This document shows, in pieces, positions 1 to 64,000 of a DNA stretch of 64,000 nucleotides. The stretch is from Microthyrium microscopicum. Its lineage: Eukaryota. Below the pieces are notes generated by a model. It was not told the origin of the DNA, ran no database searches, and saw only the letters and a list, made by a program, of their open reading frames with translations. Within the stretch, counting starts at the first letter, position 1; each line of letters starts with the position of its first letter. The position numbers and the translations under genes were made by a program. Location: the NCBI GenBank assembly GCA_010405405.1, contig MU004236.1, positions 2,052,070 to 2,116,069 on the forward strand, written 5' to 3'.

Positions 1-2799
1 AGCTATTCTGCTAGATCTATACTCTAGGCTATAAATAGATGTAGGACTAAAGGATAGACTATGTGTAACAAACTCGTAATTCTGTTATTCTTTGCTTTTA
101 TAAGATTATTATAATTATCTAGAAAAGTAATATAATCCTTCTATGGGCTAAAGACGCTATTTATAAATAGATAATTAATATTAGTAGGAATAATATCTAG
201 ATTAGTTTATGTGCCTTAAGAGATTAGCTAAGGAAGATTCTTTTTTATAAGTATAGCTAAGCTGGCATTAACCTTAAAGAACTAGAAGACTATGGGGTAC
301 TAATTCTAAATAGTATATTAGAGATAGTGGAGAAGTAGATTAAATTTAGTATCCTTGCTGCTAACTATTAAATTGCTAATTATAGTAGAGTAGACTTAAA
401 AAAAGTTGTTTAATAGGTTAGGGTATATCTTAATAATAAGTATAGTTATATAGCCTATAGCTAATATACTTCTATAATATTTAATGTCTTAATTAATCTT
501 GTAAGCTAACTAGACGAGTTACTTTTCTAAGATAACTGTAGGAAACTTAATAACTATTTAGTCTATCTTTTTCTTCTTTATAATTAGATTATTTAGTAAG
601 AAATAAATGGTTTTAACTATTAGAGTTATAATATTTTCTTATATATTATTTTTGTTTTTATTAACTTTAAAAGTATTTCTCTTGTCTTTAAGATATAGGT
701 AAATAGTTAAGGTTAATATAAACTAAGTAACTTATTTATTATTCTTTATTATAGAGAATTGTGTTTTAATATTAGAAACTATAGCCTATTAATGCTTCTT
801 TTTTAATCTACGTATATATTTAGGCTTACTAATAGTATTATCTTAATTAACTTTATTATTAATGCTATTACCTAAGTATTAATTTGCTTTATTAATTAGA
901 TTATCTCTACTAAGAGCTACCTTTAGACCTTTCTTTAGTATATCTTCTAGATAAGGCTTATCTAAATATACTTATAAGCTATAAATTTGCTAGATTAAAG
1001 GCTTGCCGTTAGATAGATTTACTATAAGATTGTAGATAGTGTATTAAGGATTCTTAGGATCTATTTAAGATATTAGTATAAGGGTATATTTAGAGGCTTT
1101 TAAACTATTCTAGACTTTTGCTTTACCTTTGTTCTTAGTTTTAGGATTTTATTTACTTAAGTCTAAGAATATAGGTAAAGGATCCTTTTTAGCTAGGTAG
1201 GCAAAAATAGCTATAGAATCTAGTTTATATAAGTAATTAGCTAAGGATAAGGGAACGAATTTCTTTAAACTTATATTTTAATAACCTTAGAATTATTTAG
1301 CTTACTATCCTTATAAGGAGCGCAAGTTTTACGCTAATTAGGAAGAAGTTTTAGGATTATAATAGCTAGATGGCTAAAGATCTTAGTAGGAATTTCGTCT
1401 TTACCTATATCTTAGCTATAGATTTAGCTATTATAATTATATACTAATTGTTAAGTACGTAAAGTATTATAAGTAGCTATACTTATGATAAGTAGAGTAA
1501 GAATTAAGGAAGAGATAGAAAATATAAAGGATTTAGGTAGTGTTTTCTTTAAGGAAGGAGAAGTATTAAGAAGAGAAGATAAATAATAATAATAAAAGTA
1601 ATAACTTACTTACTATACTAAAGCCTAAAGGCGTAACTACTAAAAGTTAGCTATTTAGCCTAAACTTTAGGTTACTAAGCTATACTATCTATAAAAGAAT
1701 AAACTTAAGGAATTATTTAAAAGGACTTATTTAATTCTTATAATTACGAAAGATAGTAAGAAAGAGAGGTAATAATAAGAAAGAGGTTATAAGAATAAAA
1801 TAAAGAATTGCTCTCTCTACTAGAAACGCGACTAGAAGTTTATCTATTAATAGAGTTATTATAAAGCTATGCTATTCTGTATATAATAACTAAGTATAAG
1901 ATAGATTTAAAAGAACTTATTTAATCTAGTAATTATAGAATAGTAGTAAGAGAATAATAGTAAGAGAGATTTAGTAATAAGAAGATAGAAATATTCCTTC
2001 TTTTAGTATAGAATCTTCTAGTTAAATAGGCAGAAACCTTACTAAAGCCTATATGTAATAATTACGTAGCTCTTAAAGTTAAGAGAGACTATTCTTTCTC
2101 TCTTAAATATTAAGTATAAGTATAGGTGTTAATTATAGTTTCTTATTCTATTGTGATTACTACTAAACCTTATATTATAACTACTAAGTTAGGAACTTAG
2201 CTAACCTTATATAGGCTAAGACTTCCTTTTAAGTTTAAGCTTATATTAACTAAGCTCTACTTTACTACTTTAAAATATCTTTTCTCTAGGCTTTTAATAC
2301 TTCTTTTCTTACTACTATATCTCTACCTTACTACTTTTTTGTAATTACTAGATTAAATAAGTTCTTTTAATTCGTCTATTCTTTAGCTATTAGTGTTTTA
2401 TATACTTAGTAATTGCTTTAGTTTAGTTCTATAGGCATTAAATCCTTTTCTTTAAGTTAAAAACATAAATTAGCATCCTTAATTCTATAGCTTAAGGCTT
2501 TTGTACGCCTAACTATTTCTTTAATAAGGCCTCTAGGTATAATTCCCCTTTATAAATTAATTATAAATATCAGATAAGTTATTCTCTTAGTACCCTTACT
2601 TTAGGAGGTTTTAGTATTTTATATATAGACTTTTAGAACTAGCTCTTCTTTAATATAAACCTTATTTTTAGCTAGTAGTAGCTTATAGGTATGATATTTT
2701 ATAATAGCTAACTTTAAAGGTATAGTGTAATACTACTTAAAGGTACTAAATAAATATTTTAGTTAACTTAACTTACTAGCTTTAATATATCCTTACTAA

Positions 2800-5700
2800 A
2801 TACTTTTTACTTCTAATCTACTACTAATTTACTATATTTAATAAATCTTCCTTTTCTAGTGCTATTAACTCTATTAATAAATCTATACTAAACCTTATAA
2901 ATGACGTAATGAAGATAATTTATAGAATAAACTCTAAGTATAATTAGGGAGATTGTAAGTAGGCTAAGTAAATAGTTAAAGCTAAGAATAATGTAACTAA
3001 GGCGGACTTTTGTATGGAATTAGGCTATTATACTAATAAAATAGTCCTTAATATTATCTTTGTTGTAAAAAAGGATATTTTTAACTAATTTGGCGTAATT
3101 AAATGGCCTACTAATACTATTAGCTGTAATCTTAAATATATTAAAGTTATTAAACGCGATTTACAATTCTCCTAAGCTATTATTTTATTAGTATTTAATA
3201 TTTTCTCTTATGAAGCCCTAGACTAGATTATACTTTTGTACGCGCGATATCTTATTAGTAACAAATAAGCTTATTAAAAACGATATAAGTAACAAAAGCA
3301 GCCCTATAATCTACACGATCGTTTTGCTTTAAAGCTAGATATAATCCTAATTATTCTATAAATAACCTAAGCGTTTATGATATTTAACGATAAAGACACG
3401 TATAGTAATTCTGCTTTTAAAGAATATTAGCTGTACTATTCCTAGCTCTCTAACTAGCTTTACGGGACTATAAATAGACTATAAAGAAATTATACTTACT
3501 ATCTAAACCTCGTTAATAGCGTATTATTAAACGTGCTATAACTATAAAGCGATAGCCTAAGTTTAGCTATGTCTTATCCTTTATTTAACTAATATAAATA
3601 CTAAGGTTATATAATGCTATTACTAGGCTTTTAGAATAGTAATATCTATTATTAACTATAATAGTAGCTTAGCTATTATGGAATATAACTTTCGCTATCT
3701 ATGTAGCGTAACCTAACTTAATATGACTCTATAATATTTAGATTTAGAGATATAATTCTATTTTAGCTAAGTTCTAATAGCTATAGCCTATATTAAACTT
3801 TATAGTAATTTAATACTAGTAGGAATATAGTGTTAAGCTATGCTAATAAAGATAATAATAACTTCTTCTAAGGTACTTTAAGAGGTTATTGTAGTAATAC
3901 GCTATAGTATAACTAATTTTACGTATATACCTCTAGTAATAGCTATATGCTACCTAGATTTATCTAATTATTTCTTTTAGCTCTACTAGACCCTTCCTAA
4001 TCTTATGTATATATTTCTAATAATAGCTATATACTACTTAGATTTACTTAGCTACCTCTTTTAGCTTTGCTAGACCTTCTTACGCGTATATAATTAAAAA
4101 AGAAAAAGCCTACTTTAAAGAAATATTATAAAACCTAATAGTCCTTATCTATCTTTTAGGAAACTAATGCTTAAGATAGTAAAGACCTTAATATGATTAT
4201 ACTAGTATTTATTAAGAACTTTTTATAAAAATAGGTTATACTAAACCTAAAAGATATATATAAACTAGGCCTTTTTAACTTATCTAAAATAAATATAAAT
4301 ATTTATAAACGTGTAGTTAAGATTAGTATAAGGCACTTTAAAAGTATAATAAGCCTAAAGTTAGACTTATCTAAAAGTCTAGATATAATTTATAGTATAG
4401 GTTAAGTATAAAATAATTAAACTATTTTAATAAGTTTAAATATACGTAATTTTACTAAAGTTGCCTATAATAATCTTTATAGGCTAAGAAAGATTGCTTT
4501 TAAAGTTACCTAGGTTAAATCTTTCTTAAAAAAAACTTATATTAATAAATGAAAGCGTAAAGCCTTAGTTGCTTCTGCTCTAAGCCCTTTTCCTTTATCC
4601 TAAAATAGATATAATAAAAAACCTTATATTTAACCTTATATAGATCCTTAGCTAACTACTTAACCTACCTTTATTACTAAACTATTAATACGTAAATATA
4701 ATATGTATAAAGATTCTATTCCTAACTAATTTAATAAAGATAGCGAGATTACTAAAGATAATAAAGATAGTAAGGTTATTAAAGATAATAAAGATAATAA
4801 GGTTACTAAAAATAATAAAGATAGCTTAGATAAGGATTCTAAAGATAGCTTAGTTAAAGATTCTAAAATAAATTTAAATAGTAATTTAGATAATTCTAAA
4901 GAAGAAGACTTAGAATTTCTGCTAGCACTACTTAGTAGAATAAAGCAGAAGTACTATAATGATAAGGATAATATAAGAAGAGTTAATAGTAGCTATAATC
5001 TTTTAGTATCTATGAACGAAAAGAAATTTAAGAACGAATCTAGCTCTCGCAATTATAAAGAATAATAGACTTTAGCATAAATAAGCCTATTTGGTAGGAA
5101 AAATAGAGGCAAGTCTAAACGTAAGGAGATAAAGATGAAATTAGCTCTAATCTTAGAAGCGATTAATAAGAATAGTAGCTAGGAATATTATACTTTTCTA
5201 AGCTTACTAGTCTAAATATCGTAGCCCTAGAATGCTACTACTAATACAGAAATAGAGGGCGTACAATAAGATTAAGCATTACTTCTAAATAGTACTAGAC
5301 CTATAAATACTACTACTATATCTTCTTAAAGACTTAAAAAGCGCGTTATTAAGCTAAAGATAGAGAGCGTACAATAAGATTAAGCACCACTTCTAGACAG
5401 CGCTAGACTTATAAATACTACTACTATATCTTCTTAAGGACTTAAAGAGCGCGTCGTTAAGCTAAAGATAAGAGACGTATAATAAGATTAAGTACCGCTT
5501 CTAGATAGCGCTAGACCTATAGATACTACTACTACATCTTCTTAAGGACTTAAAGAGCCTATTATTAAGCTAGAGATAGAGGGCGTATAATAAGATTAAG
5601 TATCGCTTCTAGATAGTGCTAAACTTATAAATACTACTACTATATTTTCTTAAGAACTTAAAAAGTGCGTTATTAAGCTAGAGATAGGAGGCATATAATA

Positions 5701-8700
5701 AGATTAAGCACTGCTTTTAGATAGCGCTAGACCTATAGATACTACTACTATATTTTTTTAAAGACTTAAAGAGTGTATTATTAAGCTAGAGATAGAGGGT
5801 ATATAATAAGATTAAGTACTACTTCTAGATAGTACTAGACCTATAGATACTACTATTATATTTTCTTAAAGACTTAAAGAGCGTATTGTTAAGCTAAAAA
5901 TAGAGAGCGTATAATAAGATTAAGTACTGCTTCTAGATAGTAATAAACTTACGCGGCTTTAAAGCCTTAAGCTTCCTACTAGTAATATATAGATAGGAGA
6001 TAGTGAAGTATAAGTACTAATTTCTATAGATATTAATTATTTATCTAAAATGTGTTATTTATAAAGACCTAATTCTACTACTCTAGATTATATTATATTA
6101 TCTTTTACTCTATAAAAATTAAGTTATCTAATAATAGCTAAACCCTTTCTTAATTATTTAAGAAAATACTATAGCTCTCTAAATACGCTAGCTTCTCTAA
6201 CTATGCTATTTTCTTAAAATAAGCTATCTTCTTCTAACTATACTAAATCTTTAAGTTTCTCTAAGCGTGTTATTAATTTTACTAGCGCTAAGAATGTTAT
6301 TAATCTTACTATTAATAACTTAGAATTATTACTATTTATAGTAAACATTCTTATAAATGCTAAAGACTTAATTAAGAAAGATATTGCTATGCTAAATAAC
6401 TTTATAGCTATTAAAGTAATTAATTTAATTATAGAAAAGGTTACTATGCTATTTAAACTTTAGTTATTAAACTTATTATCTTCTTTATAGAATAAAGTAA
6501 ATATGTTACGTAGTATAGAAGTAAAATACCTTTAGAAGTTATAACTTTATAAAGATAAGTAATAGTATAACTATAATAATAAGGATAGTGATGTAAGAAT
6601 TAATATATAGTAAGCTTATAAGAAATAGATTAAATCTTATTTATTTAATATATATAAACTAATACCTAATACTATTAGCTTTTATATACTAAAGACTTCT
6701 AAAAATAAATATATCTAAGAATAAACTAGTTTCCTTATTAACTACTTTAACTATACTAAATATAGATCTATTATACTTAAGTCTTCTATAATAGGTAAAG
6801 CTCTATATACTAAAGCTTTATAAGCTAAACTATTTTGTAATATATATATAGAACGTAGAGAGTCTAGAATAGTTAAAGATAAGGATTTAAAAGCTTCTTT
6901 TATTATAAGCTTTTACGTAGAACTACTATAAAATAAAACTTATAAGTACTTAATACTTAAAGACTAGAGAGAGATATATGTATTTTTTAACTATAAAGAT
7001 AAGAGTAATATATTAGACTTTATTATTCTTAGATTTAAAGTTAATATTTAAATTTATTAAGCTATTAGAGTAATGATTATATATAAGTATATTATCCTTA
7101 CGTAAAGTTTCTATATTATAAACGTTCTAAGCTTAGGAAAGACTATCTAGATGCTAATTACTATTTAGATAAATAGTTAATAAACTAAAAGCGTAGTAAT
7201 GTATATAAAGAAGTAGCGCCTTATAAGAGAAGAGAAACTTAAGCTTCTTAAGGAATATTTATTAGATATTTAGGTTCCTAATTATTAAGGCCCTAAGGAT
7301 AAAGAGAAAGGTTCTTATATGTAATTAAGGAGTCTTAACTAACTCGTAATATACTATTACTCTAAGAAATTACTAATATAGTTAAAATCTACTATAACCT
7401 ATATTAACTTAGATAACTACTAGTATAGTACTCTTACTATTAGTATAAACTATATATAAATAATTATATTTATAATCTTAGTTTGGTTAAATAAATAGAA
7501 AAAGATAATTAATACCTTAAAATATAAAAGTAAGCCTAACTAGGTATTTACCTTCTATGTTAACTATTTAAGCATAAAACCTAAGTTTATATTCTTAAAT
7601 AAAGTCTCCTATACGTGTAGACTTTTTACTAATTTTAAAACTAATTTTAGAATACCTAAGTAAACTAGTATTATTGTATTAATAATATTAAGTTTATATA
7701 TGTCTTAGGTCTTATAACTAATTATAAGACTCTTATAAATGTAGTTAAAAGAATAAAAAATTAGATATTATAAAACTCTAGAACCTAAGAACTACCTTTA
7801 TACTAATATAGAATTAATAGTAAATAGAGATAAATGTCTATGTGATTAAAGATACTTTATAGTTAGAGTCTTAGTTTTAAATAAGTCTTATAAATATTAA
7901 ATACTAAATAACCTAACTTATTCTAATATTAATAAAGAAACCTATATACTTAGTTATATATTATTAGAATACTATCGTAGTATATAGTCTAGAGCTACTA
8001 TATTAGATTAATCTAGGATATATTATAATACTATAGTAAGCTAACTAAACCTAATTACTTACTTAGTAAATATATAATATATTTACTTTTCTAATACTAA
8101 TAAAGATATTAGGGTTTTTCTTAAAGATAAATTAAAGAAAGATTAGGTAATCTTTACTAATAACTATGTATTATTTACTTCTCTATTACTTAACGCTATT
8201 TTTAGTTAGATTGTTATACTTATTATAAAAGATATAAGATTATGTAAATATCCTAATGAAAGAAAAGAGAAATAGCTTATAAGAGAATAAGCTTAAGTAA
8301 GTGCTACTTTAGCTAGTATATATACCTTATTTAAACTTCGCTATATAATAGATATAGAACTTTTTAGTTAAAAGTGTATTATACTACCTCTAAATAAAAT
8401 AGAGTTTATTATTATTAATATAATAGACTTAGAAGCAATATAGCTTATAGATAAGCTTAATAAATATATAGTAGCGTAAATAAACAAACTAAAGATAAGT
8501 ACTATTAATGACTCTACTACTTAGCGTAAAAGTAAACTATATTAAGCTAAATAAATATAAGCTAGGCTAGCTAACTATATAGTCTACTAAACCTCTACTA
8601 AGATTATATATTATAAATTTATTATTAAGGTGCCTTATCTATTAATATTAAAATAGGTAAAGGAAATTAAAAGATAAGCTAAAGACAATCTCTATTATGT

Positions 8701-9950
8701 GCTAGTAAGAATTAATAGTAGCCTACCTTTAAAGCCTAATTCTAAGAAACTAGCTAAGCCTAAGGATAATCTCTTTGTTAAAGAAGCTCTTTAGTTTCTA
8801 AAGATAAGTGCTTAAATATAGTACATAGTAAATATTATTAAAAAGGTCTATACTAACCTAGAAATATACTTTTTTAATAGAGAGTAAAAGAAATAAAGCT
8901 TATAATAGGGTAAGGTTTTAATTATTATAAAATATCCTACTTTTATTAGTGCAATTATAGTAGCGCTTTAATATATAATTAAGAAATTTAATCTCTAAGT
9001 ACCTTATTTTAGTAAAACTAGTATATTAAGTAAAAAGTTATTTCTAATTAAAGTAGGCTATTTAAAAATTAGCTCATCCTTATATAATAAAGCTAATATT
9101 TATTACTTCTTCTAAAATATTCTAAAGTCTACTACGAGTAGTTAAACGCTATTAAGAGTAAGTGAATATCTCTTTAATAAGAACATCTAGGTTTTAATTA
9201 GAATGTATAATAGCTATAATATTAGAAGTAATTAGTAGTAGGTAAAGTATTTAATTATAATATTTATTCTAATATTGCTAAGTAATTAGACTTAAAGTAC
9301 TAGAAGAGTTTTTTAAGTAAGTAATATAGTAAAGTATATCTTAATTAATGTATTATACTTAGATGATAATTTAATTAATATATTATTATAGAATATTAAT
9401 AAGCTTTAGTTAAATATTATAGGTTTTATAAAGGCTTATTCTAAAGATTAAGTAGTATAACTAATAGAATTTAAAAATTTATAAATATATCTTAAATTAG
9501 GACTAACCTAGCCTAAGTTAACTAAACTAGTATTCTAACCTAAGAAAGCCTTAGCTTCTTTATCTATAAAAGAGATATAAAAATACCTAAAGAATATTAA
9601 AAATAATATATATTAGAATATTAAAGAGAGTTTAGTTATAATTAAGATAGAGCCTAGAGATAACGAATTTAATAAATAACTTTATATATAATTAGTTTAG
9701 TTTATAATAAGGGTTAAAGTATTACTATTAAATTATTAATAATATAGGATATTAGAAAATATACTTAAAGTTAATATTATTACTATTAATACGCAAAATA
9801 CGCTTTTATAGTAAATTTAAATATCTTAACTAAACTAATAGATATATCTAGTAACTAAAAGAATCTAGAGAGAGATAAAAGAATAATAAGGATAGATAAT
9901 AATGCCTTATAGCCTATAGAGTATCTATTTAGCTAAATATTTTCTAGCGT
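2800..9950 (+). pseudogene. RIP-inactivated giant ORF encoding a SNF2/SWI2-family (SF2) helicase with a low-complexity/repeat N-terminal region
   Basis: All motifs lie in one frame (position mod 3 = 2). 7106-7165 reads SFYIINVLSLGKTI*MLITI, de-RIPing to GF.I.DVPGLGKTIQML (motif I). 7577-7610 reads KPKFIFLNKVS, de-RIPing to FIFLDE (motif II). 9182-9325 reads NI*VLIRMY...IRSN***V...*STRRVF*VS, de-RIPing to IQVLIG....G.N.Q.......Q..GRVFRVG (HELICc motifs V/VI). The acidic tract at 4742-4920 and the 108-bp repeats share this frame. Ends are approximate. Confidence 0.75.
5249..5950 (+). repeat. 108-bp tandem repeat, ~6.5 copies (36-codon unit)
   Basis: The unit GAGATAGAGGGCGTACAATAAGATTAAGC...CTTCTAGA..GCGCTAGACCTATAGATACTACTAC... 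recurs at a 108-bp period (anchors at 5281, 5389, 5497 and onward). Copies differ almost only by transitions. Confidence 0.95.
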
Positions 9951-12900
9951 ATATTTATAAGATATAACCTAGCTATATTTATTTATAAACGCTATTCTGT
10001 TTATATTTTTCCTTCCTAGTAATATTAACTTATAAAGTAAATAATGTAGCACTATTAGTTTTTATAGCTCCTACTAAAATCTTAGGTAAAGAGCTTAGAA
10101 AGAATTATAGAGCTATATTATTTATACTGTTAAGTAATTAATAATCTAAGCTAACGTTTTAATAAGGTATTTCGTTAATCTTCCTCCTATTTATTTATAA
10201 TATTAGAACTTCCCTAAAAACGAAAATTAGTAATTTAGTCTTTTAACTTTAGCTTTTCTATAAGTAAATCTATTATCTCTACTAGTAGAAAATTAATAAA
10301 TTATGCTATATTATAATACTAACGTTATTAATATACTTAAATAAACTAGAAAAGATTTAGCTACGTAATTACCTTTTTTGCTAGAATTAATTCTATTATC
10401 TACTTTATTTATATCTAAAGGCTAAGGAAAAGGTAATAAAGAGGGGAGAGACGGAAAAAGATAGGGATAAGGAACTAAAAGTTAAGAAAGCTTAAACTTA
10501 AAGTATTGAGTTCTATTTAATTAGATAGGAAAAGCTATGTCTTTTTATAACCTTAATAATAAACTACTAGTCTAAGTAACTTTATTGCCTAAATTTAGAA
10601 CTTATTTATAATGACTATTACTAGTTTTAATCCCTAGCTTGCTTATTTAACTCTATCTTTATGCCTAATATCTTTATCTATCTTAGTATTATATTTACTA
10701 CTAATAACTATAAATATTATATTATTTCTTATACTAAGATAATCTATAAACTTAGTTAAGCTTCTATAAACTTAATAAGCTTATATAAATATATAAACTT
10801 TAAGAAACCTAATATAGTATTTAGATTTAAATAGTATTTAATCCTAATATATTAATTATAATTGTGCTTCTCTATAATTAGCTTTATTTAGATATGTATT
10901 TTAATATATACCTATTCTAATTATAGCAACTTATCCTTCCTATGTCTCTTATTAGGATTTGCTTAGGTGGGTACTATTATGCTTTAATTAGACCTACTTA
11001 AAGCACTTTAGGCTAATTTTTAAGGAGTCTAAGAAAAAGTAAAGTAATACTTAAGATACAAATAAAATTAAGAGTAAAAACTATAATCCTCTAGAATAAT
11101 TAAGTATAGACTAATTATTCTATAAATATAAAGCTATAACTGTGTGATTACCTACTCTACTAGGAGTAAGCTTGCTATATCTTGTATCTCTACTTAAAGG
11201 CTAAGAATGTAAAGAAATTAGAAAACGTAAAGAAGGTAAAGAAGTATGTAAAGAAGGCTATAAAGAAGGCTGTAAAGAAGGCTTAGTTAGAGGAGAAGGC
11301 TAAGGTAGAAGAAGTTACTAACTTATTAGAAAAGACTATACTTAAAAATAAGGTTAAGGTAGTAGCTAAAGAGGCTAAGAAGGCTTAGAGTTTAAGATAT
11401 AAGATACTCTTTGCTAAGTAGAAATTAAAAGTTATTATATAGAACCTATAGTTGCTATATTAAAGTTAATTAATAATATTAGCTTTAAAAGCTTAAATAA
11501 TTTTCTTTATTTATACTTTCTTACTTTAAAGGTTCTAGTCTCTATATTAGGGAGCTCTCTAATATAACCTTAAACGTTCTAAATATACTTATCTATAAGA
11601 GATATATAATAAATGATAAGACAAGTTATGAGAAAGGTAATAATTAGAAGTAGTAATTAAGGAAAATAGAATCTTAAGTTATAGGTATATTTAATAGGAG
11701 GGATTACTCTACTATTCTTAAAATCTAAGAATCTAATTAATTATTAAAAAAGTTATATAAGGTTCTAAACTTAAAATTACTACTAAGCTTTAAGGCTTCT
11801 TATTCTCTTTTTTGCTATTTATTTTTTTTTATTTGTAGTAATTATACCTTTATATTAAATGTATATTAGTTAGTATAAAGGTTAAGATATTATTCTTAAG
11901 GAGGGAAGAGTAGAGTCTACTAAGATAAGATAAGCCTTAGCTATAAAACTATTTATTATATTAATACTATTACTACTACCTTCTTTATCTATACTTTAAA
12001 GTAGTGAATAAGAAGAAAGAGGAGAAGGAAAAGATTATAAGTGAGAAAAATAAAGAATAAGAGGAGAAGAGAAAAGAGAAAAAGAAATAAGTGGAATAGA
12101 AGGTAAAAGAAGAAGAGATATAGTAAGTAAAGATAGAGGATAATTAGACTATTATAATTAGCTATAAAACTAAGCTAATATAATAATTTAGAGGTAATAG
12201 AAGTCTAAATTATTACTATTAATTATATTTAGGCTAGAAATTAAAATAGAAGAGGTTAGTACTTTAAGTAGAGAACTAAATAGCAATTATTACTATTTAG
12301 TTCTATTAGTATACTTTATAGATTAATTAGCGTAACCTAGTCTATATTATGAAATATTATTATTTGTTAAAAATAGAAGAGCCTTTAATTCCTACTAAGA
12401 AAGTATAATATTAACTAGAGTTGTTAAATCTAAAATATTTAAGTATATTATGTTTTTCTTTTATATTATTCCTATTTATCTCTAAGTAGATATACTTCTT
12501 ATTTACCTTAGTAGGAATAACTTAGAAAATATTAAAGACTATACGTACTTAAGTACTTATCTCTAGTACCTTATAAATAAAGTACCTAATAGAATTACGT
12601 TCGTAAGAGGCTATAGGGTTTATAATAGATTATATAATATAGAATTTAGAACGTAACGTAGCATCTTAGGTAATACGCTAAGGCTTTTAACTACTATAGT
12701 AGAGAAAAGACGTAATCTTATTATAAATCTACTTTATATAAAATAGCTATTAGACTTCTATTTTATTTATACTACTTCTTATTATTTAATTAATGCTAAT
12801 TATAGGTAAATTAGCTATGTTAAAGCTTATAATAATACTTACTTAAGATAAACTTATTATATAGTAATAATTACGTATAGGTAGCTATAGATAGTTCTTA

Positions 12901-15735
12901 AGCTTTATAGCGTACTCTTAATTTACTTACCTTGCTTTTAAATAAGAACAGAATAATAATAATGATTACTAACCCCTTTATTAATTCGTTAGAGTTACTA
13001 GACCTAAAGCTATTATTATAGATTTACTCTTAGAAGTAGAAGATTATAACTAGAGGCTTTATTACTATAATATATCTTTTAGTACTAATATTCCTTAACT
13101 TAATAAGGATAAGGATAGTAATCCTATAAGTAAAACTATATAGCTATTAATAATTTTAAATATAGAGAGCTAATAATAAATAAGCTAGAACGTCTAAACT
13201 ATTACTTATGTAACTTTCTTCGTCCTAATAAGTATAGTCTATTCTATAAATATATAATTTCTTAAATTATAAGACTAGTAAGTAAGTTATTACTAGAAAC
13301 CTTATGTTAATAATAGAAGCTTATAAGATATTAATATATAGAAGGCTAGTTACTAGAAAGGGCTAGGAATGATCTGCTATTTAGACCTCTATTATAATAA
13401 GGTATAGAATACCTTAACTATATCTAGAATAAATATTACTTCTTAGAATTTACACGCTAGACTTAGTTACTATCTAAGTATAGTAAATATACTAAATAAT
13501 AAGTTATAAAGCAAAACCGTAATAATGTAGAGGCTATAACCCTATAATATTAGAACGATTATAACTATTAGCTAACTTATTATACTAAAGGATAAAATCT
13601 ATAATACTATGTATTATAATATAAAGAATATAAAGGTAGCGGTTTTAAGCTATAAACGTATCTATAAAATAACTTTCTCTAAAAGTATATAGGTCTTAAA
13701 TAATAGTATATCTAGAAAAGTTTAGAAAGTCTAAATAAGTCTAGAAATTTCTAAAAATATCTTATATAATCTTAAAGAATATTTATTTTATTATACTATT
13801 AACGCTAAATACTACTACTTACTTTATATTTTATATATAAATATAACTTAACTATAGCTACTAACCTAGATATAAGTCTATAAGTCTTCTTCTAGCAGCG
13901 TAAAGATATCTATAGGCTTAATATATAGGCCCTTAGAACTAGCAAATCTAGTTATAAGTAGCACGTAGTCCTAAGTAATAATGCGTTTCTAACTATTTAA
14001 GTATTACTATAGTATATTTTCCTTATATTCTTTTTTCTATGTTATAATAAATTTATAACTCTTAATCTTTATAATATACTTATTATTAATCTTTAGTATA
14101 TTCTCCCTATTCTAACTCTAATCTTATATTATCCTTCCTACTTAATAACCTCTTTATATTATAGTTAGACTTTTAGAAGATAATATAGCTAAATAATAAA
14201 ATAGCTTAAAAGAGTATCTAAATATAACTAAGAAGAAGCTAATGCGATAACTTAATATAAACTTAAATGAATATACTTAATTAGCTATAGCTATAAAGAA
14301 GTAACTTTAAGACTTATACTATAGTCTTAATAACTATAATACGTATGAGGGAAAGTAAGAAATAATTACTAATATTATATAATACTTAAATATATAACTA
14401 CTAGCTAAATAAGGCTATTCGTATATTAGAAAATTACGTTAGCTAAGTATAAGGTATAATAAAGCTATATATAAGAATAAATAATAAAGATTGCTTTTTA
14501 CGTTAGTCTACTGTTACTAATGAAATATATGCTAATAAAAATAAATGAAAGCTTAAACTTAGAATATATGTAAGTAAACCCCTATTCTAACTTTAATTAT
14601 TTATTAATAATAGATAGGGTCTATTACTAATAAAACTCTACTAGTATCTTTCTAGAGCTTAAGGCTAAGAGAATTAAAATAATCCTAAGATTATAGTAAT
14701 ACGTAACTTAAGGTATAACTATATATACTTCTAGACTTTAACTCTTCTTTAGTAATTATAAATATATAAATATATATTTATAAGGTAGTAAGTAATTATA
14801 TTTATATTTTAAACTATAGAAAGTTTATAAATAGTAGCTATAATAGTTCTAGGAAAAATGCTAATACTCTAAATTATGATACTATAGTTAAGTTCCTTAG
14901 AGAGTTCTTTAAGTATAAGTAATATAAAAAGCTCTTACTTTTCTATAAATTTAATTAAATAAAGAGAACTCTTATTAATAGTAAGGTTTTATTTTATGGA
15001 GTAATTAATAGTACTATATTAATTAGGTGATAAACTACTAAATTTAAAGTAATAAAATAAATTAAGAGATAAAATATAATCTATTATTACGTAATTCTTA
15101 GACTATTATAGGTTCCTTCTTCTTCTTTAACCTAGGAAATATACTAATAATTAGAATAAAGCGTAATGTTAATTATTGTAAGTAAAATACTAAGGTATGC
15201 TAAAACGCCTAATTCTTAGGTTAAAACCTAGCTTTATAACCTTATAGTTAATAAAGTAAACGTTCTTTAAGTAAGATAAATTAGTATTAGATCTTAATAG
15301 CTTAGTAGGATAGGTTAGCCTTAGATATTAAATCTCTATACGTATTAGTCTAAACCCTAGCTTTAGTTTAGGTACTTTCTTACCCTCTAAGGCGCGTTAC
15401 TTATTTTGCTACTTTTATATAATAAACTAGTTACTTTCTTAATATGTCTATATATATCTATTAGGTTAATAGCGTTTAGAGTCTACTAGCTGTTTAGTAT
15501 AGATAATAGATAGTACTATAGGTTAATTAGGTATAGGTTTATTAAATACCTAAGGGTTAAGCTATATTTTAGTTTCTAATATAATAGTATCTATTCTAGC
15601 TTTAAAAAATACCTTAAGCTTAGTATTAAAAAGTAGCTCTATATTAGGCTTAATAGGAGTTTCTAATAAAACTTAAAAACTAGCCTCTATCTTAAGTTAA
15701 AGAAATAATTATAACTTAGTTTTAATAAAATACTC

Positions 15736-16094
15736 TAGAGCTTATTTAATAGAGTCCTTAAGCTTTATAATAAAAGTAGCCTATAACTCTAGGCTTAGAG
15801 CTTATTTAATAAGAGCCTTAAGCTTTATGATAAAAAGAGCTTATAACTCTAGGTCTAAAGCTTATTTAATAGGGGCCTTAAGCTTTATAAAAAAAGAAGC
15901 TTATAATTCTAGGTCTAGAGCTTATTTAATAGAGGCCTTAAGCTTTATGATAAATAAAGCTTATAACTTTAGTTTTAAAGGTTATTTAATAAGAGTTATG
16001 AAATAAGGTGCCTACTATAACTCTTAGTCTAGTAATTATTTAATAGGAGCCTTAAGCTTTATAATAGAAAAAGCTTATAATTCTAACTCTAGAG
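15736..16094. repeat. 60-bp tandem repeat, ~4.5 contiguous copies plus one offset copy (20-codon unit)
   Basis: CTTATTTAATAG.G.CCTTAAGCTTTAT.A.AAA..AGC.TATAACTCTAGG.CTAGAG recurs at 15741, 15801, 15861, 15921, partially at 15981, and again near 16036. Confidence 0.9.
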
Positions 16095-19000
16095 TAGTAT
16101 TTAGTAAGTTAGAGTTAATAACTATTAATAATTCTAATACTAAGAAAGTATCTTAATTAGACTTTTAGTATATATTAGCTAAGTCTAGTAGTCTTGTTTA
16201 ATAAAACTAGAAAGTATTACTTATTCTTTATATATTAATAGGATTTAATTAAGAAATAGTATTTTATAGTATTATAAATATTAGGTTCTATTTAATAGTA
16301 CTAACTAGCTAATAGGCTTATGCGTATAAAGGATTATCTATATATTATAGAATTATTAGAATACTATTTTTTAGTATCCTTTTATATACCTTATAGTAAG
16401 TTTTTATAAAATTAATATAACTTATTAGAGTATAGCTAGTCTATATATAGTTAACGCATTTATTACTATATTTATAGAAGAGTAGATAGTTATATAATAT
16501 ATAGATTAAGTAATTATCTATAGAAGGTTAGAATAGTGCCTATAATTAGTACTATAATAGTTAACTAATATTTTACTAGGTTTAATATATGGAATTAAAA
16601 TTAAACTATTATATAATAATAGAAGGGTTTAAACTTATTAGATAAGCGTAGATTATAAGTATAGTAATGCTTAGTATCTAACTATTGTTTATTAATATAT
16701 ATAAAGATAGTAACTAATATAGTACTTTAGGACTTATAGACTTTATAAGTTTAGACTCTATGTTAGCTTAATTAGTAATAAAGGTAGCTTCTATAGCTTA
16801 CTTACGATTAAGAGAGATAAACTAATTGCTATAGAATAACGTGATAGTAATTATTAATAGACTAGTTACCTAAATAAAGTAATTAAGAGGTTTAATACTA
16901 GCTTCTTTATTAAAAGTATTTCTTTATATAAACTAGATAAGCTTGCTCTAGCTAATAAAGATTAGTAGCTAAATATATTTACGTATTTTTAGGATAATTT
17001 AGTAAATAATTAACTTGTCTTATATAGGAGGAGTAATAGTAGTAGCTAGTATTTTGCTTATTATAGTAATATAGTAGTAATAAAAGAGGATATAAACTTT
17101 TAGTAGCTTAATAGAGTAGTAATTAAGATATTCTTATAGGAAATAGCGTAAGTTTAATACTAACTTTTATTTAACTATTTAGATTTAGCTTATCTTACTA
17201 TTACTAATTATAAACTATAAATCTCTTACCTACCTTATATAATACTTAAGCTTGTTTATACGTTTAATAATATATTAGCGTAATGGCTAAACGCAATTTT
17301 ATAATATAGATTAATATAGCTAAACGCGACTTTATAATATAAATTAATACTTAACCTTTGCTTTAATATAAGGAGATATAGAAATAGCTTAGTATAAGCT
17401 TATAATCTTAGGCCTTTTTTATATAGTCTAAGAATTAGTATATATAATAATTAGCGCATTAGATGATAATTAAATATAATAATAGGCTAAATCTAATTTT
17501 ATAATATAGGATTACTACTTAGCTTTTGCTTTAATATAGCGTAGTATAGAAATTACTTAGTATGACTTAATAATCTCTAGCCCCTTTTACGTAGCCTTAG
17601 AATTAATAAATCTAATGATAATAGAAAGTAATAGCTAAATAGGATCTTATGATCTACCTTAGTTTAACCTCTTATATTAATATAGTGTAATGTAGAAATA
17701 GCTTAACGCGACTTATCTCTTCTTACTTTTTTTATATAGTCCTTAGAATAGCCTATTTAATGAGAACTAATAATAATAGCTAAACGAGTTTTAAGAATAT
17801 AACCTTTATATATACTTAGCGTATACTACGTTAGTTAAGAGTTGAAAAGTAATAGGAAATACTACTAGGATTAGTCCTAGTACTAATATCTTTTATATGT
17901 TATATAATATAACTTTTAAAATATTATCTTCTTTTCTTATTATTCTATGCAATCTACTTCTTATTCTCTACTATACTTATTTAAAGTTCTACTAATTATA
18001 TATTTCTATTAGAATATCTATATACCTAGTAATCTTTATTATAATATTATACTTATTAGATTCTTATTATTACTTTATTTTAATATTTGAATCTTAATAA
18101 TACGTTTTATATATAATATAACTTCTTAGGTAAGCCTATACTAAGTTAATAAAACTATAATAAATTTAGTAAGATAAAGTAATATTATAAAAAGTAAGAC
18201 GAGAAGTAGGCTTATAAGAGCTCGTAAAAATTAAGGTATAAAGAGAGGTAAGGCTAAGTAAACTACTACGTATATTTTCCTAGCCTATAATTTACTTTTA
18301 TTAGATTCTAATTTATATATTCTTCTTTACTAAGAATAGTAGACCTTTATTATAAGACTCTATAGCTTAAGACTTTTTAAGCTATAATAAATAAAATAGA
18401 ATAGACTTTATAAAGTAGACGTCTAATATTAATATAATATACTCTAAATATACTTACTAAACTAAATATTAGCTAATGTAATAATTGCCTGCTAGCTAGA
18501 CGAATGGATAGAGTTTTTAAACCTAACTAAGTAGATATAAGTTAAAGGTACTACTATTAAGCGAAATGGTGCTTATGAATCTAGAGGCACTAATAAACTC
18601 TAAGCCCTAAACTCTAAGTTAGGCTTACTTGACTATCTAAAAACTAGCTTAATAATTTCTAAAAGAATGATTCTTATTAAATGTTAACTAAGTCGTAATT
18701 CCTATATAGTATTAAATGCTACTTCTAATGAAGCTCTAGAAGCTACTTAGGATATGGGATCTATAAGTACCTTAGATGAGTCTTTTAGTAGCAGCTAAGT
18801 ATTTCTACTATTTATTTATTTAGATTTATTTAGAAAGCTAATAAATACTAATAGATATATAAGTCTTAGACTATTCTAAAAACCTCTTCTCTTTACCTTA
18901 CTAGTTATAGTAATGTAATTACTTAGAAAAGCTTAATAAGTAATATAATATTATATAATATATTAATATCTATCTCTTTTATTCTGTTTTATCTCTACCT

Positions 19001-21182
19001 TATTATATATATAAGCTAATATAATAGTATTAAAGTAGATTCTTCTAACTATGGCTCTTCTTAAGCTATAAGTAATAAAGACGCTACGTTGGGTTATTTC
19101 TATTTATAGAAACTAAGATAAGCGTAAATATATAACTTACTACCTTTTAATATAGACTAAATGTCTGTTCTTAGCTTAGGTAATTATCTTCTTAGTAATT
19201 GCCTTATATATAGTATAAATGTAAATAGGCTCTCTTTATAATTTATGTAATCTAGTCTACTAGTTTCTATACCTTAGTAGCTATATATAGCCTTTAAATA
19301 ACTATTTCTCTCTAAGCTTATTATTATAATACTAATAACCTTATTAATAGATCTAGTCTATTATAAGGTTTACGTTTACCTATAAGAAAAAGTAAATAAG
19401 AATCTGTACTAAGCTAAGGTCTATATAACGATAGAGTTATTAGGTTAATTATGAATAAACTAACCTTAGCTACTCTTAATAGTAAGTATAACTTAGATCT
19501 CTAACTAAATTATTAAAATGATACTAGTAAGTAAAGTATAATAGGTAATAAGCTTTAGAACTATTACTATAAGATATATCTAGAAAAGGCGCTACCTAAG
19601 TTCCTAACTATAATAATTAATATCCTAAAGATACTAACTATATCTAAGTATAACTAATTCTATAGGAATATAAGTTTATTCTTATGTCTTCTTAAATATA
19701 GTATATGTAAGATTTAGCTAACTTTAAAAACTACCTAAATATAGCACTACGTTAGTTAGTATAGAATTACTATATCTAAATAGTTAAAGGTATTATTATT
19801 AAATATCTAGACTAAATAAAATATATATTAATTAGTACTATTTAACTCTATGTTCCTAAGATTACTTAAGACTAAGAAACTAGATATATAAAAGTTTACT
19901 AAGTAGCTAAGAAAAGATAGTAACTTTACTAAATTATATAAGCATAGTAAAAATAGAGAGAGTAAACCTTACGTAAGTTTATATTTTTAAATAAGACTAA
20001 ATTATAACTATATATTAATAATACCTTTAGGAATATATATTATTTATTAATAAGATAATCTTCTTTCTTATTAACGACTTACTATTTTATTTGCGTGCTA
20101 GTTATAAGCATAAAACCTTTATACTTAGCTAGGGTAGGAAATATTTTAGAGACTACTAAGCTATAAAGACTATAGAATTACTATTTTTAGGTAAACTTAT
20201 TATATATATCTATATACTCGTTAAGCTATATATAGAGACTATTATCTAGAGAGTTAATAATTTTTAGCATAACTTACCTACGTGTTAAAGTAATTTAGGT
20301 TATTAAATAAATAATATAATACTAACTAGTAACTATAATAAGTTATTAAAAATAGCTTAAATAATAGAACTTATAACTACCTTGTTTAAAACAAAAAATG
20401 AGCTTACTTATTTAAAAAATCGTTAGAGATCTTATATTATATAAAACTAGGGTATAATATAAAGAGTAATAGGAGCTAATACTAGACGTGTATACTTCTA
20501 ACTATAATAATATTAATAAGCTTTATAAAGTACGTTCTTTAAAAAACTAGTAATAATCTTACTAATATTGCTATTTAGGCGAAACCTTAGCCTATATAGG
20601 AAGATAATTATAATCTACCTACTTAAGAAGATAATAAGAACTAGGACTCCTTTAAGCTACTATAATATTTAGGACGTAAGTAAAGTAGTTCTAAAGCTAG
20701 GTTTAATAAGCAATATAGATATAAAGGACATACTCTACGGCCTAAGAAAGTAATGTTATATAGTAAGTTCTTAGCTAACGATAGGTATAAAGTAGATAAT
20801 AAGTAGAATAATCCTAATTATATAGACCTAATAGGTAAGTCTTATATATTTAAGTAAATATATAGGCTCTAATTACTAATAAATTATATAAATAAAACCT
20901 AGTAATAAAGACTAGCTAAAGAGAATATATATTTAGTTTACTAAACTAGAATAGATAGAAACTAAGCTATTAAACCTTAAAAGCTTTCTAACCCCTTAAG
21001 ATATTATAAATACTACTAATAACGAGAAAGATCTAAATTATACCCTATTATTCTATCTTATAAGTAAGGACTTAAGCTAAGAGAAGGAGGCATAGATTAT
21101 AGATAATAGTAAGAAGGGTATAATATTATAGAACTTAATCTTAATATACCTATAATAAAGTAGTCTATAAAGTTAAGATCTA

Positions 21183-21900
21183 NNNNNNNNNNNNNNNNNN
21201 NNNNNNNNNNNNNNNNNNNNNNNNNNNNNNNNNNNNNNNNNNNNNNNNNNNNNNNNNNNNNNNNNNNNNNNNNNNNNNNNNNNNNNNNNNNNNNNNNNNN
21301 NNNNNNNNNNNNNNNNNNNNNNNNNNNNNNNNNNNNNNNNNNNNNNNNNNNNNNNNNNNNNNNNNNNNNNNNNNNNNNNNNNNNNNNNNNNNNNNNNNNN
21401 NNNNNNNNNNNNNNNNNNNNNNNNNNNNNNNNNNNNNNNNNNNNNNNNNNNNNNNNNNNNNNNNNNNNNNNNNNNNNNNNNNNNNNNNNNNNNNNNNNNN
21501 NNNNNNNNNNNNNNNNNNNNNNNNNNNNNNNNNNNNNNNNNNNNNNNNNNNNNNNNNNNNNNNNNNNNNNNNNNNNNNNNNNNNNNNNNNNNNNNNNNNN
21601 NNNNNNNNNNNNNNNNNNNNNNNNNNNNNNNNNNNNNNNNNNNNNNNNNNNNNNNNNNNNNNNNNNNNNNNNNNNNNNNNNNNNNNNNNNNNNNNNNNNN
21701 NNNNNNNNNNNNNNNNNNNNNNNNNNNNNNNNNNNNNNNNNNNNNNNNNNNNNNNNNNNNNNNNNNNNNNNNNNNNNNNNNNNNNNNNNNNNNNNNNNNN
21801 NNNNNNNNNNNNNNNNNNNNNNNNNNNNNNNNNNNNNNNNNNNNNNNNNNNNNNNNNNNNNNNNNNNNNNNNNNNNNNNNNNNNNNNNNNNNNNNNNNNN
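21183..21900. other. Assembly gap (718 N)
   Basis: Run of N characters. Confidence 1.
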
Positions 21901-22647
21901 TATATTAATATTATAGTAATTTAAAATATTATAAATATTTAAGATCTATTAAGTATTATAAATATTATAAATCTTATAGAAGTTTATATTACTTAATCTA
22001 TTATAATATTCTATATATATAGTATATAAAATATATCTTTAGAATTATACTAGTTTAAAGAATTTAATATATATTCTTTATTAAAGCAATTTCTATTATT
22101 TATTTAATTTAGCTAGTTAAAAGTATTATAGTATTATAAATATTTAATATATTTAAGTTATAATAGCTATTTAAATAATTATACTATTTATATTATCTTA
22201 AATATATAAGTTATAAATAATATAATAGTAATTATAGTATACTAGATATTTATACTATTTATCTTATATAAATTATTAAATATATTTAGATTATATTAAA
22301 TATAAGTCTATTTTACTTATTATATCTATAAATATAATAATTATTATCTTAGTTATTAAATAATTTCAAGTATTTATCCTATAAAACTAATAATATTTAT
22401 TATAAATATATACTAGTTCTAGCTATTAATATTACTTAAGTAATAGAGTATATTAGACTTATTTAAGAATTCTAATTATTTATCTTATTTAAAGAATATC
22501 CTTTATTAGCTTTATAGAAGTACTTTAATAGTTTATCTTATTTTATTAATTTAAATGCTATAAGTAGTTTTAGTTCTTATTTCTATTTAATATATCTCAA
22601 ATTAGTAAATTTATTTTAATTATTCTATATATTTTAAACGAATTAGA

Positions 22648-22880
22648 TGTTAAGTCAAGTACTCAGATATAGGACTACGTATTATAGTAATAAGTAGTTA
22701 TAGTATTATCGGATAACTTAAATTAATAATAATTTTTTCACGATGGAGAGAGAGAGAGAGAAGAAGATTTAGAAGAGCTATAGATCTACGAGGAAACATA
22801 AGTCTGCTTAGTAGATCCTTAGGCGCGCTAACCCCCTTAGGTCTAGCGCGTAATCTTGTAATAAGATCTCTCTTACAACA
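22648..22880 (-). mobile_element. Possible LTR of a retrotransposon nested in the AT-rich block
   Basis: A 233-bp segment less degraded than its left flank, bounded by TGTTA (TGTTG before RIP)...CAACA, with an internal (GA)n tract. No TSD or second LTR is visible; the gap lies 750 bp to the left. Confidence 0.35.
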
Positions 22881-25014
22881 CTACTATAAAGCCTATAAAG
22901 AGGAATTATTATAGAATCTCCTATTTAGGATTACTAACGCGTTAAGAGTTCTTATAGAAATTAAACTAGTATTAGTAAGTAATTTAACACTAGATTAAAG
23001 TAAGAATACTATTAAGCTTCTTATTACCTAAGCTTATATTAATACTAAAGCTATATTAGATATCTTTAGTTCCTCTCTTTATCTATTACTTTAAAAATAT
23101 CTATATTAAGACAATTAAACTATATATTATTCCTTGCTCTTTTAGGCGTAGATTGAGCTATTCCTAAGCCTTTTTAAAAGCTTTAATTAAACTCTAGTAA
23201 AGATAGTTAAATTTATTCTTAATAGTAGCTATTTCTTACTTTTAGATCTTAGTATCGATAGTAATTTTAGGAGGGAATTTAGGCGTTAATAAAGCTAAAA
23301 GCGTAGAGTTAATCTAGGAAACTAGAGTGCTAGAATTAGGTAAAAATATCTTAGAATACTAAGTGCTATTTATTATAGCGTTTTAAATAGTAGTTCTAGG
23401 TAAATATATCTCTTAGACGTAGTTTAGACTATATTAACGCTTATAGATAATATCTTAAATAGCATTAGGTATATTTTAAGTCTCTTTAATTAGAAGAGGC
23501 TAAGTAATATTAATATCTTAAAGATATAATTTATTAGTAGCGTATTCTAAAATATCTTAAGTCTTAGCATTTTATTATAAAGAATACTTATCTAGTTAAA
23601 TCTAAGAAGCTAATAGTATTAGTAAATAATTAAAAATAATAGTATTTATATTAATACTACTTAGAAAGATAATAGGTAATAGTATAGATGCTATATAAGA
23701 TATAGAAATAAGATGTCTAAAATAAAACACTACTAGAGCCTTTAGGGCAAGTATAGGCGTTTTTAGTAAAGGACTTCTACCTATATATATATAGATCTTA
23801 AATAACTATCTAAGAGCCTTTTTAGGTGCTAGGGAGTAGTATTTATCTATAGCGCACGTTAAGATATAGTAGTTTAGAGATTAGATAGAACTAAGGACCT
23901 AACAAGTATAAACTATAGTATTAAGAAGTGTTTTAGTACTAAAAGAGTAGCAAGAAGTTATATAGAAGATATTAAGGAATTATTAAAGGTAAGATAACGT
24001 TAAATAGGTATATTTTAATAATTTTAGACTAAATTAATAGAATATCTTATAGTTGTTACTACTACTACTTTATTAACTCTAAAACGGCTTTCTAGTAATT
24101 CTACAAGCTCGTTATTCTATCTAATCTTAAGATCTAATTTCTAATAATTAGCCCTTAATGCTAATAATTCTATACTGTTTAACATCTTTAACTCTAGATC
24201 TTTGACTCTACTAGTAGGAATACTGCCCTTCTACCTACTTTATCTTTAATATCTTTAGGAACCTAACTTAAGATTACGGCCTAATTAGCTCCGTCAAGAT
24301 ATAATTACTATTAAAGAGCTTTAAACGCTATTAACTAGTAGGAATACTATCTATTTAAGATATCTTAAAGTTAATAAACGAGTAGTAATTAAATACTACT
24401 ATTTTGCTATCTATATTGCTAGTATAGCTTTAAAAGCGACCTAAGAAGTAGTATTTACGAAGGATAGTTTTAAGGGGTTGCTATAGGGCCGTAACTAGGC
24501 GGCGCCCTACAAATTTGCACTATAGCGCCCATCCCGTCCTGAAGATCTACCTAATTACGGCCTGAAGCGCCATTTCATAATTTCAGGGGGGGGGATAACT
24601 GAGCTGCGGTGGCACTGTACAAAAGACTCAAAACTTGTTCAAAAAACTTGGAAATATTGCATTAATTGCAAGACCCTAGCACGAACTGTCAGCACTGTCT
24701 CGCAAAGGGCCGAACCGACAGGTTTCACAAGTCTGCCTCGTGGTTTACTACTACTTGAACGTGGTAAGAACAGAGAATAAAACTATGCCAGATTTGTATA
24801 ATTGGAGCGCTGCAACTGTGCCAATGCCTTTGCTGGCCTAGGAAGGCTCATATGTTGTAATGTATGATCGAACCCCCTTTTGACAGTTGAATCTAAACTC
24901 GTTCAGCAAACTATGAAAAGCATATATTCTAGCTGATTTGCACCGATCTAGGTAAGCCATATCTCAGTGTCAGCAAAACTTATAACCATACATACAGGAA
25001 TCTAAACGCCTTGT

Positions 25015-26256
25015 TCATCTACACAAAAGCTCCTCAACCATTTCCGCAATAGCCAACGAACTAGTCAAACCCGGCGACTCGATCCCCAACAAATTAACAA
25101 AACCCTCGAAACCCTCTTCCTTCCTTATTATAAAGTCCTTGAAATTCTGGCCAGCTATAATTGCACTCGTCCTTGTCAACTTTGGCCGAATGCCCGTATA
25201 ATCCAAAGTAATAGCACTCTTGTCAATGGTAGGCAAGTACCTTGATATATCGGCCAACGCAGCTTCCAAATGCTCATCGCTCGCCGCATAATCCGTCGGC
25301 GAGTCCACCCATTGTATATCAGGTCCAAACCGTATCCTCCCTCCCAGATCCAATGTCAAATGTGTGCCCAAACCACCATGACCAGGCACAGGAGCCGGAT
25401 AGATAAGTGTGCTCGTCTTCGGCCTAGATAACGTATACGAGTAATACGTGCCTTTGGCATAGTAAGGCGTAATATGTCTATCCTCCGGCAAAATCGAATT
25501 CGACAACGGCACCGCATACAGACCAGCAGAATTGACAATCGTGTCCGCAGTAATACATGACTCTTCTCCACCGTCCGCTCCAGTTGCTGAGCTCTTTGTC
25601 CATATCTCCCAGCCGCCTGAGCCATTCTGCTTCGGGACAACTCTCGTTATCGCACTATTCAGCGCAGTAACGCCTCCCCGTTCTTCAAAATCACCAAGTA
25701 AATACTGCATCAGTGCATGACTGTCCACAATGCCCGTCGTCGGACTCTCCAAAATGCCTGCTGTAGCTTGAACATCCGGCTCCCTCCTCTTTCCCTCCTC
25801 CTTGCTCAGAAAGTGCGTCGGCACACCCACCTGTTTCGAGAAATCCAGGATTTTCTCCAACTCTTTGAACTCCGTATCATTTTGCGCAACGACCCATTTC
25901 CCCGTGTTCCGGTGCGGTATGCCCTGCTCTTTACATAGTTTGTATAGTTCCTGGCGCCCGCGGATACATAGTTTTGTCTTGAGAGAGTCGGCGCCGTAGT
26001 AGAGTGCTGCGTGGATAACCTCGGAGTTGCGGCTGCTTGTTTCTGTGCCTACGGCGTCATGCTTCTCGATGAGGACTGTTGAGGCGCCAGTGCGGCCTTG
26101 GAGTTGGCGGGCGGCGGCGATGCCGACTACGCCGGCGCCGATTACGGCGTGGGCGAAATCTGATTTTTGAGATAGAGTTGTTGAGAAGAGGCGCTGGATG
26201 GGTTTTGTTGTGGGTTGGTGTTGAAGACGCCAGGCGTTGCGGGTGATGGACCCCAT
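25015..26256 (-). CDS. L2HGDH: L-2-hydroxyglutarate dehydrogenase, mitochondrial (FAD-dependent oxidoreductase, DAO family)
   Basis: Intronless 413-aa ORF with an Arg/Ser/Thr-rich presequence-like N-terminus, a GAGVVG Rossmann motif, ETSSRNSEVIHA, GLGTHLTLDLGGRIRFGPD and C-terminal GIESPGLTSSLAIAE. Confidence 0.93.
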   Translation of the reverse strand: MGSITRNAWRLQHQPTTKPIQRLFSTTLSQKSDFAHAVIGAGVVGIAAARQLQGRTGASTVLIEKHDAVGTETSSRNSEVIHAALYYGADSLKTKLCIRGRQELYKLCKEQGIPHRNTGKWVVAQNDTEFKELEKILDFSKQVGVPTHFLSKEEGKRREPDVQATAGILESPTTGIVDSHALMQYLLGDFEERGGVTALNSAITRVVPKQNGSGGWEIWTKSSATGADGGEESCITADTIVNSAGLYAVPLSNSILPEDRHITPYYAKGTYYSYTLSRPKTSTLIYPAPVPGHGGLGTHLTLDLGGRIRFGPDIQWVDSPTDYAASDEHLEAALADISRYLPTIDKSAITLDYTGIRPKLTRTSAIIAGQNFKDFIIRKEEGFEGFVNLLGIESPGLTSSLAIAEMVEELLCR

Positions 26257-27037
26257 TGTGGGGATGGTTCTTGTGATTTTCCTGGTCGAGTTGATGATTC
26301 TTCCTCAGTAGATTCTGTTAAGCGTCTGATCAAATTACATTGGGCTTCAATTTTTATTTTGAACGGTTATCGGACTTTGATCATGGAGAAAGTAATCGCA
26401 ACTGGGCCGGAGGTTGAAGTCGCGAAATGAACCTTGTTCGAAACAGACGTTGACGATCCTGATAATGCACGTTGACGTCTATCATCGAGTATGTTCACAT
26501 GGCAAGTAACTCAAAATACATTTTTGTTACTATCCATTGACTTGATGGCAAGAAGTAACATTTTTGGTTTATTCAAAATTGGTACATTCTACTTTGGTAA
26601 TATGTTCTACGTTGTCTAACCCGTACATTCTACAGGATATGTCAATGAGTGAAGTGGAGCAGGCAATGGACTCACCCTTATTGCCAATTGCTACACAGTA
26701 GCACTCAGATTTTGTAAACATTATTTCCAAAATTCACATTACTCTATTCTACCCATTGTACGAACACAGATTTGCTTATCGTATTTGGTTTCTGGTTGGA
26801 TCAGCAGAGAGCTGGCTGTTCACAATAGGAGCAGTATAGGGCCTTGAGTGCTCAACCTAGAGTATTAATCAACGTTAATTTACTAGAGCACCTATATGAC
26901 CTTTAGTCCATATGGTCCGAATCAGGACACTAAACGGCACTTCCGAAAAATGATTGCCATATCCAGTGAATTGATAAAAATGTCAAAACCAGCGTCTACA
27001 ACCTCAAGTCTGCTTGAATATATCAAAAAACCTCACA

Positions 27038-28322
27038 ATGCGCAGCACTACCCTGCTAGCCGTTTGGCTGAGCCCAGTCGTGGTGACTGCTATGCCACAA
27101 GCTGATCCAAAAAGCGGTATGTCTTCCTGGGCCGCTTCATACTTTCCCAACGCTCGATCTGGTCACAATGCGTGGCTTGATCCGCAGAATGACAAGACAT
27201 GTAGTATGACGCTCGAACTGACAATCTCACAGGCTGTCCACCGCTAAAAAGCTCCACTCCATCCCTAATCAAGCCAGCAAATTGTCCAGATCCCAAGACA
27301 ATTCCCAACGCGAAAGGCACACTCAAAGACAATGAATGTCTCGTCGGCGGTATCATGGGCGTGTGTCACTCCACCGTCTCTGACAACTTACCGTCAACTA
27401 AAACATGAATAGGGCGACTTCTTCAACCCATGCTATGCGCCTGACTTGCGCAACGGCCTAGGACCAGGCTCAGGCGGCCGTTCAGTGTCGGACTGGTCTG
27501 GTGGCTCCGGCCCTCACAAAGCGCAATTCTTCACAGATCCCAGCCTGCCGAATCATACTATCTATGCACCGAAGACACCCGTTACAGGGAAGAAACTCCC
27601 ACTACTGGTCTGGGCGAACGGCGCGTGTGAGAGTGATGGCTCGGCGTTCTCAAATTTCCTTACGGAGATTGCGAGCCATGGATTTATTGTCCTGGCGAAT
27701 GGAAAGCCGTCAAAGGTCTGGGGAAAGGGTGGTTTCTCGATGCCAGGTGGTGAGAAGTCTAGGGCGGCACAGTTGACTAAGAGCATAGACTGGGCAGAGA
27801 AAGGAGGAGCTGCAAAATTTGGGGAAATCGATATGAGTAACGTCGCCGTCGCGGGACAGAGCTGTGGTGGTGTAGAAGCATATTCGGCGAGTGTATATGA
27901 GCCAAGAGTGAAGTTGATTGGCATATTCAACACCGGTGTTATTGATCCTGCCAGACGATGGATGCTGAAGGATATCAAGCAGCCAATTGGATACTTTTAT
28001 GGAGGCAAGGTGGACTTTTCGGAGAGCTTTGTATGTTACGTCTAAACGGATGTTATGTGGTACATTGCTAACTTTGTGGTAGATCACGCAAGATTTTAGA
28101 GAGATACCGGCGAGTCTCCCGGCTATGATGTCGTCTTTGCCAGTTGGGCATGGAGGGACATTTTCGGAGGCGAATGGTGGGAAGTTTGGGAAGGCTGCGG
28201 TTGCTTTCTTCAAGTGGAATCTTCAGGGAGATGCTGCGTCGAAGGATTTGTACTTTAACAAGACGTCTGCTTTGTATAAGGATGGTTGGACGATTGATAC
28301 GGCGCACTGGACACAGAAGTAA
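27038..28322 (+). CDS. Secreted alpha/beta-hydrolase (esterase; chlorophyllase/cutinase-like fold), 4 exons, ~354 aa
   Basis: Frame-consistent exons 27038-27116, 27233-27360, 27413-28030 and 28083-28322 with GT..AG introns and branch sites. Signal-peptide-like MRSTTLLAVWLSPVVVTA, FLTEIASHGFIVLA, nucleophile elbow GQSCGG, candidate catalytic His in VGHGGTF. Confidence 0.85.
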
Positions 28323-29175
28323 TGGAAAATACCCGTCGTAGCACATGATGCAGTTGTATAATGACGTCCTACCTTTTTTCGGCGAGGGTATTCTTGTTGC
28401 AAGTGCTGCATATTTACCTAAACACGTGTATTAATGCATATCATCCTATACTTGTCGTATGCGGTGGTGGGGCTGTGAAGCAAACCGTAAACTGTTTATA
28501 GCCCGGATTATAGTCGAGCGTCTGAGACTGCATGGTCAGCCAATGGGTAGAAAGAGGTTGATCCATGAGGAAGATTGTCTGAGCAGGATGGATCATACAC
28601 AATCTGTGGATGGAAATGATCAAAATATAGATGAGATGATGGAGTTCGTTGTGGAGGAGGACTGGAGAGGGAGATATTTGATAGGCAGGTGCCAGAAGGG
28701 CGGGTCGAGGATTGCTTACTGTGCTGGGCTCACAGGGCTAGTCAGCTCGAAATAGATCACAAATCAAAGATCAATGGGAGCCATGTGCAAATCTTACCTC
28801 TTTCAAACTGGTGTCCGCAAGAGCCTCTCCAGCTCTTTGGATCCTCCCGTTACCACTACCAAACCGTGCTAGACAATCTCGAAACATAGCGGGTCAAACA
28901 ACACTTGGAAGTAAGTCAGTAACTCAGTTCGACTTGGACGCCGGCACCTTCATTACTCCACGAAGATATATCTCCTACCTTGATCCGATACGCATTCAGC
29001 TCGCGAACTCGTCTATATCTTTACTGCTTTCAATTGGCCAATTCTACGTTCTAGGCGTGGCCCTTTTCCGGTCCTGTCCCTTTATGGACGCATCTTGAGG
29101 CTGAGTATCTGCAAGACTGCAACTGCCAATAAACGCATGGCCCAGCACAACTTGAATCTGGCCAGCCACCCTCCC

Positions 29176-29209
29176 CACTAGCGGATATCAGGGGCATTTC
29201 AAATCGTCC
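29176..29209 (+). repeat. Left terminal inverted repeat (34 bp, starts CACTA)
   Basis: Direct reading; pairs with 40962-40995 with two transition mismatches. Confidence 0.95.
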
Positions 29210-32200
29210 CAGGACGGCTTCAAATCCAGTAGCGTATTAGTATAGTTAAAATAAAGAATAGTAATAGATTTAGGACGTAGACTATATTTATAATTCGTTA
29301 TAGAACCTATGTTAAGACGATTAGCGTTAAGGACGTCTTAGCGTTATAAGTAGTATAAGCAAACTAACGTCTTAATATAGTTTATATAGAAAAGCGTATT
29401 AGTATAGTAGCCATATATAATAATTTATACTAAAAACGTAAAGCTAGTATATTATACTAAGATAGTTTAAACTAGAGATAATTAGTTAAGAAATATATTA
29501 ATAGTATACTATTCTAATAGTATCTATATAATATATTAACGTTTATAGTAAATACTATAGTAGGATGCTTACCTTATAAAGCGTCCTATAATTTAAGCGT
29601 CTTAGCAATTTTAGTATATTTAGGGCGTATTAGGTTAGTATAATTTAATTAAGAGGCTTAGCGTTAGTTTTGCGTCTATTCCTCTACCTTAAGATATAAT
29701 TATGACTTTACCTTAAAATCTTAAGCTACGTTAAATTAAATTTTATAACTTTAAAAAAATTTAATTTTACTTATTATGTCTACTAAGCTTACTACCCTTA
29801 ATGGCTAGAATAGCTAAAATAGCTAACCTACTCCTTTTACTAATAATCTGCCCTTCTCTACTAATATAGTGCCTACCGTCCTTTAGGCTACTACCTTTCC
29901 CTCCTTTTATACGCGTAATCTACGTATAACTATATTGCTATTAGCTATTATAAGTATAGTTCTTTCTAAAAGCTAGATTGTTTATTCTATTTATCTTTGT
30001 CTAATTATATCTAATTCTATAATTATATATTTATAACTTATTATTTTAAGTTGTATTTTAAAATTAGTATATAATGCTTCTAGTCTATCTATTATCTCTA
30101 AGTATAGCCTTATAGTAATTAGCATTACTACTAAGGTTTACTATATATATACTAAGTTTATATTATTCTTAATTAATGTATTACTTTCTACTAAATCTTC
30201 TTTCTAATTTTATTATACCTAATTAATATTAATAAGCCGTACTAACTAGTAGAGTAGAAAAATAAAGCTAAGCTTCGTAAATCCCTTACTATAAGTATAA
30301 CTAGCGCCTTTAGAGTAATAAAGAAGCGTAAGTATAATAATATTATATATAAAGATCTAGAGTCTACTACTACTACTACTTAAAAAGCTACTAAAGAAGC
30401 TACTAAAGCTATTACTACTACGCTAGATAATAAAGTACTTACTACTATTATTATTACTATTACTCTTACTACTAAGAAAGCGGCTACTATAACCCAAACT
30501 ACTATTACTAAGCTCTTAAAAGTTACTTAGAATAATTAGTCTCTAAAGTTAACTAGAGGGGCCTTTAAGATACTAAAGGTTAACTCTACGTCTTATATAA
30601 CTAAAAAGAAAATAGTTTTAAAGTAAGCTAAGCGCTTCTATTCCTTTATTTTTTATAATAACTAGTTTATAAAATAGGTTATAGAAAAGTTCTAGTCTAC
30701 TTTAAAGTATAGTATATAAAGATTAGCTTACGTATATATATATAATTTATATCTTAAAAATATATAGAATTTTAAGAACTATACTATTTTTAACTTTTAC
30801 GTAAATTATATACTATTTTAATATTCTATTTATTTTAATATTTATTATATATATATATATATCTATTTATTTAATAATCTATCTAATAATCTATCTACTT
30901 AGTTGTTAAATTTCTTATTAAATAAATAAATATATATATATATATAATAATTATTAAATTACTACTTTAATTATATAATTAAGATTATAAAACTATATAT
31001 TAATATAAAATAGACCTATATTATGAGCTATATAAAAGATTATATAGTTTTATAAGATCTTAGTTTATTTAATAATACTATTAAAACTTAACTTTAGTTA
31101 GACTACTCTTTTATATTCTTTTTATAGCTCTTTAACTTTATAAAAGAGTACTTAGACTTAGAAAAGTTCTCTAAGCTTAGAAAAGCTTAGTACTTAGATA
31201 TATTATAACTATTACTCTAAATTATATATATATACTAATACTATTATAGAATAGTTTATCTAGCTAAGTATTCTAATAATATATTAGCGCTAAGCTAAGC
31301 TTATAGCTAAAAAAGAGCCTACTAAAGTAAATTTAGCTTTAGTAAATATATCTAAGGACGCAATATTAGACTACTAGGATATTCTAGCGTATTAAAAAGA
31401 AATTTTTAACTTTCTTTACTTAAAAGATTTCTTCTAGCTTATAGTAATTACGTTAACTTCTACCTCTAAGAAGCTAGTTACTATCCTTAAGAGCGCTATT
31501 AAGCGCCTTATTAAGGTAGAGTTTAATTTTAATAGTTAGTATTTTTATTTAGTATTTATTAGTATAAAGTCTTATAAAGTTTTATAGAGTTTTTACTTAG
31601 AGTATATTTTTATAAAGTATATTTATATAATGTTTCTTATATTATTATTATTTTATTCTTATACTATTTTATACTTTCTTTATATAATTATTCCTATATT
31701 ATTATTATACTATTTTTATATAATTATTCTTATATTACTTTTAGTAGTATTATTTAGAGTTTCTTATTCCCTTAGAGTCCCTTTACGTCTTATTTCTTAC
31801 TTAGAGTTTTCTATAGCGTTTATTACTATAGGATATAAGACTATATAATTACGTAAACTTTATAATACTTCGTCGTCTCTAACCTATAGATCTACCTACT
31901 AATTATTAACTAGTAAGTTATGCTATACCTTAGGCTATTATTAATTACTTAGCTTATACTTGCTATATATCCTCTTAATAGGATTCCTTTATATACTAAC
32001 ATAATTAGTTATTCCTAAGTACTAGTTAGTATTAGTATTTAGGATCTATATACTAAGAGTTTTATAATACTATAATAGAGTTATAAGTAACTATAAGATA
32101 ATATAGTATTAATATTTCGTAAATAGATATTATATTTATAGGCTATATTATTCTTTACTAATATATTATATAGTTTCTACTTATACCTTATTAAGATAAC

Positions 32201-33779
32201 TAACCTTTAAGCTACCTAAATCGCTTTTATAGAGTCTAAAGGTATAGTTAGACTATATATATATTACTTATTAGCTTTATATTATAATACTATAAGTATA
32301 AAGCTTTAAGGCTTCTTAATACTAGCTACTTATTATAATATTAAATAATACTATCTTAAGTAGGAATAGTAAGAAGGCTTATACTACTAAGGATATAATA
32401 GTAGGTTTGTTAAGAACTCTATATTAACTAAATTAGTATTAAGAAAATTACTAACGCTAGTATAATTAATAGTTTATATTATTATTCTTAGCTTTAAGTA
32501 AAGGTAATTAGATAGGTACTAAATAGTTTAATACGTATTAATTAATTTACTAAGTAATAATATAAAATTAGATTATAAACTAGCTACTTCTTTACTTTAA
32601 TAATTACTTACTATTATACGCTATTACTATTATATACTATTCTAATTAGTAAGCTATAGCTAGCAAAATAGACATAGTATTTAGCTACTACTATATTATG
32701 AATTCTTTTATAGCCTTAACCCTTAGTTATAGCATAATCTATTTAGTTTACTATTATATTTAGTTTAGCGTTAAGTAATTATAAATATTAATTACTATAC
32801 CTAGTAGTATATTATAAAACTAATCTAAGTTAGTATATATATAGATATAGTTAAGATAATCTAAATTAACAATCTTGCTAAATAAGCTACTTAACTACGT
32901 AAAGAAAGGCTATAGTAAAGAAGACGAAGGAATTAGTATTATTTATAAAGATAATAGCTTAACTATATATTTGCTTACTTATAAGTAATTAATCAATATA
33001 AGAGTCTAGTTATAGGTTAGCTTAAAGGAAATAATTAAGTCTAGAGTATATATATTATCTAATAATAGCTTTTTAAGGTCGCGTTGCGTAACTCTAGCTT
33101 TCTAGCTACGCCTATTAATGTCTTTATTATGCCTTCTCTTTTTCTAACTCCCTACTACTGTTTAGGATATTATAAAGCTACGCTTAGACTATAATAAGGC
33201 TATAAAAGGCTAAAAATACTACCTTAAATTTATTAAATAGTAAGAGGGGCGTTTTAGTACTACTTAAATAGTAATTGCTTCTTCTAAATAATTATTTACT
33301 ACTTAGAATTAAATTTTTTCTCTAACTTTATCTTATACTTTGCCTTAAAACTCCTCTATATTTCTTTTTATTATTATCTATTTTTATCCTCTACTTCCTT
33401 TATCTACTTTTATTATCTACTTTTATTATCTATATTCTTACTATAACTACTAAGAACTAATCCTATAATATTATGTTTCTATTATTATTAGAGCAGTGCC
33501 GTTATTATAGTAGGTCGTAGTTGCTATAAGATAAAGTATAATAATAATAAGCATTAACCTTATTATTATTCTAAGTTTGCTCTAGTCGCTATAAATTTAG
33601 ATAATAATAAATAAGATAAAGTATAAGATAACTAGCTAATAGGTAGATATAATAAGCCTTTTAGTTCTATTAAACACGCTAAAGCTAAGTATAATATACC
33701 TACCGCTATACTTACTAACCTTAATTAATAAGTAAATTCAAAGCTTTAAGATAAGGTTTATCTTTTATCCATCACTATA

Positions 33780-36700
33780 GTTATATATTTCTTACTTATA
33801 TTTATTCTTATAGGTTACTAATAACCTTTAGGTTATAACTATATTACTTTAGAAATAGAACATTGCTATTATAAAGGAAGATACTTAAGATAATCTTGCT
33901 ACTATTATTACTAAATATATAGATAAGAATATTAATTAAGTTATTTAAGATATAGACCTTTAAGCATACCTTATAGACATAGCTTTATAAGCCATTAATT
34001 TTATAAAAAATATCCCTAACGAAGATATTAATCTAGATTATAATCTTACTATTAATCTTAACCTCCTATAGTTAAATATTTTAACTTCTATAACTATCTA
34101 AGTTTTAATAGATACTACTAAGTTTAATAGTCTACTAGTTCCTTTTAGTAAAGTATTACAAGTTTATAATCCTTTAGCTAACTATAAGAAAAAGAAATAT
34201 CTATTACTAACCTCTAATACTACTTCTAAACTATCTAATTATAAGCTTCTATCTAAATTAGAGTTAGTACTAGGATTATAATATAAAGATTATAGTATCT
34301 TGCGGACGTAGTATTAAAGCTTATAAGATATCTTTAAGATAATTAATACCTAAACCCTTCCTCTTATAGCGAAGCTTCTTAGCTTATTAAATATAATTAA
34401 GAACTACCTTAAAAACTACCTTTTGCGTATTTAGATTTGCTAATAGGAGGTTAACCTTAAGATTAAATAGCTTCTAATAATCTTAGCTATAGATCTAATT
34501 TAAGACATAAACGTATTTAAAAGTAACGTATTCTTCTTAAATATTCTTAAGCTAATTCGTAATGTTATTACTTTTTAGGTAATTAAAGACAAACTTTATA
34601 CTAATATAGCCTACTTTATTAATAATCTAAAGGAACTCTAAGAAAGCAACGCCTAGGCGTCGTTAATCTACGCCTTATCTAATAAATTTACTCTTATTTA
34701 GGATTTATAGCTTAACTACTTACAATCTATCTTTTTATTTAACTTTATATAGTTTTAATATAATAACAATAGCTACGTATAATGTCTTATAAGCCTAGAT
34801 TAGTATTTATATATTAGTTATATTATTACCTTTAATAAGGACTTCTAATTACATCGCAATTATAAAAGACCGCTAAGAAAAACCGTTATTAAGATATAAG
34901 AAGTTTAGCTTACTAGTATACTTAAAAAACGCTAAGGTTTAAGTATATAGTCTTTATCTCGTAAAGAAGTAGTAGTAAATACTAATTTTATAAGCGCCTT
35001 TAAGAAATTAGTATAAGATACTTTAATAAAATAGCCTATACTAAACTTAGGTTAAATACTAGTACCTTAATATAAAAATAATCTTTTTATTTAACTAGCT
35101 TATAGACTACTAGTACCTATAGCAAGTAATAAGTATATTCTTATTAAGAACTATATATTAATTATTCTTAAGACTAACGCTTTATATATATATCTTATAA
35201 TAGCTTTAACTCGCATCTTTATTATAAATTAAGAGTATAGTATTCCTTAGATTATACTAAACCTATCGCTTAATAAGCTAACTCTTACTACTCTATTTAT
35301 TTATTAAATATTTAACTCTACCTTAGGCCTTCGTTTACTATATTAGAGCTATCTACTATAAAGAAAAATTAAAATTAAGAAGTATAATTAATAAGCACTT
35401 AAGACTATATTTATTCTAGCTAGTAATAAAGACATAAACGTTATATCTATCTCTTTAATATATTTTATTAATAGATTTAGATTATATAGTATTATATATC
35501 GTTCCCTTATAGGTATCTATATATTTCTTACTAGTTTATTATATTATAAGCGTAATTATAACTTAAATATTATTCCCTATACTCTTAGTCCGTATAGTTA
35601 TTTAGAAGATTCTTTTATTAATATTATTAAAGAATACCTTTAGTTCTTATTTATTAGTAAGGTTAAGATTACTATTAATAAATATAAGGTCTACTTATAT
35701 ACCTATATCTACGTGTTTATTAGAGATATACCTTAATAATAAGCAAACTTAAGGATACTATTATAAAATACGAAACTAGGTTATTAATCTTATTAAATTA
35801 ATAAGAGTAAGCGCTCTTTCTTAAGGTTTAATACTACGACTTATAGTCGTTTTTATTTTAGTATTAAGCGAGTTTATAAAGCTATAACCAAACTTAATAG
35901 CATTAAGAAGAAGTAAGCGTTTAGCTCTACTACTAAATATAAAGTAAAGCTATACCTTCTATAACTTATTCTAAAATTAGATTTTGTCTTAGATTGCCCT
36001 TTAAATCTAGCTTATTCTAAGTTAGAAGAACTAATTAAGCAACTTTATATCCTATTTATTAAAGCTATTATTAAGCCTAATTAGATTAATACTTATAATA
36101 AAATTCTTTAAAGCTTTTTTTTACTATATAACTAGGGTCGTATTTAGAATCTAACTATATATATTAAAAGCTTTACGCTTTAGGAATATAATTATTAGTT
36201 AATTATTATTAGTATATTACTTCTACTTTAGCTTTAACCTAAATTTATTAAGCTACTTTACGCTAAAGCTATATAGATAGTATTTATTAATAAGATTTAG
36301 AAGCTTAATAGTAAATAAGCTAAGCTCTTTACTTAGATAAATTAAGATATAAATATCTTATACGATATATTAGTTCTAGCCTTTAAATCTATTACCTAAT
36401 TTAATTACTTATACCTAAATACTAATATTTAGCTTAAAGATTAAGCTACTTATATATAGTAAACACTATACGTACAATTTATGTTTTAAAAACTTTTTAA
36501 GTATAATTTATAAGTAGCTATAATTAATCCTTATATATAATAAGTATTATAAGCATAAAGCCACTATACTATTCTAAGTATAGTTACTATAGTAAGTATA
36601 TCATTACCTTTAGTTACTTTATCCTCTATACTATTATTAATGTCTATACTATTCCTAATATCTATACTATTACTAAATATAGCCTTATTTAGTATAAATA

Positions 36701-37500
36701 CTATTATTACTACTTTAGCTTATATAATTAAGCAGTATTATACTAATCTAAGCACTATTAATATTCTAGTAAGCTAAAAGAATACTTTAAAAGTAGTACT
36801 CTATTAAAACGTCCAAGCTTGTTTAAATATCTATATTAGTCTATACTATTCTATTCTTATTAATAAGTACTTAGGTAATAGTAACTATACTACTTTTAAT
36901 AAAGAGAAAGAGCATTATAACTTAAAGAATAATATTAAGAATACAAACTATTAGCTACCTTATTACGATCTTATAGTTTATAAGGCTAAAAGCTAAGGAA
37001 TTTAGTTTGCGCTTTTTAGAGCTTATATAAATATAACTTATAAGAAGAAGATCTTTCTTACTCTTAAGTATCTATAAATACGTCTTTTTAACCTATTTAC
37101 TTAGTTACTTCTAAAGTCTAACTAGAAAGTAGAAAATAATAATAATAAAAATACTTTAATAAATACTATAAAGGTTATAAATAATCCTATATACTTTATA
37201 CTTAAGGCTTACTCTAAAATCTTATAAAAGTTCTATACTAAAATACTATATTTCTCTATTAAGTCCGTAGATAGTAATCTTTATTTTAAAAATAAGTTTT
37301 GTAATATACTACTTAACGCTTATAATAGAGATTATAGAGAGTTAGCTATATTTCTTAAGTAATTAGCTATTACCTAGTTTAAAAGCATTTTATTTAATAA
37401 CCTATAAGTTTTAGTCCTAAATACCTATTATAATTACTAATATAAATTAGTAATACTTAATATTACTTAACGATAAAGATAGGTTAGTTTATTTACTATA
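33780..37500 (+). pseudogene. RIP-inactivated CACTA/CMC-type DDE transposase
   Basis: All motifs lie in one frame (mod 3 = 1). 35461 YFINRFRLYSIIYRSLIGIY de-RIPs to FIDGFGLY...YRSL.GIY. 35581 TLSPYS de-RIPs to TLGPHG. 35716 FIRDIP***ANLR..L*NTKLGY*SY de-RIPs to FIGDMPQQQANSG....A.LGC.SC (C2C). 36001 LNLAYSKL de-RIPs to LDPAHSEL (DxxH). 36130 N*GRI*NL de-RIPs to WGRIQNP. 36826 NIYISLY de-RIPs to NIHIGLH (H3H). 36901 reads KEKEH. Ends are approximate. Confidence 0.85.
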
Positions 37501-40500
37501 GTTAAAAACGTATTAAATATATTAAAACTATAGCTATATATTAATTTACTAAGCTACTTACTATTAAAACTTAACGTATATTCCTATATATTAATAAGGT
37601 TATTATTTATAACTTAATTAAGGATTATATAATAGATTATAATATTCTTTAGATTACTAACTAGGTTAATCTAGTAGAACTCTAAATACTTTAGCTAAAG
37701 CATATCTACGTTATACTATTTAAGTATAGTAGTTACTAATAGGCTCTTTTAGCTATAAATAAAGCTAATAGCTTTATTTATATTAATTAGAATATTACCT
37801 TTATATAAGCTAAGCTCTAACGTTAAGTTATTACTTAACTATTTTATTCTAGTTTATTAGTTAGTACTATTTATTAACCTATTTCTTTACTTATCTTATA
37901 CCTACCTATCTAGCTTTATATAAGTCTAACTTAATCTAATTAACTACTTAATAAACTAGCTAAGCGTTATATTATATTATTTTCTATTTTTTTTATTTTA
38001 TTATATCTAAAAGTTTATTAAATATATCTACCTAATATTTTAGTATATAGGGTAGAAATAAAAGGTAGGTTATCCTAGCTATATATTTACTAGCATATAC
38101 TAACTCCTTATAGGTAAAGTTATTATTTAAAATCTAGTTCCTAGTTAGCTCTACTTTATTTCTTTATTATTATTAAGACTATATAGGACTATAAAAGGTT
38201 AGGCTTCTAGATTTATGCTATAGACTAGACTTAGACTAGATACCTTAGAATCTAATTATACCTAAATAATTCTCTACTTATTATTACTAGACGGACCCTA
38301 GAATAAGTAGTTAAGTTTTAGAATAAAAAATATTTAGTATATCTCTAAATATTTATAGCTCTATATAAATTCGTAACCTATCTATAATTAACCTCTATGC
38401 TTTATAATAAAATATTTATTACTAACCTATTATTTAATACGCTCTTAAACTTTATACTATTATCTATATATAATTTATAGAACCTCTCTATAACCTAGTA
38501 AACTATTATTAATACTCTTTATAGTAGTTAATAGGCTAATTAATATAATGCTTAAATACTTAATATTCTATATTTCTAATAACTAATAAGTAGTAGTATA
38601 ACTACTTCCTTTTAATCTTACGCAATATTTAAAGGAAAAAATTTAAAGGTTAGTAGCGTTTATTATTTATTTTACTTAAAGTTTAGTAATATCTAGATAT
38701 AAAGTATAAGCTTATAATCTTTATTATGCTATAAATATTATACTATATTAGCTAATATATACTTTACTATTAATTTATATATCTATTTCGTATTATAAAA
38801 GAACTAACCTTAATATAATCTACGCCTTAAATATACTAATAGTAATTACGTCTTACTCTATATCCTTAAATTCTAATATAGTACTTATAGTATTAAAGGT
38901 TAGTAGGCTTATTTATCTATCTATTTTTTATACGTTAGTAATATTTAAGTATAGAGTATGTATTTCTAAATACCTATTATACTAAGGCTATCCTACTATG
39001 TTTAGTATATACTTTCTTAATATTTATTAGTATTATAAAGCAAGATACTAACTTAAACATAATTAATAATATAACTTTTAAATTAGCCTACTTATATTAA
39101 TAGTGTCTTGCTGTATTGAAGTTAAGTACTTACGTCCTTTCTTTCTTATACCTATACGTACGTAGTCGCGTTATATGTCTTTCTCTATATTATATCTTAT
39201 ATAAAATATATACTAGTATTAGCGCTAACCTACTAGCAGCACTAGATTTATTAGCTTAAGTAGAAGACTATTATATACTATAAGATATCTAGCCTTTTTA
39301 TTTACCCTATCTACTCTATCTACTCTATTATATGCTCTTTTAATCTCCTTATATTAGGGGACTAAATAAGCCTATAGCAATTAAATAAGAGCGTACTACT
39401 TTTTAATCCCTATTATTAATATTACTAACGTTTTATATAATATAAAGATAATCCTATATACTAGTATATACTTTATAAACTAGAACGAAATATTATTATA
39501 TTATAATATACGTATATCTTTAGATCCTATTTATATCTAGTACGACTAGTACAATAAATTAGCTAATAATATAAAGAGAGGTAAAGACTACGCAAAAGGA
39601 GAGGAAGAACTAGCTTTATAAGTATAAAATATAGTAGTAAACGACTTTAAGGTATACATACTAACACTAAACTATTATATACTAATATAAATATAATAAG
39701 CAAGTATATTATTAAAAACGTTTAATAAGAGGCTAGTATAAAAGGAGGACGAGAGAAAGGTAAATATAAATATTAATTATAAAACTAGGGAGTCCTTAGG
39801 ATTATAGCTAACTATTAGTAGATTCTAATAACTAGATAAGATAGATATATAATTAACTAGTAAGAACTTAATATTATAATCTTTAATAATAAATACTAAT
39901 ATATTAAACTAAGATATTACGATATAAGCTATCTACTATATAAGTAATATATATTTAATGCTTATATATAAATTAATATAAGTTCGTATCCTTTTTAATA
40001 TAGTATTACTAATATTAAGGCTAACTAAGTAGTACTAAATTATTTATTTAGAAACTTACTACTAAGCTTCTAAAGTTTCTAAATACTTTATCCTTATAAA
40101 CTTTAAGGAATTTATAACGATTTACGATTTCTAAAGCTCCTTTTGCCTTAGAACCTTAATATCTAGTTAAAATAACGACCTACTAAGGGCTTCTTAACTA
40201 CGCTAGATTATACTATAGATTAAAAATAATCCATTAAGGCTTATAAAATATACTATCTTCTATCCTATAGTAACCTATATAAGGCTATATTTACTATTAT
40301 ATTATCTAATACCTCTTTATTTACTATATTCTTCCTTAAAAAGTTTATATAATTAATAACTTATTAATTATTAATTTAAAGAACGGCTAGGCTAATATCT
40401 ATCTATATTCTTAAATATTTAAGGTACGAAAGGACTTAGAAAATTAGAGATCTTATTTTAAGTAAAGGTTAATAAAGAGGTTAGTAATAGTAGAGTAGTA

Positions 40501-40961
40501 GAATAAAGGATTAGATCTAGGATCTTAATCTAGGACGATTAGATAGGTAGTAGAATAAGATCTAGATAAGATTATATTATACTATATTAAAAGACTTAAA
40601 AGTAGCTAGCCTATAATAAATTATACTTACTCTATACTACGCTTTCTCTAATTACGAACCTAGGCTACCTTAAAATAAAGAAAAAATCCTATCTACTTTA
40701 GGAAGCTATAAATAAGTAAACGTCCTAGTATTAAGATATCCTAACTATAAGTCGTCCTATAGCCTTAAAATATTTTAATAGTATCTTATTTATTAATAAG
40801 ATAGCTTAACTTTAAGGCATTTTTATTTTATACTATTTATTATAAAGACGTATAAACCCTATAAATAATTTAAACGTACTATAATATCTACCATAAGGTA
40901 TTATAGGACGCTATTAATTTTGAATTAGTAGCTAGAAAAAACGCGTCATAGCACGGTCACA

Positions 40962-40995
40962 GGACGATTTAAAATGCCCCCGATATCCGCTAGTG
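40962..40995 (-). repeat. Right terminal inverted repeat (34 bp, ends TAGTG)
   Basis: GGACGATTTAAAATGCCCCCGATATCCGCTAGTG is the reverse complement of the left TIR with two mismatches. Confidence 0.95.
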
Positions 40996-41329
40996 CCCAC
41001 TCCATCCCGTGTGAGGTTGGCCCGAGCTACAAGCCTACAATTGATGCTGCTGAATTGCTTGTTCTTCTTGGTCTAACTTCTCTTGATTGATTGACTGAAC
41101 ACCTTCAGGCTTCAGCCCTGTCAGCCAGCTGCTCGTTGTCTTTCGCAACTTTTCCACTCTCGCTCCTCATCACCAACATTCTGCTCCTTCAAGGCCCAAG
41201 GCCATATTAATAACATAATCCCCTCTCCCGCGGTCACTCCCACTATCGACTATTCAACCTTCCAGTCCTATATCCGAATATCTCTTGTGTCTGGTCCCGA
41301 GACCGCCGCGCCTTTCGCTGGCCCCCAAG

Positions 41330-44300
41330 ATGGCCAATCAACCTCCTCATAACGAAAGCTACTTTGATGGAGGCTCACCGGTAAGCTCTTCCAGTGCAAG
41401 ATCGCATCTTGCAATTATATGAAGGGAATGGAATTGGCAAAACAGTTTGTCGCGGACTTGCACGCTCAAAATCCAATCGAGTGATGTGTTCGCGCAATTG
41501 CCCAGATTGCCTGTCGAGTCTTGCCATTGGAGGTCAACTCTCCAACCGGCCACTTCAGGTCGTTCCTTCTTCCAACTTTTGACTCCTTGTGATCTCTCGA
41601 TGCGATTTCGATATCTCCCGTGATTGATATTGGAATTCATGCGCAACAGCTTCTTGCGAAAACACTCGATATCAGTGGTAGCTTGAAAAACTAACAAGAT
41701 CTAGGCTTCTCCTCAATCAGGCATATCTCCTCACTCTCCTCCTTCCAATGCATCCGCATACCAACAACTCAATTCTGCCCTGACACCCACCGAACCGCGA
41801 TTCCATCCTACAATTGCCGAAGAAGAAGACATTGGCGATCGAGGAGCGCATTCACAACGCGGACTCGGATTTACAAATGCTCCACTATCACCTGGTGCTC
41901 AAAGCACTCCCACCTCACCAAATGACCCAGATCAGCCGGGTCATGCGCGATCCTTTTCGCAAAGTACGGCCTACGACCCTCCAATGTCCAATCGATATGC
42001 GTCGAGGAAATCACCGGGCTCGTTTCAGTCTGGATTCGAGCGGCCGTATGGTACAGGATCGAGAGATCATCTTACCGCAAATACGGGCGCACCTTCAATG
42101 CGATCTACAACTTCGAAAAGATCAAAATATGATAGTGAGTGCAACCTCCACTAGATACTGTTTCGGATTCCAGAGCAAGCTTGAAATTCATGAAACTCGG
42201 TGCTTGTTTTGGAGTCGTACAATGCATGTAACGTTGCGGAGCATATATCAACATTTGCAACCTGAGTTTGAGCAAACGAAGTTGCGTTTGAGATGAGGAA
42301 CCAAATCTAATAACTCGCTCTAGATGAATTCACGCCAGAAGCATGTCCAGCAACTCGAACTTTTTATCAAGGAGGATCCCATTGGCTCACAATTACCATT
42401 TACATCTTGGTAATCTTCAGTACAGTCTTTTCCGGCATATATCTTGGCATCGCCATCGCCGCTCCAAGATGGGGAACGCACATCCACTCCGGTGGATCTT
42501 TGACAGCCTCAACAGCTAACGTACTCACACAATTGTTTGCCAAGTTGATTGAGCTGTCATTCGTGTGTTGCTTTGTTACTTTTCTTGGACAAGTCTTATC
42601 AAGAAGAGCTTTCAGCCGCGCATCTCGAGGTGTTAGCCTGGCTGAAATGAGCATGAGAAACTGGATTATGCAACCTGGAACTCTTCTTACACACTATGAG
42701 ACGGTATACTACATTGGCCTCACATTTCTTGGAGCTGTGTCTCTTACTGTGGCCATTCTGGCCGCGCTTTATAGCACAGCAGCATCTGCTTTGATAACTC
42801 CAGTTCTCAAGTTTGGCAGCTGGGAAGCCCGAGAGCTACAAGGGCTGGTCAAAACAACATTCGCAAATCCGATATACCTTAGTGAGACTTGTCAAACACC
42901 CATTATTTCTAATACCTGGGATACAGATTATACCCAGGATAAGGTAGGACAGACGTGTCTTACTATCGACCATGCAGCTCAAGGTTTCCACAATTATCAA
43001 CAATTTATGACCCGTTGGGCAACTATCGTTGGAGAAGGCAATGGAACAGACTTACAAGCTGATAGACCAGAGGGATTCGGGTTATTCCTTCAAAACACAA
43101 CCGTCAACGGTACATGGATCGAGAAGATCGATACAAAAGCTGTTTCTCAACAATACAATCGTATTGTCAATAACGTGACGATGGCCATGCCCCACACAGG
43201 CGTGTTTCAAGCCGCGAGAGATCCAAAGTCCAATATAATGCAGCCAGAAGATTTGGACGGCCTAGGAGCTTACAACATCCGAGCAGCCTTGCCAAGTCCA
43301 TATCTTAATGTACTCTGCGCAAATGTTAAGAAAGACGAAATCGCTTCGCTGGTCTACGAGACAGCTGTAAAGAATGTTACACTAAACGCGACAGCTGACT
43401 TGAACCAAAACAATCTCACGACATACTATCCCTACAAATTCAACTGGTCTACTTGGGATACTCTCACTACACCCGTAGACGATCTATTCGGCTGGGGCGC
43501 AAACGGTGGACAACCTCACCCGGTCTTTTACAAGTTTCCAACTAATTGGAACACGCTACTCAACAACACTGCCCCCTGGGGTCAAGATTCACTCTATATG
43601 CTTGGCCAAGGCGGCATAGACATGGAGAGCACAACGCGTGGAGAATACTTGTTATGTCGTGTAAAAGCGGGCTTAACCCCGAAATGCGCAACAGAATACC
43701 AAGCACAAGATGTCTCTGGAACTATGAGAGCACATTGTGAGGATCCAAACGATGAGATGGCTTACAATAGAGCCAACTCATCTCGTGCTACAACTGTGAG
43801 TCTCGATTGGATCAATGTCGCCGAAACTACTCTCAACGCGCTCTCTCTGAACAATGGTAATTAGTCTTTCCTCAATACCACGAATACGAGCTAACAATGA
43901 TAGGTGTCATCGACGGCCAAGCATCAAATGCCCGCCTTCTTATGCAACTAATGCTCCAGAACATGGAACTCAATCCCGCCCTCCCTAGTCCAGCAGAAGC
44001 ACTAGCAGTAATGACCAGCTGCTCCCTCCTAATGTCCTCACAAGACTCGCCCTTCGTCGAATTCTGGGTACTTACCTCCTTTCCCATCCCATCCAATCCT
44101 CATACTCTTACTAACTTCGTGTCCAGAACTATACCAACACCGAACTCAAGCCCGGAGTCTACCAATACTTCAACGCCACCGTCCGCGCCCAACAATACGC
44201 CTCCGGCGGCACTCAACCCTACCAACGCGCCTTCATCGTAGTCCTCTTCGCCGTCTTCGCCATCAACCTCTTCGTCCTAATCTACCTACTCGTCAACCGC

Positions 44301-44756
44301 GGTCTCGTCACCGACTATTCCGAACCACCAAACCTGTTCGCCCTCGCCATAAACTCGCCACCTAGCGTTCAGCTCAAAGGCTCCTGTGGCGCTGGCCCAG
44401 AGGGCAAACAATATACCATCAAATGGGGCGTAGAAATGGAAGACGAACACGTGTATATCACCGACAAACAAAATTCTATATACCCGTCCGGCGCACCAGG
44501 TGCATTGAAAGAGAGTAGGTTGGCGTTTAGTGAGATGTTTGGGCGCAACAAGGGCACGTGGAAATCAGTGCCAGAAGAGACGGAGATGGAGATGGGTACG
44601 GGGACGGGCTATAGCCCGAACGTCAGTGAGGGTAGAGTGGGTGAGAGTCCGAGGGTGGAGATTCAGGGTGTCGAGGAGTTTGGACCGCCGCAGTCGAGGG
44701 ATTCGAATATTAGTCGGATGTTTTCGAAGATTGCGAAGCGGAAAAGTGTGCTGTGA
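41330..44756 (+). CDS. Large conserved fungal multi-pass membrane glycoprotein of unknown function (~5 exons)
   Basis: Likely exons 41330-41380, 41705-~42135, ~42324-43856, ~43904-44067 and ~44127-44756, joined by GT..AG introns with CTAAC branch sites. It has a Ser/Pro-rich N-terminus, three hydrophobic helices, a long Asn-rich luminal region and a C-terminal QYASGG...TM...GLVTDYSEPPNLFALAINSPPS...GSCGAGP segment. The start exon is the least certain part. Confidence 0.8.
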
Positions 44757-45336
44757 GTGGCGAGCGAGTGGGAGCGTCTGAAGCGTTCGAGGGGGGCGTT
44801 TTGCAGCGTTTTGAAGCAGGTGTTTTGAAGCGAGCGTGTTAATGTTTCTTCGCGCCGTTGTAAATAGTACCTTTTAGTTTACGATTGTCATGTCAATAGG
44901 GGAGATACCCAAGGGATTTGAGCGGGTTACATAGCGATTGTTGAGGAATTGTTCATACTTCCTAGCACTGCAATATCAAGTAATGTTAAATCAAGTAGCG
45001 GAGTCCAATCTTGTCTGTATGTGTGGAGCCATGAAAAGTGTCGCTTCTTTCGCTACCTACATGCTGTGCTGGCACTCAAATCAAGACTCAACACCAACGC
45101 AGCCACGTGGGAAAAAGCCTGCTTCACGATGTGTGACGTCACTCATTCGGAACGCCGGATCGACCTTCCCCCAATGTGGACCTCGTTTGGCCGATCAAAA
45201 CCTTTTATAGAACACAGCTTCGCGACAAGCATCAAACCAAACTTTGTTGTGTTACAATCCCCTGTCGAGGTGGTTTACGATCGTCACTCAATTCCCAGCT
45301 TTTGCATGCCCTTCATCTTCCAACAAATATTCTCCA

Positions 45337-47439
45337 ATGCCACCACTCACTCCAAAGGCTACGCCTCGTAGAACTGCAACTAATAGTTCGTCTATGAGCC
45401 GTAAACCTGAGCTGAGCCGCGTCCCAACTGCAAAGAAGCCACGAGCCCGACCACCGCGAAGTTTTCGTGACAAAATCGGATTCATCCATGGCGCGCTACC
45501 CACCTACTCTGGCCCATATGCAGTAAGTCGCACATATCAATTCCGTATTTAGTCTCCCTAACTAAATATCCAGGTTGGCATAATGGAGCTAGAGATCCCC
45601 GTCACCAATCCTCGAACATTCTATACCCATCCATCCACAGAAGACACCATCCGTCTCGAAACCGTCCACCTAGCACTTTACTACCCCGCCGCCATAGGAA
45701 CTGGCCGAGGAGAGGATCCCGCCGGCCACAAAAAGTGGTCGCGGCAGACTTGGCTTCCACGTCCGCGGTCTCAAGTTGCGAAGGGCTATGGGAAGTTTGC
45801 GGGCGTTGGGGCGGCGGGCATTCCCTGGTTTTTGTTAACGACTTGGTTTACGAAGCTGCCAGCGTGGAGAAATGCTAGGTTGGCAAAGTATTGGCCGCCG
45901 CCACAGGACGTCAAAGGAGAAGAAACGGAAGGGAACGAACGGGGAAAGTGGCATATGGAAGGCGAGGCACCACCCGGGGCGCAAGGGAGGCCGACGTTTC
46001 CGACGATGATATTTAGTCATGGGTTGGGTGGGAGTAAGACGGCGTATTCTTCTCTTTGCGGCGAGGTCAGTGTGTTCTCACTATCGAGTTAATGGACATT
46101 TGCTGACTGTTTCTAGTTTGCTAGTTATGGTTTTGTCGTGGCCGCTATAGAACATCGAGATGGTTCTGGGGCTAGGTCTTTTGTGAATCGTCCAGAAGAT
46201 CTCAAAAGCGGAGAAGAAACGGATCGTTCGGCTGAGTCTGGTAGTAGTGCTGCTGATTCAGAGGAAATTCCTGTGGTAGGCAAATGGGGTTCTCATCTTG
46301 AAGCATTAAGCTAATAGTCATCAAGGATTATATCTTTCCACCTGGTGAGAGCCATGAGCTGTTATTTTAGATAAGTTGCTGACCTTGATAGACAATCCTT
46401 ACGATACCTCTCCCCTGAACGATAAAGGCTTTGACACAAAACTTCGAAGCGCTCAATTACGCATGCGACTAGCAGAGATACACGAGACCTTCAAAGTACT
46501 ACAAGACATATGTGAAGGTAGAGGTCAAAGTGTTGAAGAGCGAAACTTGAGATGTAAGGGAGGAATAGGCGCCAGTTCCAGAGGGTTGGAGGGCGTAAGA
46601 TGGGAGGATTGGAAGAATGCGTTCTATCTCGACAACATCACACAGCTAGGTCACTCATTTGGTGCTGCCACTACCATTGAAGTGTTGCGACAAACTTCGC
46701 GATTCCCATACATAGGACAAGGCGTCATCTATGATATCTGGGCGTGAGTATAGACTGCAATCAACTCTTCTCAGCTGTTCTAACATCTCCCAGAGCTCCC
46801 GTCATCCAGTCAGGTCAGAATCGAGCAAAAGTCAGTCGTCCGCTGCTAGCAATCAACTCAGAAGCTTTCATGTACTGGCAGCAAAACTTTGACGTGGTCA
46901 CCAATCTACTTGAGGAGGCCAAATCTCAAAAACAGCCAGCCTGGTCGCTGACAGTAAGAGGCTCTGTTCACATTTCGCAGTCGGACTTTTCAGTTCTCTA
47001 TCCGCACCTATGCGCCATGATTTTTGGGATGACAGCGAATCCAAAGCGAGCTATCGACTTGAATATCGGGGCAACGTTGGAATTTCTCAAGCTAATAAGG
47101 AGTGAACGCTCACTTATTCTACGAAGAACTATGGTCGACGAAGGTCTATTAAGCGTAGGAGTTATCGACGAGCTGCCCACCGAGCACCGACCGGTCGCGG
47201 ATAAACACTTGGCAATTAAACTCGAGCTTCCTCGCCAACTGGGTAGCAGGGCTATTCCGAAGCTGCAGACCAAGATGAAGCAGTTGGGTAAGCATGATAT
47301 TCAGCCTAGCGATGAAGTCTGGGCGCATCTCGTAACGACTTGGGACGAGATGCAATCATGGGGATGTGATGCCGCCACATCGCCAGTCCAAGAGTTTGCT
47401 CACAAAGCCGAGGCCAGGCAGAAACAAATCCTGGAGTGA
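45337..47439 (+). CDS. Platelet-activating factor acetylhydrolase family phospholipase (PAF-AH II-like alpha/beta hydrolase), multi-exon
   Basis: [64 protein letters not shown] after splicing, lipase box GHSFG, LLAINSEAF and GSVHISQSDF. The start could alternatively be the ATG at 45394. Confidence 0.9.
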
Positions 47440-47502
47440 TTGAACAAAGTGGTGGAAGAGAAGATACCTGGTGATTTGGTCAATCAAGGCGTTCTCACAC
47501 CC

Positions 47503-48495
47503 TCAGCGGTCAAAGTTCAATTCTTCTTCATCATCCGCTTGCTGCGTCATGATTTTCTCAATCAGCTTTAAAGTGGATTTGAGAGGTAATCCGACGACGT
47601 TATCAAACGAACCGTCGATTTTGTCGATGAGGATCGCGCCGATGCCTTGAATTCCATAGCCGCCGGCCTTGTCTACACCCTCCCGAGTTTTTACGTATGA
47701 CAAAATGAGCTCATCGGTTGCTACCAAAATTAGCAACAGGAGTGAAGAGTCAGGGGGGCTAGCAGCGTACCAAGTGGGTCGAAGCGTACAGCTGTTTCTT
47801 CAACATGAGTCTCAAGGCGATATCCGGGATCCGCCGCGCTTTCAAGTGGTGCCATGCAGGCAACAGCTGTATATCTAAGTTTGTTGGTGTCAACTCATCA
47901 TAGACAATACTATTGGCCAGTACTGAGTATACCCCGAGAACCTACTCAAGTGCATGTCACCATATGAGCATTTCAATGGGATATTACACTAGGTCAGCGC
48001 AACGAGGGGAACACATGGGATGATATACACTTGATGAAAACCACCATCTCGCAGCATCTGAAGCGTTTCAACGTGCGATTTCATGGACTTTGGCTTTTCC
48101 AGTATTTCGCCATTTGGTGCTACCACGATGGTATCAGCCGCAATGATGAGTGTCGGCTCTCCTTTTGCGACATTGTTGATCTCCTGTTCATACACTTTCA
48201 AGGCCTTCTGGGTAGCAGTTTCCAGGACATAGTCGAATGGTGCACCAGACTTGGGCAGATCTTCCGCAAAAGCTGACGGGATGATCTCCAGATTTGTTAA
48301 CCCGATTTGAGCCAGGAGCTGTCGTCTGCGAGGGGAAGCAGATGCCAAAATTACTCTCTTTCCCCTGAGTGAATTGAGTGCAGGCAAGTCCAATAGAACG
48401 GGGGCTCTAGGTCGAAGAACTGGAGCCGAAGGCTGTTGGGCTGCCTCGTAAGATGGAGGTGGGTCAAGCGGGGTACTATTTTTTGTGTCTGGCAT
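47503..48495 (-). CDS. maf: Maf-family nucleoside triphosphate pyrophosphatase (dTTP/UTP pyrophosphatase, ASMTL N-domain-like), 3 exons
   Basis: VILASASPRRRQLL, IIAADTIV, ILEKP, spliced HQVYTAV and DKAGGYGIQG...IDGSFDNVVGLPL. The N-terminal extension carries PPPSY. Confidence 0.93.
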
Positions 48496-49559
48496 GTTTT
48501 ATGACTTTAGCTGAACCTATGGATGTATCCAATCAGACGTTGTGATTGTAGTTTTGCTCTCCGAAAGTTGCTGGATATCGGATTGCAGACTTGGCGACGG
48601 GTCGTTGAGGTGCCAAAGTGGACAGTCCAAGGCAATGGATGTATGTCGAAAGGCTTGCTGCCAGTCCAACTGAGTGACAAAAGGATCAATTTTACGAATA
48701 ACAAATTGTCGATGTTCGGTCGTAGCTCATTGAGGTTGGAAACATGTGCAGATGTTGATCGCCGGGCGCTTGTTCTTCCGATAACCGCTCGTTGAGCTTA
48801 CTCTAACCTCACCTCCCACAGCTCTCCCAGATTCTCCTCCAATATTTATGGAAAAGACGGGAGTTGCTCCACAACTGAATTTTCGAGCAGACCAGAGAAT
48901 TGAGCATCCATAATCCATATATGCAGCTGCTATGTTCGCTTTCAGGAGCTCGCCGATGTCCACCGATCACTTCAGCTGTCCAAAAATAGCACAATATCAC
49001 TGCCAATTTTAGAACTCCACTAGTCTAAAACATGGAAACAAAAAACCGCGATAGCTTCCAGACTATTCAAAATAAGGCCCAGACTCATTTGAAAGGCTAC
49101 CCTTTGTGATGTGGTCGAGATAGATGATCAAAATGCCATGCACGCAATCGGCTTGAGTTTCGAAGCACAATCACCACGACTGGGATTCTCACGCAGATAG
49201 CCATCTCTCAAGACGTTCGTTTATCTGGATATCTGACATAGCCCAAACGAGTTGCGGGATGAGCTAACGCGACACTGTCAACATTAGAAAAGTATGGACC
49301 ACTCGATGCTCGGTTCCAAGGGAGATTGAAATTTTCAGGGAGGTACCAGCCAATGGCCATCATCAGGCTGAGCACTATTCAGCTCACATGCGATCATATA
49401 TCGCACTGTAGCATTAGATCAATGGGACGTTAGAGAATTCTGATATCACTCACAGCTGATTTTGTGGAACATTTGAAAGGTCGAGCATTTATACACGAGC
49501 CTGCGCTCTAAACTTCTTGTAACCCGATTTTTCTCTTTTGCAACTCACTTTCTAGCAAG

Positions 49560-50454
49560 ATGCATGCTTTCATCACCCTCGCTGCCATTTTGGCACCTGC
49601 TCTTGCTGCTCCTGCCGATGGACTCAGAAACAAGATACGCGCCAACCGCCCACCATACTATCCTCCTGGCTTCAACCCATATGGAGGTACTCAGCCAACT
49701 CAACCAACTCAACCCACAAACAACACAACCATGTGAGTTCCCCTGTTGGTCGTTATCGACTCTAAAGTCTAACATACTGCTTAGCCCAACTTGTCCTGTT
49801 TGCCCGACCTGCCAAACGTGCCCAACTTGCCCAATCTGCCCACCAGGTCCTATCCCATGCAATGCTACGCAATCCGTGGTCAATCCTGGCTTCGAGGCAC
49901 TAGGAGGCAGCTTCCCTCCATGGAGTTTGAGCGATCCATCCATTATCCTTCTTGACAGCACCAATGGTGGCCAAGATCCCGGTGGACTACACTCTGCAGC
50001 ATTTGTTCTCTCAACCGCAAAGAACGCAGCCTACATCTCACAAAACGTCACCGTGTGCCCCAACACAATGTACAAGGTCTACTTCCAGGTCAAGCGGAAC
50101 ACTGATGCAACAACTAGCACTCCGGGCAGCACTGGCTTTGCTCCATCCGGCGCTTCGGCCGGTATCACCCAATGTGTTATTTTCATCACTCTTGACAATG
50201 CCGGAACCTACCAGCTTCAAGGTGATGCAACACAAATCCCCGCAAGCCCAATGGGTTTCAACCAGATTATTACTAACAGCACCTTTACCACCGGAAACAC
50301 CACCTCCGCTGGCCTTATGGTGTCTGCAGTCTGCAGTTCATCTGCGTTCCAAGTACCCGCTACTGTCCAACAAGGAGCACCTCCCGCCACCCCGATTCCA
50401 GGTACCATCTACTTTGACAACATTGAGCTTATCCCACAACCTCCAAGGAAGTAA
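49560..50454 (+). CDS. Secreted protein (~280 aa) with a Pro/Thr/Gln linker, a (Cxx)6 repeat and a probable carbohydrate-binding-like beta-sandwich domain
   Basis: Exon 1 (49560-49732) gives the signal peptide MHAFITLAAILAPALAAP. Intron 49733-49784 (GTGAGT..CTAAC..TAG) joins in frame to PTCPVCPTCQTCPTCPICP. The domain starts VVNPGFE....PW and ends IYFDNIEL, as in CBM_4_9/galactose-binding-like folds. Confidence 0.8.
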
Positions 50455-50998
50455 AGTGTTTTGGTTTAAAAGGTGTACTGATTTCATCGGGTTGGTTTTT
50501 GTAGCTCTACTTTGCGAACTCCAGAGCATACACAACTGGATAATATTGGAACTCAGATGTTCAAGGTTGATTGCTGTAAATACCAGGTAGTAGATAAAAG
50601 AGTGGAATAGGGTAATAGATCTTGTGCAGTTTCTCTTCACATCTCATAGCTAATTCAATTTTTACCCTCAAGCTATTGATTGCTTGATTCTGTTCCTGAT
50701 AAAACATTATGATTGCTCGTGGTACAACCCCTTCACCAGCCATGTCCCAAGGTTGCATCTGAATGCTATTGATATTCGACTATGCCGGCTACTCAATTAC
50801 TCTAATCGTGGCCATCATCAAGCCAAAGGTCTTTCACTCCATGGAGGATTGGTCTACCCCTTTCACAGGGAAAGCACGCACTTCCAAATACGATCTAGTA
50901 ACATAGAAAAGAGTTTTCAACTTTTCCTGACTATATGGGCCGCAAGTGACCACATTCGGCTTCAATTTAACCACATTATTGATGTCCCGATCGTTTGT

Positions 50999-51656
50999 TT
51001 ACCACACAAAGCCAATTTTGAAGATGTCGGAAGCCTTGCCTGTCTTTTCGACATGTGTCTGGCCTTTCTCTGCTTTTGACCCGGTCCATGCCTTTGGCGG
51101 CTTCGCTATAGCCTTTGCCTTGCTGGCACTACCCTTCGAGTTCCTTGATGGCTTTAGCCCCTTTCCTGTTGGCCTTAAGCCCTTCTCTGGCTGACATGAC
51201 GTTCTCCTCGACTCCCGTCTCGCTTGCCTTGATTCCCTTGTGTTGCTCTTCGTTCGCCTGGAAGTGTTGCCCGCCCGATGAGGTATGTACTCCATTGGAG
51301 GTGGCCAAGTTGCTATCCCATCATTCCTCTCTACTGGTGGTTCATCGCGGCGTTTACGAAAGCAGTAACTTTCAAGACTTAGCAAAAAACTTGACCTTTG
51401 CCGCTGGAATAACAAACCAGATTAAGAAAAAGAACAGGAATCCAGATAAGACCCCAAGAATAATGAATCCTGCGTCTCTGTCATCTTTTGCGTTTTCCTC
51501 CGGGGTTTTGCAATCATCGCGGCTACCCGAAAGCCACCGCCGTTGTATCAAGCAAGCAGATCGTCTAAGCAATATTTCTGCATTTGTAAGTTTGGCTTCG
51601 AGCGATGGATGGTGTGGCAATTGGAAGCCCATAGGACTTTCGGGAATGGGTGACAT
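50999..51656 (-). CDS. Small single-pass membrane protein, paralog A of a tandem triplet (~202 aa)
   Basis: Exon 1 51656-51418, phase-2 intron 51417-51369 (GTTTGT..GCTAAG..AAG), exon 2 51368-50999. Starts MSPIP; TM AGFIILGVLSGFLFFFLIC; then YCFRKRR and a Lys/Arg-rich tail. Confidence 0.7.
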
Positions 51657-52184
51657 CTTTTTGATAGGCGTTCTTGATGATGGGGCGTACGTGATCGCAA
51701 CGAAGACACATGAACCGATTTATATTTGTTCATGATCTGTGGACTTTTGATGGACTTGTGAATTTTAGGTACCATCAAACACCACTTTTACGAGCTTGGC
51801 ACGTACAATATCTGCTTGGCCTACGAACATGGACCACGATGAGGAAGTCCAAGAAGCTTGGTATTTGAATATCACAAGTCATTTCATGTTAACTGGCCGA
51901 CAAGATGCGTGGTGCGCTTCCATCAAGTATGGTGTTCCCCATGGCACTGCTTAAAGAAAAGATACTTTGCCTGCTAGCGCAGTAGATAGGAAGTCAAGTG
52001 TAATACAAATTCAATGTGACATAAGGCACCCGACAGTGGAGCGTAGCGATTGTAGATATCATACCTGATGGGAGCGTGCCAGTTGTTTTGTCGCCTGGTT
52101 GTCAAACTCTCTCGATCTATTATTAATGTCTCATGCTGCAGTACATCCACTGGATCTCTTCTGAATTTTCGCTAGAAGATATCA

Positions 52185-52784
52185 TCATCGTCGAGAGTAC
52201 CTGGATTTGTTATGAGCAAGAACATGTCTTTCGTATCTCGGTTGGTCCAATCGAGATTCATACACTCGAGTAATCTCTTCCAGCGCAGCCTCATTCAACT
52301 CATCCTCACTGCGAACCTTCTGCTTCTGAATCTCTAGCCCTCGAAAAGCCTCATCACTATGTGTCTGCGCTCGTTGCGTATCCTTCGTTCTTGTGGCTCG
52401 TCTTTCCTTTTCGTCCGAACTACAGCAGAACGCTCTAGAGATTGTCAGTTTCCAAGGTCAGGTTTCAATTAGCAGTGCTGAAATGACTTACATGCAACAT
52501 GCTAAGAAAATAAGAATTATTACACCCATAAAGGACCCTACCACAGCCCAGATGATTATACTTGCTCTTTTGGCCTGTTCAGCGGTCATGTTGCCACTCC
52601 TGAACCTGCAGCAGCAACCACAATCACCATCGATATCTCTGCGCATCATAGGCCGACTAATATCTGTCCATGGCGCACTGGGAATGGCATCGTGAGCTGT
52701 AGCTAGCGAAGGTGGTAGATAATCTATTTGGGGGAGTGGCGATGGCATGAAGACTCCAGGAGAGAGCGCAGGTATGGGCGACAT
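52185..52784 (-). CDS. Small single-pass membrane protein, paralog B (~180 aa)
   Basis: Exon 1 52784-52492, phase-2 intron 52491-52435 (GTAAGT..CTGAC..TAG), exon 2 52434-52185. Starts MSPIP; TM IIIWAVVGSFMGVIILIFLACCIAFCC; charged tail. Confidence 0.75.
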
Positions 52785-53026
52785 GCTTGTCTGTAAGTCG
52801 CATAAGAAGAAATGAAGAAGAAAAATAGCATTGTTTTTGAGAAAATTTGGTATAAGGATATCTGAAAATATATCAATTTGTGTCTCTAGGTACCGTATAA
52901 CGATAGTATCCATCTCTAAGCCTGAATGGCCATCATAGCGTGTCGTATGCTCTTGGCGTATGAAATATGTACCATAACCAGACACTTCTAAGACCTTGGA
53001 ATTTCCACTATCAAAGTAAATGATCT

Positions 53027-53573
53027 TCAAGCGATGTCCTTCTCATTCTGCACGCATTCCGCCGAGACGAACGTAGTAGTGCTGGCATTTGAAGCAGTCT
53101 CGTCGCCAGTGGAAACCTCAACATTAGAAGCATCCTTTGCTAATTGAGCTTGTGCTGCGACCCTCTTTCTCTTTTTGCTGTCGCGGTAACAAGAAGAACT
53201 GTAGACTATCAGCGCATTCTGGGGACTGTAACCGAGAGACTTACATCATTGCTGCCAGGATAATGATCAGTGAGACTCCACAACACACTGATATTGCAAT
53301 AGTAAAGTCCCTGGTGGCTTTACTTCTAGCGTGGGCTTTATCAGTAGCTTCTTGAGCCACTTGTTCCGGCGTGAGAGGTTCGCCACAGAAGCATTTGCCA
53401 GCAGGCACGAGTATACCTCCGAGATACCTGCTTCTGGCAAACAGTTGGTGTGTGGAGTTGATTGCATTGATGAAAACATAGTTCAATTTGGCGACTGAAG
53501 GAAGCGAATCACCTGAGAAGGAAGGCGAAGAAGCATTGTAACTTTGGTGGGAGAGTGCTGGTAGAGGCGACAT
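53027..53573 (-). CDS. Small single-pass membrane protein, paralog C (~166 aa)
   Basis: Exon 1 53573-53245, phase-2 intron 53244-53199 (GTAAGT..CTGAT..CAG), exon 2 53198-53027. Starts MSPLP; TM FTIAISVCCGVSLIIILAAMI; then SSCYRDSKKRKR. Confidence 0.75.
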
Positions 53574-54152
53574 GTTTGTAGTACCGGTAGGTTAGAATCT
53601 TGAAAGTTGAAAATTGAAGAGTGCTTATTCCCTCAGAAAACGGCGAGATGGTCACTGATATATCTGACGTTTCCATTATGGGACATCCAGCAGACAGATC
53701 ATGCGGGCATGAAAACTAGATCTGCTGTGTAATAGTTCATACTATCGTGTTCTTGGCTGCTCGAGTTTGGTATAATTCCATTGCAAGGCTCTTGGTGTCG
53801 AGTTAGCCGCAGCGTAGGTGGTCTTCGTCAACCATGAATTGAGCATTGTCTCGAGTAGAGATGCGTACTTACATCTGAACATTCTCTTATTGCATTTTTG
53901 AACTCTGGAGCTCTGTGGCTCCATTGCAGTGTGTAGAATAGATTTGTGTGTGAAGGTGTTCCCTGAAAAGTTTCAGCAGCAAAAGCTCCTGAATAGAAAT
54001 ATTATTTGATGTAAAATCCATATATTGCATGAAAGATCTCATACTTTCAAATTTAGCAAAGTGATAGATACTTCATCATAGACGAGATTGAGGCACGTCG
54101 ATTATCCAACTGAGCAGACGAAAATGGTGTATCGATAGCCATATACTTCTCC

Positions 54153-54676
54153 TTATTCCTCCTTGTCCACGGCAAACTTCTTCAAATCATCCAAATCAAC
54201 AGAATCGAGAGCTTTCTCATGTGTTGCATTCAAAAACACTCTGTTCAATGATCAGCAACATCCTTGTCATATACCGAAGCCGCCCACTTTGGGACCATTC
54301 GATCCTCTGCTCCTTTGCCAGCTTTGCAAGCCTCAAGCCAACGGGATGCACAAAGGCACCATTTACACCCGTCAGTCAATCCAGCCTGCCGCAAGTCATT
54401 TCCTCGTGAAGCAGTAAAGTCAAGAAATTCGTCTGTAACGACAGCTACAAGTTGATTAGCGATTATGTTCACATGCGAGTTGAACAATGCACGTACCGGC
54501 AACACTATGATTTCCAGAATCGCCGGCTGGCACTTTACAATAGCCATCACGCATATAGCCAGTCATCGGCGCCGTGGAGTGAAGCTTCAACTGCCGACGA
54601 AACACTGCAATATGTAAGTCACAAACCCCAGCACTATCAGAAAAAAGCAAAAATACGTACCATTTAAACTTGACAT
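54153..54676 (-). CDS. DUF2237 family protein, 4 exons
   Basis: Spliced product MSSLNVFRRQLKLHSTAPMTGYMRDGYC...GNHSVAAVVTDEFLDFTASRGNDL...GLTDGCKWCLCASRWLEA...VPKVFLNATHEKAL, matching the DUF2237 pattern (TG..RDG.C, WCLCA.RW, L.ATH..AL). Confidence 0.88.
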
Positions 54677-56262
54677 TGTCGAATTTTGGAACGTAGAAAG
54701 TTGTATGTATCAATTCTTGTCTTTCCGGTCGTCCCGATCGCGCATGGAAATGATAAAAGCCAGCCCGATAGCTAAAGATTGAAGAAAGAGAAACTCATAA
54801 AGATCGCGTTGCTGCCAGGCCATAAATGCGGAGAAGCCACTGCCTCCAACTACAGGTGATGAGGTCATAGTTGGTGCAAATCGTCAACGCGGATGTATTG
54901 GGAATTTGGGATCGTTTGTTTGAGAATGGATGATGAGAAGACAGAACGTCTCTTCTTTTTTTGTCAAGATCGTAGGAATACGTCGATCGGGAACCTTTAC
55001 ATAAACAGGAACCAGGAAAATATGTAGCGGCGGGGTGCACAAGGGCTTTTGCTGAGAAAACGGCACAAATGTTGGTTAACTGGGAAGGATTTCCGGCAAA
55101 ATCGGACCAACCCGCGATACAGGTTTGGCTCGTGGGTTGTATGGAGTAGCAAACAGCTTTCTGGGGATTGGGAGAGCTTCAAATCTGCTGTGGGAATGGA
55201 ACGGTCTTTGTAGTCCCATTGCTTGAAGCAGCGACCTACATTATCTGTTTAACTGGAGCCATCAATGCCAGAACGTGAAGAGGCGATTTATGCCCTGAGA
55301 GGACCAAAGCACAACGCAAGGTCTGGTACGTGGTGTTGCGCGCATAATAGGCGTAGAACGGCTCGAGAACCGGCGGCCCGTGGAAGCGCATTACTTTTTG
55401 ATTTGGTCATTGACTGTTTATCAAGGTGGGCAATGATCGAAATACATTAGGGACAGCCTGAAGCCATTTTCATTATTTGAAGTCGTATACGAATTTGGGA
55501 TAGAAGGCTCTTCAATAGCCAGAAAGTGCCAAAACTAGAGTATAGTGATCTTGATATTGGATGGACTTGCATGCAGCGATCACAACCATGCTGCAGATAA
55601 TCTACAATTCGCGCCTTTTGAGATCGTTGAGCAATGTCAATGTGGTCGTGGTGGTTGGAACGGAAGAAGTGGCATGCATCAAAACAAGTTTTCCTTTTGC
55701 TCACAATTCCGTTCCTTGATTTCCTGGTTCTGGAAAGACCGACAAAAGAAATGAGTAATTCAGGTTGAAACATTGAAAGCAATGGCAAACCACTCGTTTA
55801 GTACCCCATGATCGTTCCCAGGTACTTCTCCATGATTTATATCCCCGAGATTGGGATTAATATAGTACCGTCCTTTAAAGCGTTCACACCACGTTCGAAC
55901 CACCAACCAATAACGCAAATTGCCAATGTGATCAAAACATGATGTTTATTTTTTGGTTCATCTGCCTACTATCTCGTGAGGCTATCTCAAATTCATGGGT
56001 GCATAATCGCTTCCCAATGATTTACTATTGGACCAACATCTGTTTCGTGCATACTAACATTACATGCCATTCGTGAAACCGTTTCCTTTTTTTGCCCATA
56101 ACTCCGAACTCGTGCATATGCATGCAACCTCCGAATTACCAGAAGCCGACTCAAAAATAACGCTGAATTAAGGGCCTGTGAACGAGGCAAAAGGAGGGAA
56201 GAAAGGAAAATTCCGGTTCTCTCCACCATCCAGAACCGTAGCATCTAGCACTGTATGCATGA

Positions 56263-58425
56263 TCAAACTCGTAGTCCGCCAGTCAATTTTCGCTTCATGT
56301 CTTCCAGCGCATAGTGCTGCTTCAACAGCTCTTCTCGTTCGGAAGATGTTGGGCCATTGGGTCGAGCCTGGAGTTCCACATATCGCTTCTTATAAACTGC
56401 GTACCGCCGCTGGAACTTTTCGGCAAGAGTGACCCGTTGGTGATGCGACATGTTGTAATCTGGACTAGTGACACTGCTGTCATCGGACACCTGGGCGGTG
56501 CTACGAGGCCGACCAGTAGATTTGTTGCCGTTTGTAGCAGTGCCGTGCGATCGCGATAGGCTGTCGCCATTGGCCATTTTGCGGACTTTTATGGGAACGC
56601 TGTCCAAGGAGCTGCTCGAGCTGTCGTCTGGCGACTTCCGCTTGAGGGGAGTGCTCTTGGCTGTCGCGGGCTTCATCTTGGGTGTGCCCAAAGGTGTGGT
56701 CGTCCGGGCCTTCTTGACTAACACATCTCTATGCGTCTCCAGAGCCTTCCGTTTGAGGTTCTTGACCCCGTTGGATTTGGAAGGCGAGACAGCGGCCGAG
56801 AGGGCTTTGTGCACTGGGTGCGACTCCTCGAAATCGGAAGCGTTGACTGGAGGTGACAGGCTCAAAGGAGAAGGATTCTTTGGCTTGTTTAGCAATGCCT
56901 TTGCTGAAGTGCTTGGCTTTGCTTCCTTGGCTGGTCGTCTCGCTGGCGACTGTGTAGATGCCGGTTTGGTGACCTTGGCCGGCTTCATCTTTGGAGTGTC
57001 CCGTTTGAGTGACTGGGCCTCCGATCTTGAGGCACTGCTGGCTGCTACCTCTCGACTCTTTGGAGTGCCTTTGGTCTCCCGCTTCTCCTCCTTCTTCGCC
57101 ACTGGCGCCTTCTCGCTCTTCTTTTCCACCTTCTTCTCTGTCCGCTTTCCTTGTGCGCTCTTGAGCACTGGCTTGAGGTTGGGAGTTGACACTTTTGGTG
57201 CCTGTAGTTTCAGTTTGGAGAGCGATATCCCTTTGTTGCGGTCCTCTTTAGGGAGTAGATTCTGCCAGATTGGATCTTCCTTATCAATTCGTTGGCGATC
57301 GAAAGCACGAATGGCATTTTCAATACAAGCTTCTCGTTGCGGCTTTGTATATGGGAACTCGAAAGGTTCAACAGTGAGCCAAGTCTTTGAAGATAGTTGC
57401 CAGAGATGGGCTTCATCTTCCTTGGCAATGTTTCCTAGGATTTTGATTGCCTCCTCCTGTGATGATCTGACACGAGAGTAGCAATCACGCAGTGAAAGAG
57501 GACCTGTGGCTAGCAGGTGGGTCAGAGCTCGCTTTACGGCCTTCGTGCGATTTTCAGTGGGCGATAGGTTTGGATCGCGGGGCATCTTGGAGGTAGCTTT
57601 GTCGTCGGAATCGTCAGGATTGAATGAAGAAGCGGGATTTTGTCCACGACGAGAGGATATACTGGGAACAACTTGGGTTCTATAATGGAAGGACGAGTTA
57701 GTCTTTTATGCAGTAGAACTTCTAGATCGCTGTGGTGGTTGAGAGTGGTTTAATTGAGGAAAGGTCCTCAATAGACACCGACAATGGACAATTATATCGT
57801 TACAATACGCATTGTCTCAATATAATTACTCATTGACGGCCAAGAAGTGTGGTTTCTAGCCTGGCAAGTGCGAACCAAGGTGGGGAAGGCACGTTGGAAC
57901 TGCCCAGAGCCAGATTGGGGAAGGTACGATGGGAAATTGGAAGGCACGCACGTTCTGGCAGCTTGCTCCTTCTGTATGGAGGCCATGTTGTTCTTCAATG
58001 CTTCGAGCGCCTGGTCCATGCCGGCTGACTGCTCCTCCATCTTCTTCACCCCCAATGAATGGGAAATCAGTCCTGCAAACTCCCATTGTCCCTTGTTCTC
58101 TTCATCTTCTTGGTATAACTCGTGCCGTATATTCGAGGGCCGACAATCCAGAACGTGGTTATGGTTTCCGAGCCGAAGCATCTGTTGCCGTCTGTTAGCC
58201 GTCTGGTCGCAGCCCATTGCGCACCACCCAACATACAGGAGTCCGGCCAAACGATATCTGAGGCTGTTTGCCGCTGCGGGCAGCCGCCAGAAGTTCCTCG
58301 AGAACAGCATTGCTCATGTCCAGCTGCATCACCTGCACGCTCTTGGACTCTGCCCCGGCCCTTCCAAGAAACTCGTCCGGAGCCCCATTTAATATTATGG
58401 GCGTTCGAAAATTGAGTTTGTCCAT
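56263..58425 (-). CDS. ELL-like nuclear protein (putative RNA polymerase II elongation factor ELL family), ~3 exons
   Basis: N-terminal exons MDKLNF...ISFGRTP and MLRLG...LEALKNNMASIQKEQAAR. Central ALTHLLATGP...PFEFPY...RAFDRQR...IWQNLLP domain, then a Lys/Ser/Pro-rich linker. The C-terminal helical AEKFQRRYAVYKKRY...HYALEDMKRKL resembles an occludin/ELL domain. The gene is clear; the family call is from motif memory. Confidence 0.65.
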
Positions 58426-60548
58426 GGTACTATTTATTTGTAGGAGCAATTATGTGGTATGTTGTGTATGGTAGGGAAAGGGTGCTGACGACCCGCCCTG
58501 GGGGTGGCAGGGCCCTTTGGTAGAGTGCTACCCGTGCCAGTCGCTGCAAGTCTGTCACCAGCTGGAAAATGATGCTGTGAAGTGTTCGATGGCGGTGAAA
58601 AGCATGTGGGCAAACGGACACCGAATATCAGGCAAACAATTGTAGAGCGGTCGTGGTGGGCTTCGAGGCCTCTGGTAGGTGAGCTGGGCTTGAGGCGGAT
58701 CAGCAAGCCTTAGTTGACGGCATACAAGCCAAAACTACGCTGTAAAGAAGGAAGTTCCCGAGAGTTGGAGAAAGGCTGGCTAGAATGCTGTAACATGCAA
58801 ATGCTAACAGTAACAGTCTCACCAAATAATGCAGAGCGTGCAAACCAGTAACAAGAGGAAGAGTATGGAAGGTGAAGAAAGGTTGGGATTAGAAAGCAGA
58901 TTGGAGGTTTCCAGATGGAGCACCAAAGAGATCTGGGACTGGCAAGCTGGTAGGGCCAGGCGGCTTAACGTGGGCAAGAGGCGGAAGGGAGTGTCTGGTG
59001 TCTGGGGACTGGCGTGTCTCGCTGCCACAATTTGACAGGGTCAGGAAATAATACGCCAGGAATTACCACTACTGCTCCACGCTCCAACAAAGAATCTGGC
59101 ACTAGCCGCAACAACCTCACTCTCTATTCGCCTATACGTCTACGAGGTCTGCTATCCGATTGTCTCTATGGCCCTCCAGCAATTGTCTTGGCTCCGAACC
59201 CTTGAGAGACGAACAAAAGCCGGCTCCCGCAGCTGAAGAATGAACCAGTTTAGTCAGACTTGTACTATTCCAGAAATCCGTCAGACTGCAGGCGAGCACA
59301 AGGTGGGTTCGAAAACAGACGACAGGCCCATCTGTGCAACCCTGGCTTACTTGACTGCTCTTCTCTCTTGCATACTTTCTGCATGGCGCCATGGATCAGG
59401 CGTTATTGGAGCGAGGTACATTGGGACCTTCTTTCGAGCCCTCCTCCAAGCAGCAATGTCAGTCGTATCAAATTCTTGTCAAGAGTTCCGATAGTCAAGA
59501 GATTGATCATATTGTTTGTCTAAGACAGTTACAGAATCCGCCTCGGCCATTTCATAGTCACTGGGTGAGTTTGTGGGACTGGTAAATCACTCCGCTTGAG
59601 CTCTTGGAAATCTGCAGGTGGCAGGTTTCGCAAATGGATGAAGCTGGGCATCCCGTAAACCTGGGGCCCAGCGGAACGGCGCTGCGTACGGCACCTTTGG
59701 CAGGCAAGGCAAGTTGATGCGACCACACCTGCATCAGTTTGATATTTCTTTGCTTTTCAAACTTATCCCTCTAACTTGTGAGTTGGCAGCAACTTCTGGT
59801 TAGAAATGGGTTTAGCCAATAGCACCCAAGACTATGCTCCACCAAATACCTTCTGATATTCGTCTGCTGAGCATCTCGTACACACCATCATCTTGCAACC
59901 AAATTACACCGTACTTTGCGCAACAGGTTTTGTCATATGGTACATGCCGTTGTAACTCCGCCACAGTGGTCTGCTTTGCGTCAATCAAATCTACTATTGA
60001 TTGAATTGCTGACCAGGAGTTTGGCATGGGAAGCGAGAGGATTAAATTACAAGTCATCCAAATCGATTGGATCATTATGCCTCGCCTCGCCCACTCACGG
60101 TCCCACGCGGAAGCTAAAATGGTATTTTTCTGCAATACTCTTTGGGTCCATCTTCCTTGCTTGAAGGATAATAGATCTACTACTTCCCGTCACCTTGTTT
60201 CGAATATTCATAGCATTTCCCTGACTTTGTCAACTCCTTCAAGGATTTCTAAATAACAGCAGCAATGTCACCATTTTCAAAAAGCACTTTCATAGCGGCC
60301 GGTGAGAAAAGACCAGCTCACAAGCTCAACATGCAATGGCAAGGATCTTTGCCAGCGGAGGTTTTCAACGTCCGTCCAGCTCCAGCCGAATACAATGCCT
60401 ACATGGATAAGAATGAACAACAACAAAAACGACATACTGATCCGCTTTGCTTTCCCCAGCTGCCGCATTGTGCCTGTAAGGACCGTAAGGCATGTATACC
60501 GGGCACTGTTCCTCGGACGATCAACCCAGGGTCCAGGGACATCCCCAA

Positions 60549-61251
60549 TTAACTCCACGCATCCTCTGTGATTGCAGGAGGAATCCAACTCCATTTTCGT
60601 ACTGCGTAAAAAGTATCAGAGCAGGTCCAATCTGAGCGTTTCGTACCTGTACATCCAGCGGGGATGTACAAAACCTCAAAGTTTAATTCAGTGACTTTGG
60701 GCTCCATTCCCACAATAGAACTGTATGAAATTGGGCGAGCAATGCCAGCCATTCGCTTATACACTTCAAGTAGCCCTCCAGAACTGTTTCATAGCAACGT
60801 TTCCAAACACAATCCACTACTGAAAGGTACCTCCATTACTTACCACACATCAAATCATTAGCATGTCCCTCGTGGTCTTTCAAGTAACCAAACTAGTCCG
60901 ATTTGTACAATGGCCCTGAGCATTAGCATCCTGTCACCCATCTTCCTTCCTCTCACGTAAGGTGACACCTATAGACTAGCATCGGCCAATGGTGAGCAAT
61001 GTCTCTCTATTTTTGGCCACATCAGGTGGTGCATCTGTGCCGACGGGCTGATATGAAAAAAATACCACGGCCTACGCCGCTCTCGTGCCCTTGCTTTGAC
61101 AGGGCAACGGTATATTATTGCGGGGGAGGGCATTAATTTGACCCAGTTCGTCATCGCCTCTCTTTCGCTCCCGAGCGTCGCCATGTGCTTCGTTGATCAG
61201 AATAATTGCACAAAAGAATGATGTGAGTGAAGTGGATGAGCAAGAGAGCAT
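60549..61251 (-). CDS. Possible small multi-exon secreted protein next to the right AT-rich block
   Basis: ATG at 61251 gives the hydrophobic MLSCSSTSLTSFFCAIILINEAHG followed by RKR. Several GT..GCTAAT..AG intron-like signals and short ORF pieces run down to a stop at 60549. The exon structure is unresolved. Confidence 0.3.
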
Positions 61252-61529
61252 CCTTGTCTTAATTTTGGGCGATGGCGAGGGTGATATAATCGATTGGAAG
61301 TATGTTGGTCCGGCCATCACGTACGATCTTTGTCCCTCAATTTTGCTGAATTAGTGTCTTTCGGTACCAGACCTTGAACGTTCATACAGGTCATTCGGCA
61401 TATCATTTACATTTCGAGTCCTTTTCTACACTCTAGCAACGAAGGAAACTTGCCTGCACCTAGCCTCAGTAGTCACTTTTTGCTTTGTACACCAAGAAGC
61501 AAACAGATCGTTTGAGTCAAATCTGTATC

Positions 61530-64000
61530 TATAGTACTATCCCGCGAGGGGATCACGAAGCGATGTAATTATAGTAGATAAGAGATTACATGCTAAGTAT
61601 AATATCTTATTACTAGTTTATATACTTACTCTTATTTATCCTCTTAGGGACGTAGGTTTAATATTGTACTAGTAAACTCTATATCTTAATTTATATATAG
61701 AGACTTTTATAAAGTTATAGTGATAGTTAGGTAGATACTTAGGATTATGCTACTCTTAAGGATACTATAGTAATCTTAATAATAAGTAAACTAATGTCTA
61801 TATATTTAGTAAACTACTTATTAAGTATAGGGTATATTTTATCTCTATATATAAATATTATTAGTAGTTCTACCTATTTATAAGTATAATATAATAAGTA
61901 TAAATAGAGCTACTATTCTTAGGAAAATAGATTACTCTAATAATAAGAATTAATAAAGAGAGTTAAAATTTTTTACTATAAATAGGCTTAATTTATCTAA
62001 TATAATACTATTTATTACTATTAATAAATAAGCTAAGTAAAGAGCTAGGTATTCCTTAATTAGGAAAATAGCTATAAATATACTACTTAGGAACTTTAGA
62101 ATTAAGAGTATATATTCTTCTTTAAACTTTATTATTATATAACGTTAATTTTACTCTTTATTAATTACTATATTTACTTAATTATCCTCTAAATAAACTT
62201 TAATCCTCTCTACTAAAACTACTACTCTTAAGAATATTTCTACTACTATAATTAAAATACTTTTAAATAGTTAACTAGTAGAAGTAGTTACTTAGACTAA
62301 AGAAGATATATTAAATATAGGCTCTACGTCCTTTTAACCTTCTTTTTATAAAAATATTAAGATTTATAATAATATTATTATAGAGAATAGCTAAGAAACT
62401 TTAGGCTTTACGTCTATTATTTTAGCTACTACCTATATATTTAGTACTAAAGGTTTAGGCGTAATACTCTAAATATAACTTCCTAGTAGTTAAATAACTA
62501 CTATATTACTATTAAGTATTATTAAGAATATATTTAATAATAAGCATTTCTAAGTAAATTAAGGCTAGGCTATTATAAATTCTAAAGAGAAAAAAGTAGT
62601 AAAAAAAGTAGCTAATAAGCTATAATACTAAAAAAATTATAATAAGAAAGTAAGGAAGGTAATAAAAGCTATACTTTAGGGTAAAAAACCCTTTAAACTA
62701 TATAAGAAGTATTAGTCTCTTAAGTATTAGATAATAAGATATACCTTACTTAAGCTTAGTTATAAAGAGAGGAACGTTTATTATATTATATATAAGGCGT
62801 TAAAAAAGAAGAGGAAGGCTACTATCTTATTATAAAGAGTTTTAAAAAAGGCTTCTAACTTAAAAGAAGCCCTAGTATAAGCTAGAGCTAAAAAAAAAAG
62901 ATTATTTTAGAATCTTATAAGGGCTTATATAGCTAGAAGTTAATATAACTTCTAAAGCCTATTAAAATAGACTTTTAGACTACTTAGTAAGGTATCCTTA
63001 GATATATCTTAAGACTTAAGATAGATAAAGATAGATAAAAGCTATTTTTTCCTATAGCTAGTTATTATATAAATAATAATATTAAAAAAGTAATACTTAA
63101 AATAGGTAAGGTTATTACTAAAGAAGTTAACTAAGTCTTCTACTTTAATAGGCTAAAGAATTTAGTTATTAACCTAAATTTAAAGGCTATAATTAATTAC
63201 CTTATAACGTTAGAGCTACTTATTTCTCTAGATTTAGGTAGTAAATTATTTTTAGTCTATTCTTAGATTTTTAAAATAAATAACCTAGTTATATTCTTTA
63301 CTACTACTATTTATAGCTTTAAGGTAGTAGCTCTTATAGCTAGTTTTATAAAATTTAAAGTCTTCTAAGAATAGAGCCTTAGGTTTTAGCTTAGATATAA
63401 GTATACTATAATAATTAAAGGAAATTATTATATTATTATTTTTAATAAAGCGCTAAGAGTTTCTAAATTTTTGTTTAGTATTAATATTTTTAGAAAAAAT
63501 AAGAAAAAGCTTTTATTTAGGATAGAAAATAATAAGCTTACTTAATATCTAGTATATTATACTATAAAGAAAATAGATAATTATTATCTTATAGCGTATA
63601 GAAATCTAATATTAGTATCTATTCTTTAAAGTAATATCTCTAACTTAGGTAAGCTTACTTAGTATAAGTCTAATATTAATATCTTATATATAACTAGTTA
63701 TTTAAATAAATAGTTTTAATATAAGTATTCTTAATATATCTTCTATAACTAATTCTACTTATTAAGATAATTTATATATATATATAATAACTAAAAAGAT
63801 TAATATTATACTATTATAAGAAACTTAGCTTACTCCTAAAGTAATTAATAAGTTTTATATAAAGTTCCTTCTATTTAGGATTAAGGGCTTAAAGCTTAAT
63901 AGAGTAAATAGTAGAATTACTATTATAATAAATACTTATATATATACCTAGTCTCTAGACCTAGATACTATAATATTTAATAAGTTAGCTAAAAACCTTT
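61530..64000. mobile_element. RIP-degraded AT-rich repeat block, runs off the window; family not identified
   Basis: Abrupt GC drop after ~61560, TpA saturation, no ORFs. A Lys/Glu-rich ghost frame is visible around 62580-62900. Confidence 0.85.

Follow-up and report, generated by a model that had tools for sequence, protein, structure and literature searches.

What did the DNA at positions 2800-9950 of this window (the whole stretch analysed, 64,000 nucleotides of Microthyrium microscopicum contig MU004236.1) encode before it was degraded by RIP, the fungal defence that mutates repeats? The first-pass annotation had read it as the remains of a giant SNF2-helicase gene, serving as cargo or core gene of a large fungal mobile element. 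We found that this reading holds in part, with RIP, multicopy status, a long open reading frame (ORF) and an SNF2-type motif-I block all observed, but with neither a complete helicase nor a multi-gene element recovered. The explanation that we favor, and consider rather probable, is a RIP-killed copy of a multicopy repeat whose ghost ORF of ~1,900 codons contains an SNF2-type ATP-binding block followed by a tail matching none of the profiles tried.

RIP state and copy number

The interval 2800-9950 is RIP-degraded, AT-rich fungal repeat DNA that codes for nothing today. Its TpA/ApT ratio of 1.62 and (CpA+TpG)/(ApC+GpT) ratio of 0.22 fall on the RIP side of the usual cut-offs (~0.89 and ~1.03, respectively), compared with 0.68-0.84 and 1.20-1.34 in GC islands. 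The AT block holding the interval extends past the start of the window, and a neighbouring AT block is a TIR-bounded transposon.

Contigs matching 2800-21100 at ≥80% identity numbered 3,326, 3,359, 3,357 and 559 in four runs of one sample, probably the same as that of the assembly, and the depth of these contigs is not equivalent to copy number. All 30 bins of 2800-21100 were covered by matching contigs. In run X1 the copies differed from the window by transitions at 2,727 places (C>T at 815, G>A at 972, T>C at 544 and A>G at 396) and by transversions at only 20, with the alternative letter at single variant places carried by 3-16 distinct contigs. The repeat is present in many diverged copies, ~80-90% alike, in the M. 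microscopicum genome. Thousands of short contigs, differing almost entirely by transitions, bear out the earlier proposal that the affected gene was multicopy, and the proposed RIP-type mutation is likewise confirmed by the RIP indices and by the divergence of both tandem units and genomic copies, which is almost wholly by transitions. Self-comparison of the window, plain and transition-merged, revealed no second copy of the ORF within it.

Frame and extent of the ghost ORF

A single long ghost ORF was observed on the + strand, without a frame-shifting interruption. Its frame is that of positions 2801 and 7133 and is kept from ~3,900 to ~9,600. The low-complexity tract and tandem arrays come first, followed by the motif-I block ~1,050-1,100 codons into the ORF (P-loop at ~57% of its length) and then the tail:

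3902-9610 (ends approximate), + strand: ghost ORF of ~1,900 codons, delimited by stop density and RIP-aware codon likelihood
3913-4076, + strand: 84-bp tandem duplication, 2.0 copies, in frame, 81% matches
4732-4867 (about 4720-4900), + strand: K/N/D/S-rich low-complexity tract, periodicity 9, 18, 24 and 27 bp
5252-5941, + strand: 108-bp (36-codon) tandem array, 6.4 copies, in frame, 86% matches
7031-7189, + strand: SNF2-type Q-motif and Walker-A (motif I) block, 31.8 bits, the sole significant family signal
7133-7147, + strand: intact LGKTI (TTA GGA AAG ACT ATC), within the motif-I block
7190-9610, + strand: ORF-like tail of ~800 codons, matching no motif of any profile tried

The ghost ORF frame contained 7.6 stops per 100 codons, almost exclusively TAA or TAG, against 12.7 and 16.9 in the remaining + frames. 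Under a Markov-1 null the minimum over six frames was 10.8±0.46 stops per 100 codons, and the lowest value among 300 simulations was 9.0. A context-free model expects 4.4, which the observed 7.6 exceeds, and this counts against the favored explanation. GC content at codon positions 1, 2 and 3 was 0.266, 0.234 and 0.191, respectively. The RIP-aware codon likelihood never missed the coding frame when tried on five real genes in 100 simulated-RIP runs. It placed the ghost ORF frame top in every 900-nt segment across 3,601-9,600, save that in 9,001-9,900 the antisense shadow frame was ahead by 1.3 nats; over 4,700-9,610 the ghost ORF frame leads that shadow frame by 36 nats. The signal was weak at 3,600-3,900 and absent at 2,800-3,600, and therefore the one-frame ORF that had been put at no fewer than ~1,500 and perhaps ~2,400 codons is retained at ~1,900, while the longer figure is unsupported.

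Stop density and codon likelihood also agree with the claim that the frame runs on through the upstream tract and the 108-bp repeats, the latter being the array at 5252-5941. Once C/T and G/A were merged, the 84-bp duplication was 100% identical over 85 bases and the 108-bp units were 98.3-99.2% alike. Other genomic copies skip 324 bases (3 units) at the 108-bp array, and further copies skip 435 bases with 3 different letters between (net 4 units). The K/N/D/S-rich tract was possibly acidic (D/E-rich) before RIP, given that G-to-A change turns GAN into AAN.

An SNF2-type motif-I block

Codons were aligned to protein profiles by a RIP-aware method, with all profiles built from bacterial proteins and a broad SNF2 profile comprising 28 sequences. 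On this profile the motif-I block stood well clear of shuffled sequence (16.0±2.1 bits), and no shuffle in sets of 100 and 40 attained its score. A narrow SNF2 profile gave 25.3 bits, reached by 0 of 150 shuffles. The next-best SNF2 score in the RIPed DNA of the window, searched in six frames (76,348 codons), was 19.3 bits. Six other P-loop profiles were scored at 7031-7189 (AAA, 17.5 bits; two ResIII, 15.4 and 10.0; RecQ, 13.0; DEAD, 11.9; Pif1, 11.6), and the SNF2 profile was ~14 bits above the best of them.

LGKTI is indeed intact where it had been reported. With AGC as the codon before it and TAG as the codon after it, the full G-LGKTI-Q requires two RIP-type reversions. The Q motif (Y-Q..G), its spacing and D..GLGKT.Q are mutually consistent within the block.

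Chance could also produce such a block, in which case the ORF would be the relic of an unrelated repeat protein, e.g. a retrotransposon polyprotein or a transposase, either too decayed or too distant from the profiles to be recognised. This explanation, the strongest of the alternatives although unlikely, draws on the fact that a single block of 53 columns matches and that reversion yields one more D..GLGKT.Q among the 74,346 codons of the window outside the ORF. The true chance level must also be above the shuffle estimate, because the window was originally chosen for motif I. A long ghost ORF within an AT-rich block mutated by RIP is in most cases a transposon gene, and an AT block neighbouring this one is a transposon with TIRs. 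Against chance, the score lies ~8-9 sd over the shuffles (Gumbel extrapolation, ~4e-6 to 4e-5 per ORF), the block falls within the ORF's own sense frame, a share of <3% of the codon-frames scanned, and the Q motif, spacing and Walker A agree with one another. Profiles for reverse transcriptase (RVT_1, from group II introns) and for the integrase core (rve, bacterial) found no match in the ORF frame, both being distant and hence weak probes for fungal elements. The identification of the block as SNF2-type, far above chance and specific among the seven P-loop profiles, is supported.

Remaining SNF2 motifs and the C-lobe

Two further motifs had been proposed as recoverable by RIP-type reversion, and we located their candidates downstream of motif I:

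7586-7612, + strand: FIFLNKVSY, motif II candidate, at chance level
9293-9322, + strand: xSTRRVFxVS, motif VI candidate, at chance level

The proposed motif II (FLDE) reads FLNK within FIFLNK (7586-7603). With RIP reversion allowed, chance predicts 1.7 occurrences of hhhhDE in an ORF this long against two seen, and the motif II scan was no better in this frame than in others, leaving this claim at chance frequency. The proposed motif V/VI (Q..GRVFRVG) fared no better, with xSTRRVFxVS matching the generic QxxGRxxRxG only after several reversions; that pattern was expected 2.6 times under reversion and seen 3 times, and the shorter QxxGRxxR was expected 9.7 times and seen 7 times. Motifs "recovered" via RIP reversion are mostly chance, with QxxGRxxR matching roughly every 200 codons in this DNA. 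The motif VI candidate site reached 13.6 bits in the chain alignment and 4.5 bits in an ungapped scan for SNF2 motif VI.

Block scans did not raise the ORF frame above the other frames for motifs Ia, II (DExH), III (LTGTP), IV or VI; scores for Ia, II and III were 10.8, 5.5 and 6.7 bits, vs up to 15.1, 7.6 and 9.3 elsewhere. The best placement of motif V (11.1 bits vs ≤7.3) was out of register and overlapped the motif VI candidate site. Across all frames of the RIPed DNA in the window, every segment of the SNF2 C-lobe stayed at noise, and the canonical C-lobe is absent from the ghost ORF. A chain of collinear segments scored 50.1 on the broad profile against a null of 43.2±5.5 (13 of 100 shuffles reached this score), 55.5 on the narrow profile against 42.0±4.4 (above all 150 shuffles), and 40.2 on the broad profile with a 10-bit jump penalty against 26.7±4.4 (0 of 100). 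Each of the last two excesses roughly equals what the motif-I block contributes by itself.

Searches with the read-through translation were similarly empty. Pfam, at E up to 10, returned neither PF00176 nor PF00271 but only POX (E 0.77), at low power on RIPed sequence, and phmmer against the PDB returned one designed repeat protein (E 8.3). The region 6698-9607 had 0 matches by phmmer among 1.84 billion representative proteins, and a homologue search with residues 1405-1470 gave 2 candidates, neither of which was scored.

These results bear on a rival reading, which we regard as distinctly unlikely, in which RIP acted on a copy of a whole, canonical helicase gene of the SNF2/Rad5 type and the ORF would have its counterpart in the X3X3R8 repeat of Stagonospora (Parastagonospora) nodorum (Hane & Oliver 2010). 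Such a gene would account for the SNF2 specificity of the motif-I block and for a frame that stays open 800 codons beyond it, and the ~730 codons from motif I to the motif VI candidate would presumably suit a Rad5/Rad16-like insertion. There is also a precedent in the SNF2-like helicases of RIP-affected repeats (PMC3017866). However, motifs Ia-VI are not above non-coding frames, the database searches are blank, and the C-lobe appears in no RIPed frame, whereas in Escherichia coli RapA it holds 44-55 bits even at 90% RIP. RapA, the sole held-out positive control and one for SNF2 alone, also gave 27-41 bits for motifs I+Ia and 13-17 bits for motif II over 58-90% simulated RIP; an SNF2 protein borne by a fungal element could be more aberrant than RapA. 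The SNF2 profile itself is close to the family consensus, since its bacterial source proteins score 243-273 bits (30 loci) and 147-240 bits (20 regions) on Pfam SNF2-rel_dom, which again argues against a canonical gene having been overlooked. The SNF2 helicase described as spanning >2.2 kb therefore contracts to the motif-I block, with Ia, II, III and the C-lobe at noise.

Other helicase families and element structure

A relic of one of the helicases that commonly accompany fungal repeats, either a RecQ helicase linked to telomeres or the Rep/Pif1 protein of a Helitron, is very improbable. Such proteins come from long ORFs without introns, and their helicase occupies the C-terminal half; the ORF length, P-loop position, internal tandem repeats and multicopy status seen here resemble these families, and the motif VI candidate reads as the generic QxxGRxxRxG and not as its SNF2 version. 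Neither profile, however, puts the Walker A at 7133 above noise, and the x-Q after GKT matches the SNF2 form. On the ghost ORF the RecQ profile (bacterial) reached 13.9 bits locally (z -1.2; chain z -1.6), and the Pif1 profile, from 8 bacterial sequences, 16.1 bits (z -0.1). DEAD-box, two ResIII and AAA profiles had no significant match in the ORF.

The window was also examined for the large multi-gene element that the first-pass annotation had envisaged. Plain and transition-merged self-comparison yielded no direct or inverted repeat pair bracketing 2800-9950, in a setting where the AT block leaves the window, and neither a second ghost gene tied to the ORF nor a transposase was found in the window. 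A second ghost ORF-like stretch at 32401-38400 matched 0 Pfam families. With no termini, partner gene or transposase observed, the idea of a multi-gene element with a cargo or core gene is not upheld.

Interpretation

Under the RIP-killed repeat explanation, the product of the ORF before RIP would most likely have been a large protein that bound NTP and whose kinship with SNF2 ATPases was confined to the surroundings of the nucleotide-binding site. This protein may have been a very divergent SNF2-like one, or it may have acquired an SNF2 N-terminal segment. RIP killed the gene, leaving it as a non-coding part of an AT-rich, RIP-mutated block. The ancestry of the motif-I block, any ATPase activity in the past and spread of the copies through transposition are inferences. 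Because the rest of the SNF2 motor was not found, the locus is to be taken as a dead repeat of the ordinary sort, uncertain as to family, and for the present it adds one to the dead repeats of AT-rich blocks mutated by RIP.

An undescribed ascomycete element family, with an intronless ORF of ~1,900 codons encoding a divergent SNF2-like NTPase with an acidic tract and 36-residue repeats and lacking a recognisable transposase, is an unlikely but consequential possibility. A real SNF2-like motor without a transposase would point to a repeat or mobile element of a type new to fungi, in which a chromatin-motor gene spreads as a repeat, and thus self-amplifying or amplified fungal DNA of a new kind. 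The analysis also serves as a worked example of how codon-level, RIP-aware profile alignment, combined with shuffles and a simulated-RIP control, separates real from chance signals.

Comparison with known systems

The likeness to Starships lies only in the earlier idea of a large cargo-carrying element; a captain (DUF3435), termini and cargo structure were not seen in the window by repeat searches alone. Helitron Rep/Hel proteins share a single long ORF, a P-loop in the second half and multicopy status, but differ in that the Pif1 profile is negative here. The telomere-linked RecQ repeats (S. nodorum X26; Leptosphaeria maculans, as covered in part of PMC3105345) share a long helicase-type ORF within a RIPed repeat, but the RecQ profile is negative here and the ghost ORF has a Walker A of the SNF2 kind. 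With the SNF2 family (PF00176 and PF00271) the ghost ORF shares the Q motif, D..GLGKT.Q and their correct spacing at the score of the motif-I block, and differs in that motifs Ia, II, III and IV-VI were not found and the read-through translation had no Pfam match to the family.

The first-pass annotation had left SNF2 out of the helicases usually linked to fungal repeats, a view contradicted by the X3X3R8 family of S. nodorum, which carries tandem Rad5-like helicases, a Rad6-like ubiquitin-conjugating enzyme and unknown ORFs (PMC3017866). No other SNF2-bearing fungal repeat was found in the literature covered, including parts of PMC10799480 and PMC3105345. Compared by description, X3X3R8 comprises several genes with clear BLAST matches after deRIP (PMC3017866), in contrast to the one ORF here, where the motif-I block alone matches and partner genes were not seen. 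What the two have in common is a RIP-affected multicopy repeat with SNF2/Rad5-like sequence that becomes visible solely through RIP-aware analysis (PMC3017866).

Composition and RIP signature

AT-rich blocks alternate in the window with gene islands of normal GC content (~0.45-0.53). Over 2800-9950 the TpA/ApT index was 1.62 and the (CpA+TpG)/(ApC+GpT) index 0.22, compared with 0.68-0.84 and 1.20-1.34 in the gene islands, and by the usual cut-offs these values are a RIP signature.

Features of the AT-rich DNA
1-24,000, 29,200-41,000 and 61,500-64,000: AT-rich blocks, GC ~0.20-0.26
1717-1795 and 2292-2370: inverted repeat pair of 80 bases, ~500 apart, 91% alike with transitions merged
3902-9610 (+): ghost ORF, both ends approximate
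3913-4076: 84-bp duplication, 100% identical after merging C/T and G/A
5252-5941: 108-bp tandem array, 6.4 copies, 86% matches; units 98.3-99.2% identical after the same merging
7031-7189 (+): motif-I block (Q motif and Walker-A)
15734-16094: 60-bp tandem array, 6.1 copies, 72% matches; units 88-96% alike with transitions merged
21183-21900: assembly gap (N run), within the first AT-rich block

Merging transitions restored near-identity of the 108-bp and 84-bp copies, so almost all of their divergence consists of transitions. The RIP proposed for this region by the first-pass annotation was thus supported by the dinucleotide indices and by transition-type divergence among both tandem units and genomic copies.

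A ghost ORF of about 1,900 codons

Within 3,902-9,610, the frame of 2801/7133 carried 7.6 stops per 100 codons vs 12.7 and 16.9 in the other plus frames, while a first-order Markov null gave a six-frame minimum of 10.8±0.46, with 0 of 300 simulations below 9.0. One antisense frame was equally stop-poor, so the strand is not given by stops alone. A RIP-aware codon likelihood (the window's own codon usage decayed by C-to-T and G-to-A), which, tried on five real genes after simulated RIP, chose the correct sense frame in 100 of 100 runs, ranked the plus frame first in all 900-nt windows of 3,601-9,600 except 9,001-9,900, where the antisense frame was ahead by 1.3 nats; over 4,700-9,610 the plus frame led by 36 nats. 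Every TRF period within 3,900-5,950 was a multiple of three, the 108-bp repeats keeping the frame as had been claimed, and GC decreased from the first to the third codon position. From stop density, codon likelihood, repeat periods and codon-position GC, the ghost ORF is real and runs ~1,900 codons without frame-shifting interruptions. The long frame read in the first-pass annotation therefore held, but not its extension to 2,800, as codon likelihood gave no ORF signal at 2,800-3,600 and a weak one at 3,600-3,900. The observed stops exceeded the 4.4 per 100 predicted by a context-free model; putative causes of the excess are the preference of RIP for CpA and the Gln-rich repeats. On the minus strand, frame -2 also showed strong evidence of a ghost ORF at 1-1500, with a margin of 19-23 nats per 900 nt, continuing past the window's start.

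An SNF2-type motif-I block

With stops as X, the ghost-ORF translation returned nothing relevant from Pfam or PDB sequences and no match among 1.84 billion representative proteins, and the motif-I region gave no scored match in a word-indexed search. These direct searches have little power after RIP, and we therefore used a RIP-aware codon-to-profile HMM alignment, whose emissions score how likely each ancestral residue is to yield the observed codon through C-to-T and G-to-A decay. All profiles were built from bacterial proteins gathered with Pfam or NCBIfam models: SNF2 (28 sequences, 484 columns), AAA (16 sequences), Pif1 (8), group II intron RT (11), integrase core or rve (19), and further RecQ, DEAD-box and two ResIII profiles.

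The SNF2 profile gave one local match, which scored 31.8 bits and spanned the Q motif and motif I (7031-7189) in the frame first proposed. This score was reached by 0 of 100 codon shuffles (16.0±2.1, maximum 22.3) and 0 of 40 in a second set (15.9±1.7); the five other frames scored 14.7-18.6 bits, and the runner-up among 76,348 codons of the window's RIPed DNA, six frames, scored 19.3. Other profiles scored low at the block (AAA 17.5, ResIII 15.4 and 10.0, RecQ 13.0, DEAD 11.9, Pif1 11.6 bits). Among the profiles in this panel, then, the block is both significant and specific to SNF2. The leading alternative, that it is a chance match within an unrelated repeat gene, is unlikely; shuffles and runner-up speak against it, the match of a single block for it.

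Pattern fits under free RIP reversion, with expectation for ORF-sized sequence
D..GLGKT.Q: expected 0.03, seen 1; one match in 74,346 outside codons
hhhDExH: expected 0.32, seen 1, at 7871
hhhhDE: expected 1.7, seen 2
QxxGRxxRxG: expected 2.6, seen 3
QxxGRxxR: expected 9.7, seen 7; outside the ORF frame, 360 further matches

Because the hhhhDE and QxxGRxxR(xG) patterns were seen about as often as expected, the motif II (FLDE, 7586-7612) and motif V/VI (Q..GRVFRVG, 9293-9322) recovered earlier by reversion are not evidence. As read, the latter has a generic SF2 form, not the SNF2 form.

The remainder of the SNF2 core

Joining collinear SNF2 segments across free gaps gave a chain score of 50.1 bits vs 43.2±5.5 for shuffles, 13 of 100 reaching it. 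A stiffer jump penalty gave 40.2 vs 26.7±4.4 (0 of 100), the excess being equal to the motif-I block alone, and a narrower SNF2 profile gave 55.5 vs 42.0±4.4 (above 150 of 150), with an excess of about the block's size. Ungapped SNF2 scans for motifs Ia, II, III, IV and VI in the ORF frame were no better than in non-coding frames; motif V reached 11.1 bits vs at most 7.3, out of register and overlapping the motif VI candidate. The one positive control, for the SNF2 profile, was E. coli RapA, which was excluded from that profile and is a remote family member (Pfam SNF2 score 71.5 bits). At 58%-90% simulated RIP it retained 27-41 bits over I+Ia, 13-17 over II and 44-55 over the C-lobe. Any canonical SNF2 core ought thus to have been detected, and the SNF2 profile found none in the ORF frame or any other frame of the window's RIPed DNA. 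Of the single-frame SNF2 helicase originally described, the motif-I block stands and the rest of the core, at noise in these scans, does not. A canonical SNF2/Rad5-like gene would account for the block but is improbable, with its core missing in every frame though RapA keeps it at 90%. A RecQ or Helitron helicase is very improbable. RecQ, DEAD-box, both ResIII, Pif1 and AAA profiles gave local z of -1.2 to 1.4 in the ORF, weak negatives from bacterial profiles (Pif1 from eight sequences).

Copy number and element structure

Self-comparison, plain and transition-merged, found no second ghost-ORF copy within the window. Contigs were examined from four DNA runs of one sample in one study, probably the assembly's own sample; 3,326, 3,359, 3,357 and 559 of them matched 2,800-21,100 at ≥80% identity. 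In one run, 722 contigs matched at 99%+, 825 at 95-99%, 1,227 at 90-95% and 552 below 90%, and the differing places comprised C>T 815, G>A 972, T>C 544, A>G 396 and 20 transversions. Alternative letters at single places were carried by 3-16 different contigs. The 108-bp array was shorter in some copies, by 324 bases (3 units) or by 435 bases with 3 others between (4 units). Contig counts, transition-dominated differences and array-length variants together show that the genome carries the entire 18-kb stretch, and not the ORF alone, in multiple copies diverged in the manner of RIP, as one unit or several families, in agreement with the multicopy gene proposed.

The proposed large multi-gene element was unsupported rather than refuted. 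The window contained no terminal repeats bracketing the ghost ORF, though the AT block extends past its start, and no linked second ghost gene or transposase was found there; RT and integrase profiles gave nothing in the ORF frame, weak results from distant bacterial probes.

Separately, the second AT-rich block (29176-40995) ends in 34-bp terminal inverted repeats starting CACTAG (32/34 bases match, both mismatches transitions), with CCC on either flank; such ends occur nowhere else in the window. It looks like an 11.8-kb CACTA/EnSpm-like DNA transposon with a heavily RIPed interior. Inside it, minus-strand rve matches at 31538 and 31920 (21.3 and 22.4 bits, RIP-aware, bacterial profile) were weak and collinear, in different frames and barely over the 18-19 bit noise. 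Codon likelihood favoured frame +1 over 30600-40000. The read-through translation of 32401-38400 had no Pfam match and was rich in L, I, S and Y, so that the opposite strand may be the coding one. Ordinary genes in the GC islands included ORFs at 25018-26256 (-), 27446-28042 (+) and 46744-47436 (+). One of these is an FAD-dependent oxidoreductase (DAO, E 5.6e-62). Two, lying on opposite sides of the CACTA-like element, matched different parts of the PAF-acetylhydrolase-like hydrolase profile, at positions 96-132 and 262-349.

Comparison with known RIP-affected repeats

The ghost ORF at this locus is real, exists in multiple copies and was killed by RIP; it carries a genuine-looking nucleotide-binding block of SNF2 type, as judged from sequence, without a recoverable SNF2 core. 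We lean, by a modest degree, towards a repeat-family protein that was SNF2-like but divergent or partial.

SNF2 had been placed outside the helicases tied to fungal repeats. In available excerpts, a co-option screen (PMC10799480) classes SNF2_N as a non-transposon domain, and the L. maculans genome paper (PMC3105345) has as its sole 'helicase' mention a RecQ telomere-linked helicase among repeats. The sections of Hane & Oliver 2010 (PMC3017866) on X3X3R8, a RIP-affected cluster present in nine copies in Stagonospora nodorum, run against that placement: after deRIP, the cluster was recognised to contain tandem Rad5/SNF2-like helicases together with unknown ORFs and a Rad6-like enzyme. On this account SNF2-type sequence within RIPed fungal repeats is of a kind already known, and X3X3R8 and, through its motif-I block, the repeat described here are alike in holding such sequence in a RIP-affected multicopy fungal repeat.
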